64,000 nucleotides of DNA from an uncultured Bacilli bacterium. GTDB lineage: Bacteria > Bacillota_I > Bacilli_A > RF39 > UBA660. The position numbers and the translations under genes are program-made. Position 1 is the stretch's first letter. The number at the start of each line of letters is the position of its first letter. The notes under the pieces were generated by a model. The model was not told where the DNA came from. It was given only the letters and a program-made list of their open reading frames with translations, and did no database searches. Positions 1 through 64,000 of the stretch are shown here, one piece after another. Location: the NCBI GenBank assembly GCA_944358525.1, contig CALVRI010000001.1:10652-74651 (forward strand). Reading direction: 5' to 3'.

Positions 1-120
1 CATATGTTTTAATTACATCTCTTATTAATTTTTCATCATCAACTATTAGTAAATGCATAAAATCATCTCCATAATAATTATATATCATTTGTGTGAATTT
101 TTTGTGAAAGAAAAAAAGCT

Positions 121-543
121 TTAAGCAGCTTTTGGGTATTTTTTTCTTGTTTTGCATAAAACTTTTACCATATTTTCTTGATGCATTGCTTCAATCAACT
201 CATTTTCTTTTCCTTTAAGAAATTTGATGTTGCTTTGAGGTTTAGTTATTTGTATTGGTAACATTCTATTTAATCTGTGGCTTAGATCTTCTTCACCTTT
301 TTTATTTAAGTAAATATTAGCAAGATGTTTGATACTAATTGTATTTTCGGCTATAAACTCATCTAATTCTTGTTTTTCGCTTGGAGTTAGAGTATCTAGA
401 TTATTTGTATAGCCATATATTTTTTGAACTAATTCAAAGTTTAATACATCGTGTTCATCATTATATGTTTTAAGTGCTTCGGCAATGCTTTTTAAATAAG
501 CTAATTTTGTTTTTGGCACGTTATCACTTCCTTTAATAGACAT
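121..543 (-). CDS. hypothetical protein (140 aa), no recognisable motif
   Basis: Intact ORF in same orientation as neighbours; K/E-rich; no signal peptide or catalytic motif recognised. Confidence 0.35.
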   Translation of the reverse strand: MSIKGSDNVPKTKLAYLKSIAEALKTYNDEHDVLNFELVQKIYGYTNNLDTLTPSEKQELDEFIAENTISIKHLANIYLNKKGEEDLSHRLNRMLPIQITKPQSNIKFLKGKENELIEAMHQENMVKVLCKTRKKYPKAA

Positions 544-594
544 GTTTAATTATATCTCTAAATGAATAACTTGTCAAGTTTTGTCAAATTTTAA

Positions 595-1260
595 TTATTT
601 GTTTGAAAGTTTCTTGACAAAAGCTTTTACTTTTTTTTCGGTAAGAAATTTTCTTACATATATATCTTGAATTTTTTGTCTTAATTGCATATATTCGATA
701 AAGCTACTGTTGCTTTGATGAATAAATAGGTCCATATCGGTAATGATATCAATTGCTTCTTCTAAGGACATACTTTTTAATAGTTCGCCGATTAAAGCTC
801 CAAAATCGGCTTTAAAATAATCTTCTACCATATCTTCTTTATTTTCGTAAAAATCTTCTAACTGTTCGGCAAGCAATGTCAAATATAGATAGCTATTAGT
901 TTGATGATTAAATAATCTTTGATTTAATAGTTCAGTATATCCTTCGTTTAAACCTTCACCTACCATACCAGCTCTTTCAAATATTATACTAAAACCAACT
1001 TGACTATATTTTCTATCAGAGGAGGCGGCATGTAATAGTTCGTGGGATAATACACTTTTATTTTTATCGAAATAAATGTTTATTGCATTTTGCGCACCGT
1101 TATAGGTACCGCTTATGAAATAACCATTTTCAGCTGGCATATCTCTATATGAGTGATATTCGATTGATAGATCATTAGCGCGTTCGATAAAATTTTTGAG
1201 ATTTTCTTTAGGCATTACTTTTAATAAGGTTTGAATAAAGATATATATATCTTTATTCAT
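595..1260 (-). CDS. putative cytosolic zinc metallopeptidase (gluzincin-like, HExxH ... EGxxE)
   Basis: HELLH motif followed ~25 aa later by NEGYTE (candidate third Zn ligand Glu), pattern of MA-clan / Peptidase_MA_2-like proteins; no signal peptide. Confidence 0.45.
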   Translation of the reverse strand: MNKDIYIFIQTLLKVMPKENLKNFIERANDLSIEYHSYRDMPAENGYFISGTYNGAQNAINIYFDKNKSVLSHELLHAASSDRKYSQVGFSIIFERAGMVGEGLNEGYTELLNQRLFNHQTNSYLYLTLLAEQLEDFYENKEDMVEDYFKADFGALIGELLKSMSLEEAIDIITDMDLFIHQSNSSFIEYMQLRQKIQDIYVRKFLTEKKVKAFVKKLSNK

Positions 1261-1525
1261 TTTTCATTTTTTCTATTACATTATTAAAAGTTTCTAGATC
1301 TTCCTCAGTAAATTGAGCTTGAATAGGTCTTTGAAGTTTGATTATATTTAGTTTTTTTAAAGATTTATTTAACATTTGTTTTTGATTATTAATTTTAGTT
1401 TTTAGATTTTGTTTTTCTTGGTGTTTTTCTCTATAAAATTTAAATAGCTTTTTTCTATTTTTATAGGCAATTATAATATTGAAACTGATTAGTAAAATAG
1501 AGATGGTATTTATAATTATGTTCAT
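1253..1525 (-). CDS. small membrane-anchored coiled-coil protein (90 aa)
   Basis: N-terminal hydrophobic segment (IIINTISILLISFNIIIA) then K/Q-rich helix; 8-nt overlap with downstream ORF suggests operon. Confidence 0.3.
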   Translation of the reverse strand: MNIIINTISILLISFNIIIAYKNRKKLFKFYREKHQEKQNLKTKINNQKQMLNKSLKKLNIIKLQRPIQAQFTEEDLETFNNVIEKMKNE

Positions 1526-1568
1526 TTTTGATCATTCCATTACTAGCAAAGAAAAAGTAGGTTTTATC

Positions 1569-3887
1569 CTACTGTTCGAATTGAGAGTTATATAGATTTG
1601 CATAAAATCCGTTTTGTTTCATCAATTCTTCGTGATTTCCTTGTTCGACGATATTTCCTTCTTTCATAACTAAAATTAAGTCAGCATTTTTAATAGTAGA
1701 TAATCTGTGTGCAATTATAAATGAAGTTTTTCCTTCGGTTAATTTATCCATTGCGTTTTGAACTAATTCTTCAGTTCTAGTGTCAACATTCGAAGTTGCT
1801 TCATCTAAGATTAAGAATGGTGTTTCTTTAATCATACCTCTTGCTATAGTTAGTAACTGTCTTTGACCTGCTGAAACACTTTCATTGTCGTTAAGAATTG
1901 TGTCATATCCTTTAGATAAGGTTCTAATGAAGTGGTCTAGACCTACTTCTTTACAAACTTCTCTAACTTTTTCATCTGAAATGTTATTACGATTATAAAT
2001 GATATTTTCTTTAATGCTGCCTTCAAATAACCACGTATCTTGAAGAACCATAGTAAATAAATCATGGATATTTTCTCTAGTTAATTCTTTAGTAGAAACA
2101 CCGTCTATTTTGATATCTCCTGAGTTGATGTCGTAGAATTTCATAAGTAAGTTGACCATGGTTGTCTTACCGGCTCCAGTTGGGCCAACTATGGCTATTT
2201 TTTGACCTGGTTTAGCATGTGCCGTAAAGTTTTTGATAGTTGGGTTATCATTTCCATCATATTTAAATACAACATTCTCAAAGTCAATATAGCCTTGAAC
2301 ATCTTTGATGTTTAAATGTTTAGTTATGTTATCTTCTTTACTCATTTCTGTTTCATCAATAAAATCAAATACTCTTTCACTAGCTGCAGCTGTAGATTGA
2401 AGTGAAGTCATAGCTTGAGCTATTTGCGATAGAGGGTTGGTGAATAATCTAACATAAGTCATGAAGGCAACAATAACTCCAAATGATATTTGACCATTCA
2501 TCGTAAGCATAGCTCCGACAATACATACGGCAACGTAACCAAAGTTACCGATGAAAGCCATAATCGGTTGCATTAATCCTGATAAGAATTGACTTTTCTT
2601 ATTACTTTGACAAACTTTTTCATTAAATTTATCGAATTTTTGGCTAGCTTCTTCTTTGCCGTTATATGCTTTGACTACATTTAAACCTGAATATATTTCT
2701 TCTATATGACCATTTAAATTTCCAAGTTCGGTTTGTCTTTGCATGAAGTATTTTTGAGAGTTTTTAAGGATAAAGGCCATACCGATAAATCCGATTAAAC
2801 TTGATAAAATGGCAGTTATAGCTAAAATCCAATTAGTGATAAACATCATGATGATACTACCTAAGAATAAAGTTATACTACTTACTAATGAGGCAAGTGA
2901 TTGGTTCATTGATTGAGCAATCATATCAACATCGTTAGTAATTCTAGATAGAATATCTCCGACTTGATGTTTATCAAAATATTTAAGTGGTAATTTATTT
3001 ATTTTAACAGAAATTCTACTACGTAAATTGTTTGCAAATTTATTCGCAACATTAGTCATACAAATAGATTGAATATATGTAAACAATGCACTAGATAGAT
3101 ACATACAAATTAACAAGATAGTTATTCCTTTAATTTTGTCCATATTCATTGTAGGTTCGATAACTGTTCTTATTGATTTTGGTAGAGTATCTAATGTTTT
3201 ATATATTTCACTTTGGTTTGCATTTTTATCTAGAGTGCTCATAGTTTTTAAATATTGATATTGATCTTTTGGTGATATTTTAGTTCCATCAATTGTTATT
3301 TCTTTAAAGAAAATATTTTGAAGATTTTCGGATAGATTTATGTTTTTAGCATCTTTGCTTATTTTGATAAGGTTTAACTTATCTTCAGTGGTAATGGTTT
3401 TTCCTTCATATTTAGAATCACTAAAAATCTTTTCTAATATATTATTAGGAAGATTAGAAAGTGATTTAAAGGCTTCAGTTGGGTTTTCTTCCATTTTACT
3501 TAAAATTTCTTGAAATTTAGCTTTATCTTTTTCTGAAATACTAGTATCACTCATGATGCTTCTGATATTACTTTGAGATATATTTGGATTTAGTATTTCT
3601 GGAAGCATTTCTTTTAATTTATCTTCGCTTAGATTTTCGCTAGTTTTTTTATTTAAAGCTTCCATATTGTCTTGATTTATTACTAAACCAGCAGATATTT
3701 CATCGGTTAGGTCTGATAATCTATTTGGAGCTAAAATTGATAATATAGAACCTAATATGGCTAAAGTAAAGGCAACAATAATTAATATTTTATATGTATT
3801 TATTTCGTGAAATAATCTTTTAATTGCTCCTTTAAAATCTCTAGCTTTATCGTAGTTTGCGTTTGGTCCATGATTTGGTCTAGGCAT
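1569..3887 (-). CDS. ABC transporter ATP-binding/permease (type I exporter half-transporter) with ~230-aa extracytoplasmic insert between TM1 and TM2
   Basis: Six-TM exporter core followed by NBD with Walker A GPTGAGKTT, signature SAGQRQLL, Walker B ILDEATS; long hydrophilic loop after first TM. Confidence 0.85.
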   Translation of the reverse strand: MPRPNHGPNANYDKARDFKGAIKRLFHEINTYKILIIVAFTLAILGSILSILAPNRLSDLTDEISAGLVINQDNMEALNKKTSENLSEDKLKEMLPEILNPNISQSNIRSIMSDTSISEKDKAKFQEILSKMEENPTEAFKSLSNLPNNILEKIFSDSKYEGKTITTEDKLNLIKISKDAKNINLSENLQNIFFKEITIDGTKISPKDQYQYLKTMSTLDKNANQSEIYKTLDTLPKSIRTVIEPTMNMDKIKGITILLICMYLSSALFTYIQSICMTNVANKFANNLRSRISVKINKLPLKYFDKHQVGDILSRITNDVDMIAQSMNQSLASLVSSITLFLGSIIMMFITNWILAITAILSSLIGFIGMAFILKNSQKYFMQRQTELGNLNGHIEEIYSGLNVVKAYNGKEEASQKFDKFNEKVCQSNKKSQFLSGLMQPIMAFIGNFGYVAVCIVGAMLTMNGQISFGVIVAFMTYVRLFTNPLSQIAQAMTSLQSTAAASERVFDFIDETEMSKEDNITKHLNIKDVQGYIDFENVVFKYDGNDNPTIKNFTAHAKPGQKIAIVGPTGAGKTTMVNLLMKFYDINSGDIKIDGVSTKELTRENIHDLFTMVLQDTWLFEGSIKENIIYNRNNISDEKVREVCKEVGLDHFIRTLSKGYDTILNDNESVSAGQRQLLTIARGMIKETPFLILDEATSNVDTRTEELVQNAMDKLTEGKTSFIIAHRLSTIKNADLILVMKEGNIVEQGNHEELMKQNGFYANLYNSQFEQ

Positions 3888-5640
3888 TTTCTAACTCCTC
3901 CTTTGATAGTTGTGATAAGGCTATTTCTTTATAGACTTCACAAGTTTTTAATAGTTCTTTATGAGTTCCCATTCCAACACATTTACCACTATCTAAAACA
4001 ACAATTTTATCAGCATTCATAATTGTTCCAATTCTTTGAGCTACAATTAAACTGGTGGCATTTTTAGTATAATTTTTTAGTTCTTTTCTTAAAACGGCAT
4101 CTGTTTTATAATCAAGTGCTGAAAAAGAGTCGTCAAATATATATATTTCGGGGTCTCTTGCAATTGCTCTTGCAATAGCTAATCTTTGTTTTTGACCACC
4201 AGATACATTTGTACCACCTTGAGCGATATGTGTTTCGTATTTGTCATCCATTTTTTCAATAAACTCACTTGCTTGAGCTACCTCGGCTGCTTCTTTGATT
4301 TTTGTTTTACTTATTTCTCCCTTTCCATTATCGCCATAGCTAATATTATAATTAACGGTTCCAGCAAACATAACAGCTTTTTGTGGGACGTATCCTAATT
4401 TGTTATTTAAAGTTTCTGTTTTATAGTCTTTTACATTAATTCCATCAATTAAAACTTCACCTTCAGTTGCATCATAAAATCTAGGAACTAAATTAATTAG
4501 AGTTGATTTTCCGCTTCCAGTTGAACCAATAAAGGCTATCGTTTCACCTTGATTAACTTTAAATGAAATATTTTCTAAAACATATTCATCGGCATCTGGA
4601 TATTTAAATGAAACGTTTTTAAATTCAACAGTGCCTTTTTCTTTAGTGTTTCCATCAAAAGTTCCAGGAATAATTTTTTGTTTAGTGTCTAAGACTTCAT
4701 TGATTCTTCGGGCAGATACTCCGGCTCTTGGTATCATCATGAAAATCATAGCAAGCATTAAAAATGACATTATTACTTGCATTGCATAAGAACTAAAAAC
4801 AATCATATTACCAAATAAAGTTATTTTATCAGCTAAAATTGAGTTTTGAATTAAACCTGCTCCAATAAAATATATAGATAAGGTTAACCCATACATTATT
4901 AAGTACATAACAGGCATCATAATAGCAAATTTCTTTTGATTGAAAAGTTGTAAATTAGTTAGTTTGTCATTAACATCATCGAATTTATCTTCTTGGTATT
5001 TTTCAGCATTAAAGGCTCTAACAACTCTAATACCTGTTAAGTTTTCTCTTGCAATACCATTGATTTTATCAATTAATTTTTGAACAAGTTTAAATCTTGG
5101 AATAACTATAATCATAAGTGTAGTAATAACTCCTAGTAAAATTAAAACAGCAATTCCAGTAACCGCACTCCACTGCCAGCCTTTATTTAAAATTTTGGTG
5201 ATTGCCCAAACAGCAGTAATTGGGGCTTTTACTAATAATTGAAGTCCCACGGCAATTAACATTTCTATTTGAGTTACATCGTTGGTTGTTCTTGTAATCA
5301 AACTACTTGTTTGAAAATTTTTTATTTCTTCGGTGTCGAGATTTTGAACCTTACTAAATATTTGTTTTCTAGTGTTTCTAGAAAATTCCGATGCAATATA
5401 GGCAGCAAAATAGCCAGCACCTACAGCAAATATTAAACTGCCTAAGGCACATAATATCATATATCCTCCATTTAAGATAATGTCCTCCATTTTACTACCT
5501 TCAGTTTGTACGAGAACAGTTATTTCTGACATATAATCTGGAATTTTTAGTTCTAACCAAACTTGAAGAGTAATTAAAATTACACAGAAGATAGCAAATA
5601 GCCATTCTTTTTTTGTTAAGTTTTTTAATAATTTTAACAT
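3880..5640 (-). CDS. ABC transporter ATP-binding/permease (partner half-transporter; heterodimeric exporter)
   Basis: TMD + NBD: Walker A GSTGSGKST, signature VSGGQKQRLAIARA, Walker B IFDDSFSALD; 8-nt overlap with downstream subunit. Confidence 0.85.
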   Translation of the reverse strand: MLKLLKNLTKKEWLFAIFCVILITLQVWLELKIPDYMSEITVLVQTEGSKMEDIILNGGYMILCALGSLIFAVGAGYFAAYIASEFSRNTRKQIFSKVQNLDTEEIKNFQTSSLITRTTNDVTQIEMLIAVGLQLLVKAPITAVWAITKILNKGWQWSAVTGIAVLILLGVITTLMIIVIPRFKLVQKLIDKINGIARENLTGIRVVRAFNAEKYQEDKFDDVNDKLTNLQLFNQKKFAIMMPVMYLIMYGLTLSIYFIGAGLIQNSILADKITLFGNMIVFSSYAMQVIMSFLMLAMIFMMIPRAGVSARRINEVLDTKQKIIPGTFDGNTKEKGTVEFKNVSFKYPDADEYVLENISFKVNQGETIAFIGSTGSGKSTLINLVPRFYDATEGEVLIDGINVKDYKTETLNNKLGYVPQKAVMFAGTVNYNISYGDNGKGEISKTKIKEAAEVAQASEFIEKMDDKYETHIAQGGTNVSGGQKQRLAIARAIARDPEIYIFDDSFSALDYKTDAVLRKELKNYTKNATSLIVAQRIGTIMNADKIVVLDSGKCVGMGTHKELLKTCEVYKEIALSQLSKEELENA

Positions 5641-6083
5641 ATGTCCATCCTTTCTTCTTTTAAATTTTCTTGCATTTGACTGATAACTTTTAAAAAGATT
5701 TCTAAGTCTTTTTTATTGATATTTTTTAATAGTGCTTTTTCTGTTTCATCTAAAGTTTGTTTGACAGCATTAAATTTTTCTTTAGTATTTTCACTTAGAA
5801 TTATTCGTTTTATTCTAGTATCAGTTTTGTCTGGAACTCTGGAAATTAGTTTATTCCTTTCCATTGTTTTTAATATTTCGGATAGGGTTGCTCTTCTTAG
5901 ACCGAGTGCTAAAGCAATATCTCTTTGATATACTTTTTTATCTTTTTTAGAACTAATATAATGAAGTATTTGCATTTGTGCAGGTGTTGGCATATTTTCT
6001 TTTGATGCCCCTATTTCATAACAATATCGCATAATTGAATGATTTAAATCTTTTATCTGATATATTGCTTTTTTATTTTCCAT
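5634..6083 (-). CDS. MarR family transcriptional regulator
   Basis: 149 aa, winged-helix region (QMQILHYISS ... RDIALALGLRRATLSEILKTMERNKLISR) typical of MarR; overlaps start of ABC exporter gene (operon). Confidence 0.75.
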   Translation of the reverse strand: MENKKAIYQIKDLNHSIMRYCYEIGASKENMPTPAQMQILHYISSKKDKKVYQRDIALALGLRRATLSEILKTMERNKLISRVPDKTDTRIKRIILSENTKEKFNAVKQTLDETEKALLKNINKKDLEIFLKVISQMQENLKEERMDIC

Positions 6084-6112
6084 ATTTCACCTCTACTTTG
6101 TATGCATAAATC

Positions 6113-6141
6113 ATTTTATTACTTATTAAAAAAATTGTCAA
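6113..6141 (-). promoter_or_regulatory. sigma-A type promoter for marR-ABC exporter operon (-35 TTGACA / 17 nt / -10 TAAAAT on minus strand)
   Basis: Minus-strand reading ...TTGACAatttttttaataagtaaTAAAAT..., followed by AGGTG RBS 5 nt before marR ATG. Confidence 0.5.
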
Positions 6142-6195
6142 TAGCCTAACAAAATATATTTGAAGTTTACATATTTTCACATAATTTGCAATTTA

Positions 6196-6218
6196 AAAGA
6201 TAAGTTTTGCTTATCTTT
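6196..6218 (-). terminator. intrinsic terminator after deacetylase gene (9-bp perfect stem AAAGATAAG/CTTATCTTT, U-rich tail on minus strand)
   Basis: Perfect inverted repeat overlapping stop codon of 6217..7083, followed on the minus strand by UUUUAAAUU. Confidence 0.45.
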
Positions 6219-7083
6219 AATTATTAATATGGTGATGTATTTGTTTAGTCTGTTTGGTTATTTTAGCAAATGTATAACCGTTTGCTTTTGCATATTTAAT
6301 TATATCTTGTAAAGCTTCAGCAGTGGTGGCTTTAGTAGATGAATCATGCATTAATATTATATTTGTTCCATTATGTATTCTATTCGTTACATTTTGATAT
6401 ATACATTCTTTTGAAATACTTCCAGATGCATCTTCACTATCTATATTCCAATCATAATAATAAAAATCATTGCTGATTAAGGTATTTGTTATTCTAGTCA
6501 TAATACCTGGATTATATTTTTTTGATATGGTATTAGAAGATCCACCTGGCAATCTTATGATACGTGATTTTATTCCAGTAATATTAAATACTTTCATTCT
6601 AATTTCATTTAAATCATTAAAATAATTTTCATCTGATGAATATATGTAACTATAGAGATGGGTTGATGTGTGAAGACCGATGGTGTGATTTTCTTCATAC
6701 ATTCTTCTAATTACATTTGAATACTTATCTATCTGTCTAGAGGTTACAAAAAAAGTAGCTGGAACATTTTCTTCTTTTAAAATATCTAAAATTGTTTCCG
6801 TTAGATAACTTGGCCCATCATCAAATGTTAGATATATGGTTTTATCTGAAATAATTGATGGATTAATATTTTTAACTTTTATTTTTTTGGGTTTTGGTAT
6901 TTCTATATTTTTATTAAAATTAATTAAAGGTTTAATTTCTTTAAATTCACTTTTAGGTTTATTTATTTTAATCACATAATTGAGTAACATGATAATATTA
7001 AGAATTAAACAGATTATTATGATTAAGGGTACTTTATTTTTTTTGATGTAATTTTTTATTTTTTTTTGCTGCATACTACTCAC
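6217..7083 (-). CDS. membrane-anchored polysaccharide (peptidoglycan) deacetylase, NodB homology domain
   Basis: N-terminal TM anchor then TFDDGP ... RxPGG ... LMHD motifs of CE4 NodB deacetylases. Confidence 0.8.
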   Translation of the reverse strand: MSSMQQKKIKNYIKKNKVPLIIIICLILNIIMLLNYVIKINKPKSEFKEIKPLINFNKNIEIPKPKKIKVKNINPSIISDKTIYLTFDDGPSYLTETILDILKEENVPATFFVTSRQIDKYSNVIRRMYEENHTIGLHTSTHLYSYIYSSDENYFNDLNEIRMKVFNITGIKSRIIRLPGGSSNTISKKYNPGIMTRITNTLISNDFYYYDWNIDSEDASGSISKECIYQNVTNRIHNGTNIILMHDSSTKATTAEALQDIIKYAKANGYTFAKITKQTKQIHHHINN

Positions 7084-7161
7084 CTACTACCATTATACCT
7101 TAAAATATAAAGGAATACAAAGAAATAAAAAGTTTTAATAAAAGTTCACTTAAAAGTGAAC

Positions 7162-8568
7162 TTAATTATTTACATGGTGAGTCACCATTGGGGTACTCAT
7201 AGTTATTTTGGCAAAGGTATAACCATTATTTTTTCCATATCTAATGATATTTCTTAATGCATCTCTAGTATATGGTTTAATATCATGCATTAATATCATA
7301 TTGACTTTGTTTTTACTTAATGAACGAATAACATTATTATAGACACCAGAGGAACTTGTCGTTTCTCCAGCATCACCGCTAGAAATGTTCCAATCATAAT
7401 ATCTATATCCCTTGTTTACGACATCTTTAGTTAAAGTTGTCATAATTCCTTTTGAGTATTTTTTAGAAACTGTATTTGAAGATCCACCAGGAAATCTAAT
7501 TATTTTACTTTCTATACCGGTGATTCTTTTTACTCTATCTTGAACTTGTTTTAAATCATTATAATAACTATCAACTGATTTATAGACTGTCTGATAGTTG
7601 TGAGAAGCTGTGTGAAGACCAACTGTATGACCTTCGTCATGTTCTCTTTTAATTAGGTAATCTGGGCCACTATTTGTCACGAAAAAGGTTGCAGAAACTC
7701 CTTCTTCTTTTAGTATGTCTAAGATGACATTAGTGGTTCCTTCTTTTGGCCCATCATCAAAAGTTAAGTAAATTGTACCTTTTTGATTTGAAGGTGTTTG
7801 TGATGAAGGATTAGATGGTTTTGATATTACTTTTACAGTTCTAATGATGGTTGTTTGATTACCTGATAAATCTTTGACAGTATAGGTTATTTTATAACTT
7901 CCTAATTTGTTAGAATTTACTACCCCAGATGATACAACATTATTTGTTATATCATTATCACAGTTATCATAAGCGGTATATCCTGGCTCTTTCCATGTAT
8001 TACCTAAATAAATAGTTTGATTGGTACTACCTTTGAGTGTGATGGTTGGCAAACTTTTATCTTCGCTTGTAATGGTTCTAGTTATTTTTGTTTCATTGTT
8101 AGATGTATCTTTAACCGAATAAGTTATTAAATTATCTTTTTTTGTTATTTTTACTTTATTTGTAATATCACCATCATAGTTATCAATAGCTTTATATCCT
8201 TCTTCTTGATATTGTACTTGGGGACAAATGGTGACATTTTCATTTCCGGTTAAAGTAATTATTGGTTTTTCATTATCTACTAATTTAATTTTTCTTGTCT
8301 TTTTATATGTAATTCCATTAATTTTAACTTCATATATTATGTCGTAAGTTCCAAGTTTATTTTTATTTATTTTATTTTTGATTTTAACTTTTTTTGTATA
8401 ATCTTTACCGAATTTTGTGACTTTAAAACCTGGCTCTTGGTATTTTTGACCATATTCTAACTCAATGTTTTGTGATTGCTTAAATTCAAATTTTGGTGGC
8501 CAAAAAAAGATTACAGCAATGACTATTAATAAAATAACAACAATACTAATAACATACTTCTTTTTCAT
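7162..8568 (-). CDS. polysaccharide deacetylase with two N-terminal Ig-like (DUF5011-type) domains
   Basis: N-terminal anchor; two repeats carrying G..Y.EPG(Y)xAxDNxDxDITNxV (DUF5011-like); C-terminal NodB domain (TFDDGP, RFPGG, LMHD) paralogous to the downstream deacetylase. Confidence 0.8.
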   Translation of the reverse strand: MKKKYVISIVVILLIVIAVIFFWPPKFEFKQSQNIELEYGQKYQEPGFKVTKFGKDYTKKVKIKNKINKNKLGTYDIIYEVKINGITYKKTRKIKLVDNEKPIITLTGNENVTICPQVQYQEEGYKAIDNYDGDITNKVKITKKDNLITYSVKDTSNNETKITRTITSEDKSLPTITLKGSTNQTIYLGNTWKEPGYTAYDNCDNDITNNVVSSGVVNSNKLGSYKITYTVKDLSGNQTTIIRTVKVISKPSNPSSQTPSNQKGTIYLTFDDGPKEGTTNVILDILKEEGVSATFFVTNSGPDYLIKREHDEGHTVGLHTASHNYQTVYKSVDSYYNDLKQVQDRVKRITGIESKIIRFPGGSSNTVSKKYSKGIMTTLTKDVVNKGYRYYDWNISSGDAGETTSSSGVYNNVIRSLSKNKVNMILMHDIKPYTRDALRNIIRYGKNNGYTFAKITMSTPMVTHHVNN

Positions 8569-8577
8569 ATAATACCC

Positions 8578-9192
8578 CTATTTATTTTGATATTCTAGAG
8601 CTTCTTTTAACGAATATTTACAACCACAATAGTGCTGGCGATAAAGATTATACTGTTTAGCAAGCTCATTACTTCTTTTATATCCTTCTTTTTTCTTGAA
8701 GTCGGAATATAAGTATTTGATATCATATTTTTCTGATAATATTTTGCCTATTTTGTTTAGTTTTTCGCTATTTTTATAAGGACTTACCGATAATGTTGTT
8801 GTAAAATAATCATAATGTTTTTTCTTAGCAAGATGGGCTGTTTTTTCTAATCTTAAGTAAAAACATTTAGAACATCTAATACCACCTTCTTTTTCATTTT
8901 CTAATCCTTTAGAAATTTCATCAAAATCTTTTTTTAAATACCCAATTTCTAGCAATTTTACTTTTAAATTCATTTTTTGAATTATTTCTTTTTGGACATT
9001 TAATCGTTTAAGATATTCTCCTTCAGGATATATATTAGGATTATAATATAGGATGGTGATGTCAAAAAAAGGATAAAGCCTTTCTAATACTGAACTACTA
9101 CATACTCCGCAGCAGGCATGCAGTAAAAGTTTAGGTTTATCTTTTAAATTATTTATAATATCTTCCATAATTAAATTATAATTTGTTTTCAT
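8578..9192 (-). CDS. queH: epoxyqueuosine reductase QueH (DUF208)
   Basis: ~200 aa with N-terminal HACCGVCSS and C-terminal YCGCKYS cysteine clusters characteristic of QueH. Confidence 0.7.
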   Translation of the reverse strand: MKTNYNLIMEDIINNLKDKPKLLLHACCGVCSSSVLERLYPFFDITILYYNPNIYPEGEYLKRLNVQKEIIQKMNLKVKLLEIGYLKKDFDEISKGLENEKEGGIRCSKCFYLRLEKTAHLAKKKHYDYFTTTLSVSPYKNSEKLNKIGKILSEKYDIKYLYSDFKKKEGYKRSNELAKQYNLYRQHYCGCKYSLKEALEYQNK

Positions 9193-9227
9193 CTAATCAC
9201 CTTATGTCTAAGGATATTATATCACAA

Positions 9228-10718
9228 TTATTTCACGATTAAAATATCACCGGTCATTTCTTTTGGTACTTTGATATTTAAAATAGTTAACATGGTTGGA
9301 GCAATGTCGGCTAATTTACCTGTTTTAAGTTTTAATTTTTTGTTAGTAATTAAAAATGGTACAGGATTTACCGAGTGAGAAGTAATAATATTATTTTCAT
9401 CATCTAACATATAATCGCAATTTCCATGGTCAGCGGTTATTATTAGTGTTCCTTTTAATTCTTCTATTTTTTGATATATTTTACCAACACATTGGTCAAC
9501 CGTTTCTATGGCTTTTACGGTGGCTTTAAAATTACCGGTATGACCAACCATATCTCCGTTGGCAAAGTTTAAAATAATTACATCGTAATTTTCTATTTTT
9601 GAAAGTAATGTTTCTGTTATTTCATATGCACTCATTTCTGGTTTTAAATCATATGTGGCAACTTTTGGTGATGGTATTAATACTTGATCGCATTCGTTTA
9701 GTTTATCTTTATTTTCACCATCGAAGAAGTATGTTACATGAGCATATTTTTCAGTTTCAGCAATTCTTAATTGTTTTAAATGATTTTTTTCTAATATAGC
9801 TCCTAAATAATTAGTTATTTTAGGATGAGTAAATAGGTTTTGACATATAACATTACTGTCAACTGGCATCATGGTAACCATTTTTAAATTTTGAATATAT
9901 TCCCTTTCAAACTCTTTAAATTTTGGATTACTTAGAGCTGTAAATAATTCTCTTAATCTATCTGGTCTAAAATTAAATACAAGTATACCATCATTTTCTT
10001 TAATAATTCCATCACAAGCGGCAAATGGTTCAATAAATTCATCGGTGATACCATTTTTATAACTTTCGTTTATTTTGTCATTAATGTTATATATTTTAGT
10101 TTTTTTTGTCATTACATCATAGGCTTTTTTTATTCTATCCCATCTATTGTCTCTATCCATGGCATAATATCTACCACTTATAGTGGCAATTTTTCCAACT
10201 TCTGTTTCATCTATTTTATTTTGAAGAACTTTAATAAATTTTAATGCCTTGTGTGGTGTTGTATCTCTACCATCAGTGAATATGTGATAATAAACATGGT
10301 TTATATTTTCTTTTTTTAAGATATCAATTAGTCTTAATAAATGATTGATATGCGAATGAATTCCTCCATCACTGAGAAGACCACATATGTGGAGATTAGA
10401 ATTATTTTTTTTAATGTGCTTTATTAAACTTTTATATTCATCATTACTTTCAATTTCACAATTTTCTAGTGCATCATTTATAATATCAATTGACTGTTTT
10501 GGAACTCGGCCTGTTCCAATATTAATATGTCCAACCTCGCTATTACCCATTTGATCTTTCGGAAGCCCAACATATGGACCACTTGCTTCTAAAGTGGTAT
10601 GAGGATATTCACTGAATAGTTTATTTAAATTGGGAGTTTTAGCGGCATACAAAGCATTTCCATGAATATTTTTTCTAATACCTACTCCATCTAGTATACA
10701 TAATAATAATGGCTTCAT
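9228..10718 (-). CDS. gpmI: 2,3-bisphosphoglycerate-independent phosphoglycerate mutase
   Basis: 496 aa; N-terminal ILDGVGI, SEVGHxNIGTGR and C-terminal metal-binding ADHGN motifs of iPGM. Confidence 0.9.
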   Translation of the reverse strand: MKPLLLCILDGVGIRKNIHGNALYAAKTPNLNKLFSEYPHTTLEASGPYVGLPKDQMGNSEVGHINIGTGRVPKQSIDIINDALENCEIESNDEYKSLIKHIKKNNSNLHICGLLSDGGIHSHINHLLRLIDILKKENINHVYYHIFTDGRDTTPHKALKFIKVLQNKIDETEVGKIATISGRYYAMDRDNRWDRIKKAYDVMTKKTKIYNINDKINESYKNGITDEFIEPFAACDGIIKENDGILVFNFRPDRLRELFTALSNPKFKEFEREYIQNLKMVTMMPVDSNVICQNLFTHPKITNYLGAILEKNHLKQLRIAETEKYAHVTYFFDGENKDKLNECDQVLIPSPKVATYDLKPEMSAYEITETLLSKIENYDVIILNFANGDMVGHTGNFKATVKAIETVDQCVGKIYQKIEELKGTLIITADHGNCDYMLDDENNIITSHSVNPVPFLITNKKLKLKTGKLADIAPTMLTILNIKVPKEMTGDILIVK

Positions 10719-10738
10719 ATTATCAACCTCTTTCTATT

Positions 10739-11500
10739 TTATCTATATAAGTTTATAATTGTGTTAAGATTTATTTGTAATAATAAAAGTAATGCCCCTC
10801 CTGCAGCTAAGAATGGGCCAAATGGGAGAACATGGTCTTTTTTTGTACATAAAATTAATACGGCGATTGGTAAGCCAATTAGTGATCCAACAAATATTGA
10901 TAAAATAGCAATCGGATAAGTTAATACCATGCCAAAGATGAATAATAATTTTATATCGCCACCACCCATAGATTCTTTTTTGAAAAGAAAATCACCGAAT
11001 TTTTTGATTAAATACATGGTAATGAAAGCTAAAATACCGTTTAATAACGAATATAAAGCTGTTTCTAGTCCATTTATACATAATATTTCGATAAATAAAA
11101 TTATACTAAATATAATTAAAACTTCATCTGGTATTATTAAATAATGATAATCGCTTACAACAATTATAATCATCATTGAAATAAAGGTTAAAGCAATAAT
11201 TAGATTTTGGGTTAGTCCAAAAGATAGGTAGCATAAAACAAACAAAACCCCGGTTAATGTTTCAAAGATTGGATAAAATAAAGATATTTTTTGATGACAG
11301 TGTTTGCATTTGCCACCTTGAAAAACATATGACAAAACTGGTATTAATTCAAAGAATGTTAATTTATGATTACAGTTTGTACAATGACTTGGTGGGAAGA
11401 TAATTGATTCACCTTTGGGTAATCTATATCCTACAACATTGTAAAAGGAACCAAAGATGGTTCCTATTATGAATAAAAATATACAAATTGCGACTTCCAT
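10739..11500 (-). CDS. pilD: prepilin peptidase (A24 family, PilD/ComC type)
   Basis: Two CxxC pairs (CTNCNHKL, CKHCHQKI) of the N-terminal zinc domain plus multi-TM peptidase core with GGGDIKLL; ORF extends to 11575, but ATG at 11500 has an AGGTG RBS directly after the pilC stop. Confidence 0.8.
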   Translation of the reverse strand: MEVAICIFLFIIGTIFGSFYNVVGYRLPKGESIIFPPSHCTNCNHKLTFFELIPVLSYVFQGGKCKHCHQKISLFYPIFETLTGVLFVLCYLSFGLTQNLIIALTFISMMIIIVVSDYHYLIIPDEVLIIFSIILFIEILCINGLETALYSLLNGILAFITMYLIKKFGDFLFKKESMGGGDIKLLFIFGMVLTYPIAILSIFVGSLIGLPIAVLILCTKKDHVLPFGPFLAAGGALLLLLQINLNTIINLYR

Positions 11501-11510
11501 AATATCACCT

Positions 11511-13259
11511 TTATGCTTGAATTTGACTATACATTGAGAACATTGGAACAACGATTGATAATACAATAATTCCAACCATTACGGTTAATAGTATTATAAG
11601 GGCCGGCTCAACAAATGTTTTAATACGTGTTACTGAGTTTTTGTGCAAATCTTGATAGTATAATGATATTTTGTGCATCATTTCTGGTAATTGACCAGTT
11701 CTTTCACCAGTAACAATCATTTCGTATGCTGGGATTGGAAAGGCCCATTGATCTTTAAAAGCAGAAGATATTGATTTTCCTTGAGCAATATTATCTATTG
11801 CATCATATATTAATTCTCTATATATTTCGTTATTTGTGACTTTATTTAATATTTCCATACTATCAGTAATAAATACGTTATGTGAAAGTAAGGAAGCAAA
11901 AGTTTTGGTAAAGGTTGTTACTTCTTTATAAATAATAACATCGCCAAATACTGGTAAGTGCATTAGTAATCTTTGTGTCCCTTTTCTAAAAACTTTAACA
12001 TTTTTATATAGATAAATACAAATTATTAATATTACAACTATGCTTACACCAATATAAATGATGTATTTTTGTAAAAATTCACTGAGTGCTAATACAGCAA
12101 GGGTAATTCCTGGTATTGTAGCATTATCCATTGTTTCATAAATTTCGATAAATTTTGGAACAACATATAACATGATGAAGGTCCCAACTCCAATGGCAAT
12201 TACAAATATGATAGCAGGATACATCATAGCTGTAATCATTGCTTTTCTAGTTTCTTCTATTTCGGTATAATATTCTTCCATATCATCTAATATTTCTGGT
12301 AATTCTCCTGTCATTTCAGCTGTTTTAACCATGTTAATTAATAAATTTGGAAAGGCATTTTCTTGTTTTGCCATAGCTTCACTGAAACTTCTTCCTGTTG
12401 TTAAATCATAGTGTAAAGTAGATAAAATTCGTTTGTATTTTTTATTTTTAAATTGTTTTCCCAATATTTTTATTGCATCAGCAAGAGGTATTCCAACTTT
12501 TAGATAAGTTGATACTTGGGCTAAAAAGAATATTAAATCACTTGTTTTGAATTTGTCGTGTGAACCACTAACATTTCCATACATGATATTAATCCATCTG
12601 TTTGTCCTAATGCTATAGACTTTATATCCTTGTGATTTTAAAAATGAGTGTACTTCAACTAATGAATAAGCTGCAAAGTAGCCTTTGACAACTTGTCCTT
12701 CAAGGTTTCGGGCAATATATTCATAAGTCATTTTTTCTTTAGTTTTTTCTGCCTCTGGTCCTTCATAATTAATTGACATTTCTTCAGTATCTTGATATTT
12801 ATCTTTAACTTGTCCCCCAAGGCCTAATTTTGTATCAAATAAGTTTTTAATTTTTTCTGAAAAAGATAATACTTTATTCCCTACTTTATCTAAATTTTCA
12901 CCAGCAGTTTTATCTTCTAATTTAGAACTATCTTGAATATAATCGTTTAAACTTTTTTGAACCTTTTTCTCTCTTAATTGTTGTTGTAATTGTCTTACTC
13001 TTTCTTCTCTTTCTTCGTTTTTTTCTTTTTCTCTTTGGTGTTCTGCTAGTAACATGTCTGTTTTTTTATAACTGTTGTTTGTTTGCTTAGCTTCAATGGT
13101 TACTTTTGGCATAGATTTTCCACCAGTAAATAATCTAACCAACATGGTTGGAAAAGCTAAGATACCTAAGAAAACATGTTTTACAAAACTTACTATTGCT
13201 TTTAAAATGGCTAAAAGGCCATGATAAACATATACAAACGGTGATAATAAAACTTTCAT
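11511..13259 (-). CDS. pilC: type IV pilus / T2SS platform protein (GspF/PilC family) with ~200-aa N-terminal TM + coiled-coil extension
   Basis: Two T2SSF repeats (…LSTLHYDLTTGRSFSEAMAKQENAFPNLLINMVKTAEMTGELPEIL… and …HLPVFGDVIIYKEVTTFTKTFASLLSHNV…); N-terminal 50 aa hydrophobic then KE-rich segment absent from canonical PilC. Confidence 0.8.
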   Translation of the reverse strand: MKVLLSPFVYVYHGLLAILKAIVSFVKHVFLGILAFPTMLVRLFTGGKSMPKVTIEAKQTNNSYKKTDMLLAEHQREKEKNEEREERVRQLQQQLREKKVQKSLNDYIQDSSKLEDKTAGENLDKVGNKVLSFSEKIKNLFDTKLGLGGQVKDKYQDTEEMSINYEGPEAEKTKEKMTYEYIARNLEGQVVKGYFAAYSLVEVHSFLKSQGYKVYSIRTNRWINIMYGNVSGSHDKFKTSDLIFFLAQVSTYLKVGIPLADAIKILGKQFKNKKYKRILSTLHYDLTTGRSFSEAMAKQENAFPNLLINMVKTAEMTGELPEILDDMEEYYTEIEETRKAMITAMMYPAIIFVIAIGVGTFIMLYVVPKFIEIYETMDNATIPGITLAVLALSEFLQKYIIYIGVSIVVILIICIYLYKNVKVFRKGTQRLLMHLPVFGDVIIYKEVTTFTKTFASLLSHNVFITDSMEILNKVTNNEIYRELIYDAIDNIAQGKSISSAFKDQWAFPIPAYEMIVTGERTGQLPEMMHKISLYYQDLHKNSVTRIKTFVEPALIILLTVMVGIIVLSIVVPMFSMYSQIQA

Positions 13260-13367
13260 TTTGACACCTTCCTATTCTTCTACACTAAAATTATTATAAC
13301 ATAATAAATTATAAATTAAAACTTTTTTTGACTAAAACATATAATATTTTAGAAAGGGGCTTAAATC

Positions 13368-13709
13368 ATGAATTTTTATAATCCATATTATTATGTTATG
13401 CCCACGGCTACATCTGGTGTTGGAAGAGGTTTATTTAGTGGAGCTTTACGAAGCGGAATTAACTGGGGTTCTATATTAAATGGGGCTCAGAGAACACTTG
13501 GGTTAGTAAACCAGGCAATTCCTTTAGTAAAACAAGCGGCTCCTATGGTTAGAAATGCAAAAACAATGTTTAAAGTTATGAATGAATTTAAAAAAGTGGA
13601 GACTCCAACTAATAATACAATGGCTAATAATACTAATGTTGATATATCTTCTTCCAATAATGAAAATATACAAATGATTTCTGATGGTGGGCCAACATTC
13701 TTTGTTTAA
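13368..13709 (+). CDS. orphan small protein (113 aa), Tyr/Pro-rich N-terminus then Gly-rich amphipathic segment
   Basis: Only plus-strand gene in a 45-kb minus-strand block; AAAGGGG RBS 8 nt upstream of ATG; ends at a 12-bp bidirectional terminator. Confidence 0.4.
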   Translation: MNFYNPYYYVMPTATSGVGRGLFSGALRSGINWGSILNGAQRTLGLVNQAIPLVKQAAPMVRNAKTMFKVMNEFKKVETPTNNTMANNTNVDISSSNNENIQMISDGGPTFFV

Positions 13710-13738
13710 AAAGTGTTAGATCATAGTCTAACACTTTT
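13709..13738. terminator. bidirectional intrinsic terminator (12-bp stem AAAAGTGTTAGA / TCTAACACTTTT, loop TCATAG)
   Basis: Perfect inverted repeat between convergent stops of 13368..13709 (+) and the ABC-F gene (-), with A-run on one flank and T-run on the other. Confidence 0.7.
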
Positions 13739-15320
13739 CGTATTTTTCTAAATATTCATCATATGTCATTTGTTTATCAATGTATGTCCCATCTTCTTTA
13801 ATTAATATTAATCTGTTTGCTAAAGTAGATATTAGTTCTGTATCAAAAGTAGCAAAAACAATTGGACCATCGAATTTACTTAGACCATTATTTAAAGCAG
13901 TAATAGATTCTATATCTAGATGATTTGTTGGTTCATCTAGTAATAGAACATTGCCTTTATTTAACATCATTTTGGCAAACATACATCTTACTTTTTCTCC
14001 ACCTGATAATACGTTCACTTTTTTTAAGGCTTCTTCTGATGAGAATAACATTCTACCTAGAAAACCTCTGACAAAGGCATCTTCTTTATTTTCAGAAAAC
14101 TTTCTTAACCATTCAACTAAATCTTCATTGGTTTCAAAATATTTATCATGGTTTTTTGGAAAATAAGAAGTAATAACGGTGGTTCCAACTTTTATTTCTC
14201 CACTATCTGGTTTTCTTTCTCCTGCTAAAATTTGTAATAAAGTAGTTTTAGCAAGTTCATTTTCACCAATTAAAGCAATTTTATCGTCTTTTTTAATATT
14301 TAATGTGAAATTCTTTAAAATTGGTTTATCATCAATAGTTAGATTGATTTTACTTAGAGTAATTATTTCTTTACCTAATCTTCTTTCATAATCAAAATTA
14401 ATATAAGGATATTTTCTAGATGATGGTTTTAATTCTTCTAAAGTTATTTTTTCTAATAATTTTTTTCTAGAAGTAGCTTGTTTAGATTTAGAGGCATTTG
14501 CAGAAAATCTAGCAATGAAAGACTGTAATTCTTTAATCTTTTCTTCTTTCTTTTTATTAGCTTGTTTTATTTGTTTTTGCATTAATTCATTTGATTGATA
14601 CCAGAAATCATAGTTACCAATTGTTATTTGAATTCTTTCTCTATCAATATCAACCATATGAGTACAAACGGTATTTAAAAAATGTCTATCATGGGATACT
14701 AATATGATTGTACCTTTATAATCACTTAAGAAATTTTCTAACCATATTTTACTTTGAATATCTAGACCATTGGTTGGTTCATCTAAAAGTAAAATGTCTG
14801 GTCCTCCAAACAAAGCTTGGGCAAGTAATACTTTTACTTTGTCTTTATCTTTTATGGTTTCCATTTTTTGGTCAAAAAGTTCATTTGAAATACCTAAACC
14901 TGCAAGTAATATAGAGGCATCACTTTCAGCTTCCCAGCCATTTAAAGCTTCAAATTCGGCTTCTAGCTCGCCAACTTTAATACCATCTTCATTGGTAAAG
15001 TCCTCTTTCATATACAATGCGTCTTTTTCCTTCATAATTTGATATAATCTATCATTTCCCATAATAACAGTATCTAAGACAGTATAATCATTATATAAGT
15101 TATGATCTTGTTTTAAATATGATAATCTTTCACCTTTATCTTTAATAACTTCGCCAGTTGTGCTTTCTATTTGTCCAGTTAATATTTTGAGTAAAGTACT
15201 TTTACCAGCACCATTAGCGCCAATAACACCATAACAATTACCATCATTAAATTCTAAATTAACGTTTTCAAATAATACTCTTTTACCATATCTAACTGAT
15301 AAATTTTGGACTTTTAACAT
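13728..15320 (-). CDS. ABC-F family ATPase (tandem ABC domains, no TMD), translation/antibiotic-resistance type
   Basis: Two NBDs each with Walker A (GANGAGKST; ...), signatures (LSGGEKVR ...) and a KE-rich inter-domain linker. Confidence 0.85.
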   Translation of the reverse strand: MLKVQNLSVRYGKRVLFENVNLEFNDGNCYGVIGANGAGKSTLLKILTGQIESTTGEVIKDKGERLSYLKQDHNLYNDYTVLDTVIMGNDRLYQIMKEKDALYMKEDFTNEDGIKVGELEAEFEALNGWEAESDASILLAGLGISNELFDQKMETIKDKDKVKVLLAQALFGGPDILLLDEPTNGLDIQSKIWLENFLSDYKGTIILVSHDRHFLNTVCTHMVDIDRERIQITIGNYDFWYQSNELMQKQIKQANKKKEEKIKELQSFIARFSANASKSKQATSRKKLLEKITLEELKPSSRKYPYINFDYERRLGKEIITLSKINLTIDDKPILKNFTLNIKKDDKIALIGENELAKTTLLQILAGERKPDSGEIKVGTTVITSYFPKNHDKYFETNEDLVEWLRKFSENKEDAFVRGFLGRMLFSSEEALKKVNVLSGGEKVRCMFAKMMLNKGNVLLLDEPTNHLDIESITALNNGLSKFDGPIVFATFDTELISTLANRLILIKEDGTYIDKQMTYDEYLEKYEKC

Positions 15321-15360
15321 AATTCATCACCTATTACATTATACAGGAAAACATTTATTT

Positions 15361-15395
15361 TTCAAAGGAAAAGAAGATATTTATTCGATATCTTC
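15361..15395 (-). terminator. intrinsic terminator overlapping smc stop (8-bp stem GAAGATAT/ATATCTTC + UUUUCCUUUG)
   Basis: Perfect inverted repeat around smc stop codon followed by U-rich tract on the minus strand. Confidence 0.4.
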
Positions 15396-18329
15396 TAATT
15401 TAACACTGACTAATTTACTAACACCTGATTCTTGCATGGTTATACCATACAATATATCGGCATATTCCATTGTTTTCTTTTTATGAGTTATAATTATGAA
15501 TTGTGATTTATTTTTTAAATTTTGAATATATTGACCAAAGGTATCAACGTTTGCTTCATCTAAAGCGGCCTCTACTTCATCTAATACACAAAAAGGTGAA
15601 GGTTTAGATTTAATAATTGCAAAAAGTAAACTAATTGCTGTTAAGGTTTTTTCACCACCTGATAGTAAAGTTATACTACTTAATTTTTTTCCTGGTGGTG
15701 AGGCAACAATATCCACTCCTGTTTCTAATATGTTGCTTGGTTCGGTCAATTTTAATTCCGCATGACCACCTTTAAATAATTCTCTAAATGTTTCACTGAA
15801 GTTAGTGCTGATAGTTTTAAATGTACTTGAAAATTCACTAATCATGACTTTATCCATTTCATCGATTATTTCAAGTAAAGTGTTTTCAGCTTGATTTAAA
15901 TCTTCAATTTGTTTATTTAAAAATGTATATCTTTCATTTACTTCTTCATATTCTTCTGGAGCTGTTAAATTGACAATTCCTAAATCTTTAACTTTTTTCT
16001 TTAGTTTATTAACTTCAGATTTGGCTTGATTAAAGTCAATATCTAACTTATAGTTTTCTTTAGCTTTTTCATAGGTCATACTATAGGTATCGGTTAAAGT
16101 ATTTAATAGGTTATCTAATTTAACTTCTAACCTACTTGCTTTAATTTCTAGGTCTTTTAATTCATTTGATTTAGAAGAATATAAAGTGTTTTCTTTCTTT
16201 AATGAGGCCTCGAAATCTTCTAGGGTTTCATTTAAATTTTGTTTTTCTCTATTTAGAGAAGATAGTTCTTGTTCAGCTTCGGTTTTTGTTTTTAAAGCTG
16301 CATAATATTTATCTAATATTTCTTCTTCTTCATCAGATAGACCACCATTTAGTATTTTGTTATTACTGCTTATATCAAAGGTTATTTGCTCTAATTCTAT
16401 TTTTAAATTATTGATTTTTGCCTGTTTTGTATTGATCTCATCTTCTTTTAACATTTTTTCTTTATTTAAAAGATATATTTTATCTTCTGAAGCTTTAAGG
16501 TTATAGTCAATTTCATTTATTTGATTTTCAATTTCTTTTGTTTTAGATAGTAATAAATCTTTGTGTTTTAAATTGTTTTCGAGTTCGTATTTGTCACTGA
16601 TGATATTGCGGGTTTTATTTTGTTTACCACCGGTCATGGATCCACCGATGTGAATAATTTCGCCATCTAAGGTAACGATTCTATAGCGATTATTTATTAA
16701 TTTGCTTATATTGGTTGCGGCATCTATATTTTTAGTTACTATAATATTACCTAACTGATTTAAAATAATATTTGTGTACTTGGAATTGTATTTGACAAGA
16801 TTGCTAGCAATATCAACATATCCATTATTGCCTTTTATTTTATTTAAGGTTTCATTATCAATATATTTAGGCTTTATAATATTTAATGGAAAAAAGGTAG
16901 CTCTACCAATGGTTTTTAAATAATTAATAGCTTCTTTGGCAGCCTTTTCGTCATCAACAATTATATTATTTGTGTTATAACCTAATGAGGTTGTGATGGC
17001 TAAAGCATACTTTTCATCGGTTTCAATTAAATTTCCTAATGCATTATGAATTCCTCTTAGTTTAGGATTATTTAAAACACTTCTAACTGGAAGCGGTAAT
17101 GCTCCCCCATTTTCAATACTGCTTTGTAGATTTTCAATTTTAAATTCTAAATTATTACTTTCTCTAAGTAGATTAGTTAATCTAATTTCTAAATCATTTT
17201 TATCTTTCTTAATCTTTGATTGATTATTTTCTTCAGTATATATTTTTTCTTGTAATTTATTTATTTCATCATTTAGGTGTTTAAGACTTCCTTTAATTTC
17301 TTCAAGATTGTTTTTTGTTGTTAGCTCTTTTTCTTTTAAGTCTAGAATATTTTGATGAAGTTTGATGTCTTCAGTTTTATTTTTTTGTCTTTCATTTATT
17401 AATATTTTTTTACTATTTAGTCTCTCAGCTAAGGTAGTTAATTCTAAAACTTTTTCTTGCATTACTTTAATTTGCTTATCTAATGAAGCAATGTCGTTTT
17501 TATATTTTTCAATTTTGACTTCGTTTTGATTACCAGTTGTCATTAATTTTAATACTTCATCGTTTAAAATATCTATTTTGTCTTTACTATTTTGATAGTC
17601 AAAATTAATATTAGTGATATCTTCAGTTATTAAAGCAATTTCTAGATTTTCTAATTTCTTTGTTACTGTATTATATTCTAGAGCTTTATCTCTAGCTTCT
17701 TTTAAAGGATTTAATCTATCTTCTAATTCTTTTAAAATATCATTAATCCTTTTTTTATTATCATGTGTTTTTTCTAATTTTTTTATTGCTTCTTCTTTTC
17801 TTCTTTTATATTTCAAGACTCCTGCGGCTTCTTCAAAAATTATCCTTCTATCAACGGGCTTACTACTAATTATGTTTTCTATTTTGCCTTGAGAGATTAT
17901 GTTAAAACTTTCTTTGGCTATTCCACTGTCTAATAGTAAATTAGTTAAATCTTTTAGTCTTACTCTTTCACTATTTAAAAAATATTCGTTAGTTCCATCT
18001 TTATAAACTCTTCTTTTGATTTCAATTTCATCATAATCCAAAGGTAAATAGTGATCTGAATTATCAAAGGTTAAAGATACGGATGCTACATTCATTGGAT
18101 TTCGTGATTTACTACCAGAAAAAATGACATCAGTCATTGTGCCATCTCCTCTTAATGATTTTACAGATTGTTCTCCTAAAACCCATCTAATTGCATCAAC
18201 AACGTTACTTTTACCAGAACCATTAGGTCCAACAATACCGTTAATACCGTTTGTAAATTCTAAATTGGTTTTATCTGCAAAAGACTTAAAGCCATGGGCT
18301 TTTAATGATTTTAAATACATATTTATCAC
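15381..18329 (-). CDS. smc: chromosome segregation protein SMC (reduced length, 982 aa)
   Basis: N-terminal Walker A GPNGSGKSN, long coiled coils, hinge, C-terminal LSGGEKTLTAISLLFAI and Walker B CVLDEVEAALD. Confidence 0.9.
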   Translation of the reverse strand: MINMYLKSLKAHGFKSFADKTNLEFTNGINGIVGPNGSGKSNVVDAIRWVLGEQSVKSLRGDGTMTDVIFSGSKSRNPMNVASVSLTFDNSDHYLPLDYDEIEIKRRVYKDGTNEYFLNSERVRLKDLTNLLLDSGIAKESFNIISQGKIENIISSKPVDRRIIFEEAAGVLKYKRRKEEAIKKLEKTHDNKKRINDILKELEDRLNPLKEARDKALEYNTVTKKLENLEIALITEDITNINFDYQNSKDKIDILNDEVLKLMTTGNQNEVKIEKYKNDIASLDKQIKVMQEKVLELTTLAERLNSKKILINERQKNKTEDIKLHQNILDLKEKELTTKNNLEEIKGSLKHLNDEINKLQEKIYTEENNQSKIKKDKNDLEIRLTNLLRESNNLEFKIENLQSSIENGGALPLPVRSVLNNPKLRGIHNALGNLIETDEKYALAITTSLGYNTNNIIVDDEKAAKEAINYLKTIGRATFFPLNIIKPKYIDNETLNKIKGNNGYVDIASNLVKYNSKYTNIILNQLGNIIVTKNIDAATNISKLINNRYRIVTLDGEIIHIGGSMTGGKQNKTRNIISDKYELENNLKHKDLLLSKTKEIENQINEIDYNLKASEDKIYLLNKEKMLKEDEINTKQAKINNLKIELEQITFDISSNNKILNGGLSDEEEEILDKYYAALKTKTEAEQELSSLNREKQNLNETLEDFEASLKKENTLYSSKSNELKDLEIKASRLEVKLDNLLNTLTDTYSMTYEKAKENYKLDIDFNQAKSEVNKLKKKVKDLGIVNLTAPEEYEEVNERYTFLNKQIEDLNQAENTLLEIIDEMDKVMISEFSSTFKTISTNFSETFRELFKGGHAELKLTEPSNILETGVDIVASPPGKKLSSITLLSGGEKTLTAISLLFAIIKSKPSPFCVLDEVEAALDEANVDTFGQYIQNLKNKSQFIIITHKKKTMEYADILYGITMQESGVSKLVSVKLEDIE

Positions 18330-18437
18330 ACCCTACACTAATAACAATTATACAATAATTTATGCGTTTTCGCAATTATTACATGGAAAAAGTTCCAAGA
18401 ATAAACTTGAAACTTTTTTTGTGTCTTATTATTAAAA

Positions 18438-18674
18438 TTATTTTGTTTTCCTTTTTTTAGAATTTTCTATCAAATTATTAACATGATCGATAAGATCATT
18501 AGCTTCTTTTTCAGTAATCATTGTAATCAAATGAGTATTTTCAATACCTTGAAATTCAAGTAAACTATACCAAAAGTGTTTTGTAAAACTATACTGATAT
18601 ACAATTCCATTTTCTTTTTTCAATAGCACCAAATTACTTTGATCAATATAATATTCTTTATTCATTCTTACCAC
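18438..18674 (-). CDS. hypothetical protein (78 aa)
   Basis: Intact ORF overlapping upstream ORF by 17 nt (operon); no motif recognised. Confidence 0.3.
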   Translation of the reverse strand: MVRMNKEYYIDQSNLVLLKKENGIVYQYSFTKHFWYSLLEFQGIENTHLITMITEKEANDLIDHVNNLIENSKKRKTK

Positions 18675-18963
18675 CTTTAATTAATTTAAAAGGTCTATCT
18701 TGCGTTATTTTTTTCATTTTAACTTTACCTTTATTATCGATCTCTGGACTATAGAAATTAGTATCTACCATTTTTAATATAGACTCAATAATTTCTGATT
18801 CACCTGTAATAATCATTATATTATTAGTTCCAACCTCTAAACGAACACCATCTTTTAAAGTAACTGTCATAATGTCATCACCTCTATTATGACTACTATT
18901 ACTTATGGGTAACACAAAATGATTATTTCCAACTGTCACTATTGCATACTTGTTTTCTGACAT
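18658..18963 (-). CDS. hypothetical protein (101 aa)
   Basis: Strong AAGGAG RBS upstream of ATG; occupies the position directly downstream of rpoC. Confidence 0.4.
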   Translation of the reverse strand: MSENKYAIVTVGNNHFVLPISNSSHNRGDDIMTVTLKDGVRLEVGTNNIMIITGESEIIESILKMVDTNFYSPEIDNKGKVKMKKITQDRPFKLIKGGKNE

Positions 18964-19196
18964 AAAACCAACTCCTTATTTTTCTACCTTTTTTATATTG
19001 TATCATATTATTGATTATTAAGTCTCGTTTTTTATAAATCTCAAACTATTCTTTAGTATTTTCATTAACATGAATCTTTCTAATATATGATAAGAGCTGA
19101 ATAATTCCAAAACGATTTTCTTTATCTTTAAGTAAATTAACTAAATCATTAAGTTTTTCAAAATTATCCTGGCCTCAAAATAGAAAAAAGAACTAA

Positions 19197-22100
19197 TTAA
19201 TCCATTAGTTCTTGTTCTAGAGCCTCAAGTGGCTCTTCATTTAAAATTTCATTTTCTAAAGTATATTCGGCTTCACGATATTTCTTAGCTCCAGTACCAG
19301 CAGGTATTAATTTACCAATAATAACGTTTTCTTTTAAACCATTTAAGTGGTCTACTTTTCCATGAACAGCCGCATCAGTTAAGATTCTTGTTGTTTCTTG
19401 GAATGAAGCCGCTGATAAGAAACTTTCTGTTTCTAATGATGCTTTAGTAATACCAAGCAATACTGGTTTACCGGTTGCTGGTCGTTTTCCTTCTAAGATT
19501 AAGCCTTTATTTTCTTCAGTAAATTTATTAATATTTACCATAGTTCCTGGTAAGAATAATGAATCTCCTGAATCAACAATTCTAATCTTAGAAATCATTC
19601 TACGAGCCATAATTTCAACGTGTTTATCTGAAATATCAACACCTTGAGAACGATATACTTTTTGAATTTCAAATAAGATGTACTCTTGAACTGTGATTGG
19701 GTCAGTGACAACTAATAACTCTTTTGGTGAAATAGCACCATGAGTAAGTCTCCAGCCCGCTTTAACTTCTTCACCTTTTTCGACAGCAAGTTTTGCGCCG
19801 TAGTTAGAAGTGTGCTCACGAGTTTCAACATCATTTTTAACATATATTTTATAAGTTCCATTATCTTCTTCAATCTTAGATACAACACCATTGATTTCAG
19901 AGATAGTAGCTTTACCTTTAGGGTTACGAGCTTCAAATATTTCAGTAACACGTGGAAGACCTTGAGTAATATCATCTCCACCGGCAACTCCACCAGTGTT
20001 GAAGTTTCTCATGGTAAGCTGTGTACCAGGTTCACCGATTGATTGAGCGGCCATGATACCAACTGCTTCACCGATTTCAACTTCTGAACCAGTAGCTAAG
20101 TTACGTCCATAACATTTACGGCATACACCATGATCTGTTTTACATGTTAGTACACTTCTGATTGGAACTTTAGTAACTCCAGCTTTAATAATCTTTTCAG
20201 CAACTTGTTCAGTAATATATGTATCTTTATCGAATAATACTTCTTTAGTTTCTGGATGTAAGATTTTCTTATTAGTATATCTACCAACAATTCTATCTTC
20301 TAACGATTCAATTAATGTGCCATCTGTATTATAGAAGGCTTCAACTACAACACCTTGTTCGGTTCCACAGTCATCTTCCTTAACAATAACATCTTGAACG
20401 ACATCGACAAGTCTTCTTGTTAAGTAACCAGCATCGGCTGTTTTTAAGGCTGTATCAACGGCACCTTTACGAGTTCCGTGGGTAGATGTAAAGAATTCTG
20501 ATACGGTAACACCTTCTGATAATGAAGATAAAATTGGAATTTCAACATAATCACCATTTGGTTTACTCATGATACCACGCATACCAGCCATTTGTCCGTA
20601 TTGGTCAATAGATCCACGGGCTTTAGAATCAATCATCATAGTGATAGAAGATTCTGGGTTGGCTTTTAATCTTTGATCTAAGTCATCATAGATTTTTGCT
20701 TTAGCATCAAACCAAGTTTGAATTACATTATCATATCTTTCTTTATCAGTTATTAAACCACGTTTGAATTGTTTAGTGATTGTTTCAATTTTCTTATTAG
20801 CTTCCTCGATGATGTCTTTTTTAACTGGACTTTCTTGGATGTCATCAATTGAAATACTAATACCAGATAATGTTGAATATTTAAAACCTAAATCTTTAAT
20901 GGCATCAAGCATAACTGAAGTTTCAGTTGTGTGATAACGTTTATAGATCTGAGCAATTAATCTAACAATCGCACCTTTATTTAAGGCTTTAACAATAGGC
21001 ATTTTTTCAATTTCTTCTTTGATGTTTTTGCCTTTATCAATAAAGTATTTAGAAGGAGTGCATTTAACTGCATTATCAACACTACTATCATTTATATATT
21101 GGAATGTATCTGGGAAAACTTCATTAAAGATAATTTTACCAGGTGTAGTTACTAAATACTTATCCATGTATTTATCTGGAAATATTTTATGTTTAAATGA
21201 TTTTACAGGTAAGGCAATACGAGTGTGTAATGTAATTTCTCTTCTTTCGTAAGCCATAACTGCATCATCAGTATTTCTAAAGACTCTACCTTCACCTTCT
21301 AATCCGGCTTTTTCCATAGTTAGATAATAATTACCTAATACCATATCTTGTCCTGGAGTAGCGATTGGTGAACCATCTTTTGGAGATAGGATATTATTAG
21401 CACCTAACATTAAAAGTCTTGCTTCAGCTTGAGCTTCTTCACTGATTGGTACGTGAACAGCCATTTGGTCACCATCGAAGTCGGCATTGAAGGCTGGACA
21501 TACTAATGGATGAAGTCTGATTGCTTTACCTTCGATTAATTTTGGTTCAAAAGCTTGAATACCAAGTCTATGTAAGGTTGGAGCACGGTTAAGTAATACT
21601 GGGTGTTCTTTAATAACCTCTTCAACAATGTCCCATACACGTTCATCTTGATTTTCAATCATTCTTTTAGCCGCTTTAATATTGCTGGCAATTTCTTTAG
21701 AAACTAGTCCGTGAATAACATGTGGTTTAAATAATTCTAGAGCCATTTCTTTTGGAATACCACACTCATACATTTTAAGTGATGGTCCAACAACGATAAC
21801 TGAACGGCCTGAATAGTCAACACGTTTACCAAGTAAGTTTTGGCGGAAACGACCTTGTTTACCTTTTAACATACTTGATAATGATTTTAATGGTCTATTA
21901 CCAGGTCCGGTAATGTTTTTACCGCGGCGACCATTATCAAATAAGGCATCAACAGCTTCTTGTAACATTCTTTTTTCATTTTGAATGATAATAGAAGGGG
22001 CACCTAAATCAATTAATTTTTTAAGTCTATTATTACGGTTAATAACACGTCTATATAGATCGTTTAAATCAGAAGTGGCAAATCTACCACCATCTAGTTG

Positions 22101-22832
22101 AATCATTGGTCTAAGCTCTGGTGGAATAACTGGAAGGGCTGTTAAAATCATCCATTCTGGTCTATTTCCTGATTCTAAAAATGCATCTAAGACATCTAAT
22201 CTTTTAATTAAACGTATACGTTTTTGACTAGAGGAATCTTTGATTTCAGAAATTTCCTTCTTAATTTCGTCAACTTCTTTTTGCAAGTCAACTTCTTTTA
22301 ATAATTCTTGAATGGCTTCAGCACCCATACCAACTCTAAAGGTATTACCGTATTTTTCATAGTAAGTACGGTATTCTTTATCGCTGATGGTTTGTTTTTT
22401 CTCAAGTGGTGTGTCACCTGGATCTAGAACAACATATGATACAAAATATAATACTTCTTCTAGTTCTCTTGGTGACATATCAAGAACTAGCCCCATTCTT
22501 GATGGAACACCTTTGAAGAACCAGATATGAGATACTGGTGTAGCTAGTTCTATATGACCCATACGTTCGCGTCGAACCTTAGATTTAGTTACTTCAACAC
22601 CACAACGATCACAAATAATATTTTTATATCTTAATCTTTTATATTTTCCGCATGAACATTCAAAATCTTTAGTTGGTCCAAAAATTTTTTCACAAAATAA
22701 TCCGTCACGTTCTGGTTTTAAAGTTCTATAGTTCATGGTTTCAGCTTTTTTTACTTCACCATAAGACCATGAACGAATTTTTTCTGGTGAGGCAATGGCA
22801 ATTCTTATTCCTTCAAAACTATTTGCATCCAT
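19197..22832 (-). CDS. rpoC: DNA-directed RNA polymerase subunit beta'
   Basis: 1211 aa; zinc-binding CDRCGVEV, catalytic NADFDGD; start overlaps rpoB stop (TAATG). Confidence 0.97.
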
Positions 22833-25800
22833 TAATTATCCTCCCCTTCCAAATTTTTTAGATCTTCATCAGTTGGCTCTTTGTCTTCATCGCTATCTTC
22901 ATTTTCGTCGAATTCGCTTAATTCTTGTTCTAATTCACTAGGTTCTAGATGCCCTTGATTTTCTTGTGCTTCTTTTTCTTTTAAGATTTCGCTTTCTAAA
23001 TCAGTATCTGGAACATAAGTATCTTTTTCTGCTTCTTCAAGTTCTTTTAATTCAACATATTTGCCATCTTTATCTAAAACTGTAATGTCTAAACCTAAAG
23101 CTTGGAATTCTTTGATTACAACTCTAAAGCTTTCTGGAACACTTGGTTTAGGTAAATCTTCACCTTTAACTAAGGCTTCATAAACTTTAACACGTCCAGT
23201 TACATCATCTGATTTAACTGTCATCATTTCTTGTAAAATATGTGCGGCACCATAAGCATATAATGCCCAAACTTCCATTTCTCCGAAACGTTGACCACCA
23301 AACTGTGCTTTACCACCTAGAGGTTGCTGAGTGACTAATGAATATGGTCCGGTAGATCTTGCGTGTAATTTATCATCAACCATGTGGTCAAGTTTAATCA
23401 TGTACATAACTCCGACACTAATTCTATTATCGAATCTTTCGCCAGTTCTTCCATCATATAGCCACATTTTGCCATCTTTGTCTAGTCCTGCTTCTTCTAA
23501 AGCATCAATAATTTCATCTCTGGTGGCACCATCAAATACTGGAGTTGCAACATGGATGCCTAAAGTTTTAGCCGCCATTCCTAAGTGTAATTCTAAGATT
23601 TGTCCTAAATTCATACGAGATGGTACACCTAGTGGGTTAAGTAAAATATCAACTGTTCTTCCGTTTTTATCGTAAGGCATATCTTCTTCTGGGAGAACTA
23701 ATGAAACAACACCTTTGTTTCCGTGACGACCTGAAATTTTATCTCCAACACCAATTTTACGTTTTTGAGCAATATATACTCTAACCTTCTTACTAACACC
23801 AGCTGGTAGATCTTCACTATCTTCTTTAGTTAAAACTTGAACATCGTGAACAATTCCACCACCACCGTGTTGAACTCTTAAAGAGGTGTCTCTAACTTCT
23901 CTTGTTTTTTCACCAAAGATTGCATGTAATAATTTTTCTTCTGAAGTAAGTTCAGCCATACCTTTAGGGGTTACTTTACCAACTAAGATATCATCATCTT
24001 TAACTTCTGTACCAATTCTAATAATACCATTTTCATCTAGGTTTTTACGAGCTTCTTCTGAAACGTTAGGAATATCTCTAGTAAACTCTTCAGGTCCTAA
24101 TTTGGTGTCTCTACATTCAATTTCATAGTCTTTAATATGAATAGATGTGAATACATCATCATTAACTAATCTTTCATTTAAGATGACAGCATCTTCATAA
24201 TTATATCCGTCATAGTTTACAAAGGCAATTGTCAAGTTTTTACCTAAAGCCATTTCTCCTTGGTCAGTTGATGGACCATCAGCGATGACTTCGCCAACTT
24301 TAACCTTATCACCTTTTCTAACGATTGGTTTTTGATGATAGCATGTTCCCATGTTACTTCTTTCAAAACCTTCTAAGTAATATGTATCAGTACCTTTTGC
24401 ATTTTTAACAATAATTTTACGAGCATCGACATAGTCAACTACTCCATCAGCTTTAGCACATATTACAACTCCTGAATCTCTAGCAGCAATAGCTTCGATA
24501 CCAGTTCCAACATATGGAGCTTCAGCTTCAAGTAATGGTATTGCTTGACGTTGCATGTTAGCACCCATTAAAGCTCTTTTACCATCATCGTGTTCAAGGA
24601 ATGGAATTCCACTTGTTGTAATAGAAATTATTTGTTGTGGTGATACATCAACATAATCGATTTTTTCTTTTTCAATAATTAAATTATCATTTTGATATCT
24701 AACAGGAACTTTATCATCTAAGATGTTTCCTTCATCATCAGATTTAATGGTTGCTGGTGCTATATAGTATTCTAGTTCTTCATCAGCAGTCATATATTTT
24801 ATTTCATCAGTTAATTTATTGTTTACAACTTTACGATATGGAGTTGTGATAAAACCATATTCATTTACTTTGGCATAACTTGCCAAAGAAGTGATTAGTC
24901 CAATGTTAGGTCCTTCTGGAGATTCAACAGGGCAAAGTCTTCCATAGTGTGATGGATTAACGTCACGAACTTCCATTCCAGCTCTATCTTTAGAAAGTCC
25001 ACCAGGTCCTAATGAAGATAATCTTCTTTTATGAGTTAATTCAGCAATTGGATTAATTTGATCCATAAACTGTGATAATTGTGATGAACCAAAGAATTCT
25101 TTAATTGCTGCAGTTAATGGTCTAATGTTAATCAAACTCTTTGGAGTTACTTCTGCAACATCTTGAGTACTCATACGATCACGAACTACTCTTTCGATAC
25201 GGCTAATACCAATTCTGAATTGATTTTGAAGCAATTCTCCAACTTGTCTAACACGTCTATTTGACAAATGATCTATTTCATCAAATGATCCAATACCATC
25301 TAATAGATTTAGATAATATGAAAGTGATGCATAGATATCTGAAACAGTTAAACGTTTGATATCAATATTTTGGTCATTACCAATTATTCTGACAACTTTT
25401 TCTGGGTTTGTTTTAGAATATACTTTAATAATTTGAACATTGTTATAAGTGTCTAATTCATTATTAATTAAAGTTTCTTTTTTACCATAGCCTTCTTTAA
25501 ATACTGTTTTTAGTTTCGCTAGTAATTCTTTAGTGACAACATCACCATCTTTAGCGATTATTTCACCATTTACTTTTATATCTTCAGCTAATTTGCATCC
25601 TAAAAGTCTGTCGGTTATATTTAATTTTTTATTGAACTTATAACGTCCAACTTTAGCCAAATCATATCTAAATGCATCGAAGAATCTTGTTATTAATTGA
25701 TTTTTTGCACTTTCTAAAGTGCTTGGTTCCCCAGGTCTTAATTTTGAGTGAATGTCAATTAAGGCTTCATCGGTGTTCTTGTTTGTATCTTTTTCAATGG

Positions 25801-26470
25801 TTTTAATTAAATAATCATTATCACCAAACAAATCTAAAATATCACTATCGCTAGATAAGCCAATAGCTCTTAATAAAGTGGTGACTGGAACTTTTCTTGT
25901 TCTATCAATACGTACATAAATAATATCACGAGCATCAGTTTCAAACTCTAACCATGTACCTCTAGTTGGAATGATTTGAGCTCCAACTGTTACTTTACCA
26001 TTTTTCTTATCTATTTCTTTACCAAAATAAACAGATGGTGAACGTACTAATTGTGAGACAATAACACGTTCGGCACCATTAATAATAAAGGCCCCACTAT
26101 CAGTCATTATTGGCATGTCACCTAAATAGATTTCTTGCTCTTTAACTTCACCAGTTTCAACATTGAAAAGTCTTGCTTCTACTTTTAGTGGCGCAGCATA
26201 AGTAGAATAGCGTTCTTTACATTGTTTAATATTATGTCTTGGTTCATCAAAACTATATTCTCCGAATTCTAATGACAAATTACCAGTGAAACTCTCCACT
26301 GGAAAAACATCATCAAAGACTTCTTTAATACCCTCTGTAATAAACCATTCATATGATTTTTTTTGAATTTCTAATAAGTTGTTTAATTCAATTGCGTTTT
26401 TTGTTTTACCGTAATTTCTTCTCTCTCTTTTTTCGTTTATTTTTTGAATTTTGTATGCCAAGTATTTCAC
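22832..26470 (-). CDS. rpoB: DNA-directed RNA polymerase subunit beta
   Basis: 1212 aa with conserved rifampicin-cluster region and C-terminal acidic tail; gene order rplL-rpoB-rpoC. Confidence 0.97.
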
Positions 26471-26556
26471 CCCTATAAACTAGTTTTTAGATTTTTCATG
26501 TCTCTTCAAGAGTACATGTCGCCAATATATAATTATAAAGGTTTTACCTTAAAAAG

Positions 26557-27141
26557 TCAACGTTTTTTAGCGCATATTATATAAAAACCTTTATTTTTTG
26601 TTACTATGGTTACATCATAAGTTTGTTCTAGGTCTTTTGCCAGTGTTTTTGCACCTTGATTTTTATTTATGACAAGCCATAGTTCTCCATTTTCTTTTAA
26701 ATGATTTTCAGCATCAAATAAAATTTCATAAAGCAGTTTTTTCCCAACCCTAATTGGAGGATTAGTTATGATAAAATTATATTTTTCACTTATATTTTCG
26801 TAGATATTGCTTTCAAATACGTTTACGTTTACATCATTTAATTTGGCATTTCTTTTGGCTAATGCAAGGGCTCTTTTATTGATATCTATCATATCTACGT
26901 TTGCTTTAGTAATTTTATTTATATATATACCAATTGGTCCATAACCACACCCAAAGTCTAGTACATTACCTTTTATTTTTTTTATATCGATATTTTCCAG
27001 AAGAGTCCTAGTACCAAAGTCTAAGCCTTTTTTGGAAAATATCCCATTATCTACAATGAATTTTAATTTTAGGTTATTTATGATAACATCAATTTCATGT
27101 TCATTACTTTTGACATGGTCGTTTGTAAAATAATGTGACAT
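26557..27141 (-). CDS. class I SAM-dependent methyltransferase (YbxB/RsmC-like small methyltransferase)
   Basis: GxGxG-like SAM motif LDFGCGYGPIG and catalytic ITNPPI (NPPx) motif; located between rplL and rpoB as ybxB is in Bacillus. Confidence 0.75.
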   Translation of the reverse strand: MSHYFTNDHVKSNEHEIDVIINNLKLKFIVDNGIFSKKGLDFGTRTLLENIDIKKIKGNVLDFGCGYGPIGIYINKITKANVDMIDINKRALALAKRNAKLNDVNVNVFESNIYENISEKYNFIITNPPIRVGKKLLYEILFDAENHLKENGELWLVINKNQGAKTLAKDLEQTYDVTIVTKNKGFYIICAKKR

Positions 27142-27168
27142 TTTCTCTCCTTTTATTAAATGGGCAAA

Positions 27169-27196
27169 GCCTACACTATACTAGGATAGTGCAGGC
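27169..27196 (-). terminator. hairpin terminator after rplL (11-bp stem, one mismatch)
   Basis: GCCTACACTAT-actagg-ATAGTGCAGGC 12 nt after the rplL stop, with A/T runs on both flanks; classical position of the rplL-rpoB attenuating terminator. Confidence 0.45.
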
Positions 27197-27207
27197 TCTT
27201 TTTTTAA

Positions 27208-27576
27208 TTATTTAACTTCAACTGTTGCGCCAGCTTCTTCAAATTTAGCTTTTAATTCATCTGCTTCTGAAGTTGGAATATTTTCTTTAATAGCTCCACC
27301 ATTATCAGCTATATCTTTAGCTTCTTTTAATCCTAATCCAGTAATTTCTTTAATTAATTTGATAACTGGTAATTTATTAGGTCCAGCTGATGTTAATGTT
27401 ACTGTAACAGTGCTTGGTCCAGCAGCTTCTTCAGAAGCAGCAGGTGCAGCAGCGACAGCTACAGCGCTTGGATCAACACCAAATTCCTCCTTCATAGCAT
27501 CTACTAATTCCATAACTTCAAGCATAGTCATTTCTTTTAAACTAGCGATAAATTCATCTTTATTGATTTTTGCCAT
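27208..27576 (-). CDS. rplL: 50S ribosomal protein L7/L12
   Basis: 122 aa with Ala-rich hinge and C-terminal GLGLKEAKD...KEAGA...EVK. Confidence 0.95.
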   Translation of the reverse strand: MAKINKDEFIASLKEMTMLEVMELVDAMKEEFGVDPSAVAVAAAPAASEEAAGPSTVTVTLTSAGPNKLPVIKLIKEITGLGLKEAKDIADNGGAIKENIPTSEADELKAKFEEAGATVEVK

Positions 27577-27592
27577 TTATAATCATTCCTTT

Positions 27593-28102
27593 CTAATTTT
27601 CTTTCTTTTCTAAATCTTGTCTATATAAATCTAGGCATATAGATAAACTCTTAAGTGGGTAGATAAGTCCACTTGCAAGCATTGTAAGCAATCCATCTCT
27701 TGATGGTAATTTTGATAATTCAGACAACTTAGCTTCATCGGTTTTTTCACCATCAATTAAACCGACTTTAACAACTAATGCTGGATGTTTTTTTGCAAAG
27801 TCATATAAAACTTTGACTGGAGCTACAGCATCTGTTCCAAAAGCAATAGCTTTAGGTCCCTTTAAATCTTCGTTTAAATCTATTTTTAATGTATCAAATG
27901 CTCTTTTAACTAAGGTGTTTTTATAGATTTTTAACTCTGATTCACTTTCTCTTAAGTTTCTTCTTAGTTCATTTGTTTCATCAACAGTTAATCCTTGATA
28001 TTCGAATAAAACAGTTGCAGAAGCATTTTTAGTTTTTTCAGCAATTTCATCGATGATTTTTTGCTTTTTATCTAAGATTTTTTGATTAGCCAATTCTAGC
28101 AC
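27593..28102 (-). CDS. rplJ: 50S ribosomal protein L10 (true start probably TTG at ~28093, preceded by AGAGGTG RBS)
   Basis: L10 fold and position upstream of rplL; the GTG ORF start lies inside the RBS, so the TTG 9 nt downstream is the more plausible start. Confidence 0.9.
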   Translation of the reverse strand: MLELANQKILDKKQKIIDEIAEKTKNASATVLFEYQGLTVDETNELRRNLRESESELKIYKNTLVKRAFDTLKIDLNEDLKGPKAIAFGTDAVAPVKVLYDFAKKHPALVVKVGLIDGEKTDEAKLSELSKLPSRDGLLTMLASGLIYPLKSLSICLDLYRQDLEKKEN

Positions 28103-28253
28103 CTCTCTTTCTTTTGCCGTGAATTAAAAAAGCTCTGGATATTATGCCAGAGCTAAAAGACTTTATTAAATGTCTCGGTAGGAAATTAAGCTTCTAGGCA
28201 CCTACTGTCTACGGCATAATTAAACTTACGAATTCATTATATCATAGCTTTTA
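28103..28253 (-). promoter_or_regulatory. rplJL leader (L10 leader-like RNA) with attenuator hairpin AGCTCTGG-atattatg-CCAGAGCT + U6 at 28126-28154
   Basis: 150-nt untranslated region between rplA and rplJ containing GCCGUAGACAGUAGGUGCC-like motif and a perfect 8-bp terminator/antiterminator stem followed by UUUUUU just before the rplJ RBS. Confidence 0.5.
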
Positions 28254-28949
28254 TTAATTGTCAAAGCTAGATGGGTCAACTTTAATACCAGGTCCCATAG
28301 TTGCTGATAGGGAAATGTTTTTAACATATGTTCCCTTAACAACACTTGGTTTAGATTTGATAATTAAAGTAACAAAGGTTTTTAAATTATCAACTAAATC
28401 TTCATCACTAAATGAAACTTTACCAATTAAGGCATGTACATTACCGAATGAATCAGTTCTATACTCTACTCTACCTTTTTTAACTTCTTCAACAGCTTTT
28501 TTGGTGTCCATTGTAACGGTACCAGTTTTAGGGTTTGGCATTAAGCCTTTTGGACCTAAGATACGTCCAATTTTACCTAAAGCAGGCATCATATCTGGTG
28601 TAGCAATTAAGCTATCAAAATCAAACCAATTTTCTTTTTGAATCTTTTCGATCACGTCGGTGTCTCCAACATAATCTGCTCCAGCTTCTTTGGCAGCTTT
28701 AGCGGCATCACCTTTAGCGATAACTAAAACTTTCTTTGTTTTACCAGTTCCATGTGGTAAAACTACTGCTCCTCTTAATTGTTGGTCAGCTTTTTTAGTA
28801 TCTAGGTTTAAGTGCATAGCTACTTCTACTGAAGCATCAAAACTAGTATAAGAAGTTTCTTTAACAAGTTTTACAGCTTCTTCTTTAGTGTAAAGCTTGT
28901 TTTTGTCAAGTTTTTGAGCCTCGGCTAAATATTTTTTACCTTTTTTCAT
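28254..28949 (-). CDS. rplA: 50S ribosomal protein L1
   Basis: L1 sequence beginning [12 protein letters not shown]; ORF is extended upstream by a GTG, and the internal ATG is preceded by a GGAGG RBS. Confidence 0.93.
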
Positions 28950-29005
28950 ATTTCTTACCTCCTTGTGGTTTTTGCGGATTATTCCTCCCACATAGCATGG
29001 GTTTT

Positions 29006-29449
29006 TTAGTCTTCAACTTTAACACCCATATTTAAAGCTGTACCTTCGATAATCTTCATTGCGTCTTCGACAGTGTAACAGTTTAAATCTGGAAGTTTAG
29101 TTTCAGCAATTTCTCTTAATTTATCTTTAGATAGGGTTGCAACAGTTTCATTTTTACCATTAACTGAGCCTTTTTTGATGCCACAAGCTTTTTTAATTAA
29201 GAAAGCAGCAGGTGGAGTTTTAACAACAAAGCTAAAACTTCTATCTTCATTAACAGTAATTTCAACTGGTAAAATATCTCCCATCTTATCTCTTGTTGCT
29301 TCGTTAAATTGATTACAAAAATCTCCTAAATTGATTCCTGCAGGTCCTAAAGCAGTACCAACTGGTGGTGCTGGTGTTGCTTTTCCAGCAGCAATTTGAA
29401 TTTTGATTTTTTTAACTTTACTATTTGCATCTTTTGCCACGAAAAACAC
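29006..29449 (-). CDS. rplK: 50S ribosomal protein L11
   Basis: [28 protein letters not shown]11 N-terminal domain; gene order rplK-rplA. Confidence 0.93.
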
Positions 29450-29578
29450 CTCCTAATAATTTTTTTCGTGGGTGGTTCCAATGATTATCCGCTTCATCTC
29501 ATTTGGTAATCTCCCACTTTTTCTATATCAAAAATAATATAGCATGTTAATAGTATCACAAATTTTTCTTTTTGTAAA
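29450..29578 (-). promoter_or_regulatory. rplKA promoter (-35 TTTACA 29573-29578, -10 TACTAT 29550-29555) and L1-binding autoregulatory leader
   Basis: Leader contains GGGAGAUUACCAAAUGAGAUGAAGCGGAUAAUCAUUGGAACCACCCAC, resembling the 23S L1-stalk mimic used for L1 autoregulation in Firmicutes. Confidence 0.5.
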
Positions 29579-30103
29579 CTAGGCTTTTGAGATTTGTGAT
29601 AGTTCTAATTCGACAATGGTTTCTTGACCAAATAAATCTATTGCTACTTCCAATTTAGCTTCTTTTAGGTTAACTGATTTGATGACACCGAACATACCCT
29701 CAAATGGTCCAGAGATAACTTTGACTTTTTCACCTTCTTTAAGGTCACTTTCAGCATCTAATCTGCTCATGCCCATTGAACCTAAAATTTTGTCAACTTC
29801 AGCTGGTGTTAATGGGAATGGTTTTGCACCTTTACCAGATGATCCGATAAAGCCCGTAACACCTGGAGTATTTCTAACAATAAACCAAGCTTCATCTGTC
29901 ATGACCATTTCAACTAAAATATAACCTGGGAAAAGTTTAACTTTTTTTTCTTTTCCATTTGCATCTACAACAGTTTCTTCTGGGACAACTACTCTTAAAA
30001 TATAGTCTTCCATACCCATGGAATTTGCACGCATTTCTAATTTTTCTTTTACTTTATTCTCATGACCAGAATAAGTATTTACTACATACCATTCTTTTTC
30101 CAT
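29579..30103 (-). CDS. nusG: transcription termination/antitermination factor NusG
   Basis: NGN domain (WYVVNTYSGHENKV) and C-terminal KOW (GEKVKVISGPFEGMFGVI). Confidence 0.93.
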   Translation of the reverse strand: MEKEWYVVNTYSGHENKVKEKLEMRANSMGMEDYILRVVVPEETVVDANGKEKKVKLFPGYILVEMVMTDEAWFIVRNTPGVTGFIGSSGKGAKPFPLTPAEVDKILGSMGMSRLDAESDLKEGEKVKVISGPFEGMFGVIKSVNLKEAKLEVAIDLFGQETIVELELSQISKA

Positions 30104-30106
30104 TAA

Positions 30107-30301
30107 TTACCCCTCCAACAAAGTTCTCACAGCAGCAATGATAACATCTGATAGCATAAAGAATAATGCGAATACAATAATGCATACTAAAACGGCTACT
30201 GAATATTTGAACATTTCTTTTTTCTTTGGCCATCTTACCTTTTTGAATTCTGAGCGAATACCTGATACTTTTTTTTCTTTCTTTTTGGCTTTTTTTGCCA
30301 T
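30107..30301 (-). CDS. secE: preprotein translocase subunit SecE
   Basis: Lys-rich N-terminus, KKVRWP motif and single TM; ATG at 30301 preceded by AGGTGA (ORF-finder start is an upstream GTG). Confidence 0.85.
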   Translation of the reverse strand: MAKKAKKKEKKVSGIRSEFKKVRWPKKKEMFKYSVAVLVCIIVFALFFMLSDVIIAAVRTLLEG

Positions 30302-30366
30302 ACATTTCACCTACTTTTAATTCTATGTTTTTTCATAATAAAAAACACTTTTTTGTGTTCACTAAT

Positions 30367-30395
30367 AAAGTATCACATAAAGTGTTTGTTGTCAA
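30367..30395 (-). promoter_or_regulatory. candidate secE-nusG promoter (-35 TTGACA, weak -10 TACTTT) plus weak hairpin/U-tract
   Basis: Minus strand TTGACAacaaacactttatgtgaTACTTTATTA; followed by AACAC-aaaaaa-GTGTT + UUUUUU (5-bp stem only). Confidence 0.3.
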
Positions 30396-30413
30396 TATAT
30401 TTTGGAGAAAAAC

Positions 30414-32336
30414 TTACCATGAGCCTCCTCCTCCACCTCCAGAGCCACCGCCGGCAGAACCACCACCAGATGAAGATGAACTAGGAGATGATGTCATTGC
30501 TGAATTAGCCGAAGCCATGGCTGAATTCATAAATGTCCCAAAGGTAGCTACTGTAAATGGCCTAGATCCAACATACCAATTAGGGGCTTCTAAAGTTATT
30601 TCTTCGAATTTTTCAATCCATTTATCAGAAACTCCTAAAACATAGGTATATGGCAAAATATCATAAAAGTAATTAGGGTTTTCTAAAACCATTGCTTCTA
30701 ATTTATTTTTTTCTGCAGTTTCTAAATAATTTTTGAAACCTTTTATTTTTCCTAATATTTCTAGTCCATATTTTGTTCTTTGAGGTAAATATTTTAAACA
30801 TATAGCCATACCTATTATACAAATAATTCCAATTAAATATCCTACTAAATAAAATGTTTCTTGGACCATTATTGGTAAAACCATTGTAATCCACGGAATA
30901 CCGCCAAAGCCAAGTCCCCAAACAATACCAAATATTTTGACAGATATAGGAGTGTTTCCAAAAACCATTGAAAATAAAACCGAGAAGCCAATCCCTGGAA
31001 ATATCAATGCAAAAATAAGTATTTCACCATGACTATAAGTTAAAATAGGAATAGCTGTAATTAAAACATAAGAAATAAGCATCATTAGAATTAGAAAAAT
31101 TTTTTTATTAGTTGATTTTTTTTCAAATATTTTTTGTTTGTTTTCTTTACTATTTGTATTTTTTAGTATTTCATTTACAGTTATATAAAAGTTATTATAA
31201 AGTTCTGATAATGTAACTTCGTTTTCGCTAGATTTTTTTGATGAAAAAAATGATTTTTTAAACAATCCTTCTAAAAAAAGTCGTTCATTAACATTATTCC
31301 CATCGTATTCTTTTAGTTTTGTTATTTTAAAACTGTTAGTGGTTGAAAATAATGTCTTTTCTTTTATTTCTGATATTTGAATATAGCCTTTATCAGCTAA
31401 ATATATCAAAAGAGATGTAACATCAGTCTTGTTAGCATTTCCTTTATAAAGAAAACCTACTTCTAAACTATTAAATCCTTCTGGTGGATAAAACTCAACT
31501 GTTTCGACAACTTTTTTATCTCTTCCAAATAAATACCATAAAATAAAAGATAAGATTAAACTGATGACAGGAACTATATAAATTAGGTAATCAAAAACAT
31601 TAATGTTATTTTGTGCACCAACAAAATAACCCTCAGGTAATTCACACCTTATGGTCAATGCTTCGCCAGCATTCAAAATACCATTATACTTGCCAGTAAT
31701 TGTATTGTCACTAACAGTATAGTTAATTTTACTATTTTCTACTGAGCCTTTAGTACCATATGAAAAGCCAAGTTTATTAGCATCAAACTCTTTGGGCATT
31801 GTAATACTAAATGTAATATTACCGATTACAGTATCCCATTCATTGCCTATAATATTATAATAAAGTTCATCATAATCTTTTATCGGATCTTTTCCTATAT
31901 TATAAGTATATTTTATCACATAAGTCTTTTTACCAGTTATGGTTTTGTTCGCATCACCAATTTGAATATTATATGCTCCATCTATTTTAGATATTGTATA
32001 CTTATCATTAACTTTTAAATTCGATATTTGTGCACGATTAGTTGATGTAGTACCATCTAGCCTAACGATTTTGTTTTTTAATGGTATTTTTCTATATATT
32101 CCGTGTTTTGAAATGTTAAAATATGCTGTAATAGTCTCTGTAATATCGAATGTATTGTTTTCATTTAAAGTAATATCGATATTATATGCATCAATTACAT
32201 AATCATTAGAATTATAATAAGAATTTAAACTTGGAGTATTTAAATTATTATTTTGCTCTAATGCGTAGGTTTTAAAGGGCAAAGTTGTTACTAAAGACAA
32301 TATAAATAGTAAAACTATAGCTACTTTTTTTCTCAT
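30414..32336 (-). CDS. DUF2207 family membrane protein (signal peptide, extracellular domain, multi-TM region, Gly-rich C-terminal tail ...GGGSGGGGGGSW)
   Basis: Domain architecture and terminal poly-Gly-Ser-Trp tail typical of DUF2207; immediately downstream of a LemA gene, the usual partner. Confidence 0.65.
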   Translation of the reverse strand: MRKKVAIVLLFILSLVTTLPFKTYALEQNNNLNTPSLNSYYNSNDYVIDAYNIDITLNENNTFDITETITAYFNISKHGIYRKIPLKNKIVRLDGTTSTNRAQISNLKVNDKYTISKIDGAYNIQIGDANKTITGKKTYVIKYTYNIGKDPIKDYDELYYNIIGNEWDTVIGNITFSITMPKEFDANKLGFSYGTKGSVENSKINYTVSDNTITGKYNGILNAGEALTIRCELPEGYFVGAQNNINVFDYLIYIVPVISLILSFILWYLFGRDKKVVETVEFYPPEGFNSLEVGFLYKGNANKTDVTSLLIYLADKGYIQISEIKEKTLFSTTNSFKITKLKEYDGNNVNERLFLEGLFKKSFFSSKKSSENEVTLSELYNNFYITVNEILKNTNSKENKQKIFEKKSTNKKIFLILMMLISYVLITAIPILTYSHGEILIFALIFPGIGFSVLFSMVFGNTPISVKIFGIVWGLGFGGIPWITMVLPIMVQETFYLVGYLIGIICIIGMAICLKYLPQRTKYGLEILGKIKGFKNYLETAEKNKLEAMVLENPNYFYDILPYTYVLGVSDKWIEKFEEITLEAPNWYVGSRPFTVATFGTFMNSAMASANSAMTSSPSSSSSGGGSAGGGSGGGGGGSW

Positions 32337-32352
32337 GTTACCCCCTTACCTT

Positions 32353-32901
32353 TTAAAATGAAACTTTAACATTTTCACGTTCATTGCTATCAGTTTCAAA
32401 CATTGCTTTTGGTTTATATCCAAATAACTTAGCTAAAATATTACTTGGAAACATTTCAACTTTATTATTAAACATTTCAACTGCTCCATTATAATATTTT
32501 CTTGCGTTTGCGATATCTTCTTCTACTTTAGATAATTCTCTACTTAAATCTTGAAAATTAGCACTAGCTTTTAAATCAGGATAATTTTCAGCTACAAGCA
32601 TAATTTTATTAATATCTTTAGATATTGTTTGATTAGCTTTTACTTTTTCATCATCAGACATGCTGTCATAACTACTTCCTCTTAAATCTACAATTTCTTT
32701 TAAGGTATTTTCTTCATGTTTAACATATCCTTTGACTGTCTCAATAAGATTTGGAATTAAATCCCATCTCTTTTTTAAATAAACATCCATAGTTGAAAAA
32801 GCTTCCTGCACCATATTTTTTAATTTGATAAAGTTATTATAAGTAACAAGTACATAAATAACAATGATTACAATTATAGCGATTATAATATAAATCCACA
32901 T
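32353..32901 (-). CDS. lemA: LemA family protein
   Basis: N-terminal TM then YNxFIKLKNMVQEAFSTMDVYLKKRWDLIPNLIETVKGYVKHE, matching the LemA consensus. Confidence 0.8.
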   Translation of the reverse strand: MWIYIIIAIIVIIVIYVLVTYNNFIKLKNMVQEAFSTMDVYLKKRWDLIPNLIETVKGYVKHEENTLKEIVDLRGSSYDSMSDDEKVKANQTISKDINKIMLVAENYPDLKASANFQDLSRELSKVEEDIANARKYYNGAVEMFNNKVEMFPSNILAKLFGYKPKAMFETDSNERENVKVSF

Positions 32902-33054
32902 ATTTTTTCCTCCCTTTTTTATTGAAATATGATGTTTTTAACACTCCTATTTCCTATTTTTAATTATAACACATACTACTTTTAACACAAAGAAAATTTA
33001 AATCTAATTTTTATTTCTTTACAAAAATACACCAAGTTAGGCTTAATTATACTT

Positions 33055-33615
33055 TTAGTTTATTAATAAGTCTGTTAAAAATTCTAATGTGTCATTTCCA
33101 AAGTCTTTTATTTTAAACAAAGTATCTTTGAAAAAATTGTTTTTTGTATTTTGATTATTAATTTTCATTATGAAGCCATCTTTATTTTCAATTATTTCAA
33201 TATCGTTTGTATATCTTTGATATTTTTGCTTTAAACTTTCTATTTCTTTTTTATTACCATATATATATAAATATCCATTATTTAAATACACACTATTTGG
33301 CACAAAGGATCTTTGAAATTGCTTGATAATATCATAATTACAAATAATGTTATTCAATGATTTCTTTTTAAATTTTTTTCTTAATTTTTTTATATTTATT
33401 TTTTTACTACGTCCATGTTTCGTCATACTAAATTTTTTACCAGTTAAGCTTAAATTATTTAAAATATAGCAAGTATGAATATCATCATTGTTTTCTATAG
33501 CATCTAAAATGTTTGTGTCGGTAATTCCTACTCCTAATAATGAACCCTTAAGTTGACTTACAATTTCCAATATTTTATTATTCATTTTTTCCCTCCAACA
33601 ATTTGTTAATGACAA
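33055..33615 (-). CDS. hypothetical protein (186 aa), translationally coupled to tcdA-like gene
   Basis: 38-nt overlap with upstream ThiF-family gene; basic central region (KKINIKKLRKKFKKK); no motif recognised. Confidence 0.35.
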   Translation of the reverse strand: MSLTNCWREKMNNKILEIVSQLKGSLLGVGITDTNILDAIENNDDIHTCYILNNLSLTGKKFSMTKHGRSKKINIKKLRKKFKKKSLNNIICNYDIIKQFQRSFVPNSVYLNNGYLYIYGNKKEIESLKQKYQRYTNDIEIIENKDGFIMKINNQNTKNNFFKDTLFKIKDFGNDTLEFLTDLLIN

Positions 33616-34258
33616 AACTTGTAGCTAGTAATCCAGCTGTTGCTGGAACGAATGCATTTGATCCAACCTGCCCTTTTATAATCGGTTTTTCTTTTGAAAA
33701 GATGACGGGAACCTTTTTGTTTATTTTTTCTTCTTTAATCATTTTCCTGATTACTTTAGCAATAGGATCATATTCGGTTTTTCTTATATCTGTAATTTCT
33801 AATAATTCAGGGTGCATTTTATTACCAGTTCCCATCACAGAAATGAAAGGAATATTTTCTTTTATACATTTTTTTATGATGGCCTTTTTTGTTTCTATCG
33901 TATCAATTGCATCGATGACAAAATCTATTTTATTTTGAAAAACCTCACATATATTTTCTTTATCTAAAAATATCTTATACTTTTTTACATGACATTTTGG
34001 ATTTATTTGCATAGCTAATTTTTCTGAAATTTCTACTTTGGGTTTATTAATGGTATTTTTGTATGCTAGAACTTGTCTATTTAAATTTGTAATATCTATT
34101 TTATCGTTATCAACAACTATTATTTTTTCTATACCACTTCTAACCAATGCTTCAAAGGCATGTCCGCCTACTCCACCTAAGCCTATTACTAAAATAGTTT
34201 TATCTTTTAACTTATCTACATCAATCAATAATTTTAATCTATCAAACAACTTAACCAC
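33578..34258 (-). CDS. tcdA: ThiF/MoeB-family E1-like enzyme, tRNA threonylcarbamoyladenosine dehydratase (TcdA/CsdL)-like
   Basis: 226 aa Rossmann fold with GLGGVGG nucleotide loop and ...DNDKIDITNLNRQ motif; size and lack of C-terminal Cys cluster fit TcdA rather than ThiF/MoeB. Confidence 0.65.
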   Translation of the reverse strand: MVKLFDRLKLLIDVDKLKDKTILVIGLGGVGGHAFEALVRSGIEKIIVVDNDKIDITNLNRQVLAYKNTINKPKVEISEKLAMQINPKCHVKKYKIFLDKENICEVFQNKIDFVIDAIDTIETKKAIIKKCIKENIPFISVMGTGNKMHPELLEITDIRKTEYDPIAKVIRKMIKEEKINKKVPVIFSKEKPIIKGQVGSNAFVPATAGLLATSFVINKLLEGKNE

Positions 34259-34335
34259 CTTGATAAAATTATACTATATTTTTCTAAAAGAAAAAAGTTT
34301 TAAAAGAATTATTTTTAAAACTTTTATGTAGTCTT

Positions 34336-35343
34336 TTATTTGATATTATATCCGTTTTTTAAAACCTTGGCCTTGGCAAGTTTATCTATTTCATTACTTT
34401 TGGTGTGCTGAAAAGTGGATAAAACTTCGATCGCACTTTCTTCAATTGTTAAACATTTTAAATGACCAGAGACAGAATATGATAGTGACCATTCATTAGG
34501 GGTTAGTAATTCTTCTATTGGGGCAGCATAATTGATATCAACTTCATTTAAATCTAAATACTCATTTGTACAAAAATTATAAATACGACCATTAATACTA
34601 GAAATAAAATTAGCGGTGACTTCACTAGCATTCAATTTTAAATACCAATATTTATCTAATTCTTCGGTGGCAAGTGATTTAAATTCTTCGATCCATGTAT
34701 TTAAATCAGTATCTTGAGGTAAGTTTATTTTACCAGTTTCAATCATGCCTTTTAATAGTTCGGCAGATATTTCAATACCATCATAAGTTATTTCCATCAT
34801 ATGTATATTGTCTTGAAGACATTCTTGTAAATCAGTTCCTTTATTTACTTTTTCTAATATGGCTAAAAATATATTAGAACCATTTATGTTTCTTAAATTT
34901 TTTCTATTTAAAATTCTTAAATTTTTATTAAACTGTAGTATATAGCCATTTCTCAATATTTTTGCTTTGGCATTTTCTTCCTTTTTATCATGATACCACT
35001 CATAAAAATTTTCGACTAAATAACTTTTATAATCGTCAATTTCAATAGATACGACATCGTGATTTACGATGTGTACTAACCTCCAGATGGTGGCAGGCAT
35101 GATATCGGAAAAAGATCTAGCAAAAGTTATTTCTGCATTATCATCTATAAATTTATGGGTATTAAAATTATATATTTTGTGGTTGATGGCGGCGAGGCAG
35201 TTTAATGTAACCTCTTCATTTTCTTTTAAAAAAGCGAAAAAAAGATTGTCACCATTTAAATCTTCTAACTTTCTATAATCTAAACGATCAATATCTTCAT
35301 AAACCTCTTCGTATTCTCCTATGTTAAATAGTTCTTGTTTCAT
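34336..35343 (-). CDS. hypothetical protein with internal tandem duplication (335 aa)
   Basis: Two halves share INHKIYNFNTHKFIDDNAE / INGRIYNFCTNEYLDLNEV and KAKILRNGY / KAKVLKNGY; acidic; no signal peptide. Confidence 0.4.
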   Translation of the reverse strand: MKQELFNIGEYEEVYEDIDRLDYRKLEDLNGDNLFFAFLKENEEVTLNCLAAINHKIYNFNTHKFIDDNAEITFARSFSDIMPATIWRLVHIVNHDVVSIEIDDYKSYLVENFYEWYHDKKEENAKAKILRNGYILQFNKNLRILNRKNLRNINGSNIFLAILEKVNKGTDLQECLQDNIHMMEITYDGIEISAELLKGMIETGKINLPQDTDLNTWIEEFKSLATEELDKYWYLKLNASEVTANFISSINGRIYNFCTNEYLDLNEVDINYAAPIEELLTPNEWSLSYSVSGHLKCLTIEESAIEVLSTFQHTKSNEIDKLAKAKVLKNGYNIK

Positions 35344-35479
35344 AACACTTCTCCCTTGTTTGTTTTATATTACCACTTTTGAAAGAAAAAATCTAGAAAT
35401 TAATCTAGATTTATAAATGATATGTTTTTTTGTAAAATGAAAAAGTAAATTTCTATTATATAAAAAACAACCTAGAATT

Positions 35480-36787
35480 TTAGGCTGTATGTGTTTCATT
35501 ATATTTATTTATATAATTTTCTTCAAATGAAATTAAATCATTTGGGCTCATAAACAATAATACTGAGTTTTCATAATCTAATAATTTATCTATTTCTTGT
35601 TCTGTGATGTGTTCAGCATTTGGAATAGCTTTTATAATATCATTTATATCTATTTCGTGCTCATCCGTTTCTCTAGCAGCATATATATCCATGATATAAG
35701 CTTTATCGACAGTTTTTAATATTTCAATATATTCATCTTTAAAAGCTTTGGTTCTAGAATATGTGTGTGGTCCCCAAATAACCACTAATTTTTTGTCAGG
35801 ATATTTTTGTTTAGCTGATTTAATTGTACATTTAAGTTCTGTTGGATGATGAGCATAATCATCTATTACGACATTTGTTCCAACAATTGTTTCATTAAAT
35901 CTTCTTCTAGCTGCATGAAATTCTTTTAAGATTTTTGAAACTTCTTTGGAATCAAACCTTTCGTAATAACAAAGACTTATAACAGCTAAAGCATCTAAAA
36001 GCATGTGTTTTCCATAAAGTGGTAAATCAAAATGTCCATAGTAGTTATCTTCGACAAAAACATCAAAGGTTACACCGTTTTCGGTATATTCTACATCTTT
36101 GGCAATTATATCATTGTCATCATCTAAACCATAGTAAAATATTGGCTTATTTACTTCTAGACTATGGGTATATCTATCATCACCACAGGCAATAACCATC
36201 TTTTCAGCGTTGTTAGCATATTCGGTAAATGCATCAATTACATCATCGATATCTTTGAAATAATCAACATGATCTAATTCAATATTTGTTATTATGGCAT
36301 AGTAAGGTGAATACTCTAAGAAATGTCTTTTATATTCACAAGCTTCTAATACAAAATATTTGTTTTCTTTACTTGCAATACCAGTACCATCACCAATTAA
36401 GCAGTTCGCCCCTTTAATGGCATTTAAAACTTGATAAGCCATGGTGGAAGTTGTGGTTTTACCATGACATCCAGCAACTGTTATGGTCATGAACATTTTA
36501 GTTAATTTAGCTATCATTTCTTCATAAGTATAAATTTTTAAATCTAATTCGTTTGCTTTAAGTAATTCTGGGTGGTCATCTTTAATTACATTACCTCTAA
36601 TAATAACCATATCTTTGGCAATGTTTTTTTCATCATATGGTAATATTTCAATATTTCTTTCATTTAAACCTTTTTCGGTAAAGAAATGCCTTTCAATGTC
36701 ACTTCCCTTAACTTCGTAGCCTAAGTCATGTAAGAAACATGCGAGTGCACTCATACCAGTTCCTTTTATTCCAATAAAATAATACAT
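35480..36787 (-). CDS. murC: UDP-N-acetylmuramate--L-alanine ligase
   Basis: N-terminal FIGIKGTGMSALA, Mur ligase central GCHGKTTT P-loop and C-terminal domain. Confidence 0.9.
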   Translation of the reverse strand: MYYFIGIKGTGMSALACFLHDLGYEVKGSDIERHFFTEKGLNERNIEILPYDEKNIAKDMVIIRGNVIKDDHPELLKANELDLKIYTYEEMIAKLTKMFMTITVAGCHGKTTTSTMAYQVLNAIKGANCLIGDGTGIASKENKYFVLEACEYKRHFLEYSPYYAIITNIELDHVDYFKDIDDVIDAFTEYANNAEKMVIACGDDRYTHSLEVNKPIFYYGLDDDNDIIAKDVEYTENGVTFDVFVEDNYYGHFDLPLYGKHMLLDALAVISLCYYERFDSKEVSKILKEFHAARRRFNETIVGTNVVIDDYAHHPTELKCTIKSAKQKYPDKKLVVIWGPHTYSRTKAFKDEYIEILKTVDKAYIMDIYAARETDEHEIDINDIIKAIPNAEHITEQEIDKLLDYENSVLLFMSPNDLISFEENYINKYNETHTA

Positions 36788-36798
36788 AGATGTTCCTC

Positions 36799-37500
36799 CT
36801 AACTAATGAATTCAATCAAATATGGTCCTAATATTAGAACTAAGATTAATGGAACGATGAACAAAACAGAAATGATACTTACTTTATTTGGTATTTTATT
36901 TATTTGTTCTTTGGTAGTCATTAATTCTTTTTGTCTTAAGAAGTCTACTTCATTATATAATGTTTCTAAAATACTATTACCAAATCTATTTGTTTGAATT
37001 ATATTCAATATTATGTTACTGATTATATCTGATGATATATTTTCTCTTAAATCACTTAATGCTTCAATTAACGATTTACCAAATTTCATATCATATAGTG
37101 CCCCTTCAAATAATTGTGAAATTTCTGAATCAACATTATCACATGTAACAATTAAAGCATTTTCTAGATTTCTTCCTGATTCTAAGGTTAAAGTTAATAT
37201 TTCAAAGAAAAATAATGCCTGATGTTCTAATCTTCGGTTTCGAATGTTTATTTTTTTAGTGATATTTAAATAGTAAAATAAATAATAACATCCAATTGCA
37301 ACAAATGGTGCATATATATACCCTGAATCAGTGATTAAAATACATAATATAAATGCAAAAATAGTAGTTATTAATCTATATGTACAAAAGGTGGTAACGG
37401 TATATTTTGTGTCTGAACCTAGACATCTCAATTTATAATCAATTTCATCTAATTCTTTTGAATTATATATTCTTTTAATGAATTTGGTTAGACTCTGCAT
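36799..37500 (-). CDS. Tad-like pilus assembly membrane protein (TadC-like, T2SSF domain)
   Basis: Multi-TM with a cytoplasmic helical domain between TMs characteristic of GspF/TadB/TadC; 1-nt overlap with upstream TadB-like gene. Confidence 0.6.
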   Translation of the reverse strand: MQSLTKFIKRIYNSKELDEIDYKLRCLGSDTKYTVTTFCTYRLITTIFAFILCILITDSGYIYAPFVAIGCYYLFYYLNITKKINIRNRRLEHQALFFFEILTLTLESGRNLENALIVTCDNVDSEISQLFEGALYDMKFGKSLIEALSDLRENISSDIISNIILNIIQTNRFGNSILETLYNEVDFLRQKELMTTKEQINKIPNKVSIISVLFIVPLILVLILGPYLIEFIS

Positions 37501-38993
37501 TAAATCACCACCTTCATTATTTTACGAACTACTACCACAAAAATTATATAGTAAATTATCATAAATAGCAAGAGTATTCGCCCAATATCTGTTGTGATAA
37601 ACGGTAAAAAATATCCCGGATTTATTAAACTGATTACTAAAATGAAGAAAAATGGTATTGCTAGAAGAATATAAATAATGATTCGGCTACCACTAGTCAA
37701 GCTTTTTAATTCTAATCTAAGTTTACGTTTGTCAAATAAACTTCTTTCTATTGTCGAAAACACTTTAATGATGTCGCCACCGGTTTTGTTTAAAATGGTT
37801 AGTGATGCGGTTAAATAATTTGCTTCTTCTAATTCCACTCTTTTGGCGAATCTTTTGAAGACATCTTCAATGTCTAAACCATACTGTAATTCTAAATTCA
37901 TTCGTTTAAATTCATTGCCGATAACCCCATTTACTTCTGAGCCGACAATTTCAATTGCCTGAGTAATACTTCTACCAGATTTAAAGGAATTATTCATAAT
38001 AGTTATAGCAGCAACAAAATCATTTTCTATAGTCCATCTAAATACTTTGTATCTAGCAAATAAATAGATATCTAGTACGAAGAAACCTAAGATAAAGACT
38101 CCTAATGTTTCTAAACTACCTAATAATTTAAACTGAAATGCTTTTATAATAATAGCTAAAACAGTAAAAGCACAGGCAATGATTATTTTGCCAGAGAGTA
38201 TATCATAACCATTTTTATGAATACCACTAACTGATGTATATTTTTCTAGTTTTTTAGCATATTTAGTGGCAATAACTGATTTTTTTAATTTGCTGGTGAA
38301 TAAATTTAAGAAACTGCTATAAATTCTTCTTAACTTTTCTGATGTAGTTACTATATCATCTTTTAGTGGTTTAATTATATATGGATCTAGTCTCTCTTCT
38401 AGTTTAACTAATTTGTACATTTTTACTATTCTAATTATTAATAAGAATATAACTATAAAACAAATAAATTGAATAATATAAATTGTTATATTATGAGGGA
38501 CAACATTTATATTAGCACTTTCAGTAGCTATATTTCCAGCCTCATCCATAACACTACATGTATAAGTATAATTACCGGTCTTATTTAAGGTTAACTCATC
38601 TATATTGGCTATAATTTTGTCATTTAAAGTGCCACTATAATTATCGTTTGCTGTACATGTAATTAAATCTTTATTATTTGTTGGATTAATTTTAAGATTT
38701 TTATTTGATATGTTTATTTTAGGGGCTTCTTTATCTATAATGTATTCGCCACTATTTATAGTATCAGTTAATCCATTATTTAAATTAGCCTCAACAACTA
38801 TTTGATATTTTCCTGTTTCATTTAAAACTATATTAACGGCATTGCTGTTATAAATGTCCACTGTTTTTATAGGAACATTATCTTTATATATTTGATATGT
38901 ATAGGATGTGACATTATTAGATGGTGAAAAAACGATAGTAATATCTTTGTTTGTTGGTTTATCAATACTTTCTATATCGAAATTTCCATTCAT
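37500..38993 (-). CDS. TadB-like platform protein fused to a ~165-aa N-terminal Ig-like (DUF5011-like) domain
   Basis: C-terminal 330 aa has TadB/T2SSF architecture; N-terminal region lacks signal peptide, contains ANDNYSGTLNDKI (DUF5011-like DxxDGxIT motif) and is followed by a TM with positive-inside flank suggesting N-out topology. Confidence 0.6.
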   Translation of the reverse strand: MNGNFDIESIDKPTNKDITIVFSPSNNVTSYTYQIYKDNVPIKTVDIYNSNAVNIVLNETGKYQIVVEANLNNGLTDTINSGEYIIDKEAPKINISNKNLKINPTNNKDLITCTANDNYSGTLNDKIIANIDELTLNKTGNYTYTCSVMDEAGNIATESANINVVPHNITIYIIQFICFIVIFLLIIRIVKMYKLVKLEERLDPYIIKPLKDDIVTTSEKLRRIYSSFLNLFTSKLKKSVIATKYAKKLEKYTSVSGIHKNGYDILSGKIIIACAFTVLAIIIKAFQFKLLGSLETLGVFILGFFVLDIYLFARYKVFRWTIENDFVAAITIMNNSFKSGRSITQAIEIVGSEVNGVIGNEFKRMNLELQYGLDIEDVFKRFAKRVELEEANYLTASLTILNKTGGDIIKVFSTIERSLFDKRKLRLELKSLTSGSRIIIYILLAIPFFFILVISLINPGYFLPFITTDIGRILLLFMIIYYIIFVVVVRKIMKVVI

Positions 38994-39008
38994 CTTTTGT
39001 CACCTCCT

Positions 39009-40337
39009 TTACTCTCCAAAAATATCTTTTAAATCATCAATACCTTTAGCTTTAATAATGTTATATACTTTTGGAATATATTTGTGGAGTAAAAATTCTC
39101 CATCAACATCTCCGTTTGCTAAAACACCAGTTTGTCTGAATTTAAATATTTCTTTTTGGATAATTTCTCCGTTTTCAATACCAATTATTTCATTAATACT
39201 GCTTACCCTTCTTCTTCCATCGGATAATCTTTGAACTTGAACAACTATCTGAATAGCACTTTCAATATATTCTCTAATGGCCGTTACAGGTATTTCCACC
39301 CCATTCATTAAAACCATTGTCTCTAATCTATTTAAAGCATCGGCTGGACCATTTGCGTGCATAGTAGTCATACTTCCTTCGTGTCCAGTATTCATAGCTT
39401 GAAGCATATCGAATGCTTCTTTTCCTCTAACTTCTCCAACAATTATTCTATCAGGTCTCATTCTTAAGGAATTTATTACTAAATCTCTAATAGTAACTGC
39501 CCCTTCACCTTCATAGTTAGTGGTTCTAGTTTCTAAAGATATAACGTGTTCTTGCTTTAATTTTAATTCAGCTGCATCCTCTATAGTAATTATTCTGTCA
39601 TTTGGATTACAAAATGATGATAAGACATTTAGTAAAGTGGTTTTACCGGCACCGGTACCACCAACAACTAAAATATTTAGTTTTGCATGAACACATGCTT
39701 CTAGAAATCTTGCCATATAAGGTGTTAAGGTTCCTGTTCTAAGCAAGTCTTCAATGTTAGCTAGTTCGCTTTTAAACTTTCTAATAGTTACAACTGGACC
39801 ATTTAATGATAAAGGCGGTAAGATTGCATTTAATCTTGAACCATCATCTAGTCTAGCATCAACCATTGGGTGTGCAATATCAATTGTTTTACCGATTGGC
39901 TGAATTAATCTTTGAACAACTCTAACAATATGATCGTTATTGATAAAACTTATACTATCATCTTTGATTACTTTACCATCTAATTCAATGTAAATTTCAT
40001 TTGGAGAATTAACCATGATTTCAGTTATTTCTTTATCCCTTAAAAGTTCAGTTAATGGTCCATAACCATTTACTTCATTATCGATAAGGTTATAAATATA
40101 ACTTAATTCTTCATTGGTTAAGTCATATCCTTCGACTGATTTATCGATTTCATCTTTGACATAATCTTTCATGTTTTCTCTCGTTTTGTCTTTGTTATCG
40201 ATAAGATTTTGAATTATTTTATTTCTTAGTTCGTCTAATAAAACTTTATTGGGAAACTCATCATAGTCATCTATTTCTTGAGGAAGTTTTTGTTCTAAAG
40301 TGGTGGCGAACTCATCCATAAATTTTTTTGTTTCCAT
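39009..40337 (-). CDS. CpaF/TadA-family pilus assembly ATPase
   Basis: Walker A VGGTGAGKTT, Asp box, Walker B IITIEDAAEL, His box MNTGHEGSMTTMHA typical of the VirB11/CpaF clade. Confidence 0.85.
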   Translation of the reverse strand: METKKFMDEFATTLEQKLPQEIDDYDEFPNKVLLDELRNKIIQNLIDNKDKTRENMKDYVKDEIDKSVEGYDLTNEELSYIYNLIDNEVNGYGPLTELLRDKEITEIMVNSPNEIYIELDGKVIKDDSISFINNDHIVRVVQRLIQPIGKTIDIAHPMVDARLDDGSRLNAILPPLSLNGPVVTIRKFKSELANIEDLLRTGTLTPYMARFLEACVHAKLNILVVGGTGAGKTTLLNVLSSFCNPNDRIITIEDAAELKLKQEHVISLETRTTNYEGEGAVTIRDLVINSLRMRPDRIIVGEVRGKEAFDMLQAMNTGHEGSMTTMHANGPADALNRLETMVLMNGVEIPVTAIREYIESAIQIVVQVQRLSDGRRRVSSINEIIGIENGEIIQKEIFKFRQTGVLANGDVDGEFLLHKYIPKVYNIIKAKGIDDLKDIFGE

Positions 40338-40349
40338 GGTTTCCCTCCT

Positions 40350-41090
40350 TTAATTTAAAATTTTATCTAGTAATTCTGTGAGTACTAAAGTGGTTTTATC
40401 TTTTTGGCTTCCTTTTTCCAAAGTAATTATTTTACCATCCATTATTATTTTTGACATATTTTTAACATATGAGCTACTTGGTAAAATATAGTCGATGTTT
40501 CTATCTAAAAAACTGTTTATTTCATATAAATTCAAATGATTTCTACTCAAAGCTTCATTTAATATGACATAATAGTTTTTTAAATTCATATCTTTATATA
40601 TTGAAATCATTGTTTTCATGTTTTTTAAATCCATTAAATCACTTGTAATAACATATATAATACTATTACTATTATCGAAAGTAATTAGATTTATGTCATC
40701 GATGATATGATTGGTATCTATTAAAATTACATCATATTGGTATTTTAGTTTTTTTAATATTAAATCAATATAATAGGTACTTATTTTTCCGACACTTCTC
40801 GGATCTTTAGGAGCGGCTAAGACATCAATATAATCATTGTATTTTGTAATGTATTCATCTATTTCTTTTAAACCATGATTCATGTAATCGTTAACTAAGG
40901 TATATATATCTTTTTTTGGTTTTAGGTTTAATAAGGCAGATATGACACCGGAGTGCAAATCCATATCAACTAAAATTGTTTTTAATTTTTTATTTGATAA
41001 TATGCCGGCTAAAGATAAGGTAGTAGTGCTTTTTCCAGTTCCTCCTTTAGCTGATGTGACAGTAATTACTTTAGCTTGTTTTATGGCCAT
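40350..41090 (-). CDS. CpaE/TadZ-like ParA/MinD-family ATPase (no N-terminal receiver-like domain)
   Basis: Deviant Walker A SAKGGTGKSTTT and ParA fold; position between TadE-like genes and cpaF. Confidence 0.7.
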   Translation of the reverse strand: MAIKQAKVITVTSAKGGTGKSTTTLSLAGILSNKKLKTILVDMDLHSGVISALLNLKPKKDIYTLVNDYMNHGLKEIDEYITKYNDYIDVLAAPKDPRSVGKISTYYIDLILKKLKYQYDVILIDTNHIIDDINLITFDNSNSIIYVITSDLMDLKNMKTMISIYKDMNLKNYYVILNEALSRNHLNLYEINSFLDRNIDYILPSSSYVKNMSKIIMDGKIITLEKGSQKDKTTLVLTELLDKILN

Positions 41091-41101
41091 AACTTATCCC
41101 T

Positions 41102-41467
41102 CTATTCTTTTTGAATTATTATTTTTTCATTTTCTATATAACCATTATAAGTCAAATCAATGTCAAACTTATGGTTAAAATTGAATAAAGCATCATATTT
41201 TTCTTTGACGGTTACTTTAATTACTTTATTTTTTATTTCAACTGTTATGTCACCTTTTATATTTTCTTTTAATAAATCAGTTAAAATAATTTCTAAATTT
41301 TCATTATCTAAATGATTTAAGCCATATTCAATAGTATCTTTTATTTCAGTCTCATATTTGTTTAGGGTTATACTTAAATTTCCAATTTCCCATATCAAAG
41401 CAAATAATATAAATAATATAGGTAAAATTAATATGAATATTACTAATGTTTGACCTTTATTCCCCAT
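41102..41467 (-). CDS. TadE-like pseudopilin (121 aa)
   Basis: Short leader MGNKG|QTLVIFILILPILF then hydrophobic helix (TadE/TadG type; Ile rather than Glu at +5). Confidence 0.55.
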   Translation of the reverse strand: MGNKGQTLVIFILILPILFILFALIWEIGNLSITLNKYETEIKDTIEYGLNHLDNENLEIILTDLLKENIKGDITVEIKNKVIKVTVKEKYDALFNFNHKFDIDLTYNGYIENEKIIIQKE

Positions 41468-41813
41468 TTAATGCCTCATAATTTTCATATATTGTTTTAG
41501 TTGTTTTTATTTCGTAATTTTTACCTAGTATATTTGTTAAACCAGGGGCAGATATTTCAACATTCTTTTTTAAAGTTAAGGTTATCATACCGTTTTTTAT
41601 TTCATCTTCTAAAGTTAAATCTTCATTAGCAAGGTATACCCCTAACTTCTTGGTATCATTACTTTTATACAATTCAGTTACTGTTTCTAAATCTTTGTTT
41701 AAATCATATTTCTTTAAAAAAATATTACCAATATCAATCATTGCCATAGCAATTAATAGTAAAACTGGTAATATCAATATGAATTCCACTAAAGCTTGCC
41801 CCTTCTTATTCAT
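41457..41813 (-). CDS. TadE-like pseudopilin (start probably MNKKG|QALVEF; ORF-finder start 41834)
   Basis: GQALVEFILILPVLLL matches TadE N-terminal motif with Glu at +5; AGGAAAG RBS precedes the second ATG; a TATAAT box lies between the two ATGs. Confidence 0.6.
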   Translation of the reverse strand: MNKKGQALVEFILILPVLLLIAMAMIDIGNIFLKKYDLNKDLETVTELYKSNDTKKLGVYLANEDLTLEDEIKNGMITLTLKKNVEISAPGLTNILGKNYEIKTTKTIYENYEALNGE

Positions 41814-41839
41814 ATTATCACGCTTTCCTATCATAATAA

Positions 41840-41869
41840 ATTATATCAAAAAAAAAGAGTAATAACAAT
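41840..41869 (-). promoter_or_regulatory. candidate internal promoter for the TadE-like genes (-35 TTGTTA / 18 nt / -10 TATAAT)
   Basis: Minus-strand aTTGTTAttactctttttttttgaTATAATttattatg... immediately upstream of TadE-like CDS. Confidence 0.35.
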
Positions 41870-41978
41870 ATGGTTAAGGGAAAATAGTGTAAAATAAGGA
41901 GAAGACATTTTTAAATAAATTGAAGGTTTTCAATTTTTAATGGTGCGGTAAATCAATTTTTTTGCTATGGAAAATGCG

Positions 41979-42004
41979 GTCCACCAAGCTTTGGCTTGGT
42001 GGAC
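41979..42004 (-). terminator. perfect 11-bp hairpin GTCCACCAAGC-tttg-GCTTGGTGGAC, candidate attenuator/terminator between pilus subunit gene and TadE-like genes
   Basis: GC-rich perfect palindrome in an AT-rich spacer; on the minus strand followed by CGCAUUUUCC. Confidence 0.4.
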
Positions 42005-42120
42005 TTATTCTCTATATTTTAAGTATTATTAAATATCTTTTGTGATGTTTCTTTAGAAAAACATATCTATTATATGCACTAAACCCTACACCACCACCTT
42101 TACTATTATTTTTTGAAATG

Positions 42121-42153
42121 TATAATTTGGTATATTTCACACACCAAATTATA
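42121..42153. repeat. perfect 11-bp inverted repeat TATAATTTGGT-(11 nt)-ACCAAATTATA
   Basis: Seen directly in the intergenic region downstream of the 427-aa gene. Confidence 0.5.
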
Positions 42154-42194
42154 CACCATTATATATATTTCATTTTCCCTCGAAATTTGGGGCG

Positions 42195-42224
42195 GTCCCC
42201 GTAAGACTTCGCCTTACAGGGGAC
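42195..42224 (-). other. GC-rich RNA hairpin immediately 3' of the 427-aa subunit gene (GUCCCC-u-GUAAG / CUUAC-GGGGAC, 11 bp with one bulge)
   Basis: Local GC content far above the window average; sits 12 nt after the stop codon and has no U-tract. Confidence 0.45.
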
Positions 42225-42235
42225 ACTTCGTAGCT

Positions 42236-43510
42236 TTATCCCAATTTGAATGCATTTCCTTGACTTCCATCTCCTCCAGTGATTTTAACATTGGAGTTTA
42301 GATATAAGACTGGGCGGACGGCAGCGGAGCTAGTGACGTAAGAGCCATTTCCATTGCCATAAACAGAACCGACCAGACGGGCTGCATAGTTGGAATAACT
42401 GGCATAAGGAGATTGTAACCACTCGGTTATTCCACTATATAAATAATCACTGTTTTTACAACTACTTTTATAATCATAAAGGGCGGTTGATAAACAACTA
42501 CTTCCTGCTGCATATCCATAATCACTTGGATACATTAAACCTATATGTTGGGTTGTACTTGATGGATTTCCACTATATACTTGTGAGCTATCTCTTTCTG
42601 AATTATAGTAACCACTTGCAGTTAAGGTGTTAATATTACTAGAAGTTGATCCTCCTAAATAATAGGTTTCCTCTGATATCATTCCTTTCGATGTAGCTTC
42701 AATACTGTTATAGTATTCTCCATTTAAATATGTTTTTAATGAAGCATTATTCCAATTGTTTGAATTTGATGAATTCCATTTCATATTTCCTAGACTCTCA
42801 TTTCTGATTATTTTTATTTTACCATCTATAACACCTATTATTCTCCATAATTCATTATTAAATGTTACATAGTTATTTGGTGTTGCACCATAGTATCTGA
42901 TATCACCGTGCTCATCAGTGTATAGTTCGTTGGTGTTTGTGGATACCAATTCTGTTATTTTGTCAGTTGCTAATTCACCACTTGGTTCTGGTGGAGTAAC
43001 TCCACCACTTGGTTTTTGTACATAATTCAAGGTAAGTGAAAGTTCACCCGTTAAATTTTCTGGTTGTGAAGTTACATTTGCATAAGATATTTTAACAGTC
43101 ATAGTAGTTTTATCACCAGCTAATAAAGGATCTCCTTCATTAACACCTGATGTTTCAAATATTATTGCAGGATTATTTGAATCTGATTTAGTAATTGAGT
43201 CTAATACTGCATCAATTGTTCCTTTGTTTTCAATAGTAATTTCATATGTCATAGCATCACCTGGAGCATACAAATTAGCTTCCATAGTAGCTGTGGTTGC
43301 TGTGTAAGAAGGCGCTACAGCATTCTCACCAGTTCCAGTTGGTGTTCCTGGAGTAATACCCGTTATTTGAATATCCCAGTTTGAAGTTACAGTAGATGAT
43401 CCTGCAATTTCCAATTGTGTTGAAAAAGCGGCATAACCTATAGTCATACATATTAATATAGCAAGTAAACTACCGATTATTATTGTTCTTTTTTTTCTAT
43501 TTTTATACAT
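42236..43510 (-). CDS. large pilus-associated/surface protein (424-427 aa) with TasA/SipW-cognate-like N-terminal signal and C-terminal domain shared with the 48815..50068 prepilin-like protein
   Basis: N-terminus KKRTIIIGSLLAILICMTIGYAAFSTQLEIAGS resembles the ...G(T)xAxFS(D/T) SipW-cognate signal class; first gene of the Tad-like locus; C-terminal ~230 aa align with the 417-aa protein (NNYxxF..E.WRII ... RPVLYLNSN..TG.G). Confidence 0.5.
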   Translation of the reverse strand: MYKNRKKRTIIIGSLLAILICMTIGYAAFSTQLEIAGSSTVTSNWDIQITGITPGTPTGTGENAVAPSYTATTATMEANLYAPGDAMTYEITIENKGTIDAVLDSITKSDSNNPAIIFETSGVNEGDPLLAGDKTTMTVKISYANVTSQPENLTGELSLTLNYVQKPSGGVTPPEPSGELATDKITELVSTNTNELYTDEHGDIRYYGATPNNYVTFNNELWRIIGVIDGKIKIIRNESLGNMKWNSSNSNNWNNASLKTYLNGEYYNSIEATSKGMISEETYYLGGSTSSNINTLTASGYYNSERDSSQVYSGNPSSTTQHIGLMYPSDYGYAAGSSCLSTALYDYKSSCKNSDYLYSGITEWLQSPYASYSNYAARLVGSVYGNGNGSYVTSSAAVRPVLYLNSNVKITGGDGSQGNAFKLG

Positions 43511-43609
43511 ATATCTCACCCTATTTTAATTATAAGGATTTTTTATTTTATAAACAACGTATTTGTAAGTAAGTGTCAAAATATTTTGTCAATAAATGTA
43601 AAAAAATGC

Positions 43610-46141
43610 TTATTTGTTAGCATTTTGTTTCAATTTATATAAGATATTTAGAGCTTCCATTGGGGTTATCTCTAATGGATCAATTTTTTCTAATTCTTCT
43701 AGTGTCTTGGATTTTTTAGGCATTAATTCATCAATTGGCAAAGCTTCTTGAATTTTAACATCTCTTTTATTTTCTTTATTTTCATAAACTTTTAAAATTT
43801 CAGAGGCTCTTTTGATAACAGAATCTGGTAAATTAGCTAGTTTAGCAACGTGAATACCATAACTTTTATCGACACTACCCTCTTTAATTTTATGTAAGAA
43901 GGTTATTTTTCCATCTTCTTCGTAAGCTGAAACATGAATGTTTTTTAAATGTTTTAGGGTTTTATCTAAATCAGTTAATTCGTGGTAGTGAGTTGAAAAG
44001 AAAGTTTTACCTTTGATATTTTGGTGAATATATTCAATAATACCTTGGGCTAGAGCCATTCCATCAAAGGTGGCAGTACCTCTTCCTAATTCATCAAATA
44101 GAAGTAAACTTTTGTCGGTGGCCTCAGTTATAGCATGAGCAGCTTCGGTCATTTCAACCATAAATGTTGATTCACCACTTACTAGGTCATCAGAAGCACC
44201 AATTCTTGTATAAATTGCATCAAAGATTGGAAGTTTAGCAACTGTTGCTGGTACAAACGAACCAATTTGAGCCATGATTGCTATAATAGCCATTTGTCTC
44301 ATGTATGTCGATTTTCCTGCCATATTTGGTCCGGTTATTAATAGAATATTTGTGTTTTTATCCATGATAATATCATTAGTGACAAATTCACTATTAATAA
44401 CTTTTTCAACAACTGGATGGCGAGATTCTTTAATATATATTTCGTTTTCTGTTATTTCTGGTCTTACATAATTATTAGTTTCAGCAATGGTTGCGAAAGA
44501 TTGTAAGACATCTATTTCGCTAATTATTTTAGCTGTTTTTTGAAGCTTTGGAATATAGGTTTTAACTTCATCTCTAATGTTACAAAATAAGTTATATTCT
44601 AATTCGATAATTTTTTCTTCAGCATTTAATATTAATGCTTCTTTTTCCTTTAATATTGGGCTTATATATCTTTCACAATTGGCTAGAGTTTGCTTTCTTT
44701 GATATCCCCATTCATCTTTAACTAAGTTAGTATTTCCTTTACTGATTTCGATATAATAACCAAATACTCTATTATAACCAACTTTTAGATTTTTAATACC
44801 TGTCTTTTCTCTTTCATCATGTTCAAATTTAGCGACAAAGTCTTTACCACCTTTTCTTAAATTCTTAAGTTCATCTAGTTCTTCATTATATCCTTCTTTA
44901 ATTAAATATCCTTCTTTGGTAGTTATAGGTGGGTTTTCATAAATACTTTTTTCTAATAAGTTATATAAATCAGAAAAATCGGTTAGTTTTTTATGATAGT
45001 TTATTTTTTTTAATATTTCAGATATTTGAGGTAAGACTTTTAGTGATGATTTTAACTGAAGTAAATCTTTACCGTTAGCATTTCCAAAGGCTATTTTTCC
45101 ACTTAATCTTTCTAGGTCATAAACTTCAGTTAAATATTTTTCTAAATCACTTTTATAAATAAATTCTTTAAGCAAAGTATCTACAACATTATATCTTTTT
45201 TCTATTTCATTTTTATCTACTAAAGGATTTAATAAATAATTTTTTAAAAGTCTAGCTCCCATAGCTGTTTTTGTTTTATCTAAAAGCCAAATTAAGGAAT
45301 AGTTTCTTTGTTTTAATCTTAATGTTTCAATTAGCTCAAGATTTCTTTTAGTATGAACATCCATTTTCATGTGATCTTTTGTTTCTCTTATTTGTATTTT
45401 TTGGAGATGTGATAAGTCTCTTTTTTGGTTATGAATAATATAAGCAAGTAAATGTTTTACTGAGTGAATATATCTTTGATCAATAATATCCTCATAAATG
45501 TATGGGTATTCACCTGATAATTCATCGGTTATAGTGAGTGTTAAATGGAATTGATTTTTTAAAATAGAATATATGTCTTTATCGGTTTTACTATCTAATA
45601 TAACTTCTTTAACTCCTAAGTTAATTATTTCTGAAACAACTTTAGTAGGATTGTGTTCTAATAGAAAAGAGTATATTTCACCGGTTGATACATCAGCATA
45701 ACTGATAGCATACCCGTGTTTAAAATCAGTAATAGATGCAATAAAGTTAAAATCTTCGGCTTTTAAGGTATCTGTATCCATGATTGTTCCCGAACTTATA
45801 ATTTGAATAATACCTCGTTTAACAATTCCTTTGGCATTTTTTGGATCTTCTAGTTGCTCGACAATACCTATTTTATGACCGTTTTCTATTAGTTTATCAA
45901 TGTAAGTACTGGCAGCATGATAAGGAATTCCACACATTGGAATTCTCTCTTCTAACCCCGCTGATTTTCCGGTTAAAGTAAGCTCTAGTTCATGAGATAC
46001 TTTGATGGCATCATCAAAAAACATTTCGTAAAAATCACCCAATCTAAAAAATATGATTAGGTCTTCATTTTCATTTTTAATTTCTAAGTACTGCCTCATC
46101 ATTGGAGTTACTTTTTCTATATCAACATCTTTTCTTTCCAC
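43610..46141 (-). CDS. mutS: DNA mismatch repair protein MutS
   Basis: 843 aa; N-terminal TPMMRQYLEIK mismatch-binding domain, Walker A GPNMAGKST, C-terminal HTH-like dimerisation region. Confidence 0.93.
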   Translation of the reverse strand: MERKDVDIEKVTPMMRQYLEIKNENEDLIIFFRLGDFYEMFFDDAIKVSHELELTLTGKSAGLEERIPMCGIPYHAASTYIDKLIENGHKIGIVEQLEDPKNAKGIVKRGIIQIISSGTIMDTDTLKAEDFNFIASITDFKHGYAISYADVSTGEIYSFLLEHNPTKVVSEIINLGVKEVILDSKTDKDIYSILKNQFHLTLTITDELSGEYPYIYEDIIDQRYIHSVKHLLAYIIHNQKRDLSHLQKIQIRETKDHMKMDVHTKRNLELIETLRLKQRNYSLIWLLDKTKTAMGARLLKNYLLNPLVDKNEIEKRYNVVDTLLKEFIYKSDLEKYLTEVYDLERLSGKIAFGNANGKDLLQLKSSLKVLPQISEILKKINYHKKLTDFSDLYNLLEKSIYENPPITTKEGYLIKEGYNEELDELKNLRKGGKDFVAKFEHDEREKTGIKNLKVGYNRVFGYYIEISKGNTNLVKDEWGYQRKQTLANCERYISPILKEKEALILNAEEKIIELEYNLFCNIRDEVKTYIPKLQKTAKIISEIDVLQSFATIAETNNYVRPEITENEIYIKESRHPVVEKVINSEFVTNDIIMDKNTNILLITGPNMAGKSTYMRQMAIIAIMAQIGSFVPATVAKLPIFDAIYTRIGASDDLVSGESTFMVEMTEAAHAITEATDKSLLLFDELGRGTATFDGMALAQGIIEYIHQNIKGKTFFSTHYHELTDLDKTLKHLKNIHVSAYEEDGKITFLHKIKEGSVDKSYGIHVAKLANLPDSVIKRASEILKVYENKENKRDVKIQEALPIDELMPKKSKTLEELEKIDPLEITPMEALNILYKLKQNANK

Positions 46142-46333
46142 TTATAATCACTCCCATTTTTTGGTATATTATAACATTTCATTTTTTTATTTTCAAGAAA
46201 GTAGCGAGATTTCAAAAAAACTTTCAAAAAAATTTGAAAGCTTTATTTTAATGCTTCAATTTCGGAAATTGAAAGTTCTTTAGCATTTGAAATGATATCT
46301 ATCAGCTTTGAAAAATTATTAATTTTTTAATGT

Positions 46334-47344
46334 TTACTGATTTTCTAAATATTTTAAAGCATCTTCAAAAGTTTCAATAGGAACTAAATCAATATCATAA
46401 CCTCTTTCTTTTTTTATCTTTTTCGCATCTTCATAGTTTTCACCAACAGGAACTAAAAACACATCGGCATGTTTATTAACGGCTCCAATTAATTTATATT
46501 TAATACCACTAATCTCACCAACATTTCCATTTATATCGATAGTTCCAGTTCCAACTATTGTCTTTCCATCAGTTAAGTCAATTTCATTTAAATGGCTATA
46601 AATTGTAAGGGCAAGCATGAGGCCTCCTGATGAGCCGGATTCTCTATCTTGGAAGTTGAATTTTACTTCTTTGTTTGATTTAACATCAAAGGTTTCGGTT
46701 ATTATAGCTCCTACTTTAGGTTCACCATTAACATCTATTAAGGTAGCTTTTCTAATTTTATTATTTCCATCAATATCTTTAACTTTAATAGTTACTTTAT
46801 CATTAATTTCTTTAGAGGCAATATAAGCTAGTAATGTTTGTTTATCTGAAATTTCTTGGTTATCGACTTTTATAATTTGATCACCGATTTTTAAATCAGT
46901 TTTGGCCAATTCATCGATGTAAGTTATGTATACTTTATTATTTTTTATTTCATAGTTAATGTCCGAGTGTTTATAAGCCACTAACAAAGCTGTATCATTA
47001 CCCTCTTCTAGAAGCATTTTATTTCGGTAGTTTTTTTCTTCTATTGTTTCATTATCGTTTTTTACCTCTTCTTCTTTTTCTACATCCCAATCTTTATTAA
47101 ATAGTGAAACAACTAAAGTCGGTATTGTCGCATGAATTTCTGATACATATGCCATATTTAGTGTGCCGGACATTTTAAAATTTTCTTTTGTTTCAACTTT
47201 ATCATCGGTATCGATTAGGCCCCCTGGAGCAGATATATAATATGGAAATTCTACTAAGAAGATAGCTAGAATTAAAATGTAGATAATAGTGACTTTATAG
47301 TATTCTTTTACATACTTTTTAATATTATTAAATAGGTTTTTCAT
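46334..47344 (-). CDS. Lon-like S16 peptidase with PDZ domain (YlbL-like)
   Basis: N-terminal TM, PDZ (LKIGDQIIKVDNQEI) and Lon_C proteolytic domain with catalytic Ser in SGGLMLAL and Lys in KYKLIGA. Confidence 0.75.
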   Translation of the reverse strand: MKNLFNNIKKYVKEYYKVTIIYILILAIFLVEFPYYISAPGGLIDTDDKVETKENFKMSGTLNMAYVSEIHATIPTLVVSLFNKDWDVEKEEEVKNDNETIEEKNYRNKMLLEEGNDTALLVAYKHSDINYEIKNNKVYITYIDELAKTDLKIGDQIIKVDNQEISDKQTLLAYIASKEINDKVTIKVKDIDGNNKIRKATLIDVNGEPKVGAIITETFDVKSNKEVKFNFQDRESGSSGGLMLALTIYSHLNEIDLTDGKTIVGTGTIDINGNVGEISGIKYKLIGAVNKHADVFLVPVGENYEDAKKIKKERGYDIDLVPIETFEDALKYLENQ

Positions 47345-47372
47345 GTTGAACTCCTTTCTTTAATAGATTTAT

Positions 47373-48365
47373 TTGATAACAGGTGAAATTATGAGGAAAA
47401 TGACTAGTGTTTTTATTATGATTATCTTATTATTTATCGGCTATGAAATTTTAACCGAATCTGAAAGTATTTTAAATTCAGTTGACTTTTCACTCAATAT
47501 TTTTAAAAACAATATTTTTCCTTCTTTATTTCCATTTTTCGTGCTATCAAATATTTTGATTAAATGTGGACTTCCTGAATTTATGGGAAATTTATTCAAA
47601 GGTGTTATGAATAAAGTTTTTAAAATTAAGGGAGTATGTGCTTTTATCTTTTTCATGAGTATTATATCAGGAAATCCGGCGAATGCAAAATACACGAGAG
47701 AACTTTACAAGGATGGTAAAATTAATAAATACGAGGCAACAAAAATTTTATGTTTTACCTGTTTTTCTAATCCTTTGTTTATTTTAGGAACTGTTTCAAT
47801 ACTTTTTTTAAATAATAAAGAGGCAGGATTACTTATTTTAATCTGTCATTATTTAGGCAATTTATTTATAGGTTTGGGTATGAGAAATTATCATCCAAGT
47901 AAAAAGGAAAATGATAAAAGTAGTTTAAAGAGGGCGATAGATGAGTTGCATAAAAAAAGAATTAGTAATACTGGCAGTTTTGGTGAGGTAATTACTAATT
48001 CTTTGATTAGTAGTATTAATACATTACTTTTAATATTGGGAGTTATTACGACATGTTTGGTGCTTACAACTATTATCGATAATAATCTAAATTTAGACAG
48101 TGTTTTAGGTAGTGTCTTAAATGGTTTTATCGAAATGACTCAGGGACTAAAATATATAAGCTTAGAAGCTATTCCTTTAAAATTAAAATGTGTTTTGACA
48201 GTTATGATTTTATCCTTTGGTGGTCTTTCTGTACATATGCAGATTATGAGTATACTGAGTGATACAGATATTAAATATTTACCATTTTTATGTGCAAGAA
48301 TATGTCATGCAGTATTATCTTCTTTACTTATATATGTTTTATTTGATTTTTGGATTAGTTTATGA
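47373..48365 (+). CDS. YlbJ-like integral membrane protein (nucleoside-recognition/Gate domain family)
   Basis: Multi-TM protein adjacent and divergent to ylbL-like gene, as in the Bacillus ylbJ-ylbL neighbourhood; true start may be the downstream ATG (MRKMTS...). Confidence 0.55.
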   Translation: MITGEIMRKMTSVFIMIILLFIGYEILTESESILNSVDFSLNIFKNNIFPSLFPFFVLSNILIKCGLPEFMGNLFKGVMNKVFKIKGVCAFIFFMSIISGNPANAKYTRELYKDGKINKYEATKILCFTCFSNPLFILGTVSILFLNNKEAGLLILICHYLGNLFIGLGMRNYHPSKKENDKSSLKRAIDELHKKRISNTGSFGEVITNSLISSINTLLLILGVITTCLVLTTIIDNNLNLDSVLGSVLNGFIEMTQGLKYISLEAIPLKLKCVLTVMILSFGGLSVHMQIMSILSDTDIKYLPFLCARICHAVLSSLLIYVLFDFWISL

Positions 48366-48803
48366 AGAATAATAATATGTTACATCAAAGTTGTATTCTT
48401 TTCTTAAATTGCCACTATCTAAAGTCATTTGAACATAAAGATAACAGTTAGTACCATCACACGTATTATTTAAAGCATAACTTTTAATGCTTACAGTATC
48501 TGGCATATTAAAATGCTGTCCACCGATTGTTACTCTATTATTACTTTGATTTATTTGCAATGTTTTGCCATTTATATTACAGGTAGAACCTGAACAAGAA
48601 ACTGAACTACCTACTGGAGTAAGAGAGTTTTCAATGTTCTTAGAGATTATACTGGCTTGTTGTTGGATAGATGTTTTAACACTTGTGTCGGCAAATGTGT
48701 CTTTGACTTCGATTAAAACTTCAAATAAGAATACAGTAATAACCATGGTTAGTGCAAAAGATGCAATTAATTCAATAACTGTAAATCCTTTGTTATTTTT
48801 CAT
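48360..48803 (-). CDS. type IV pilin-like protein (147 aa) with prepilin N-terminal cleavage/methylation motif
   Basis: MKNNKG|FTVIELIASFALTMV: Gly-Phe cleavage site, Glu at +5, hydrophobic helix; Cys pair near the C-terminus. Confidence 0.75.
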   Translation of the reverse strand: MKNNKGFTVIELIASFALTMVITVFLFEVLIEVKDTFADTSVKTSIQQQASIISKNIENSLTPVGSSVSCSGSTCNINGKTLQINQSNNRVTIGGQHFNMPDTVSIKSYALNNTCDGTNCYLYVQMTLDSGNLRKEYNFDVTYYYSS

Positions 48804-48814
48804 TTTGTACCTCC

Positions 48815-50068
48815 TTACCCTATTTTATATGGATCAGTTTGAGTTCCAGAACCTGTCAAAGTTATATTAGAATTTAGATAGACTACTGGGACAACATTGC
48901 GGCTTGAACCTAAGACATCTGTATCATAATAAAATCCGCCGCTATGGATGAATATTGGACTAAATGATGCATTAGCATGGGATATTGTCCACCAATAAGT
49001 ACCTAAACTTGACATCCAATTTGTATTTATACATTTGTTATAATTAGTACTTATTAAAGATGCTGTTCCACATTCTACATTATTAGTATTAGCTCTTATG
49101 TATTCACTTGGTGCAATTAAGCCTACTTTACCATTCCAATTTGTACTATTTTCTGAGGTTATTTGTGATGCGAGATCATTATTATTATAATTAATCGTAC
49201 CGATTGGCCAGTTATGAGAAGTTATTTGAGATTGTTCAGATAATGTCTGTAAATAAGTGCTATTTAAATATGTATTTAAAGTTGCCGGGGCATTCCAAGT
49301 GCTGACACCTTCAGTATCCCAAGGCATATTGGCTATATTTTGAGATCTCATTATTTTTAACGTACCATCAGAATTTATTGAGATTATCCTCCAAGTTTCT
49401 CCACTAAAGTTTATATAATTATTTGGGTTTGCTCCTTTATAAGTGTATTTTCCTGTTTCAAAGCTATCTGCATACAACCCATCGTTTTCGGTAACAATTG
49501 GAATATTAACCCCACCTACTGTTATGGTGTTTTCTTCCGGTGTTTCTTCAATATATAATTGATTATCCATGGCGATAGTTGCATATGTGTCATTGTTAAA
49601 TTCAGCAAATAATCTTCCTTTATTTTGAACTACATTGGTTTCTACTTTAGAAATAAAATCACGGAATTTTTGATTTATATTATTATCTTCTTTAGTAGAA
49701 ATATATTTTTTTATGATGCTGATATCAGAATAGGTATAAATAATAGTTTTGGCGTCCATTTTATTAATGAGGTTGTCGCAAAAGTTGTCTATTATTCCGG
49801 CATCCATGTTACAAGAACCATCTTTATATACAACAACATATGGTAATGCTTGTGTTAACTTTGTAGATAAATCATAATTGTTTGTTTGTAGATAATTTGC
49901 AACTGATGATAAATCATAAATTGATTCGACATTGTTATAATTATAACTATTTTTATAATTAGTTGTAAGATTACTAAATTGAATATAAAGCAATATTAAT
50001 ACTGTTAAAACAAAAGTTGACACAACTAATGACTCCGCTAATAAAAAACCCCTATTATCTTTTTTCAT
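48815..50068 (-). CDS. large prepilin-like protein (417 aa) with C-terminal putative adhesin domain
   Basis: MKKDNRG|FLLAESLVVSTFVL prepilin signal (Glu +5); C-terminal ~220 aa homologous to the C-terminus of the Tad-locus 427-aa protein. Confidence 0.65.
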   Translation of the reverse strand: MKKDNRGFLLAESLVVSTFVLTVLILLYIQFSNLTTNYKNSYNYNNVESIYDLSSVANYLQTNNYDLSTKLTQALPYVVVYKDGSCNMDAGIIDNFCDNLINKMDAKTIIYTYSDISIIKKYISTKEDNNINQKFRDFISKVETNVVQNKGRLFAEFNNDTYATIAMDNQLYIEETPEENTITVGGVNIPIVTENDGLYADSFETGKYTYKGANPNNYINFSGETWRIISINSDGTLKIMRSQNIANMPWDTEGVSTWNAPATLNTYLNSTYLQTLSEQSQITSHNWPIGTINYNNNDLASQITSENSTNWNGKVGLIAPSEYIRANTNNVECGTASLISTNYNKCINTNWMSSLGTYWWTISHANASFSPIFIHSGGFYYDTDVLGSSRNVVPVVYLNSNITLTGSGTQTDPYKIG

Positions 50069-50174
50069 GATTTTTGCTCCTTTGCAATTGTTTTTATTCT
50101 AAATCTATTATATAATATATCTAGGATAAAATCTAGTCCTAAAAAATAAAAGTAAGAAAGGTGGCTATATTTAT

Positions 50175-51527
50175 ATGATGAAATCATTTGACTTTGCCAA
50201 AGTTCCAATAGTCGATATTATAAATGAGATTTTAGTAGATTCTTCAAAAAAAGGAGCTAGTGATATTCACTTTGATCCTTATGAAGATCATTTACTTATT
50301 AGGATAAGAATTGATGGAGTTTTAATGGATTATGCGACAGTTCCAGAAGCATATCGTGATTACTTGATAACTCGCATCAAAACAATTTCTAAAATGAACA
50401 TTACAGAATCAAGGTTACCACAAGATGGAGCAATTAAAGAAACACTAGATGGAATTGATTTAGATTTACGTGTTTCTTCTTTACCTGTAAGTACTGGAGA
50501 AAAAATAGTTATTCGTATTTTGGATTATTCTAGAAGTATGGCTGGTTTAAATGAACTTGGATTTAGCGAGGATAATTATAAAAAAGTTTTAGAGATGATT
50601 AGTGTTCCAAATGGTATTATTTTAGTAACTGGAGCAACCGGTACTGGTAAATCTACGACTGTTTACTCTATTTTACAGCATTTAAACACTTCGGCTACAA
50701 ATATTATTACAGTTGAGGATCCAATAGAAATGGATATTACTGGTATTAATCAAGTTCAAACTAATCCTAAAATTGGTCTTACATTTGCGACAGCTTTAAG
50801 ATCTATTTTAAGACAAGATCCGAATATTATTATGATTGGTGAAATAAGAGATACCGAGACAGCTAAAATTGCTGTACGTGCTTCAATTACTGGTCATTTG
50901 GTTCTTTCAACATTACACACTAATACAGCATTAAATACTATTGAAAGATTAATTGATATGGATGTTCAAAGATATTTACTTGCTTCAGCTTTAGAAGGAG
51001 TTATTTCACAAAAACTAGCAAGGCAATTATGCCCACACTGTAAAACAAAAAGAAAAACTAGTGAATATGAAAAGATGGTTTTTAAAAGTGTTTTAAATAA
51101 AGATGTCGATGAAATATATGATACTGAAGGATGTGAACATTGCCATGATGGTTATCTCGGTCGTATTGCAATACACGAAGTACTTAGAATCGACCAAGAT
51201 ATTCGTGATGCATTAAGTAATGGCAAGCCTAAAGAAGAGATTAGAAGGCTTGTATATGGTACTGGTAATGTTACGACGATGCTTCAAGATGGACTTAAAA
51301 AAGTTATTGAAGGAAAAACTACTTTTGAAGAGATTCTTAAATTAATTGAACTTGAGGATGATGACAAAATTAGTAGCAATGATGAACTAAAAGAAGCAAT
51401 TATGGAGAAAAAAGAAGAACTAGTTGCGGAGGAACGTCAAGAAGGAGAATATTTGGGAAATCGTGAAGATTTGGGCAGTATTCCAAAGAGTGTTTATGGT
51501 GAAGATATTGAAAGTTTAGATATATAA
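50175..51527 (+). CDS. pilB: type IV pilus / T2SS assembly ATPase (GspE/PilB family) lacking the N-terminal GspII_E_N domain, with acidic C-terminal tail
   Basis: Walker A GATGTGKST, Asp boxes, Walker B, His box, and tetracysteine zinc motif CPHC...CEHC; last ~60 aa are D/E-rich; AAGGTGG RBS. Confidence 0.85.
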   Translation: MMKSFDFAKVPIVDIINEILVDSSKKGASDIHFDPYEDHLLIRIRIDGVLMDYATVPEAYRDYLITRIKTISKMNITESRLPQDGAIKETLDGIDLDLRVSSLPVSTGEKIVIRILDYSRSMAGLNELGFSEDNYKKVLEMISVPNGIILVTGATGTGKSTTVYSILQHLNTSATNIITVEDPIEMDITGINQVQTNPKIGLTFATALRSILRQDPNIIMIGEIRDTETAKIAVRASITGHLVLSTLHTNTALNTIERLIDMDVQRYLLASALEGVISQKLARQLCPHCKTKRKTSEYEKMVFKSVLNKDVDEIYDTEGCEHCHDGYLGRIAIHEVLRIDQDIRDALSNGKPKEEIRRLVYGTGNVTTMLQDGLKKVIEGKTTFEEILKLIELEDDDKISSNDELKEAIMEKKEELVAEERQEGEYLGNREDLGSIPKSVYGEDIESLDI

Positions 51528-51559
51528 AAAATACAGCTTAATTTTGAGCTGTATTTTCA
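51528..51559. terminator. bidirectional terminator (11-bp stem AAAATACAGCT / AGCTGTATTTT) between convergent pilB and 51538..52017
   Basis: Perfect inverted repeat overlapping the 3' end of the minus-strand ORF, flanked by A/T runs. Confidence 0.55.
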
Positions 51560-52017
51560 TATTGTTCAATTACTTTAGATGTAACACCTTTTAAGTTACC
51601 TTTGGTAACTGCAGTTATAGTTTTTGTTTCATTAGGTTTTAGTGAGCTACCTATATTACCACGTAAAGTTATAACATTATTACCATCTTTATCTTTTAAA
51701 ACAATATTTACATCATTTATATTGCTGTCTGTTTGATTTGTATTAGTAACATCAGCTGTAAATGTGCTATAACCATTTTCTGATATAAGAGAAATATTGG
51801 TAAATTTTAAGCCTTCATATGTTTCTTCTTTGATGACATCAGCAGATGTGTTGGCAGTTATACCATTTTCATCATTTTTTGTTATTTGTTCTTTTCCAAA
51901 ACCAAAAGATATTATTAATCCAATAATTAAAGCAATTATCGCAACTAAGAAAATAATTAGTTGAATTTTATATTTTTTAGCAAATTCTATTACATCTTCC
52001 TTTTTTAGTTTTTTCAT
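51538..52017 (-). CDS. membrane-anchored hypothetical protein (159 aa) with Thr/Asn-rich extracellular domain
   Basis: N-terminal signal anchor IQLIIFLVAIIALIIGLIISF then beta-rich T/N/S sequence. Confidence 0.4.
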   Translation of the reverse strand: MKKLKKEDVIEFAKKYKIQLIIFLVAIIALIIGLIISFGFGKEQITKNDENGITANTSADVIKEETYEGLKFTNISLISENGYSTFTADVTNTNQTDSNINDVNIVLKDKDGNNVITLRGNIGSSLKPNETKTITAVTKGNLKGVTSKVIEQYENTAQN

Positions 52018-52072
52018 TTGTTCCCCTACTTTCTTTATTTTATTATAATTTATTTCGGGGATAATTTCAATA

Positions 52073-52510
52073 CTATAAATAAATTTTTAATTTTTCAATA
52101 TATTCTTCACCAAATTTTTTTAAGTTTTTTGCAAGATTTATAATTTTTTTATCGGCTGTTTTTTCATAATTATCAATATGTTTAGATAGTTCTAAATTAC
52201 CCATAGTTAGTCCTTGAATTAACATATCGGCGATATTGGCATCACTATTATCACTTATCATTTCTTTACTAATACTCATTTTAGACATAGCTTTAGCCAT
52301 CATTCCAATTTGTTTAGCTTTTAGATCTTTTTTATTTAATAATTTTTCAGTTTCTTTCGCATATTTTTCATAGTTTTTTTCGATTTCTTCTACTAGTTTT
52401 TTTATTTTGTTATCTTTTCCTTTTAAACTATTTATTAAATCTTTAGTACTTTCCATACCCATGTTGCTTGTTTGATAAATATACTCTAATATTTCTTCAT
52501 TTTCATTCAT
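52073..52510 (-). CDS. hypothetical K/E-rich helical protein (145 aa)
   Basis: Intact ORF; no motif recognised. Confidence 0.3.
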   Translation of the reverse strand: MNENEEILEYIYQTSNMGMESTKDLINSLKGKDNKIKKLVEEIEKNYEKYAKETEKLLNKKDLKAKQIGMMAKAMSKMSISKEMISDNSDANIADMLIQGLTMGNLELSKHIDNYEKTADKKIINLAKNLKKFGEEYIEKLKIYL

Positions 52511-52553
52511 TTTATCATTCCTTTCAGCTTTATTATGTGTTTAGTTTACTCTT

Positions 52554-52913
52554 TTATACAAAAAAACAATACTTTTCGTGAGTAATTGTTAAAGTACATG
52601 GTTTAGATTCTTTTCTATTTCGAGTTATTTCAATTTTATTATCGGTTATTTTTATTTGGTAATCTTTTGAGTTAGAATAATTATTTTTTATTTTTTCTTT
52701 TAATTTGTTTATAAAAGTATTTTCATCAGAAATATGCGTATTAAAGTGCCTTATGAAATTAGTTTGAAAAACATATATATCCATAGCAAGGGTTTCTTCG
52801 TTATCAATGTTTTTATTTATAAATTTTATTAGACCCCCAGTTACTCTACCATCTGATGAGATTTGGTCAATATATTCGGTAGTTAAGTTAATTATTTTAT
52901 TTATATTATCCAT
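52554..52913 (-). CDS. hypothetical protein (~119 aa from ATG with AGGAA RBS; ORF-finder start 52988 lies inside tag)
   Basis: Internal ATG (MDNINKII...) preceded by AGGAAatcaaa and overlapping tag stop by 8 nt (translational coupling). Confidence 0.35.
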   Translation of the reverse strand: MDNINKIINLTTEYIDQISSDGRVTGGLIKFINKNIDNEETLAMDIYVFQTNFIRHFNTHISDENTFINKLKEKIKNNYSNSKDYQIKITDNKIEITRNRKESKPCTLTITHEKYCFFV

Positions 52914-53460
52914 TTTGATTTCCTTTCTTATATTTAAAGCAGTTTTCATCATGGGAGTTGACGATGCCGATGGCTTGCAGGTAAGCATATATTATAGTTG
53001 TTCCAACGAAGGTCATACCTCTTTTTTTCAAATCTTTAGATATTTTATCAGATAACTCTGATGAAGTTTTACCTATTTCATATATTATTTTATTATTGGT
53101 GAAACTCCAAATATATTTAGAAAAAGAGCCATATTCCTTTTCAATTTTTTTAAATATTTTGGCATTATTAATAGATGCTTTTATTTTTAATTTATTTCTA
53201 ATGATACCTTTATTTTCTTTTAATTCATTTATTTTTGTTTCATCATAACAAACTATTTTATCAATATCAAAATTATCATAAGCATGTCTAAAATTTTCTC
53301 TTTTATTTAAAATACATTCCCAAGATAATCCTGCTTGAAATGATTCTAAAATTAAAAGTTCGAACAGTTCTTTATCATCATAAGTTGGTTCTCCCCACTC
53401 TTCATCGTGGTATTTAACATAAAGCGGATTATCTAGATTACACCATTTACATCTTTGCAT
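52906..53460 (-). CDS. tag: DNA-3-methyladenine glycosylase I
   Basis: MQRCKWCNLDNPLYVKYHDEEWGEP ... zinc-binding Cys/His and HhH fold typical of Tag. Confidence 0.85.
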   Translation of the reverse strand: MQRCKWCNLDNPLYVKYHDEEWGEPTYDDKELFELLILESFQAGLSWECILNKRENFRHAYDNFDIDKIVCYDETKINELKENKGIIRNKLKIKASINNAKIFKKIEKEYGSFSKYIWSFTNNKIIYEIGKTSSELSDKISKDLKKRGMTFVGTTIIYAYLQAIGIVNSHDENCFKYKKGNQNG

Positions 53461-53974
53461 ATTTGTCTCCTTTTGGTATTTTGTATTTTGTTATATCTAA
53501 TCCTTCTAATTTTAATAATTTTATTTTAACATCTATTCCACCAGTAAACCCTGTTAGATTGTTATTAGTACCTACTACTCTATGACAAGGAATAACGATT
53601 GGGATAGGATTATGGCCGATTGCACCACCTACAGCTCTCGCAGACATTTTAGGACTTATTTTTTTAGCTATATTACCATAAGTTATCGTCTTACCATAGG
53701 AAATAGTTTTTAAAGCATTCCAAACTTTTATTTGAAAAGGTGTCCCTTCTAGTTTTAATTTTAAGTCATCTATATTGGGTTTTTCTTTATTAAAATATTT
53801 ATCCAACCAAGTTTTGGTTTGTTTAAATATCTCTAAGTTGTCATTTGTTTTAGCCTCTTTTTTTATATTCTGATAGTATGATTCTTTTTCTAATATAATA
53901 TGAGTTAGATTTGTTCCATCACTAATTAAAGTTAGATTACCTATAACCGATTGATAGGTAGTTTTATATTTCAT
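53447..53974 (-). CDS. ogt: methylated-DNA--protein-cysteine methyltransferase (Ogt/MGMT)
   Basis: Active-site IPCHRVVG motif and C-terminal wHTH DNA-binding domain; overlaps tag by 14 nt. Confidence 0.85.
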   Translation of the reverse strand: MKYKTTYQSVIGNLTLISDGTNLTHIILEKESYYQNIKKEAKTNDNLEIFKQTKTWLDKYFNKEKPNIDDLKLKLEGTPFQIKVWNALKTISYGKTITYGNIAKKISPKMSARAVGGAIGHNPIPIVIPCHRVVGTNNNLTGFTGGIDVKIKLLKLEGLDITKYKIPKGDKYAKM

Positions 53975-54042
53975 ATAAGCACCTCAAATAAATAATATGA
54001 AATTTTATAATTAATGTCAAGAAAAGCATCTTTTTTAGATGC

Positions 54043-54870
54043 TTAACCAATGTTTATATCTCCATATTTAGTAACAGATGTTAAAGTGTAATTACCTAAA
54101 TTAGATGAATTATTTATTTTTATTTCACCCCATTTGGTATCACCTAAGGCTTTACCGTTTGAAAGTTTTTCGACAGTAATTTCCCCATATTTTGTTTCTA
54201 GTTTTGAATTATCTGTTAGAAATATGTTATTGATTTTTATATCTCCATAAGTGGTTTTAATAGAGGTATAACCATTAATAGTACCAGCTTTTACTTCACC
54301 GTATGTGTTTTTTACGGTTAAAACGTTTGCGTTTTCCGTTAAAACATCACCATAGGTTGTTTCAATATTAATTCTATTTGCTTTATTTACAGTAATATCT
54401 CCAGTAGTAGATTTAACATTAATGTTACCGTTTGTTTTTGCAATTTTTATATCACCATTATTATTTTTAACATTTAATTTTTTACTAAATGTTTCTGGTA
54501 TATATATGATTAGATGTGGGCTTTTTTGAAGGCATATACCAAAACATTTTTGCGCATCAAATTCAATATTTAAAGTGTTTTCTTTTTGATTTATTTTAGG
54601 TTTTTCTTTTTCACTATAAACATCTATTTTTATTTTATCATCTAAAGAGTTTTTAAATTCAATATCAGTGTTTGTGATGTCTAGTTTAATTTCATTAAAT
54701 ATATTATCATAAGTTTTAGATAGAGTTAGGTTATCGCTTTGCCCTAGGCTTATAAATTTAACATTAATTAATGAGGGATTTAAGATTCCCCATATCATGA
54801 TAGCTAGTAAACTTATAGTGCATAAAGATAAAAGGATTATTGATACGATGATTAATTTTTTATTCTTCAT
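54043..54870 (-). CDS. DUF4097 ('putative adhesin'/toastrack) beta-repeat protein, membrane anchored
   Basis: N-terminal TM and repeated T(T)YGDI(K/T)V/I strands typical of DUF4097 (LiaG/YvlB-like). Confidence 0.6.
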   Translation of the reverse strand: MKNKKLIIVSIILLSLCTISLLAIMIWGILNPSLINVKFISLGQSDNLTLSKTYDNIFNEIKLDITNTDIEFKNSLDDKIKIDVYSEKEKPKINQKENTLNIEFDAQKCFGICLQKSPHLIIYIPETFSKKLNVKNNNGDIKIAKTNGNINVKSTTGDITVNKANRINIETTYGDVLTENANVLTVKNTYGEVKAGTINGYTSIKTTYGDIKINNIFLTDNSKLETKYGEITVEKLSNGKALGDTKWGEIKINNSSNLGNYTLTSVTKYGDINIG

Positions 54871-55489
54871 CTACGTCATTTCCTTTTAAGTTAAAAACTA
54901 GTTTTATTATTTGCATAATTAAAGCATAAATAATCCACATTATCCAGGTTATGTGCCAAGCCATGGTTAAAAAACTAATAAACATATAAATGATGAGAGT
55001 TAGGAGTGCTAGTGCTTCATCGATGGTTTTATATAAGTTATTTTCTTTTGTTTTTATTTTAATTTTTTTAGTTTCTTTATTATCATAAACCATGCTTGTA
55101 TAAATGATTATGCCAGTTGCGATGGCGATAATAATTAAGAATAAACAAATACCTAATATTTCTAAATCTTTTATGTTACCAAAGATAATTACAAATACAA
55201 CTGATAAAATATATAGACTTACTGATATAGAATACATGAAAGCTTTTTTCTTTTGAATTTCTCTTTTAAATTCATGAGGAGTTTGCTCTTTTTTATTGCC
55301 TGTTAAAAGTTCATCAGTAGTTATTCCATATAAGTTACATAGCGGAACTATTTTATCAAAGTCCGGGGTTGTCCCACCTGTTTCCCACTTACTAACTGTT
55401 TGCCGGCTAACATTTAATATATTAGCTACTTCTTCTTGTGATAGATTTTTTTCTTTTCTTAGTTCATATAATTTTTCTCCTAATTTCAT
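54860..55489 (-). CDS. membrane-tethered XRE-family HTH transcriptional regulator
   Basis: N-terminal HTH_3 (LSQEEVANILNVSRQTVSKWE) followed by ~4 predicted TM helices; overlaps the DUF4097 gene by 11 nt. Confidence 0.7.
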   Translation of the reverse strand: MKLGEKLYELRKEKNLSQEEVANILNVSRQTVSKWETGGTTPDFDKIVPLCNLYGITTDELLTGNKKEQTPHEFKREIQKKKAFMYSISVSLYILSVVFVIIFGNIKDLEILGICLFLIIIAIATGIIIYTSMVYDNKETKKIKIKTKENNLYKTIDEALALLTLIIYMFISFLTMAWHITWIMWIIYALIMQIIKLVFNLKGNDVDEE

Positions 55490-55605
55490 TTTTTCACCTC
55501 GAGATAATTTTATAATGAAAAGTGTTTACAATACTAGCATTTTCACTTTGCAATTTGTCAACTAGGTTTAACATTGTTTGTTTTTTCTTTAAATATAAGG
55601 GTGTT

Positions 55606-57183
55606 TTATGCTCTTAATTTAAAGGTTTTTGGAGCTTTATTATAAACTAAAATTAAAGCAATTATACAGTATAAAATACTAAATATGATGGTTGCTAGTC
55701 CAAAATAAAAGGTTGGTAGTTTTTCTCCTATAAAGAAATAACATACAAAGTAAGTTAAACCTTGGACTAGTGAATAAGTACTACTTTTCATTTCTGTGTT
55801 TACGTTATATGGCTGTAAAAGATAATACATAACTAAGTAATGAACTGAGAAAAAGATACTCATGGCTAAGATAGATACAAATATAATGACATAGTTTAAT
55901 GGTTCAGCCACTCCTCCAGATAAATATAGAAGTAAGGTTAAGCCCCCACCGATTAGGAGTGCTGGAATTAGATTTAAGGAAATTAAAGTTTTTAATCTTT
56001 CTTTAAAGACACCTAATATTACTTTTGGAGTTCTATAAATTCTATATGTCAGCATACTATGGTCACAGTTCATAAACATAGCCTGAGTTACAGTGGTTCC
56101 GCGGTTTAAGATATACATAACAAAGACAAAATATGGTAAATAAACTAATAATAAAGCATTTATTCCTGCGGCTACTGTTTTGTTTTTTAAGGTGAGAACT
56201 ATCAAAATAGCAAATATTAAAGTGATAACAATAGATTGTTTTTTGATAGCTTTAGTTAATATTTTGCTATGTCTTTTAACAAATAGTTCGTGGAAGTAGG
56301 CAAATCCATGTTTATTACTTTTAAAGTTTTTGTCTAGTTCGATTTGCTTAGAAACATTTTCTTTAATGGCTTTTGTACTACTAGCATTTTCGACTGCATA
56401 TACATTTTCGTTTGTTAAAATTTGTTTATACATTTGTTTATATTTATCAAATGAATTAATTACTTTAATACTTAAAAGGCCAGTGATTAAACTTATGATA
56501 AAACAAATAATGAAGATAAATGGATTAATTACAATTTTAAAATAAGGCATTCCATAAGCACATAAAAGTAATATTCCAATTACTAGCCAAGTTAGTTTAT
56601 TTAATAAGTTTTCGTTTTTAGCTATTTTAGTTTTTTTAAAATCAAGTAGAACATAAGCACTGAAAGTTATTTTTACCATAACGACAAAAATAGGCATAAT
56701 TATGCATAGCCAAAGTGGAACTTTTAACATTAAACCAAAGATTATGGTAAAGGGCATAAAACCGATGAAGGTTTTTAGCATGGCATATATATAATTAGAC
56801 AATGTGTATTTTTTGGCATCCATATTCATAATCATCATAGCATAATATTTATCTTTAGTTGGGTTAAACATATAAGTGTTCATAATGCCACCAATGATGG
56901 TTAAAAATAAGAATATATGTATAAAAGTATTGGCATTATTTAGTTTAAATACTGGAAGCATGGCAAAGATGCAGAAGAATATGTATAGAAATTTACCTAA
57001 GAAAATCGTGCATAATTCCATGATTATACTGACAATATTACCAATGATTTTTAAGGCTTTATTTTTATATAAGCTTTCAGGTAATATTTTTCTTATTATT
57101 GGCAATTGTTTAATCGAATAAATAACACTATTGACACGGTATGTGTTTTTTAATTTAAAGGAAGTAATAAATGCTTCTAACAT
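55606..57183 (-). CDS. polytopic membrane permease (525 aa) partnered with ABC ATPase
   Basis: >10 hydrophobic helices, no NBD; 1-nt gap from upstream ABC ATPase gene. Confidence 0.5.
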   Translation of the reverse strand: MLEAFITSFKLKNTYRVNSVIYSIKQLPIIRKILPESLYKNKALKIIGNIVSIIMELCTIFLGKFLYIFFCIFAMLPVFKLNNANTFIHIFLFLTIIGGIMNTYMFNPTKDKYYAMMIMNMDAKKYTLSNYIYAMLKTFIGFMPFTIIFGLMLKVPLWLCIIMPIFVVMVKITFSAYVLLDFKKTKIAKNENLLNKLTWLVIGILLLCAYGMPYFKIVINPFIFIICFIISLITGLLSIKVINSFDKYKQMYKQILTNENVYAVENASSTKAIKENVSKQIELDKNFKSNKHGFAYFHELFVKRHSKILTKAIKKQSIVITLIFAILIVLTLKNKTVAAGINALLLVYLPYFVFVMYILNRGTTVTQAMFMNCDHSMLTYRIYRTPKVILGVFKERLKTLISLNLIPALLIGGGLTLLLYLSGGVAEPLNYVIIFVSILAMSIFFSVHYLVMYYLLQPYNVNTEMKSSTYSLVQGLTYFVCYFFIGEKLPTFYFGLATIIFSILYCIIALILVYNKAPKTFKLRA

Positions 57184-57184
57184 A

Positions 57185-57880
57185 TTATTCCTCCTTTAGG
57201 GCTTCAATTATTTTATTTTTGAAGCTTTCAGTGTCTAGATTATCTTTGGTTATCTCTTTTAAAACGCCTTTATTTAAAACCACTATTTCATCACATAAGT
57301 CTAAAGCTAGTTCCATAATATGGGTTGAGAAAATAATGATATGATCTTTTTTTATATTTTTAAACATCTGTTTCATTTCTTCTTGGGCTACAACATCAAA
57401 TGATGTTAATGGTTCATCTAACAGTAAAATATTTGGCCCAGCTATGATGTTTACTAACATCTGCATTTTGTTTTTCATGCCGTGAGAGTAGTCTTTCATA
57501 AGTTTGTCTCTATCTTCTTTTTCTATCTGCATGAAATCAAAGTATTCATCAATATCTTTTTCATTTTGAATATGATTTTTATTTATTTCGATGAAGAATT
57601 TTAAGAATTCTCTTCCGGTTAAAAACTCTGGAACATTGGGTGTAGATAAAACGTATCCAATATCTTCTAGTTTAATTTTTCTATCTACTTCATCGTTTAT
57701 ATAAAACTCGCCACCATCTAATTCTAAGTCTTCATTTAGACAGTTAAATAAGGTTGTTTTACCGGCACCGTTTCGCCCAAGTAAACCATAGATTTTTCCT
57801 TTTTCAAATTCAAAGTTTATATCTTTTAAAACTTCTTTTTTTTCAAAATTTTTCTTTAAATGTTTAATAACTAATTTCAT
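57185..57880 (-). CDS. ABC transporter ATP-binding protein
   Basis: Walker A GRNGAGKTT, signature YSHGMKNKMQ, Walker B LLLDEP. Confidence 0.85.
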   Translation of the reverse strand: MKLVIKHLKKNFEKKEVLKDINFEFEKGKIYGLLGRNGAGKTTLFNCLNEDLELDGGEFYINDEVDRKIKLEDIGYVLSTPNVPEFLTGREFLKFFIEINKNHIQNEKDIDEYFDFMQIEKEDRDKLMKDYSHGMKNKMQMLVNIIAGPNILLLDEPLTSFDVVAQEEMKQMFKNIKKDHIIIFSTHIMELALDLCDEIVVLNKGVLKEITKDNLDTESFKNKIIEALKEE

Positions 57881-57981
57881 GTGTACCTCCTACTATTTCA
57901 CATCTATTTCATTATACATTATGGGTATATGTTTGACAATAATTTTTGATAAGAAAAAAATTCTAGATTTTTTCTAGAATT

Positions 57982-58713
57982 TTAATTAAAACTATTTTCA
58001 TAAATATCTAAAAACGCGCTGACAAATCTTGCCTCTTCTTTTGCTTTTTTTGTTCCTTTAGTTACTTGCCAGCCATAGGTTTTATAATTTTTATAAGTGA
58101 AGTTAGTAAGCGGGAGTAAATTGAATTCATCTTTAATTAATTTAATTCCTTCAGAATAATCTTTTTTTAATCTAACAAAGGCTTTACTTGGGTTTTTGAA
58201 AACAGCCATGCCATATTTATTAGCTCCTATATCGAAGTCGATACTTATTTTACTAAATTCATTTATGTCGACATCACCTTTTATGTTACTTTCACCACTG
58301 ATGTAAACCTGAGTGTATTTTAAATTATCGTCATAGGCAAAGCCGTATTTTACGAGTAACATTTTGTCAATTATTATAAGAAAGAATGTTATCAATATAA
58401 TAACGATTGTGATAAGAATTTTTCTTTTGTTTTTCCCACTATAATTTAGTTTTAAAAGTTCTAAAAGATTGTTTTCAGATTCTTTTTTTATATCTTTTTC
58501 TTTGATTTTCTCACCAGCAAAAAGTTCATTTAAAGAAATACCTAAAATATTGCATAGATCTTGCATAATTGAAATATCAGGCATACTTCTTCCGTTTTCC
58601 CACTTACTGACAGCTTTATAGGATACATTTAATTTTTCTCCGAGTTCTGCTTGGGTTAAATTTTTTTCTTTTCGGCTCCTTGCAATAAACCTACCTATTT
58701 TTTCTTGATTCAT
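57982..58713 (-). CDS. membrane-anchored XRE-family HTH regulator with ~130-aa extracytoplasmic domain
   Basis: HTH_3 (LTQAELGEKLNVSYKAVSKWE), single TM (ILITIVIILITFFLIII) and C-terminal soluble domain. Confidence 0.7.
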   Translation of the reverse strand: MNQEKIGRFIARSRKEKNLTQAELGEKLNVSYKAVSKWENGRSMPDISIMQDLCNILGISLNELFAGEKIKEKDIKKESENNLLELLKLNYSGKNKRKILITIVIILITFFLIIIDKMLLVKYGFAYDDNLKYTQVYISGESNIKGDVDINEFSKISIDFDIGANKYGMAVFKNPSKAFVRLKKDYSEGIKLIKDEFNLLPLTNFTYKNYKTYGWQVTKGTKKAKEEARFVSAFLDIYENSFN

Positions 58714-58955
58714 AGTCTTCTCTCCTTTTGACTACATTATAAAACAGTTTTTATTTTTTTGAACACCTACTGGTGGTAGAGTTTTATTAAATAAGATTTT
58801 TTCTATTAAGTATATTATACTACTTGTTTAAATTAGGTAAAGTATATGCATAATATTATAGAAAAAACATATAATAGTATTGATATTATATTGAAAACGT
58901 ATTGACATATTTTTTTGAGTGTGTTAATATGTTGATAGAAAAGGAGATGGTTAAT

Positions 58956-59234
58956 ATGGCTTCTAATGCAATTAATATGAGCTTTAGGGTTGATAAAAAT
59001 TTAAAAAAGCAAGCTGATGAATTATTTAAAAAATTAGGTTTAAATACAAGTGTGGCTTTAAATATGTTTTTAACTCAAAGTGTAAGAGAACAAAGTATTC
59101 CATTTGTTCCAACGATGAATGTTCCAAACGAAAAACTTTTAACTGCCTTAAAAGAAGTTCAAGATATTGAAGATGGAAAAATTAGTGCAAAACGCTACAA
59201 AACATTTGAAGAAGCATTAAAGGATATTGATTAA
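58956..59234 (+). CDS. dinJ: type II antitoxin, RelB/DinJ family
   Basis: INMSFRVDKNLKKQADELFKKLGLNTSVALNMFLTQSV matches DinJ; AAGGAG RBS 9 nt upstream of ATG at 58956 (ORF-finder start 58902). Confidence 0.75.
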   Translation: MASNAINMSFRVDKNLKKQADELFKKLGLNTSVALNMFLTQSVREQSIPFVPTMNVPNEKLLTALKEVQDIEDGKISAKRYKTFEEALKDID

Positions 59235-59515
59235 TGAAATACGAAATTATCCTTACTTCCGTTTTCAAAAAAGAATTAAAGCAAATTAAAAAAAGACACA
59301 AAGATTTAGAAAAATTAACTAAAGTTGTTAATGATCTTGCAAATGATGTAATTTTAGATGCAAAATATAAGGACCATGCTTTGGTTAATAGTCCAAGATT
59401 TATGGGATGTAGAGAATGTCATATCGAACCTGATTGGCTACTTGTGTACAAAAAAAGTAAAAATGATTTAATTTTATTTCTTATCGAGACAGGTACTCAT
59501 AGTGATTTATTTTAA
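59234..59515 (+). CDS. yafQ: type II toxin, YafQ (RelE/ParE superfamily) mRNA interferase
   Basis: 93 aa; ...YKDHALVNSPRFMGCRECHIEPDWLLVYK matches YafQ; start overlaps dinJ stop (TAATG). Confidence 0.75.
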   Translation: MKYEIILTSVFKKELKQIKKRHKDLEKLTKVVNDLANDVILDAKYKDHALVNSPRFMGCRECHIEPDWLLVYKKSKNDLILFLIETGTHSDLF

Positions 59516-59635
59516 TAAAACGAAAACTTGATTAAAATGATTTAATTGAGTTTTTTTGTTTCTTCCAATATAGTAATTGCCATAATTATCCTTTTATTGA
59601 TTTTGGTGTTTATAATACTATTTAAATAGAAAAAA

Positions 59636-59664
59636 CCACCTAACTCATCCGATGAATTAGGTGG
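59636..59664 (-). terminator. intrinsic terminator for the FtsX-like permease gene (8-bp stem CCACCTAA/TTAGGTGG + U6 on minus strand)
   Basis: Perfect inverted repeat preceded on the plus strand by GAAAAAA (U-run on minus). Confidence 0.5.
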
Positions 59665-59681
59665 ACACCTATTATGTGGCC

Positions 59682-59720
59682 CATCCAACATTCGAGTATT
59701 GGATGTTCCTTTTTTATTTT
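59682..59720 (+). terminator. intrinsic terminator for dinJ-yafQ (stem CATCCAA/TTGGATG + TTCCTTTTTTATTTT)
   Basis: 7-bp stem, 10-nt loop, strong T-run on plus strand downstream of yafQ. Confidence 0.5.
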
Positions 59721-59819
59721 ATGAGATTTCTCTCATCTATATACATTTTATCATATTTTTAATTTTATGACAAATGATTGTTTTAATGTTAACATTTTAA
59801 ATATATTAATGATTTGTGC

Positions 59820-62800
59820 TTAATCAACAGATTTCAATGCTTCAATCATATCAACATCTATAAGCTTTTTATTAACATAAAATTTTAAAGCGAGTGTTAC
59901 AACATTTATGACAACAAATGATATTATGTAAGCGCCAATCCATATTGATGGATCAAACATGACTTCATCAGGTGGAACTACATTTAAAATATAGGTGTGA
60001 AGGAATATACCAAATAACCATCCAACAATAATACCTATTTGTGATAATATTATTGTTTCTTTATAAATATACATTGTAACTTCTTTATCTCTAAATCCTA
60101 ACACTTTAATGGTAGATAATTCTCTTATTCTTTCGGCAACATTTATATTGGTTAAGTTGAACAAAATAACAACAGTTAATAGAGATGCTAATACGATTAA
60201 AACTACCATGATTTTATTTAATGATTTAACTATTGCATTTACTAGATTATACATAGAGGTGTTTTGAACGATGCCTTTTACTCCAGATAATTTCATAAAC
60301 TTTGCGCTTATTTCTTGAGTGTTTTCCATACTGCCATCATTTAATATAAGCATATAAGCATTAGATTTGAAGTTTTCATTATATATTTTTTGATAAACTT
60401 CTTTATTCATGAATATAAAGTGTCCAGCATACATTTCACATATGCCAGAAATTTTTACTTTATGGGTATTTCCTTTACTATCTTCAAAGGTGAATGTGTC
60501 TCCTTTTTTTAGATTGACTGAAGTTGCGAGTCTTTCTGATATTACGATACCATCATCTAAAGTAATTGACTTTTTACCTTTTCTAGTGTGCAGGTCTATA
60601 TAATTTTGAAAATTATCTTCCACTTTAGGAACTATTAAGTTAATTTCTTGTTTATCCTTTTTTTCACCGATTTCTTTATAGACTGTTTCATAGTATACAC
60701 TTTTTTTGTCTTTTATATCTTCATTATTAAGTAATTTATTGATTTTTTCTTTTTCAGAGCTTTGAATATTGCTTTCTAAGGCAACAATGGCATCATATTT
60801 GATTATTTCTTTGAACTGTTTATCATTAATTATGGATATTGAATATTGAACAGAAAAACCAGTAAATAATATAGCACTTGCGCCAGCTACACCAAATATT
60901 GTCATGAACATTCTTTTTTTATAACGGAAAATATTTCTAGCGGTAACTTTTTTAGTAAAGTTTAATTTATTCCATAATGGTTTTATTTTTTCTAGTAATA
61001 TTTTGGAACTAGCAGTAGGTGCTTTTGGCAATAGTAGATCAGCGGTCTTTTCTTTTAATGTGCTTTTAACAGAGATATAGGCTGGAATGACACTGCATAG
61101 CATTGATAGAATGAATGCTAAAATGGTTTCTTTTAAATAGAAATGTATTTCGATGGTTGGAATGGTAAAATTATTACCATAGGCATTATAGACGATATAT
61201 GGAAGCAGAATATGACCGGTGGTTACACCAATTAGTGTGCCTAGGCTTGCAGATATGAATCCATAAATAACAAATTTTTTTACAATATCTTTATCTTGAT
61301 ATCCCAATGCTTTTAATGTTCCGATATTAATTCGCTCTTCAGAGGCAAATCTAGTCATGGTTGTAAGAGTTACTAAGGCAGCAACAAAGTACATAAATAG
61401 TGGAAACACTTTGGCTAGCGAATCAATTATATAAGATACTGTTTCATATATATCATAACCTTCTCCGCCAGGGACTTCTCTACGATTATATACTTCATAT
61501 ATTGGACTTTCTAGGTTTGCAAATTCTATTAAGGTTTGGTTTAATTGTTTTTCACCTTCATTTATCTTTGATGTCGCCTCTGGAAGAGCGTTATTATATT
61601 GGCTTAATTTTTCATAATACTCTGTTTCTTTTGCCTTTAGTGTTTTTTTAGCTTTTTTTAATTGTTCTAGACCATTTTTATATTCTATATTTTTTTGGTT
61701 TAATTCTGTTTGAAAATTGCTAATTTTATTATCTGCCTTTTGAATTTGTATTAAGGAATTATTATATATTTGCTTGCTTTTTTCATATTCATATTTGGCT
61801 TTTTCTAGTTTTTTATATGAGGTTTCATAAGTTTGCTTTTGAATGTTTAATTCTGTTTTAGCTTGCGTTAATTCTATTTTACTTTTTTCAAGTGCTTTTT
61901 GTAATTCATCTAATTCTATTTCTTTTTTGGTGATGTTATTTAGTTTTTCGTTAATTTTTGGAAGTTCTATGTTATATGTGTTTTCGATGAATGTGCTATA
62001 TTCATTTTCTATATTTGTCAGATTAGTTTTTAAATCATTTAACTTGTTTGTATAGTTTTGCCATTCTTCTTCACTAAGATTAGGATCTTTTAAAATTTCT
62101 TCTATTTTGGTAATTTCTTCTTTTGATGTTTGAATAGTATTTTCATAATCTATTTTTTGATTTTCTAATGTTAGTTTTTTTGTTTCTAATTCTTGTTTGA
62201 CATTTTTTAACTCTTCTTTTTTTGTTTCAAGTTCTTGAGTTTGATTATTTAATTCTGTTTCTTTGGTTGAGATTTGACTTTCCTTAATATCTAAAGTGTC
62301 TTTAAATGAAGATAAGGTGTGCTCGTTTTGTTTTATTTGAGAGCTTGCATTTTCTAATTTTTGGCTAAAGTCATTTAACTCATTTTTCTTGCTATTTAGT
62401 TCACTTTTTTGTGCATTAAGGTTTCTTTGGGCGGTGTTTAACGTTTGACCGTTACTATTTAATTTATTTTCGTTTGTTTTGATAAGATTTTTTGAATTAT
62501 TAATTTGAATTTGAGCTTGATCTAACAAGTTTTTTGAACTTGATAATTGTTCTTTGGCATCATCGAGCGTTTTTTTAGCATCTTTTATTCCACTATTATA
62601 TTCTGTTTTTATTAAATTAAATCTAGTTTCTTTACTATCTTTGAGTAAATTTTCTAACTGTTTTTTATGAATAGTTACTTTTTTATTATATTCTTCGCTG
62701 TAAGGATCTAATTTATTTGTGTCTTCAAAAGTTAATTTGGTCATCATATATACTTTTGAATCAAATACAGATGGATTTATAACACCATAGAAATCCAGAG

Positions 62801-63365
62801 TTCCTGTCCCAACTGTGGTTTCTCCCCTATTTAAAGAAGATAATATTTCGGGTGATTTAATAAAACCAGTAATTTTAAAGGTGTGTTTTTTTAAAGTGGT
62901 TGTTTCGTTTTCAGTAAAGGTTATAGTGTCACCTATTTTATAATTTTCTTTGTTTTTAACATCAATAGATATTTCATTATCTTTTTCTGGCAAGCGGCCA
63001 CTTTCTAGCTCATATTTAGAGACATTTTGGGTTTTTGAAAATAATCTAAAACTTTTATTTGTTCCTTTAACGGTAACATCTTTTAAGTAGATATATTCTA
63101 CTTCTTTTAATTTACCGGCTTTTTCAATTTGTTTTATTTCTGTTTGATCTATGCCATAATCACTAGTTATAGTTATATCTGCTGTATTATATTTTTGAAA
63201 ATAGTTAGTTCCTGTGACCCTCATGTCTGGTCCAGTTATAGATAAACCTGTTAGAGCAAAAGACCCTAGAGCGATTAAAAGCATAATGGAGATAAATCTT
63301 CCCCATGAATGAGTGATTGATTTTCTTATGTCTTTATTTAATGCTTTTTTCTTCATTTTTCTCAC
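59820..63365 (-). CDS. FtsX/MacB-type ABC transporter permease (two FtsX domains) with ~400-aa extracellular coiled-coil insert
   Basis: N-terminal TM, MacB-PCD-like segment, K/E/Q-rich heptad region (residues ~230-620), then 2 x 4-TM FtsX modules; translationally coupled to upstream ABC ATPase. Confidence 0.8.
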   Translation of the reverse strand: MRKMKKKALNKDIRKSITHSWGRFISIMLLIALGSFALTGLSITGPDMRVTGTNYFQKYNTADITITSDYGIDQTEIKQIEKAGKLKEVEYIYLKDVTVKGTNKSFRLFSKTQNVSKYELESGRLPEKDNEISIDVKNKENYKIGDTITFTENETTTLKKHTFKITGFIKSPEILSSLNRGETTVGTGTLDFYGVINPSVFDSKVYMMTKLTFEDTNKLDPYSEEYNKKVTIHKKQLENLLKDSKETRFNLIKTEYNSGIKDAKKTLDDAKEQLSSSKNLLDQAQIQINNSKNLIKTNENKLNSNGQTLNTAQRNLNAQKSELNSKKNELNDFSQKLENASSQIKQNEHTLSSFKDTLDIKESQISTKETELNNQTQELETKKEELKNVKQELETKKLTLENQKIDYENTIQTSKEEITKIEEILKDPNLSEEEWQNYTNKLNDLKTNLTNIENEYSTFIENTYNIELPKINEKLNNITKKEIELDELQKALEKSKIELTQAKTELNIQKQTYETSYKKLEKAKYEYEKSKQIYNNSLIQIQKADNKISNFQTELNQKNIEYKNGLEQLKKAKKTLKAKETEYYEKLSQYNNALPEATSKINEGEKQLNQTLIEFANLESPIYEVYNRREVPGGEGYDIYETVSYIIDSLAKVFPLFMYFVAALVTLTTMTRFASEERINIGTLKALGYQDKDIVKKFVIYGFISASLGTLIGVTTGHILLPYIVYNAYGNNFTIPTIEIHFYLKETILAFILSMLCSVIPAYISVKSTLKEKTADLLLPKAPTASSKILLEKIKPLWNKLNFTKKVTARNIFRYKKRMFMTIFGVAGASAILFTGFSVQYSISIINDKQFKEIIKYDAIVALESNIQSSEKEKINKLLNNEDIKDKKSVYYETVYKEIGEKKDKQEINLIVPKVEDNFQNYIDLHTRKGKKSITLDDGIVISERLATSVNLKKGDTFTFEDSKGNTHKVKISGICEMYAGHFIFMNKEVYQKIYNENFKSNAYMLILNDGSMENTQEISAKFMKLSGVKGIVQNTSMYNLVNAIVKSLNKIMVVLIVLASLLTVVILFNLTNINVAERIRELSTIKVLGFRDKEVTMYIYKETIILSQIGIIVGWLFGIFLHTYILNVVPPDEVMFDPSIWIGAYIISFVVINVVTLALKFYVNKKLIDVDMIEALKSVD

Positions 63366-64000
63366 CTACCATTCGATTTCTTCTACTGGTTTTGGATTTT
63401 TATTGATGACTATTTTTTCTGCGGTACCATTTTTAAAATGAATTACTTTATCAGCCATGGGAGCGATAGCGCCATTATGGGTAATTATAATTACAGTCAT
63501 ACCATTTTTTCGGCAAGTGTCTTGCAGCAATTTTAGTATTTGTTTTCCTGTTTTATAATCTAAAGCTCCAGTTGGTTCATCACAAAGTAATATTTTGGGA
63601 TTTTTGGCTATGGCTCTGGCGATAGCGACACGTTGTTGTTCACCACCTGAAAGCTGAGATGGAAAGTTATTTTTTCTATCTTTTAGTCCAACACTATCAA
63701 GAACTTTATCAACATTTAATGGGTTTTTGGAAATTTGGGTGGCTAGTTCAACATTTTCTTTAGCTGTTAAGTTTTGAACTAGATTATAAAATTGAAATAC
63801 AAAGCCAATGTCATCTCGCCGATATTCTGTGAGGTCGGTTCTAGTGTATGTACTTATGTCTTTTTCATCGATTAGTACTGTGCCTCTAGTGACAAAATCC
63901 ATACCGCCTAGAATATTTAAGGCAGTGGTCTTTCCCGCACCACTAGGTCCAACTATAACGACAAGCTCTCCTTTTTCTATTTCAAAGCTAGCGTTATTTA
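63366..64000 (-). CDS. ABC transporter ATP-binding protein (MacB/LolD-like), 5' end beyond window
   Basis: Signature [15 protein letters not shown], Walker [13 protein letters not shown]; reverse complement of 63903-64000 continues the NBD (Walker A region), so the gene is truncated by the window edge. Confidence 0.85.

Follow-up and report, generated by a model that had tools for sequence, protein, structure and literature searches.

A gene for a probable TasN–DUF6273 surface protein beside a tad operon without a local flp in an uncultured Bacilli bacterium

The region at positions 36799–43519 of the 64-kb stretch of DNA analysed here (the window) probably comprises two independent units, a gene for a large surface protein and a tad operon with a promoter of its own. 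The seven minus-strand ORFs of the block have the coordinates that a sequence-only reading had assigned to them, and ORF prediction and Pfam agree with the gene content proposed there: a 427-aa ORF (42236..43519), which carries a TasN module and a DUF6273 domain, and genes for two TadE-like proteins, ParA, CpaF, TadB and TadC. TasN is a name coined here for an N-terminal module that combines a TasA/BsaA-like signal with an Ig-like domain. The tadE1 gene (41457..41813), the start of which was corrected to 41813, encodes a 118-aa rather than a 125-aa prepilin-like protein with the N-terminus MNKKG/QALVEF and Glu at +5; the exact 118-aa sequence recurs across 38 assembly blocks, and the 125-aa ORF form scored 36.1 bits with PF07811 (TadE cut-off 22.9 bits). 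The product of tadE2 (TadF-like; 41102..41467; 121 aa, MGNKG/QTLVIF) is sub-threshold for PF07811 (15.2 bits, E 0.024), yet its identity is backed by the G/QTLVIF N-terminus and by conserved synteny; the +5 Glu is absent from it and from every orthologue in a comparison of N-termini. A ParA/MinD-type ATPase in the TadZ/CpaE position (40350..41090; 246 aa; PF01656, PF10609 and PF13614, with a weak TIGR03815 match) and a CpaF/TadA secretion ATPase (39009..40337; 442 aa; PF00437 (T2SSE) 202.8 bits; TIGR03819 E 8e-99) are followed by two platform proteins with a single T2SSF domain (PF00482) each, one TadB-like (37500..38993; 497 aa; 58.3 bits) and one TadC-like (36799..37500; 233 aa; 54.9 bits). 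The TadB-like protein begins with an Ig-like extension of ~180 aa (weak Big_3_3 and Big_13 matches), which among related loci is confined to L001–L030. Across 61 related loci synteny is kept and CpaF is 60–94% identical.

The large gene had been taken to come first in the transcription block, a view contradicted by the 400-nt spacer that separates it from tadE1. The spacer contains three minus-strand hairpins (42224–42195, 42157–42117 and 42005–41978; MFE −106 kcal/mol, z = −7.95), and the highest-scoring minus-strand sigma-70-like site lies just 5' of tadE1 at 41868–41840 (TTGTTA, 17 nt, TATAAT, with a TG extended −10). The hairpins gave no match in an Rfam search, are 99–100% conserved in conspecific contigs and are absent from all other relatives; they probably serve the upstream gene as terminators or as structures in its 3'-UTR. 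An equivalent of the predicted promoter, TGnTATAAT, is found in L001, L081 and L161, and the tad operon keeps its own promoter in the relatives compared, including those without an upstream gene. Homology with L001–L006 restarts at 41869/41870 whether or not the relative has an upstream gene, and comparison with relatives marks 43015–41870 as species-specific. The upstream gene itself is variable. Three relatives in which CpaF is 91–92% identical (L003, L004 and L006) have mutS and then tadE1 directly, with no TasN gene upstream or elsewhere in the fetched 10-kb flanks, the corresponding gene of L001 encodes a 172-aa TasN protein without DUF6273, and in contigs with identical CpaF (present in 47 assembly blocks) the upstream product ranges from 294 to 468 aa.

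Neither the ORF list, nor a motif search through every stop-to-stop segment, nor an HMM trained on 25 related Flp sequences revealed an Flp ORF in the spacer, the leader or the whole window, and the worry that a canonical Flp ORF had been overlooked is thus not borne out in the 64 kb scanned. Related Tad loci carry flp in 25 of 61 cases, directly upstream of tadE1 in 24 of these; in the exception, L042, a 1,074-aa gene is inserted between the two. Sister lineages have an ordinary flp-tadE-tadE-parA-cpaF-tadB-tadC operon, none of 15 members of the source clade has flp within 10 kb of the operon, and from the CpaF tree flp looks to have been ancestral and then lost from the locus in the source clade, a lineage-specific absence. 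Purifying selection has continued to act on the tad genes since the loss, dN/dS in the Flp-less clade being 0.03–0.28 over all of them, 0.14–0.23 for tadE1 and 0.09–0.28 for tadE2. The window also lacks TadV, and an A24 search returned, as the sequence-only reading had proposed, a single prepilin peptidase, of PilD type (10739..11575, minus strand; PF06750 (A24_N_bact) 117 bits, PF01478 (Peptidase_A24) 51 bits), ~25 kb from the tad operon. Since all 61 related Tad loci, the 25 with flp included, lack an A24 peptidase in the surrounding 10 kb, and since Bifidobacterium either has no tadV or invariably keeps it away from the cluster (PMC13091076), a TadV outside the tad locus is normal. The description of the locus as atypical therefore fails for the missing TadV.

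Our working explanation is that tadE1-tadE2-parA-cpaF-tadB-tadC would be transcribed from 41868–41840 to give a Tad (type IVc) machine, and that TadE1 (KG/QALVEF) and TadE2 (KG/QTLVIF) would be cleaved in trans, the PilD-type enzyme being the most plausible peptidase and a candidate for the type IV pilins too. In the absence of Flp, TadE1 is the candidate main polymerising subunit and TadE2 a candidate minor pilin for the tip or for initiation; the filament would be mainly TadE1, capped by TadE2, unless flp lies elsewhere in the genome. That proviso amounts to a different reading of the operon, a canonical Tad pilus with a distant flp and with TadE1 and TadE2 as minor pseudopilins, which we hold to be a serious if tentative possibility and which is compatible with our explanation of the 427-aa protein. 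The purifying selection on the tad genes favours it, as do the ancestry and abundance of Flp in the lineage (25 loci; 3,599 Flp-like proteins in the database, some named 'Flp family type IVb pilin [Bacilli bacterium]') and the separation of flp from tadE1 in L042. In addition, the scan covered 64 kb of a genome estimated at ~1.3 Mb, from a species whose longest contig on record is 95.7 kb. Against it stand the lack of flp within 10 kb in the clade and in the window, and the position of flp immediately upstream of tadE1 in all but one of the loci that have it.

The operon resembles the Gram-positive Tad/Flp (type IVc) systems of, for example, Bifidobacterium breve and Bulleidia extructa in its CpaF/TadA, separate TadB and TadC, ParA-type TadZ/CpaE-like ATPase, two TadE/TadF-like pseudopilins, G/xxxxEF-type leader and lack of outer-membrane components, and it shares with Bifidobacterium a peptidase encoded away from the cluster (PMC13091076). 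It differs in the Ig-like extension of TadB and in the absence from the locus of the flp that sister lineages have; in Bulleidia, unlike here, tadV and a pair of pilin genes open the operon (PMC12786226). A Tad-like cluster of TANB77 (PMC11680825) likewise comes from an uncultured gut Firmicute with a reduced genome and has CpaF, TadB/TadC and a ParA-type protein with no recognisable Flp; however, lineage and gene order are different, TadB and TadC are fused there and CpaB is present. Its non-canonical 'pilin-like' neighbours are single-transmembrane proteins of 143–237 aa with promoters of their own (PMC11680825).

The product of the 427-aa ORF joins TasN and DUF6273 in a recent chimera; both are families that these gut Bacilli with small genomes possess in multiple copies. 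Its start is probably the ATG at 43510, which gives 424 aa; conspecific gene calls are 424–425 aa long, and the N-terminus of P0037 is MYKNRKK. Residues 1–30 (43430..43519) form a predicted SipW-type signal peptide with a positive n-region, a hydrophobic h-region and a (V/I)(G/A)YA↓AF site, cleavage being predicted after Ala30, and residues 27–48 are the best-conserved segment in an alignment of the family. The TasN module proper (residues 31–170; 43010..43429; 247 bits with the TasN HMM) consists of a conserved N-terminal strand segment, AFSTQLEIAGSSTVTSNW, which is disordered in the AlphaFold2 (AF2) monomer model, and an Ig-like β-sandwich of eight strands with a PGD...N.G..DA.L motif. The model (pLDDT 83.9) has a helix at residues 8–32, an unstructured stretch at 33–49 and then the sandwich, a layout that agrees with BsaA as described in PMC11580942. 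Fold searches with the TasN module gave generic Ig-like matches only; TasA is missing among the top fold matches, and a Sulfolobus AAP filament ranked 13th in Foldseek (E 0.015). A Pro/Gly linker leads to the DUF6273 domain (residues 192–427; 42239..42946; PF19789 36 bits, cut-off 23.5). The C-terminal half is 65–86% identical to multi-copy paralogues of ~310 aa with a different N-terminus, and the DUF6273 domain is 32% identical to the C-terminus of a pilin-like 417-aa protein at 48815–50068. The only significant PDB match of this half, which rests on a low-confidence model, is the N-terminal DUF6273 domain of a Thomasclavelia ramosa IgA peptidase (9qa6, E 7.7e-4). DUF6273 is described as C-type-lectin-like (PMC10743442, PMC12402451), and the domain shares with 9qa6 (PMC12402451) and with the phage DGR targets called 'tentaclins' (PMC10743442) an above-threshold PF19789 match and the character of a surface-exposed putative binding module. 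It differs from both in being fused to TasN, or at 48815–50068 to a pilin-like N-terminus, and unlike the DGR 'tentaclins' it has no reverse transcriptase or template repeat in the window.

TasN is probably a SipW-class family. It heads at least 7,316 protein clusters (counted as representatives), the module starting at residue 1 in proteins of 160–2,800 aa. Among the 16 free-standing TasN loci that were informative, 14 carry a SipW-type peptidase 0.85–2.1 kb downstream; the two of these peptidases that were tested, from L119 and L128, score 94–100 bits with TIGR02228 (cut-off 51.85), and in the three loci whose gene order was examined, L119, L128 and L131, a DUF5305 gene follows the peptidase. 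Of 25 members, 13 match camelysin/M73 at E < 0.1 (best 1.9e-6) and six give a faint TIGR04090 (BsaA) match; TIGR04089 is also faint in family members, and the weak Pfam matches of TasN are to M73, HYDIN-Ig, DUF11 and CARDB. The large protein itself has no match to TIGR04088 and falls below threshold for PF12389, so that its place in the TasA family is tentative; of the models which the sequence-only reading named for a check, T2SSF, CpaF and, in one of the two TadE-like proteins, TadE were recovered and TIGR04088 was not. Compared with the SipW-dependent proteins TasA (B. subtilis tapA-sipW-tasA), CalY/camelysin and BsaA/BsaB (C. perfringens sipW-bsa operon), TasN proteins share a signal ending in aromatic-Ala↓Ala-Phe-Ser/Asn, a post-cleavage segment disordered in the monomer model ahead of an Ig-like β-rich domain with the PGD...N.G motif, tandem paralogue arrays adjoining an archaeal/SipW-type signal peptidase, and weak PF12389 and TIGR04090 matches. 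They differ in that curated thresholds are unmet by the large protein and TasA is outside its top fold matches, in that the SipW-type peptidase of relatives is fused to a polytopic membrane domain of ~240 aa and paired with DUF5305, in that TasN is mostly the N-terminal head of large multidomain proteins, and in the lack of sipW here: as had been noted for the locus, no SipW-like gene is present, and there is none anywhere in the window. The claim of a SipW-cognate, TasA-like signal stands, GYA↓AFST paralleling TWA↓AFND of TasA; because TasN adjoins SipW-type peptidases and rarely Tad genes, the companion claim of a Tad pilin does not.

A functional link between TasN and Tad is a minority possibility. 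In its most developed form, which we consider unlikely, the Flp-less Tad machine would build a TadE pseudopilus for the SipW-processed TasN proteins of the upstream slot, either pushing them out in the manner of a type II secretion piston, here in a Gram-positive, or providing the platform on which they are anchored, the 45-kDa TasN–DUF6273 protein being one such cargo. TasN lies directly 5' of tadE1 on the same strand in the window and in L001, L009 and L085, just past murC on the same strand as Tad in L008 and L012, and in same-strand arrays of two to four genes upstream of tadE in L044, L048, L081 and L161. At least three or four distinct arrangements thus place it beside Tad, none of them in a locus that has flp (0/25 flp-bearing against 7/36 flp-less loci). 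The Tad-adjoining arrays, moreover, have no SipW gene within 10 kb, and other adhesin genes fill the same slot in relatives. A precedent exists in C. perfringens, where efficient export of SipW-operon proteins depends on type IV pilus genes: secretion of BsaC requires PilA3, PilB2, PilC1, PilD and PilMNO, and export of BsaA oligomers is lowered in several type IV pilus mutants (PMC11580942). In both cases a type IV filament machine co-occurs with SipW-processed TasA-like proteins in a Gram-positive organism, but the link in C. perfringens (PMC11580942) concerns a type IVa set and is experimental and partial, whereas the present one concerns a Tad-type machine and is suggested only by occasional gene adjacency. 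Against the link, of the 76 TasN loci taken from metagenomes 74 have no Tad or type IV pilus genes nearby (one of the others adjoins Tad genes and one pilC/pilD), and some adjacency is expected by chance because the family is very large and multi-copy. In the CpaF tree the adjacency is contributed by two Flp-less clades, while TasN is missing from the neighbourhood in at least five further lineages without Flp; L003, L004 and L006 retain the operon with no TasN in their 10-kb flanks, and the operon always has its own promoter.

The proposal of the sequence-only reading, that the Tad machine polymerises the 427-aa protein as its lead or major subunit, is very improbable. The gene is on the same strand, upstream of tadE1 in a locus without Flp, and the AF2 helix followed by an Ig-like domain is loosely like archaeal type IV pilins. 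However, the N-terminus lacks a prepilin leader, with neither Gly at −1 nor Glu at +5, its conserved motif follows the hydrophobic/transmembrane segment instead of preceding it, the hairpins and conserved promoter intervene, the closest relatives carry the gene in variable form or not at all, and TasN members associate with SipW, just one of the 76 loci adjoining Tad. Least credible is a decaying remnant left by the loss of flp, for although the locus has lost flp and TadE2 scores under the Pfam threshold, all six ORFs are intact clade-wide, with the low dN/dS given above and a CpaF identical in 47 blocks; neither frameshifts nor a dN/dS close to 1 were observed.

We favour two separate units, in which the large protein would be exported by Sec, cut by a SipW-type peptidase encoded elsewhere in the genome and displayed as an adhesin; like TasA and BsaA, it may enter fibres, here of TasN, by donor-strand exchange. 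The upstream slot is occupied in L042 and L060 by large adhesin-like fusions with a pilin-like N-terminus and in L058 and L059 by DUF6273 proteins, and the presence of such large adhesin-like genes in relatives hints that the position upstream of tadE1 is a functional adhesin slot.

The minus-strand block flanked upstream by mutS (43610–46141) and downstream by murC (35480–36787) comprises seven ORFs. The first in transcription order, the 427-aa ORF (42236–43519), is separated by a 400-nt spacer (41835–42235) from tadE1 (125 aa, 41457–41834; PF07811 TadE, 36.1 bits against a cut-off of 22.9; leader KG/QALVEF). There follow tadE2 (121 aa, 41102–41467; leader KG/QTLVIF), which scores a sub-threshold 15.2 bits on PF07811 and is syntenic in 61 loci, a ParA/MinD-type ATPase (246 aa, 40350–41090; PF01656, PF10609, PF13614), a CpaF/TadA-type ATPase (442 aa, 39009–40337; PF00437, 202.8 bits), a TadB-like protein (497 aa, 37500–38993; one T2SSF domain, PF00482, 58.3 bits) and a TadC-like protein (233 aa, 36799–37500; one T2SSF domain, PF00482, 54.9 bits). 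The operon at 36799–41834 encodes three hallmarks of a Tad system, namely a CpaF/TadA-type secretion ATPase, two separate single-T2SSF platform proteins as judged by Pfam, and TadE/TadF pseudopilins with a prepilin leader. Assignment at subfamily level is looser: the 442-aa ATPase matched TIGR03819 at E 8e-99 with 331 bits, below the equivalog cut-off of 373, and the 246-aa ATPase is clearly of the ParA/MinD superfamily, with only 30.7 bits on the CpaE-specific TIGR03815 (cut-off 154). ORF coordinates together with the Pfam and NCBIfam assignments bear out the gene content proposed for the block by the sequence-only reading. The closest relatives of this DNA, which has a G+C content of ~28%, are MAGs labelled Candidatus Coprosoma, Firmicutes CAG:822 or 'uncultured Bacilli', with chromosomes of 1.2–1.3 Mb; the lineage is of the RF39 type. 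The TadB-like protein carries an N-terminal Ig-like extension of ~180 aa (residues 1–180), without a signal peptide before the first transmembrane segment, that is present in the related loci L001–L030 and missing from L031–L061.

The same reading had made the 427-aa gene the first gene of the operon. That boundary was misread, in view of the spacer hairpins, a predicted tadE1 promoter and the variability of the upstream gene among relatives. The spacer forms three strong hairpins (−106 kcal/mol, z = −7.95). Directly 5' of tadE1, at 41868–41840, is the highest-scoring promoter-like sequence of the coding strand (TTGTTA, 17 nt, TATAAT; the −10 is extended by TG), and promoters of the same extended −10 type precede tadE in L001, L081 and L161. 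DNA homology with the closest relatives restarts exactly at 41869/41870, and does so independently of the upstream gene, since L001 and L002 have one and L003, L004 and L006 run from mutS to tadE1. The 1.1 kb from 43015 to 41870, which covers the DUF6273 part of the gene and most of the spacer, occurs in this species alone and is 99–100% conserved among conspecific contigs. An identical CpaF is present in at least 47 assemblies; on contigs that carry it the upstream gene encodes 294, 324, 425, 434 or 468 aa, and in L001, the CpaF of which is 94% identical, a 172-aa gene at the same place matches residues 1–168 only of the 427-aa protein. These first ~170 residues are a free-standing family, here termed TasN, with a TasA/BsaA-like signal and an Ig-like domain. 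In gene calls as in the exact-protein record, tadE1 begins at MNKKG (118 aa) and the large gene at MYKNRKK (424–425 aa). On this comparative evidence we place the 427-aa gene outside the tad operon. The spacer (41835–42235), the hairpins of which matched no Rfam family at either gathering or E-value cut-offs, may act as a terminator, encode a small RNA or be left over from recombination; it is 99–100% conserved in conspecific contigs and missing from all other relatives, and resembles neither other loci nor the IS200-like ends beside a DUF6273 paralogue. Co-transcription with tadE was also considered for the TasN arrays of L161 and L081 and set aside, because the short gap there contains a promoter with an extended −10 as well as an AT-rich hairpin with a T-run, so that co-transcription is not required.

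Nor does the 427-aa protein resemble a pilus subunit at its N-terminus, MYKNRKKRT-IIIGSLLAILICMTIG-YAAFST. Gly is missing ahead of the hydrophobic segment and Glu from position +5, the conserved motif comes after that segment, and neither N_methyl nor TadE was matched in Pfam. The proposal that it is the lead subunit in a pilus architecture not yet described is therefore not upheld, the protein having no prepilin leader and its gene lying, as we read it, outside the operon. TasN proteins begin with a charged n-region and a hydrophobic segment, followed by their most conserved stretch, (V/I)(G/A)YAAF(S/Q)TxLxIxGTxxIxSxW, and then an eight-strand Ig-like sandwich with a PGD...N.G..DA.L motif (AlphaFold2 model, pLDDT 83.9). 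SipW cleaves TasA between TWA and AFND, a site paralleled in TasN by aromatic-Ala/Ala-Phe-Ser. In the monomer model the most conserved segment, residues 27–48, is unstructured, and the unstructured stretch after the cleavage site matches the reported donor strand of BsaA and TasA (PMC11580942, PMC9674648). The presence of unstructured yet conserved residues here suggests that TasN might polymerise by donor-strand exchange. In many TasN of alignment A1 (the L044, L048 and L128–L131 type) the presumed donor strand reads L-x-I-N-G-T, the Asn of which recalls that of the N-E-K isopeptide triad reported for BsaA; the 427-aa protein has Ala where many TasN have this Asn (EIAGSS).

A relationship to TasA at the level of profile and fold was rejected, the matches being confined to the motif and to generic Ig-like folds. 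PF12389 (TasA/camelysin) gave 12.9–16.3 bits for the 427-aa protein against a cut-off of 22.5, fold searches retrieved only generic Ig-like sandwiches and no TasA-like fold, and the Pfam matches of the 427-aa protein besides DUF6273 were weak Ig-like and camelysin signals. Of the families named by the sequence-only reading, CpaF, TadE and T2SSF were matched by the proteins of the block, but TIGR04088 had no match in the 427-aa protein at E ≤ 1; faint matches to TIGR04090 and TIGR04089 were seen in six and two, respectively, of 25 TasN family members.

The comparative context of TasN loci points to the SipW class for TasN, and so for the 427-aa protein. The TasN profile matched 7,316 cluster representatives, nearly always from residue 1 of proteins of 160–2,800 aa. 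In a metagenome scan of 76 TasN loci, free-standing TasN genes often occurred in tandem arrays of two to six, and in 14 of 16 informative loci a polytopic membrane protein of ~385 aa was encoded 0.85–2.1 kb downstream. The C-terminal domain of this protein, in the two tested (L119 and L128), is an archaeal/SipW-type signal peptidase I (TIGR02228, 94–100 bits against a cut-off of 51.85; SipW model, E 1e-21), and a DUF5305 protein comes next in the gene orders looked at (L119, L128 and L131). With the motif on one side and a SipW-type peptidase beside paralogues in 14/16 loci on the other, the earlier call of a SipW-type signal was probably right. No SipW-like peptidase was found in the window by tblastn and motif scans, nor a gene for one in L001–L089 except L061. 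The TasN-SipW operon lies at 9983–13903 in L119, 7890–12932 in L128 and 10001–16356 in L131, occurs also in L124, L139, L140, L143–L146, L150 and L157, and consists of one to six TasN paralogues, the ~385-aa fusion of membrane protein and SipW-type peptidase (TIGR02228) and the DUF5305 protein; no description of this fused arrangement was found in the literature surveyed.

The C-terminal half of the 427-aa protein is a DUF6273 domain. DUF6273 (PF19789) was matched at residues 237–408 with 36 bits against a cut-off of 23.5, and the half has 2,244 homologues, several per genome, most of the best 120 having a precomputed PF19789 annotation. It is 65–86% identical to a multi-copy family of ~310 aa with a different N-terminus. 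With a TasN N-terminus joined to a multi-copy DUF6273 C-terminus, the 427-aa protein is a chimera of recent origin between two families of surface proteins, and most probably an adhesin that SipW processes. DUF6273 in targets of diversity-generating retroelements (DGR) has been described as C-type-lectin-like (PMC10743442), and the only significant PDB fold match, obtained with a low-confidence model (pLDDT 59.8), was to the DUF6273 domain of 9qa6, a Thomasclavelia ramosa IgA peptidase (PMC12402451). A DGR link for the gene was discarded, long near-identical repeats not being found in the window. In L186 (7285–10882) a DUF6273 paralogue of ~293 aa, which appears 5'-truncated, lies beside IS200/IS605-type (Y1) and IS91-type (Y2) transposase and integrase genes, and the conspecific contigs L183–L185 break inside or just after the DUF6273 gene, as a repeated family would predict.

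The same domain recurs within the window, the DUF6273 half being 32% identical over 251 aa (E 2e-26) to the C-terminus of a 417-aa protein with a pilin-like N-terminus (RG/FLLAES; 48815–50068, minus strand). Homologous C-termini on the 417-aa and 427-aa proteins place one binding domain on two export/anchor modules in the same genome. The 417-aa protein is part of a scattered type IVa/Com-like set that also includes a 147-aa pilin with an N_methyl motif (48360–48803, minus), PilB (50175–51527, plus), PilC (11511–13259, minus) and PilD (10739–11575, minus). In other lineages, large adhesin-like genes lie directly 5' of tadE1 in L042 (4856–8080), L060 (6616–8391), L059 (6094–8418) and L058 (60–287), and this looks like a variable adhesin slot; the L042 product (1,074 aa) fuses a type IV pilin N-terminus to BspA-type leucine-rich repeats, that of L060 fuses one to a 591-aa body, and the products in L059 and L058 are DUF6273 proteins. 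Two unrelated features of the window are a ribosomal protein L10 leader (RF00557, 65.9 bits, 28117–28232, minus) 5' of the rplJ-rplL-rpoB-rpoC region, and overlapping small ORFs at 58902–59515 (plus; 110 and 93 aa) judged by eye to be a putative RelB/DinJ-type antitoxin and YafQ/RelE-type toxin.

The absences reported by the sequence-only reading (Flp, TadV and a SipW gene, with a lone PilD-type peptidase) held within the window under ORF, motif and HMM searches. No Flp-like ORF was found in the spacer, the 5' leader or the whole 64 kb with an ORF list down to 20 aa, a G-x4-E-hydrophobic scan of all stop-to-stop segments and an HMM built from 25 related Flp; the only prepilin starts of this form were those of TadE1 and the type IV pilin at 48360–48803. 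Related Tad loci number at least 594, of which 80 were kept in this analysis; tadE1-tadE2-parA-cpaF-tadB-tadC is kept in 61 related loci, usually with murC next. A canonical flp is present in 25 of the 61, all more distant than the window's clade, and in 24 of these 25 it is immediately 5' of tadE1, L042 having the 1,074-aa pilin-like adhesin gene inserted between the two. The products are of 63–82 aa, with G/QALVEY and two conserved C-terminal cysteines, and their database homologues carry PF04964. Flp looks ancestral on the CpaF tree, in which the window sits in a single monophyletic Flp-less clade (L001–L014). Every tad gene is intact in this clade, with dN/dS of 0.03–0.28, which indicates that the Tad system is maintained. 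As for TadV, the sole A24 peptidase of the window is the PilD-type enzyme (10739–11575), adjoining a PilC homologue; the window has no dedicated TadV, and no A24 peptidase was found within 10 kb of any of the 61 related loci, flp-bearing ones included. In Bifidobacterium tadV likewise lies outside the cluster or is missing, and it is not universal in Gram-positive Tad loci (PMC13091076), so that its absence here is ordinary.

TadE1 and Flp have the leader KG/QALVE(F/Y) in common. The Glu at +5 is always present in both, and is missing from TadE2 and every orthologue in L001–L061 (G/Q(T/S)L(V/I)(I/V/A)F); in other type IV filament systems a missing Glu at +5 marks the tip subunit. Our working hypothesis is that TadE1 would build the filament, TadE2 would cap it and the PilD homologue would process the subunits. 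The main alternative, a distal flp elsewhere in the genome, we regard as possible while leaning against it: no Flp major pilin (50–80 aa, G/xxxxEY, PF04964) was found in the flanks of 14 clade relatives, fetched to 10 kb or less where contigs ended. The longest contig recovered by exact-protein look-ups for this species was 95.7 kb.

A functional coupling of TasN to the Tad machine is unlikely in our judgement, and merits discussion because of the neighbourhoods in which TasN occurs. In the window, L001, L009 and L085 a TasN gene precedes tadE1; in L008 and L012 it lies past murC; and in L044, L048, L081 and L161 arrays of two to four such genes stand 5' of tadE. L048 has in addition a 463-aa TasN-DUF6273 gene downstream of its Tad locus. 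The Tad-adjacent arrays have no SipW gene nearby, and the slot 5' of tadE1 is elsewhere occupied by pilin-fused adhesins (L042, L060) or DUF6273 proteins (L058, L059). TasN adjoins Tad in 0/25 flp loci against 7/36 without flp (naive p ~0.02), but this adjacency is contributed by two Flp-less clades alone, and in five or more further Flp-less lineages TasN is missing from the neighbourhood. Moreover, TasN is a very large, multi-copy family, 74 of the 76 TasN loci lie beside neither Tad nor pilC/pilD genes (one adjoins each), and the nearest relatives keep the operon without TasN. On the side of a link, efficient export of sipW-bsa operon proteins in Clostridium perfringens needs type IV pilus genes (PMC11580942). 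One could speculate, at long odds, that the Flp-less Tad of these gut Bacilli is a TadE-only pseudopilus, a Gram-positive T2SS-like exporter or assembly platform for SipW-processed TasN proteins. Such machines would then, just as improbably, have given up making an adhesive Flp pilus, and the exported TasN proteins would be fibre subunits together with TasN-lectin adhesins from the variable slot 5' of tadE1.

Taken as a whole, the sequence-only reading stood in its gene content and absences, and probably in its SipW-type signal, and fell in its operon boundary and lead-subunit role: the apparent exotic pilus is here a Tad operon with an adjoining surface-protein gene. For annotation, a big gene beside a pilus operon should not be called a subunit without comparative evidence. 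Of interest are the conserved Flp-less Tad operon, the large uncurated TasA/BsaA-like module with its SipW-fusion/DUF5305 operon, and the reuse of DUF6273, sequence comparison suggesting that one binding domain has been placed modularly on pilin-like and TasN scaffolds. TasN forms the N-terminus of thousands of surface proteins, and Pfam has no family for it; its core operon, in which a SipW-type peptidase/polytopic membrane fusion accompanies DUF5305, suggests that gut bacteria have a so far unstudied system for fibres or display that resembles TasA/BsaA. Cooperation of Tad and TasN, if real, would tie a type IVc machine to TasA-like matrix proteins and build on the evidence from C. perfringens that export of SipW-operon proteins depends on type IV pili. 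In a prevalent clade of uncultured, small-genome gut Bacilli, a Tad machine is under purifying selection with no flp alongside, which raises the question of what that machine polymerises.

Follow-up and report, generated by a model that had tools for sequence, protein, structure and literature searches.

In Bordetella phage BPP-1, a GC-rich hairpin lies downstream of the variable region (VR) of mtd, and both the structure of its stem and the sequence of its loop are required (Guo et al. 2011, PMC3240598). The strict definition of such a DGR target-site hairpin, following Guo et al. and myDGR, is a GC-rich stem of 7 to 10 bp with a 4-nt GRNA loop, located 4 to 34 bp downstream of the VR (PMC3240598). 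DGR cassettes of architecture D combine a MutS-like gene (MSL) with Avd (Wu et al. 2018, PMC5758913), and Treponema denticola has remote targets, which lack an adjacent cassette (PMC6602519). DUF6273, a domain with the C-lectin fold, is a published DGR target domain, described in gut phages as the tentaclins and in a Faecalibacterium prophage (PMC10743442, PMC11792537).

We analyzed a 64-kb stretch of DNA (hereafter, the window) from an uncultured lineage of gut Bacilli with small genomes, whose relatives include CAG:822. The genes around the spacer examined here are, in order, mutS, a gene for a 427-aa protein with a DUF6273 domain, the spacer itself, a TadE-like gene, a gene for a 121-aa protein, a ParA/TadZ-like gene, TadA, and two T2SSF-domain (TadB/TadC-type) genes. 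A first-pass annotation had placed the spacer inside the pilus operon; however, the genes upstream of it are mutS and a DGR target, and the promoter that it contains is the operon's own. We estimate a probability of roughly 0.7 that the spacer (41811-42235) consists of two unrelated pieces fused together, namely the cut-off 5' end of a DGR cassette and the native upstream region of the tad genes (Table 1). The first piece (42025-42235) would be the truncated cassette end, containing the post-target hairpins H1 and H1b, the palindrome H2, and the ribosome-binding site and approximately 25 codons of a reading frame that we call ORF-X. This piece and the DGR-diversified C-lectin domain of the 427-aa gene would have arrived as one, with a cassette-linked paralogue as the probable donor in a recombination or gene conversion event. 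The second piece (41811-42006) would be the region that natively lies upstream of the tad operon.

Table 1. Positions of the features in and next to the spacer, in window coordinates
Feature	Coordinates	Strand	Description or evidence
DGR target gene, 427-aa secreted protein	42236..43519	-	Pfam DUF6273, E = 8e-9
VR of the target gene	42310..42432	-	Hypervariable block in protein alignment; A depletion; IMH-like end
H1, conserved post-target hairpin of DGR clade	42195..42224	-	Covariance model R1 match at 42192-42227, 48 bits
H1b, small second hairpin (CCC...GGG)	42177..42192	-	Folding and relatives
H2, perfect AT-rich palindrome, 13 bp, 11-nt loop	42119..42155	-	Inverted-repeat search and folding
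ORF-X, truncated 5' end	42025..42101	-	Shine-Dalgarno-like AAAGGTGGTG and ~25 codons
Junction	42005..42024	-	Alignments: DGR-cassette homology stops at 42024/42025, and that to the region upstream of tad in L004 starts at ~42006
H3, GC-rich perfect hairpin, 11 bp, 4-nt loop, then CGCAUUUUCC	41979..42004	-	-20.4 kcal/mol, z = -7.5
Sigma-70-type tad promoter	41840..41868	-	TTGTTA (41868-41863), 17 nt, TATAAT (41845-41840); TG at 41848-41847
5' UTR with AGGAAAG (41829-41823) and likely true ATG (41813-41811)	41811..41839	-	27/27 identical in L004

The three hairpins reported in the first-pass annotation are present on the minus (sense) strand where it put them, and they are far beyond what chance would produce. 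Folding of the 401-nt spacer gave z = -6.1 for the minus strand and z = -6.6 for the plus strand, with none of 100 shuffles as good. Perfect inverted repeats of at least 11 bp appeared in just 12 of 2,000 dinucleotide shuffles, and the spacer has two. Such repeats occur at seven loci in the 64-kb window, the other five being A/T-rich hairpins with flanking runs of A and T, and repeat searches of the window returned no further copy of H1, H2, or H3. The description of H3 as a perfect 11-bp hairpin was accurate, as was that of H2 as a perfect inverted repeat, except that the H2 stem is longer than the 11 bp given for it. H1 lacks a U-tract, as had been noted, and its stem comprises 13 pairs, including one G.U pair, rather than 11 bp. 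The impression that the GC-rich element is foreign to its surroundings is supported, as the element is of separate origin, but the GC-rich patch is wider than the hairpin; it continues past H1 into the final ~200 nt of the 427-aa gene, where it reaches 46% GC in 200-nt windows.

The 427-aa protein begins with a hydrophobic signal/anchor that carries a GYAAF motif, continues with an Ig-like region, and has a C-terminal DUF6273 (C-type-lectin-like) domain at residues 237-408, within which residues ~363-403 form a hypervariable block. It has more than 6,000 homologues, with several paralogues per ~1.5-Mb genome. Like the gut-phage DUF6273 targets, the gene has its VR in the C-terminal part of the same domain, at the 3' end of the reading frame. 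Unlike them, it is chromosomal and multi-copy, encodes the signal/anchor and Ig-like regions, and has mutS on one side and a Tad pilus operon on the other; no phage genes were found near it.

Intact DGR cassettes in related loci account for the first piece of the spacer. In L090, from the same metagenome study, the order is target, H1, H2, ORF-X, TR, MSL, Avd, and RT, and the segment from H1 through H1b and H2 to the start of ORF-X aligns with window positions 42025-42235 apart from a few substitutions. The alignment breaks off ~25 codons into ORF-X in the window, whereas L090 continues to TR, MSL, Avd, and RT. A second cassette, L018, has the order target, H1, ORF-X, TR, MSL, bAvd, and RT. 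Full-length ORF-X is 97 to 114 aa in L086, L090, and L018; it matches the window by tblastn with 90% identity over 41 aa (E = 4e-19), and the substitutions between loci are of the synonymous type. The ORF-X family had no match in Pfam, PHROGs, or NCBIfam, and its BLASTP comparison with the neighboring MutS-like protein was not significant. The MSL gene is marked by a Pfam MutS_I match (E = 0.083 in L018, weak in L111). The cassettes of L018, L086, and L090, none of which is adjacent to tad genes, thus share target, TR, MSL, Avd, and RT with architecture D DGRs and differ from them in the extra conserved ORF-X between hairpin and TR.

No RT, Avd, MSL, or TR was found within the window, and a TR scan of the window that tolerated A-site mismatches returned self-matches only. 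Because these components are missing here, the 427-aa gene is a remote (orphan) DGR target. It resembles the T. denticola remote targets in having no adjacent cassette, yet it keeps a truncated cassette stub alongside, which distinguishes it both from those targets and from architecture D, as does its host among uncultured gut Bacilli. Diversification of this orphan target would need a cassette elsewhere in the genome, and the TR serving 42310-42432 would be one ending in ...GTCCGCCCAGC.

The hairpin directly behind the target gene belongs to a family. H1 can be written GUCCCC-(U bulge)-GUAAGGC-GAA-GUCUUAC-GGGGAC, with an apical core AAGG-C-GAA-G-UCUU and a 1-nt bulge in the 5' arm; it starts 86 nt past the end of the VR and, together with the adjoining H1b, folds at -22.5 kcal/mol. 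All 25 significant matches to model R1 in related loci (19 in 1.25 Mb, five in L086-L090, and one in L114) lie directly after a target gene, on the sense strand, and within ~40 nt of the gene end. Pairing is maintained in 84% of cells in the family compared to 70% in shuffles, a level reached by 0 of 500 shuffles. Compensatory changes affect 8 of the 13 pairs, and none of the 14 distinct sequences departs from the G.U pair. Cassettes with RTs that share just ~54% identity still have the same apical core, and no hairpin follows the TR in L018, L086, or L114. H1b is longer in relatives (CCUUGA/UCAAGG in L020, CCCUU/AAGGG in L038, and CCACUU/AAGUGG in L043), with covariation judged by eye, and is absent in L114. 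A search of viral contigs with a 17-mer of H1 returned 12 matches, mostly in unrelated high-GC sequence and several of them apparently inside reading frames; we set these aside as apparent chance matches.

In its GC-rich composition, its sense-strand orientation, and its position downstream of the VR and a GC-rich IMH, H1 resembles the mtd hairpin of BPP-1 (PMC3240598). The two also have in common a covarying stem, a conserved apex, a small loop of the G-N-A-A type, and absence after the TR. The strict definition of a target-site hairpin nevertheless excludes H1. Members of its family lie 86 to 90 nt from the VR rather than 4 to 34, have bulged stems of 13 pairs, one of them G.U, rather than stems of 7 to 10 pairs, and carry GAA triloops (as in the window) or GNRA loops (GCAA, GUAA, GGAA) rather than GRNA loops. 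In addition, H1 is often paired with a second hairpin. Given its positional specificity and covariation, H1, the one part of the cassette stub to which we assign a function, most likely acts as a DGR target-site hairpin in retrohoming, where a stable stem-loop formed by the sense strand, downstream of the VR, would promote cDNA integration. It may slow or stop transcription as well. These comparisons suggest that the distance and loop rules of current annotation tools are too narrow.

A competing explanation, which we consider unlikely but which survives better than the others, is that H1 is merely the terminator or 3'-end stabilizer of the target gene, carried along without any role in retrohoming. 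H1 begins 10 to 15 nt after the stop codon, and its GNRA-type loops, invariant G.U pair, and bulge are RNA-like features. The H1 homologues of L039, L041, and L067 have a U-tract (CUUUUUUUU) behind the stem, like a plain terminator. However, no U-tract follows H1 in the window or in loci of the L018, L086, or L090 type; neither H1 nor H2 has the GC stem with immediate U-tract of an intrinsic terminator, and a terminator scan found none on the minus strand. The native terminators of the window, which are A/T-rich and flanked by runs of A and T, are unlike H1. Conservation of the apex between such divergent cassettes would be unusual for terminators, and H1 matches occur nowhere except after DGR targets. 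In L114, a canonical terminator, 17 nt after H1, and a TTGACA-17-TATAAT promoter separate H1 from the TR; H1 in that locus is neither the terminator nor part of the TR transcript, and we rejected for L114 the idea that H1 is a 5' element of the TR transcript.

Variation among the target genes bears on the same question. A VR flanked by H1 had three alleles in five contigs, while the adjacent hairpin-less VR was identical in all five. Among paralogues that lack H1 and have ordinary AT-rich terminators, the VR also differs between MAGs (L012 versus L016), which favors the terminator explanation and means that H1 cannot be strictly required. A more specific version of the retrohoming reading, which we put forward only tentatively, is that H1-type hairpins are a sequence-specifically recognized "licence tag" for DGR retrohoming, defined by the core AAGG-C-G(N)AA-G-UCUU, the invariant G.U pair, and the bulge. 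Such a tag would act from ~90 bp away, past the stop codon, and could be copied with the 3' ends of targets to new chromosomal sites.

The VR of the 427-aa gene has the signature of DGR diversification. Base A makes up 0.23 of the VR and 0.39 of the rest of the gene, and the 3' end of the VR is a sharp, GC-rich, IMH-like boundary, GCCGTCCGCCCAG (42322-42310). VRs end in ...GTCCGCCCAG followed by TCTT, and TRs end in ...GTCCGCCCAG followed by CTCC, CTCT, or CTTC, such that variability stops at a GC-rich IMH shared with the TRs. The window is 99.2% identical to L001 over 17.35 kb, with 27 differences in 42300-42399, 15 in 42400-42499, one in 42200-42299, and none in the spacer. The corresponding block of relatives can be paired with TRs, and the mismatches are A-specific (33 of 39 in L018, 16 of 16 in L066, 20 of 21 in L043, and others). 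Cassettes fetched through a search for RT homologues included related TRs but none with A-only mismatches to the window VR; the best was that of L018, with 21 A-site versus nine non-A mismatches, plus gaps. The VRs of the window and L001 differ in length by 3 nt. The two sequences also show scattered differences in the C-lectin domain outside the VR; therefore, paralogue recombination or chimeric metagenome assembly contributes to the variation.

This scatter, together with the missing TR, could be taken to mean that the hypervariability is an assembly artefact or the product of ordinary gene conversion between paralogues, and that the gene is a fossil target whose diversification has ended. 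The paralogues share conserved flanks on either side of the VR, and L005 looks recombinant or chimeric, in that its gene shares 98% identity with the 763-aa target of L086 yet adjoins the tad spacer. We nonetheless regard this explanation as improbable because differences are densest in the VR and end precisely where the IMH-like boundary lies, and because intact cassettes with closely related TRs (L086-L090) are present in the same sample series. We infer instead that the VR of the 427-aa gene is still diversified in trans.

Between the post-target hairpins and the junction, the cassette stub contains H2 and the start of ORF-X. H2 lies within a ~60-nt insertion that is specific to the L090-type cassette lineage and absent from the L018 and L086 cassettes, and the GTG start (42140) of the longest ORF-X frame falls in its loop. 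Only contigs that are near-identical elsewhere too share H2 unchanged, and its invariance is therefore no evidence of selection. We rejected H2 as a MITE or other mobile element: viral contigs gave no match, and the similarity of five metagenome matches is confined to the arms of the palindrome, the surrounding sequences being unrelated, mostly of higher GC, and without homology in the flanks. We also considered a Flp-type pilin, but the small ORFs in the spacer are not Flp-like, and the ORF-X stub is the only conserved one.

There is very little likelihood that the stub is itself functional, through expression of the 42-aa open frame (42012-42140) or of a transcript derived from H2. The frame is open behind an intact Shine-Dalgarno-like sequence, each arm of H2 contains a TATAAT box, and the plus strand has a promoter-like site (10/12) at 42099-42126. 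Yet the frame represents just the first quarter to third of the full-length protein, its stop falls 12 nt beyond the recombination breakpoint, the sense strand has no good -35, and the limited invariance of H2 gives no support from selection.

The second piece of the spacer is conserved in L004, whose tad spacer is syntenic and lacks H1 and H2. The promoter just upstream of the TadE-like gene, which the first-pass annotation had recognized, is a strong promoter-like site that matches the consensus at 10 of 12 positions with a TG that makes it an extended -10 promoter; its hexamers have a spacing within the 16 to 18 nt of sigma-70 promoters, and it is identical to L004 at 29 of 29 positions against a background of 84 to 87% in coding DNA. 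The 5' UTR is likewise kept. The TadE-like gene has a Pfam TadE match and is called from ATG 41813 in L001 and L005, where it probably starts in the window too, after AGGAAAG; the spacer is therefore ~422 nt long rather than ~400 nt. From its sequence and conservation, we infer that this promoter fires, and it would start the TadE-to-TadC operon ~20 nt before the start codon.

H3 marks the upstream edge of this conserved tad regulatory region, as judged from the alignments. It is identical to L004 at 22 of 26 positions, with all four differences in the loop and the stem unchanged, and in L005 the loop is flipped from CAAA to TTTG. The GC stem and short U-run of H3, followed by -35 and -10 hexamers and a short 5' UTR, resemble an ordinary Rho-independent terminator followed by a sigma-70 promoter. 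Unlike an ordinary terminator, H3 has a run of just four U's, displaced 4 nt from the stem, and the scan calls a terminator there on the plus strand only; H1 and H2 are free of U-tracts altogether. H3 probably terminates transcripts that enter from the target gene or insulates the tad genes from them.

Rfam gave nothing for the spacer: the sole family match in the window at gathering thresholds was an L10 leader (28117-28232), a scan of 40500-43500 with E-values up to 10 returned nothing relevant, its best matches being far below gathering and biologically irrelevant, and ARAGORN detected no tRNA or tmRNA. The proposal that the three hairpins set pilus-gene stoichiometry from within the operon, as an attenuator, riboswitch, or sRNA, can hardly be right: the predicted structure is strong and a promoter lies downstream, but the upstream gene is not a pilus gene, Rfam is blank, H1 and H2 are missing from the L004 spacer and have their homologues in the 5' ends of DGR cassettes away from tad genes, and the folding z-score is equally strong on both strands, as expected of palindromes and not of a strand-specific RNA.

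The idea of a regulatory RNA in a pilus operon is thus replaced by a testable reading, in which a remote DGR target, encoding a hypervariable surface protein of the lectin type, still bears the front end of its source cassette. For the tad operon, a likely promoter is pinned down. The H1 family is a natural data set, and a clean one, for studying how the cDNA finds its target, a DGR step that is poorly understood: the stems covary, the apex is conserved, some copies are orphans, and at one locus a terminator and promoter stand apart from the hairpin. DGR finders search only 4 to 34 bp past the VR; if the licence-tag reading is true, such tags, and with them the remote targets that they mark, would be missed systematically. 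In that case, the hairpin would make orphan genes diversifiable in trans, including here a secreted lectin-like protein encoded beside a Tad pilus operon.

We found three strong hairpins (H1, H2 and H3) on the minus strand, the sense strand of every neighboring gene, between the stop codon of the 427-aa ORF (42236) and the TadE-like gene, as the first-pass annotation had reported. The H2 stem is a perfect palindrome, as reported, but is longer than the 11 bp claimed for it. The structure of the spacer is far beyond chance: folding z scores were -6.1 (minus strand) and -6.6 (plus strand), and 12 of 2,000 dinucleotide shuffles contained a perfect inverted repeat of at least 11 bp, compared to two such repeats in the real spacer. 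Only seven loci in the whole 64-kb window carry inverted repeats of this length, including the spacer's two; the remaining five are A/T-rich hairpins between A and T runs. The GC-rich patch is wider than H1, running into the final ~200 nt of the 427-aa gene. The single curated RNA family detected in the window was a ribosomal protein L10 leader (Rfam RF00557, 65.9 bits; 28117-28232, minus strand), and the genes after it look like L10 and L7/L12.

Features of the spacer and ORF-X copies in related loci (identity: L004 against the window, background 84-87%)
Feature	Locus	Coordinates	Strand	Structure	Identical positions
H1	window	42195-42224	-	GUCCCC-U-GUAAGGC-GAA-GUCUUAC-GGGGAC; then CCGCCCCAAAUUUCGAGGG; no U-tract	
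H2	window	42119-42155	-	perfect palindrome, 13 bp, loop 11 nt	
H3	window	41979-42004	-	perfect palindrome, 11 bp, loop 4 nt; then CGCAUUUUCC	22/26; four differences, all in loop
H3 tail	window				13/14
tad promoter	window				29/29
5'UTR	window				27/27
ORF-X stub	window	42012-42140			
ORF-X	L015	4399-4686			
ORF-X	L018	10909-11214			
ORF-X	L019	9106-9438			
ORF-X	L027	4748-5041			
ORF-X	L086	4702-4995			
ORF-X	L090	318-662			

The spacer is followed by a pilus operon of the Tad type (TadE-like gene, 121-aa gene, ParA/TadZ-like ATPase, TadA/CpaF ATPase and two T2SSF-domain genes of TadB/TadC type). Because the upstream neighbors are mutS and the 427-aa gene, whose product has DUF6273 as its sole significant Pfam domain, the spacer lies outside the pilus operon and not, as had been proposed, inside it.

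The 427-aa protein is a member of a very large family; in uncultured gut Bacilli, genomes of ~1.5 Mb each encode several of its paralogues. Protein alignment shows a C-terminal domain conserved apart from a single block (...EWLQSPYASYSNYAARLVGSVYGNGNGSYVTSSA), after which comes an invariant AVRPVLYL. The related contig L001 is 99.2% identical to the window across 17.35 kb; differences per 100 nt number 27 at 42300-42399, 15 at 42400-42499, 1 at 42200-42299, and 0 in the spacer. The variable block is poor in A (0.23, compared to 0.39 elsewhere in the gene). Self-comparison of 85 related loci yielded pairs of template repeat (TR) and variable region (VR) with mismatches nearly all at adenines of one copy (33 of 39 in L018, 20 of 21 in L043, and 16 of 16 in L066); after the adenine-rich copy come a MutS-like ORF (MSL), bAvd, and a reverse transcriptase (RT). 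At the 3' boundary, VRs end in ...GTCCGCCCAG followed by TCTT, and TRs in ...GTCCGCCCAG followed by CTCC. DUF6273 is already known from gut phages as a C-type-lectin target domain of diversity-generating retroelements (DGRs) (PMC10743442, PMC11792537). Given the hypervariable block, its A-poverty, the TR/VR pairs in relatives, the shared boundary and the DUF6273 precedent, we assign about 42310-42432, at the 3' end of the 427-aa gene, as a predicted DGR variable region.

The nearest TRs show at least 9 non-adenine mismatches plus gaps against the window VR, and there is a 3-nt length difference between the VR alleles of the window (42310-42432) and L001 (9170-9297); aligned to the L018 TR, they show compensating indels of 6 nt and 3 nt. 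One TR alone would not account for this; given the mismatches and the length difference, the population seems to contain several TR variants, or partial conversions. Differences between the window and L001 also occur outside the VR, within the C-lectin domain; together with the hybrid contig L005, they show that the sequence of the 427-aa gene also owes something to recombination between paralogues or to chimeric assembly. The L005 gene that borders the tad spacer (1-1920) is 98% identical to a 763-aa Flg_new-repeat target that adjoins the cassette in L086 (1370-3276), and the two VRs are identical. L005 is either a true target-gene swap at the tad locus or a chimeric assembly via the common 3' tail. 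Elsewhere in the window (48815-50068, minus strand), a 417-aa protein begins like a prepilin (MKKDNRGFLLAESLVV...) and carries at its C-terminus a DUF6273-like domain with 32% identity to that of the DGR target (E=2e-25). Its gene adjoins an N-methyl pilin gene and a T2SSE ATPase gene; since it is not A-depleted, the protein is apparently a non-diversified lectin-tipped pilin.

Comparison with intact loci identifies the spacer's distal half as a DGR cassette that has been truncated. The H1 after the target stop codon in L018 (Firmicutes bacterium CAG:822) is identical to the window's, CCGCCCCAAATTTC included, and is followed by ORF-X (an ORF of DGR cassettes), TR, MSL, Avd, and RT; the first ~25 codons of this ORF-X match window 42025-42101. 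The study behind L001 also yielded L090, a 3.3-kb contig in which H1, H1b, H2 and the ORF-X start are those of the window, a few substitutions apart, and the sequence continues past the window's breakpoint into a full 114-aa ORF-X, TR, MSL, Avd, and RT. Cassette homology stops at window 42024/42025, and the window's 42-aa ORF is an ORF-X stump. No RT, Avd, MSL, or TR was found across the whole 64 kb.

The syntenic relative L004 (84-87% nucleotide identity) retains the mutS-target-tad arrangement with a target of another VR class. Conservation of the spacer, proposed earlier as a check, holds there for the proximal half and not for the H1-H2 half, which is replaced by unrelated sequence. Because the cassettes of L018 and L090 carry H1 or both hairpins and the L004 tad spacer carries neither, H1 and H2 travel with the DGR module rather than the tad operon, and the reading of these two as an attenuator or riboswitch fails.

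That reading is loosely right only for H3 and the promoter. Homology to L004 starts exactly at the 5' edge of H3. Of the stable structures that separate the target gene from the tad promoter, H3 alone is conserved along with the operon. H3 might act as a terminator or insulator; its short U-run begins 4 nt beyond the stem, and a terminator scan calls it on the plus strand only, so the terminator reading is tentative. The promoter-like site (TTGTTA-17-TATAAT, with TG upstream) is present as annotated. A -10 at 41845-41840 would place the transcript start near 41833, and the TadE-like gene likely starts at ATG 41813, behind AGGAAAG. The H3 loop is CAAA in the window (41990-41993) and L001, TTTG in L005 (2163-2166), and TTCG in L004 (11529-11532), with the stem unchanged. 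TTTG is the reverse complement of CAAA, and L005 is otherwise near-identical to the window; the change looks like an inversion across a perfect palindrome.

ORF-X (~97-114 aa) is conserved between H1 and TR, or after RT in L038 and L039, and its substitutions between loci are of the synonymous type. Searches of Pfam, PHROGs, and NCBIfam gave no match. No in-frame ATG, GTG, or TTG occurs near the N-terminus in L015, L018, or L019, despite a strong Shine-Dalgarno-like AAAGGTGGTG; the only one in L027 is 17 codons in, and L086 has GTG where others carry GTA or GTT. ORF-X may be a new DGR accessory gene with unusual initiation. In L027, an IS element (3328-4509; 393-aa transposase, opposite strand) separates the target stop from H1 in an otherwise intact cassette, which lies upstream of rpsF-ssb, the chromosomal site also used in L018.

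A covariance model (R1) built from 13 distinct H1 homologues had 19 matches in 1.25 Mb searched on both strands, 5 further matches in L086-L090, and 1 in L114, a more distant cassette (RT ~54% identical). All lie in sense orientation, no more than about 40 nt from the target gene end. Paired cells made up 84% of the alignment, compared to 70% in shuffles (0/500), with compensatory changes at 8 of 13 pairs. One G.U pair does not vary (14 of 14 distinct sequences), a sign of a strand-specific role. The outer stem changes wholly (GUCCCC/GGGGAC, GUGCC/GGCAC, GGCUCG/CGAGCC, ACGGCC/GGCCGU) while the apical core AAGG-C-G(N)AA-G-UCUU is kept. A cassette directly follows H1 in L018, L019, L020, L027, L038, L039, L040, L041, L043, and L086-L090, and likewise in L114. 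Orphan copies sit in loci that lack a cassette (the window, L001, L005, L009, L031, L067, and L080), and L015 is a further truncated stub.

The order in L114 is H1, terminator, promoter, TR: a canonical intrinsic terminator (AAAGTCATAAA...TTTATGACTTTTTT) and a perfect TTGACA-17-TATAAT promoter occupy 5199-5330. This is, judging by these motifs, a clean natural separation of target and TR transcripts; because both elements stand between H1 and TR, H1 would belong to the target side and be neither a terminator nor part of the TR transcript.

By analogy with the BPP-1 target-site hairpin, H1 would act in DGR homing. In BPP-1, stem structure and loop sequence matter and no hairpin follows the TR (Guo et al. 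2011, PMC3240598); H1 likewise has a conserved stem structure and loop sequence, with none after the TR in L018, L086, or L114. Under the strict published definition, the stem has 7-10 bp, the loop is a 4-nt GRNA, and the hairpin lies 4-34 bp after the VR (PMC3240598); H1 departs from it in stem, loop, and position. H1 starts 86 nt past the VR end, just beyond the stop codon; in the target family the VR is followed by about 75 nt of conserved coding sequence, which explains the distance. Counting against a homing role, H1 homologues in L039, L041, and L067 have U-tracts, and H1-less paralogues with ordinary terminators also have VRs that differ between MAGs. In its favor, five contigs from five samples (L086, L087, L088, L006, L005) share an identical, hairpin-less VR in the 763-aa target, whereas the neighboring VR with H1 has three alleles, which hints at homing. 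We file H1 as a hairpin that may work like the target-site class without being a strict member. Two tandem targets precede one cassette in L086, L087, and L088 (at 3205 and 4510) and in L006 (1442 and 2747); the static VR is a better match to an L090-type TR than to that of the L086 cassette it belongs to. The distal spacer half of L004 (11291-11515), behind its target, holds other purine-/GC-rich sequence with several mini-hairpins with GAA, AAA, or GAAA loops (CACGC-AAA-GCGUG, UUCAC-GAA-GUGAA). It may be an H1 counterpart for another DGR type; model R1 had no match there.

H2 is confined to the lineage of the window, L001, L005, and L090, within an insertion of ~60 nt that the L018 and L086 cassettes lack, and no related copies were found in viral and metagenome collections. 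Our guess is an operator for a cassette regulator, and in the window H2 is most simply vestigial. An antisense promoter-like site (TTTACT-16-TATAAT, 10/12; 42099-42126, plus strand), with an H2 arm as its -10, would point back over H1 into the VR. Overall, we read the locus as an orphan DGR target that retains a cassette stub and, at an atypical position, a well-conserved candidate target hairpin.

Follow-up and report, generated by a model that had tools for sequence, protein, structure and literature searches.

In a diversity-generating retroelement (DGR), an error-prone reverse transcriptase (RT) copies a template repeat (TR) and randomises adenines, and the cDNA replaces a variable region (VR). 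The C-type-lectin-like fold class is used by DGRs for ligand-binding variable proteins (PMC12237041, PMC10743442), and DUF6273 has been described as having a C-type-lectin-like fold and as a DGR target (PMC12237041, PMC10743442, PMC11792537). The known DGR proteins with this fold include Mtd of Bordetella phage, TvpA of Treponema, the 'tentaclins' of gut phages and DUF6273-bearing targets of Faecalibacterium prophages. DUF6273 is also found in the IgA protease (IgAse) of T. ramosa, where the domain is without the long loop and disulfides of canonical C-type-lectin-like domains (CTLDs) and is dispensable for activity (PMC12237041). Among pili, modular type IV pilins were described in Streptococcus sanguinis, with a vWA module on PilB and a lectin module on PilC (Raynaud et al. 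2021, PMC8179133), and the tip adhesins of Bacteroides type V pili were shown to be diversified by DGRs (bioRxiv 10.1101/2024.11.15.621889).

The window (the whole stretch of DNA analysed here, 64 kb) carries two genes which were initially predicted to encode the lead subunits of a Tad pilus (gene 1) and a type IV pilus (gene 2), with the same module at the C-termini of otherwise unrelated proteins. Both ORFs are present where they had been placed, and both are on the minus strand. The two pilus loci are not adjacent, as mutS, a Lon/PDZ protease gene and a ylbJ-like gene intervene. The features are listed below by coordinates and strand.

10739..11575, minus: prepilin peptidase PilD (Pfam A24_N_bact and Peptidase_A24)
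11511..13259, minus: platform protein PilC (Pfam T2SSF, twice)
36799..41834, minus: Tad-type operon (Pfam)
41840..41868, minus: sigma-70-like promoter (TTGTTA, 17-nt spacer, TG-TATAAT) directly before tadE
41978..42005, minus: second hairpin followed by UUUU, resembling an intrinsic terminator (-22.4 kcal/mol, z = -7.2; pattern scan)
42012..42140, minus: truncated remnant of the small ORF of a DGR cassette (alignment with L026/L028)
42192..42226, minus: GC-rich hairpin just past the gene 1 stop codon (-19.3 kcal/mol, z = -3.0)
42236..43510, minus: gene 1, with signal or anchor, Ig-like scaffold, linker and DUF6273 (ORF list, translation, homologue starts)
42239..42955, minus: DUF6273 (C-type-lectin-like) module of gene 1
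42310..42430, minus: DGR-type variable region of gene 1 (GC spike, strain comparison, codons, TR alignment)
43001..43426, minus: Ig-like beta-sandwich scaffold domain of gene 1 ('scaffold a')
43427..43510, minus: Sec-type signal or signal anchor of gene 1, read from sequence (KNRKKR, hydrophobic stretch, GYA|AFS)
48360..48803, minus: 147-aa minor pilin (G|FTVIE) directly downstream of gene 2 (N_methyl Pfam match)
48815..50068, minus: gene 2, modular type IV minor pilin, 417 aa
48818..49504, minus: DUF6273 module of gene 2, a static paralogue
50048..50068, minus: class III prepilin leader of gene 2, MKKDNRG|FLLAE with Glu +5, read from sequence
50175..51527, plus: PilB/GspE-type assembly ATPase, divergent from gene 2 (T2SSE, 419 bits; NCBIfam GspE/PilB)

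The sharing of a C-terminal module was confirmed, with about 235 residues aligning between the two proteins. By compositionally adjusted BLASTP, residues 192-427 of gene 1 matched residues 191-417 of gene 2 (E = 2e-26, 32% identity, 52% positives), and phmmer returned E = 7e-23. When the two families were compared profile to profile with hhalign, the probability was 100% and E = 2.2e-66 over 236 columns, all of them inside the C-terminal module and with the conserved motifs colinear. The N-terminal halves gave no alignment at this level, in agreement with the earlier view that they are unrelated, and phmmer found no third copy of the module in the window. The cysteines noted before are C339 and C351, which are invariant across the gene 1 family, and the gene 2 module has a single invariant Cys. 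We consider it quite probable that the locus as a whole is explained by a portable DUF6273 cassette, carried by a modular pilin in gene 2 and by an Ig-stalk, DGR-type variable protein in gene 1.

The module belongs to a known Pfam family, which the original prediction had missed, along with the strain variability of the cassette and the variable region in gene 1. Gene 1 matched PF19789 (DUF6273) at residues 237-408 with 36 bits (gathering score 23.5). Gene 2 itself had no direct Pfam match to DUF6273 or N_methyl, and 25 of its 52 homologues matched PF19789. The module shares the fold of the N-terminal domain of 9QA6, the one solved DUF6273 member, and has the CTLD core topology. Sequence searches of both family profiles against solved structures returned nothing meaningful, and the connection to 9QA6 is one of fold comparison only. 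These results support an enlarged C-type-lectin-like domain, as suggested by the earlier reading of a lectin-like surface module, and a ligand-binding role would be in keeping with this fold. We know of no ligand for any DUF6273 domain. In comparison with IgAse, where an N-terminal copy of the domain is joined to an M64 peptidase in a sortase-anchored protein, the module here is C-terminal on a pilin or an Ig stalk; the IgAse domain has a structural zinc site, no variable region and no necessity for catalysis, whereas a conserved Cys pair is found here.

The assignment of gene 2 to a type IV pilus was well supported. Its N-terminus, MKKDNRG|FLLAESLVVSTFVL, has the class III signal that had been claimed for it, including a charged leader, a hydrophobic alpha1N and Glu +5, and positions G7, F8, L9, L10 and E12 are invariant among 52 homologues. 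The AF2 model contains an N-terminal helix at residues 6-42 in a pilin-like fold and two domains modelled with confidence, between which residues 170-178 form a linker of low confidence; by HMM, gene 2 was below the N_methyl threshold and its ComGD/ComGE matches were sub-threshold. The 147-aa minor pilin is paired with gene 2 in seven related loci (L001, L002, L005, L008, L010, L011 and L025), and the prepilin peptidase, platform protein and ATPase are all present in the window, with PilD and PilC (10739..13259) about 37 kb from PilB. One homologue (L006) is located far from any pilus gene. It is credible, from the signal, helix, fold, and the PilB and minor pilin neighbours, that gene 2 is a type IV minor pilin with a grafted DUF6273 module, which is predicted to be incorporated into the filament. 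After processing, most likely by PilD, the gene 2 product would probably be built by PilB and PilC into a filament. Its place there is most likely the tip, shared with the 147-aa minor pilin, and from that position its module could bind a ligand.

Gene 2 has the layout described by Raynaud et al. 2021, namely a small pilin module with a class III signal, a short linker and a bulky non-pilus module. As in S. sanguinis, it is encoded with another minor pilin and an assembly ATPase, and adhesion presented on the filament can be predicted. The differences are that the graft is DUF6273, not a vWA or concanavalin-like lectin module, and that the gene 2 pilin module carries alternative grafts (DUF285/LRR, ricin) in near-identical strains. 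A variable region in gene 2 was rejected on the basis of normal codon usage, no TR similarity and near-identity across strains, the module being stable.

Gene 1, on the other hand, carries a putative DGR-type variable region in the last ~110 nt before its conserved C-terminal strand. The GC content of this region is 0.47-0.55 and its A content 0.17-0.25, compared with a GC of 0.29 for the window, and its codons are of the form NNC/NNT, in which positions 1 and 2 vary and the third is fixed as T or C. Positions 42310..42411 align to the TR of a related genome, and the region ends in GCCGTCCGCCCAG, a GC-rich, IMH-like 3' boundary that recurs without change at the 3' ends of the TRs of L026, L028 and L036. 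Changes were found at 18/34 TR-adenine sites and at 6/68 other sites (p = 1.9e-6); the template in this test was heterologous, coming from another species (Firmicutes bacterium CAG:822, L026), and 6 non-adenine differences remain. Compared with the conspecific strain L011, 40 of about 110 nt differ between identical flanks, and the differences fall on 19/34 TR-adenine sites and 11/70 non-adenine sites (p = 4e-5), with 34 positions upstream of the variable region differing too. The non-adenine and upstream differences indicate that recombination with paralogues contributes, and this could explain much of the difference between the two strains.

The sequence downstream of gene 1 contains parts of a DGR cassette. 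The hairpin at 42192..42226 is also present behind the cis targets in L026 and L028, where the DGR cassettes are complete, and homology to the spacer of these cassettes runs from the gene 1 stop codon to about 42020, where it is truncated. In complete cassettes, a small ORF sits between the target gene and the TR; the remnant here translates as GGGVGFSAYNRYVFLKKHHKRYLII, which agrees with the beginning of the L026/L028 ORF and ends there. Low-stringency BLASTN with both gene 3' ends gave only self hits when a TR was sought in the window, and no RT or Avd was found in the 64 kb (Pfam on most other ORFs of at least 90 aa; motif scan). The 20-kb conspecific contigs were also without RT, Avd and TR. 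It follows that gene 1 is either an orphan that was once a target, or the remote target of a DGR located at another place in the genome. The signature in the sequence supports a DGR-type variable region, and a DGR may currently be active in this genome. A prophage origin of the locus was rejected, as the flanking genes are housekeeping genes (mutS, murC, rpoB/C, ribosomal proteins) and no phage structural genes are present.

In relatives, complete DGRs accompany this module. Eight loci have an RT with IGxxxSQ/YMDD motifs close to a module gene, each with a TR-VR pair (L026, L028, L036, L047, L049, L053, L082 and L093), and in relatives' pairs the mismatches fell on TR adenines in 33/39, 21/27, 13/15 and 20/21 cases. 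Family matches, checked in L026 alone, were RVT_1 at 71 bits and Avd. In Firmicutes bacterium CAG:822, the TR to which the gene 1 region was compared also matches a VR on the prepilin scaffold located beside pilB (L025, 10585-10691), with 19 A-site and 4 non-A changes. This relative's graft thus bears a variable region matching its own DGR TR, which sets it apart from the S. sanguinis pilins; our literature searches found nothing relevant on DGRs acting on type IV pilins or prepilins. The Bacteroides type V system is similar in that gut bacteria display a DGR-diversified binding domain on a pilus subunit, with variation at strain level and within hosts. It differs in phylum, pilus type, lipoprotein and strand-exchange assembly and carrier domains, and its targets adjoin stalk and anchor genes, often within ICEs. 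The known DGR proteins of this fold class differ in other ways, since here the module is carried by chromosomally encoded surface proteins of Bacilli with reduced genomes and not by phage tail or capsid proteins, the copy in the window has lost its cis TR, Avd and RT, and the module family includes non-variable paralogues such as gene 2.

DGR mutagenesis of the variable region would diversify the binding face of the lectin fold, and the strain-to-strain change of gene 1 would then reflect both this mutagenesis and whole-module replacement. Another possibility, which we regard as doubtful but to be taken seriously, is that the variable region is a fossil on which no DGR now acts, and that all differences between strains stem from exchange, by recombination or gene conversion, between the many DUF6273 paralogues, former DGR targets among them. 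The truncated cassette and the missing RT, Avd and TR of the window would fit with this, as would the replacement of whole modules and module loss between conspecific strains, the differences from L011, of which some lie beyond the variable region and 11 at non-adenine sites within it, and the mobile-element genes flanking some DUF6273 paralogues (L012, L036). However, the reading frame of the variable region is intact, as is its GC-rich 3' boundary, which equals a TR end, and the region is still strongly depleted in A and made up of NNC/NNT codons. This disfavours a fossil because such features would decay in a genome with 29% GC. The enrichment of conspecific differences at TR-adenine sites also argues against it, and remote DGR targets demonstrably exist in a relative (L025/L026).

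The gene 1 ORF was first listed as 42236..43519 with a GTG start, which is 3 codons longer than the ATG form. The true start is likely the ATG at 43510 (MYKNRKK..., 424 aa), as all homologues begin there. The GYAAF motif of the signal is conserved across the scaffold family, and in the AF2 model (pLDDT 83.6) the scaffold is an Ig sandwich and not a pilin helix. In the reading we prefer, the protein would be Sec-exported, with the Ig-like domain as a stalk presenting a second DUF6273 subtype.

The cleavage context of TasA is A|AF, which GYA|AFS resembles, and the N-terminal domain could alternatively be a TasA/camelysin-like fibre subunit with a SipW-type signal, unrelated to Tad. The stand-alone homologues of 163-176 aa would then be the major subunits of a donor-strand-exchange fibre and gene 1 a module-bearing variant. 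Shared with the TasA/camelysin (Peptidase_M73) family are a signal peptide with a lone beta-sandwich domain of comparable size behind it, a PGD...Y.I.I.N.G-type motif and the existence of stand-alone and extended members; the stand-alone, single-domain homologues are abundant, several homologues have precomputed Peptidase_M73 matches, and one stand-alone homologue (L176) has, ~8 kb away, an S26 signal peptidase next to a DUF5305 gene. The SipW/TasA-like signal of the original prediction thus found a faint echo in a camelysin match of gene 1 (E = 0.011), but this match has 16 bits against a Pfam threshold of 22.5 and covers 24 residues. Furthermore, the SipW-class signal model did not match, no signal peptidase gene was found within the window by Pfam on most other ORFs of at least 90 aa, and the fold comparison showed no preference for TasA over generic Ig folds. 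We therefore consider a TasA-like fibre unlikely.

The proximity of gene 1 to the Tad operon had led to its prediction as the Tad lead subunit, so that the module would be a common tip adhesin capping the lead subunits of both the Tad and the type IV pili. The operon encodes two TadE-like proteins, a CpaE/TadZ ATPase, a TadA/CpaF ATPase, TadB with an Ig-like N-terminal extension and TadC, and it is conserved in L001, L002, L005, L011, L014 and L174. The two TadE-like genes (41457..41834 and 41102..41467) carry the G|xxxxE(Y/F) motif and match TadE, whereas this motif is absent from the gene 1 N-terminus, MYKNRKKRTIIIGSLLAILICMTIGYAAFS, which has no match to TadE, Flp or N_methyl models even at E <= 1. 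Gene 1 was therefore ruled out as a Flp pilin or TadE/TadF pseudopilin, and its predicted Ig sandwich is also unlike a pilin. No small Flp pilin gene was found in the 400-bp gap before tadE, and Rfam detected no known RNA in the spacer between gene 1 and tadE.

What lies in this spacer further separates the two. The hairpin at 41978..42005, for which 0/200 shuffles were equally stable, appears to part gene 1 from the Tad operon, and the promoter-like site before tadE is conserved in L174 despite a different upstream cassette. With two hairpins, one of them terminator-like, and this site between them, gene 1 is probably not a part of the Tad pilus. On the other side, gene 1 or its scaffold lies directly upstream of tadE in all close relatives compared (L001, L002, L005, L011, L174), even where the module is missing, and in the more distant L010 neither gene 1 nor the Tad operon is found at the corresponding place. 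DUF6273 or scaffold-a genes also flank Tad operons in L014, L027, L077, L094, L100 and L114, and a weak enrichment near Tad operons was seen (3/4 hits in 24% of the surveyed length, p = 0.044). However, scaffold a occurs in L022, L026, L028, L030, L034, L046 and L072 with no Tad genes in the fetched flanks, the slot before tadE holds a different scaffold in L014, and in related metagenome contigs such a gene is within 1.5 kb of 3/25 Tad operons, the other 22 having no such neighbour. Although its gene 2 half is well supported, a module capping both pili is quite unlikely. N, S, T and Y are abundant in the C-terminal halves of both proteins, but a compositional artefact of such low-complexity sequence is refuted by the composition-adjusted BLASTP and by the hhalign result (E = 2e-66) with its colinear motifs, and the pairwise similarity therefore reflects true homology.

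In this clade the module behaves as a portable cassette. Homologues of the module number >6000 proteins in databases and are hugely expanded in small-genome gut Bacilli; tblastn (E <= 1e-3) against species-representative genomes gave at least 546 matching stretches, and the top 80 come exclusively from MAGs of gut Bacilli/'Tenericutes'. The module occurs on several scaffolds, with at least four types of N-terminus found: Ig/GYAAF, prepilin, TM+NVQGAIDELY and Flg_new/FN3. Conversely, the prepilin module (80-84% identity) is fused elsewhere to DUF285/LRR or ricin domains. Recombination at a short linker probably grafts DUF6273 onto such unrelated surface-display N-termini. In conspecific strains, the gene 1 module is swapped or absent. 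The N-domains of P0004, P0008 and P0013 are 98-99% identical to that of gene 1 and their modules 37-40%, with mutS on the contig of P0013 (L002) 97.7% identical to that of the window, while in the gene 1 slot L174 has a module-less 176-aa scaffold and L014 a different scaffold.

A further, speculative possibility, to which we give little credence, is that one DGR template serves a DUF6273 repertoire on type IV pilin, Ig-stalk and short membrane-anchored forms, with gene 1 as an active remote target linked to Tad. If so, filament tips would be programmable and hypervariable, the pilin form would be the first type IV pilin known to be diversified by a DGR, and the Ig-stalk protein may either form polymers of its own or attach to the neighbouring Tad pilus, its conserved place before tadE then being a functional link to that filament. 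The pilin-borne, DGR-matched copy of CAG:822 is a concrete example with which retroelement-driven diversification of a type IV pilus subunit could be pursued.

The heavy expansion, strain variability and partial hypermutation of DUF6273 point to attachment as a key selective pressure for the group, with host glycans, mucus, antibodies or other microbes as candidate targets. Lectin-fold DGR variable proteins, modular type IV pilins and the swapping of adhesin-domain cassettes would thereby be joined in one lineage. The annotation 'hypothetical' can be replaced by DUF6273-containing modular pilin for gene 2 and by DUF6273 DGR-type variable protein for gene 1. The lineage itself is uncultured and host-associated, with genomes of 1.4-1.5 Mb.

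The two genes compared here are both real and lie on the minus strand. They are not neighbours, with mutS, a Lon/PDZ protease gene and a ylbJ-like gene between them.

42236..43519, minus strand: gene 1 as given in the ORF list, with a GTG start
48815..50068, minus strand: gene 2, 417 aa

The ATG at 43510 is the start in every gene 1 homologue, giving a 424-aa protein that begins MYKNRKK. The similarity of the C-terminal halves, as claimed in the original prediction, was borne out as homology. Residues 192-427 of gene 1 and 191-417 of gene 2 are 32% identical (BLASTP with compositional adjustment, E = 2e-26; phmmer, E = 7e-23), and a profile-profile comparison of the two families aligned 236 columns, in the C-terminal module only, with a probability of 100% (E = 2.2e-66). 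A compositional artefact was ruled out by the composition-adjusted BLASTP together with the profile-profile comparison. No third copy of the module was found in the window by phmmer.

Gene 1 matched Pfam DUF6273 (PF19789) with 36 bits (cut-off 23.5), a threshold that was not reached by gene 2 itself but was reached by 25 of its 52 homologues. [quoted passage not shown] In gut phages, DUF6273 has been reported as a lectin-fold target of diversity-generating retroelements (DGRs), and the variable region (VR) there lies at its C-terminal end (PMC10743442, PMC11792537). The proposal of a lectin-like adhesin module is supported, but the module belongs to a family that already had a name and for which the fold and the DGR link were known.

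The gene 1 search gave more than 6000 significant proteins among the matches listed, and a scan of species-representative genomes gave at least 546 stretches that matched. Uncultured gut Bacilli, 'Tenericutes' or CAG:822-type MAGs account for all of the best 80; their chromosomes measure approximately 1.4-1.5 Mb, and each genome has several copies of the module. Relatives carry the module on other scaffolds, and at least four N-terminal types were found.

Scaffold (a): signal, GYAAF and Ig-like domain, as in gene 1, with Flg_new and FN3 repeats added in some
Scaffold (b): prepilin module, as in gene 2
Scaffold (c): membrane-anchored proteins of about 310 aa that contain the motif NVQGAIDELY
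Scaffold (d): tandem or other arrangements

In other strains, the prepilin module (77-84% identity to gene 2) is joined to DUF285/BspA-like LRR or ricin-type lectin domains in place of DUF6273, as seen among homologues of the N-terminal half of gene 2 (P0195-P0217). The module is a strain-variable cassette carried by several scaffolds. IS91-type (Y2) and IS200-type (Y1) transposase and integrase genes flank some DUF6273 paralogues (L012 7285-9912, L036 3328-4509).

The original prediction placed the module on the lead subunits of a Tad and a type IV pilus; this framing holds only for gene 2, a type IV pilin. In its architecture, gene 2 corresponds to the 'modular pilins' described by Raynaud et al. 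(PMC8179133), and the trio of PilB, gene 2 and pilin is conserved down to 39% identity, although not universally (exceptions in L006 and L014). The type IV machinery is scattered, and the window yielded no recognisable gene for a major pilin, PilM/N/O or PilT.

10739..13259, minus strand: PilD and PilC genes, separated by about 37 kb from those of PilB and the pilins
50175..51527, plus strand: PilB
51538..52017, minus strand: conserved 159-aa membrane protein, found beside pilB in every relative (158-160 aa), whose sole family match is faint (archaeal pilin N-terminal, E = 0.08)
28117..28232, minus strand: ribosomal protein L10 leader upstream of rplJ (RF00557, 65.9 bits), the only Rfam match in the window

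For gene 1, it is conceivable that scaffold (a) is a TasA-type fibre subunit, in line with its numerous stand-alone, single-domain homologues (163-176 aa). One of these is from Candidatus Saccharibacteria (P0335). In another Firmicute (L176 1-2132), genes for an S26 signal peptidase (380 aa), a DUF5305 protein and an N_methyl pilin-like protein lie about 6-8 kb upstream of a stand-alone homologue, a possible lead on scaffold processing.

A functional link between gene 1 and the Tad operon is possible, but at a low probability. In its favour, the scaffold always precedes tadE in the window's own lineage, with or without the module, a more distant relative (L010) lacks both the scaffold and the operon, and a flanking placement next to Tad recurs in varied arrangements (L027, L077, L100, L114).

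36799..41834, minus strand: Tad operon with two TadE-like proteins (motifs G|QALVEF and G|QTLVIF), CpaE/TadZ ATPase, TadA, TadB and TadC
37500..38993, minus strand: TadB-like protein of 497 aa, unusually long for TadB, with faint bacterial Ig-like matches (Big_3_3, Big_13) in the N-terminal ~170 residues before T2SSF; TadB is shorter, about 340 aa, in some relatives (L077, L097-L101)
41835..42235, minus strand: no small Flp-type pilin gene before tadE; some related operons have an extra TadE-like ORF of 70-83 aa there (L094 5369-5620, L097 8300-8512, L098 8173-8403)

Against this link, gene 1 is predicted to have a Sec-type signal and an all-beta Ig-like domain, with no Flp, TadE or N_methyl signature even at E <= 1. 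It is separated from tadE by two stable hairpins, the second followed by UUUU (-22.4 kcal/mol, z = -7.2), and by a promoter-like site with a TG-extended -10 that is kept in L174. Scaffold (a) genes of seven other genomes had no Tad genes within the flanks examined, and only 3 of 25 Tad operons surveyed in related metagenome contigs had a gene with DUF6273 or scaffold (a) at a distance of 1.5 kb or less (enrichment, binomial p = 0.044).

When contigs of the same species were compared (mutS 97.7-98.8% identical, tadA 99%), gene 1 behaved very differently from the surrounding sequence. Between the window and L011, there is no difference in the first 660 nt of gene 1, then scattered changes within the module and about 110 hypervariable nt with 40 differences, after which identity returns through the stop codon and 3' flank. 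The N-domain matches that of L002 at about 98-99% identity, but in L002 the entire module has given way to another subtype, with 37% identity. A 176-aa Ig-like scaffold without the module occupies the slot in L174 and L175, where homology to the window picks up again only about 45 nt before tadE; in L014, the slot contains a scaffold (c) protein and an Rpn-family gene.

L174 8001-8531 and L175 1029-1559: module-less scaffold before tadE in conspecific or near-conspecific strains

Gene 2 shows at most 3 nt differences in 1254 in the same strains, and even divergence in more distant relatives.

Several relatives have the Rpn-family gene (PDDEXK_2 and HTH_Rpn_C; recombination-promoting nuclease or transposase-like) between mutS and the lon-like gene, and it may contribute to the variability of the region. 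It is absent from the window (gap 46142..46333) and L011, and in L014 is placed between the DUF6273 gene and tadE.

L001 6437-7255, L002 6431-7261, L005 5767-6621, L008 14057-14911, L014 11101-12009: Rpn-family gene

Complete DGRs were found in relatives. Eight related loci carry a reverse transcriptase (RT) with the DGR-typical IGxxxSQ and YMDD motifs, in most cases with a DUF6273 gene 1-3 kb away, and each has a template repeat (TR) that differs from the VR mostly at template adenines (for example, 33 of 39 mismatches in L026, 21/27 in L028, 13/15 in L036 and 20/21 in L053). In L026, from Firmicutes bacterium CAG:822, the order is target (on scaffold (a)), TR, a 116-aa ORF, accessory protein (Avd; E = 3e-13) and RT (71 bits against RVT_1). 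In L036, a transposase-like gene is inserted between the target and its TR.

Judged from its sequence, the gene 1 copy of the module carries a putative DGR VR. The hypervariable stretch (42310..42430) has a GC content of 0.47-0.55 and an A content of 0.17-0.25, in a window of 28.7% GC, and its 3' end reads GCCGTCCGCCCAG. Across paralogues, codon positions 1 and 2 vary and the third base is kept as T or C; template codons AAC and AAT would be expected to give such an NNC/NNT pattern. When the VR was aligned with the TR of L026, from another species (102 nt), 18 of 34 template-adenine sites were changed compared with 6 of 68 other sites (Fisher p = 1.9e-6). The differences from the conspecific L011 fell at 19/34 of the L026-template adenine sites and 11/70 sites elsewhere (p = 4e-5). 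Gene 2 has no similarity to this template.

The sequence downstream of gene 1 shares more than 90% identity with the target-TR spacer of L026 and L028, starting at the stop codon and reaching to about 42020.

42192..42226: hairpin in the shared spacer, from the alignment with L026 and L028
42012..42140, minus strand: truncated small cassette ORF of 42 codons, of which the first ~26 are homologous, followed by a stop where homology ends

The intact counterpart of this ORF sits between target gene and TR in complete cassettes (L026, L028, L036). No TR, Avd or RT was found in the window or in 20-kb conspecific contigs. Because the cassette spacer is retained and these components are missing from the locus, gene 1 can be regarded as a former cis target, which would now either be targeted remotely by a DGR at another place in the genome or be orphaned.

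Within the clade, there is an apparent case of remote targeting. The L026 template (scaffold HF990851) matches a VR on L025 (scaffold HF990867), with 19 adenine-site changes and 4 others.

L025 10585-10691: VR, and L026 11225-11331: TR, on different scaffolds of the same CAG:822 assembly

The L025 target is a prepilin-scaffold DUF6273 protein, encoded divergently from pilB with a pilin gene after it, and appears to be a type IV pilin targeted remotely by a DGR. The more interesting part lies outside the original prediction: a cassette on several scaffolds, a gene 1 with a putative VR and a truncated cassette, and a DGR-matched VR on the type IV pilin scaffold in a relative. Our literature searches turned up no account of a type IV pilin diversified by a DGR; diversification of Bacteroides type V pilus tip adhesins by DGRs is known (bioRxiv 10.1101/2024.11.15.621889).
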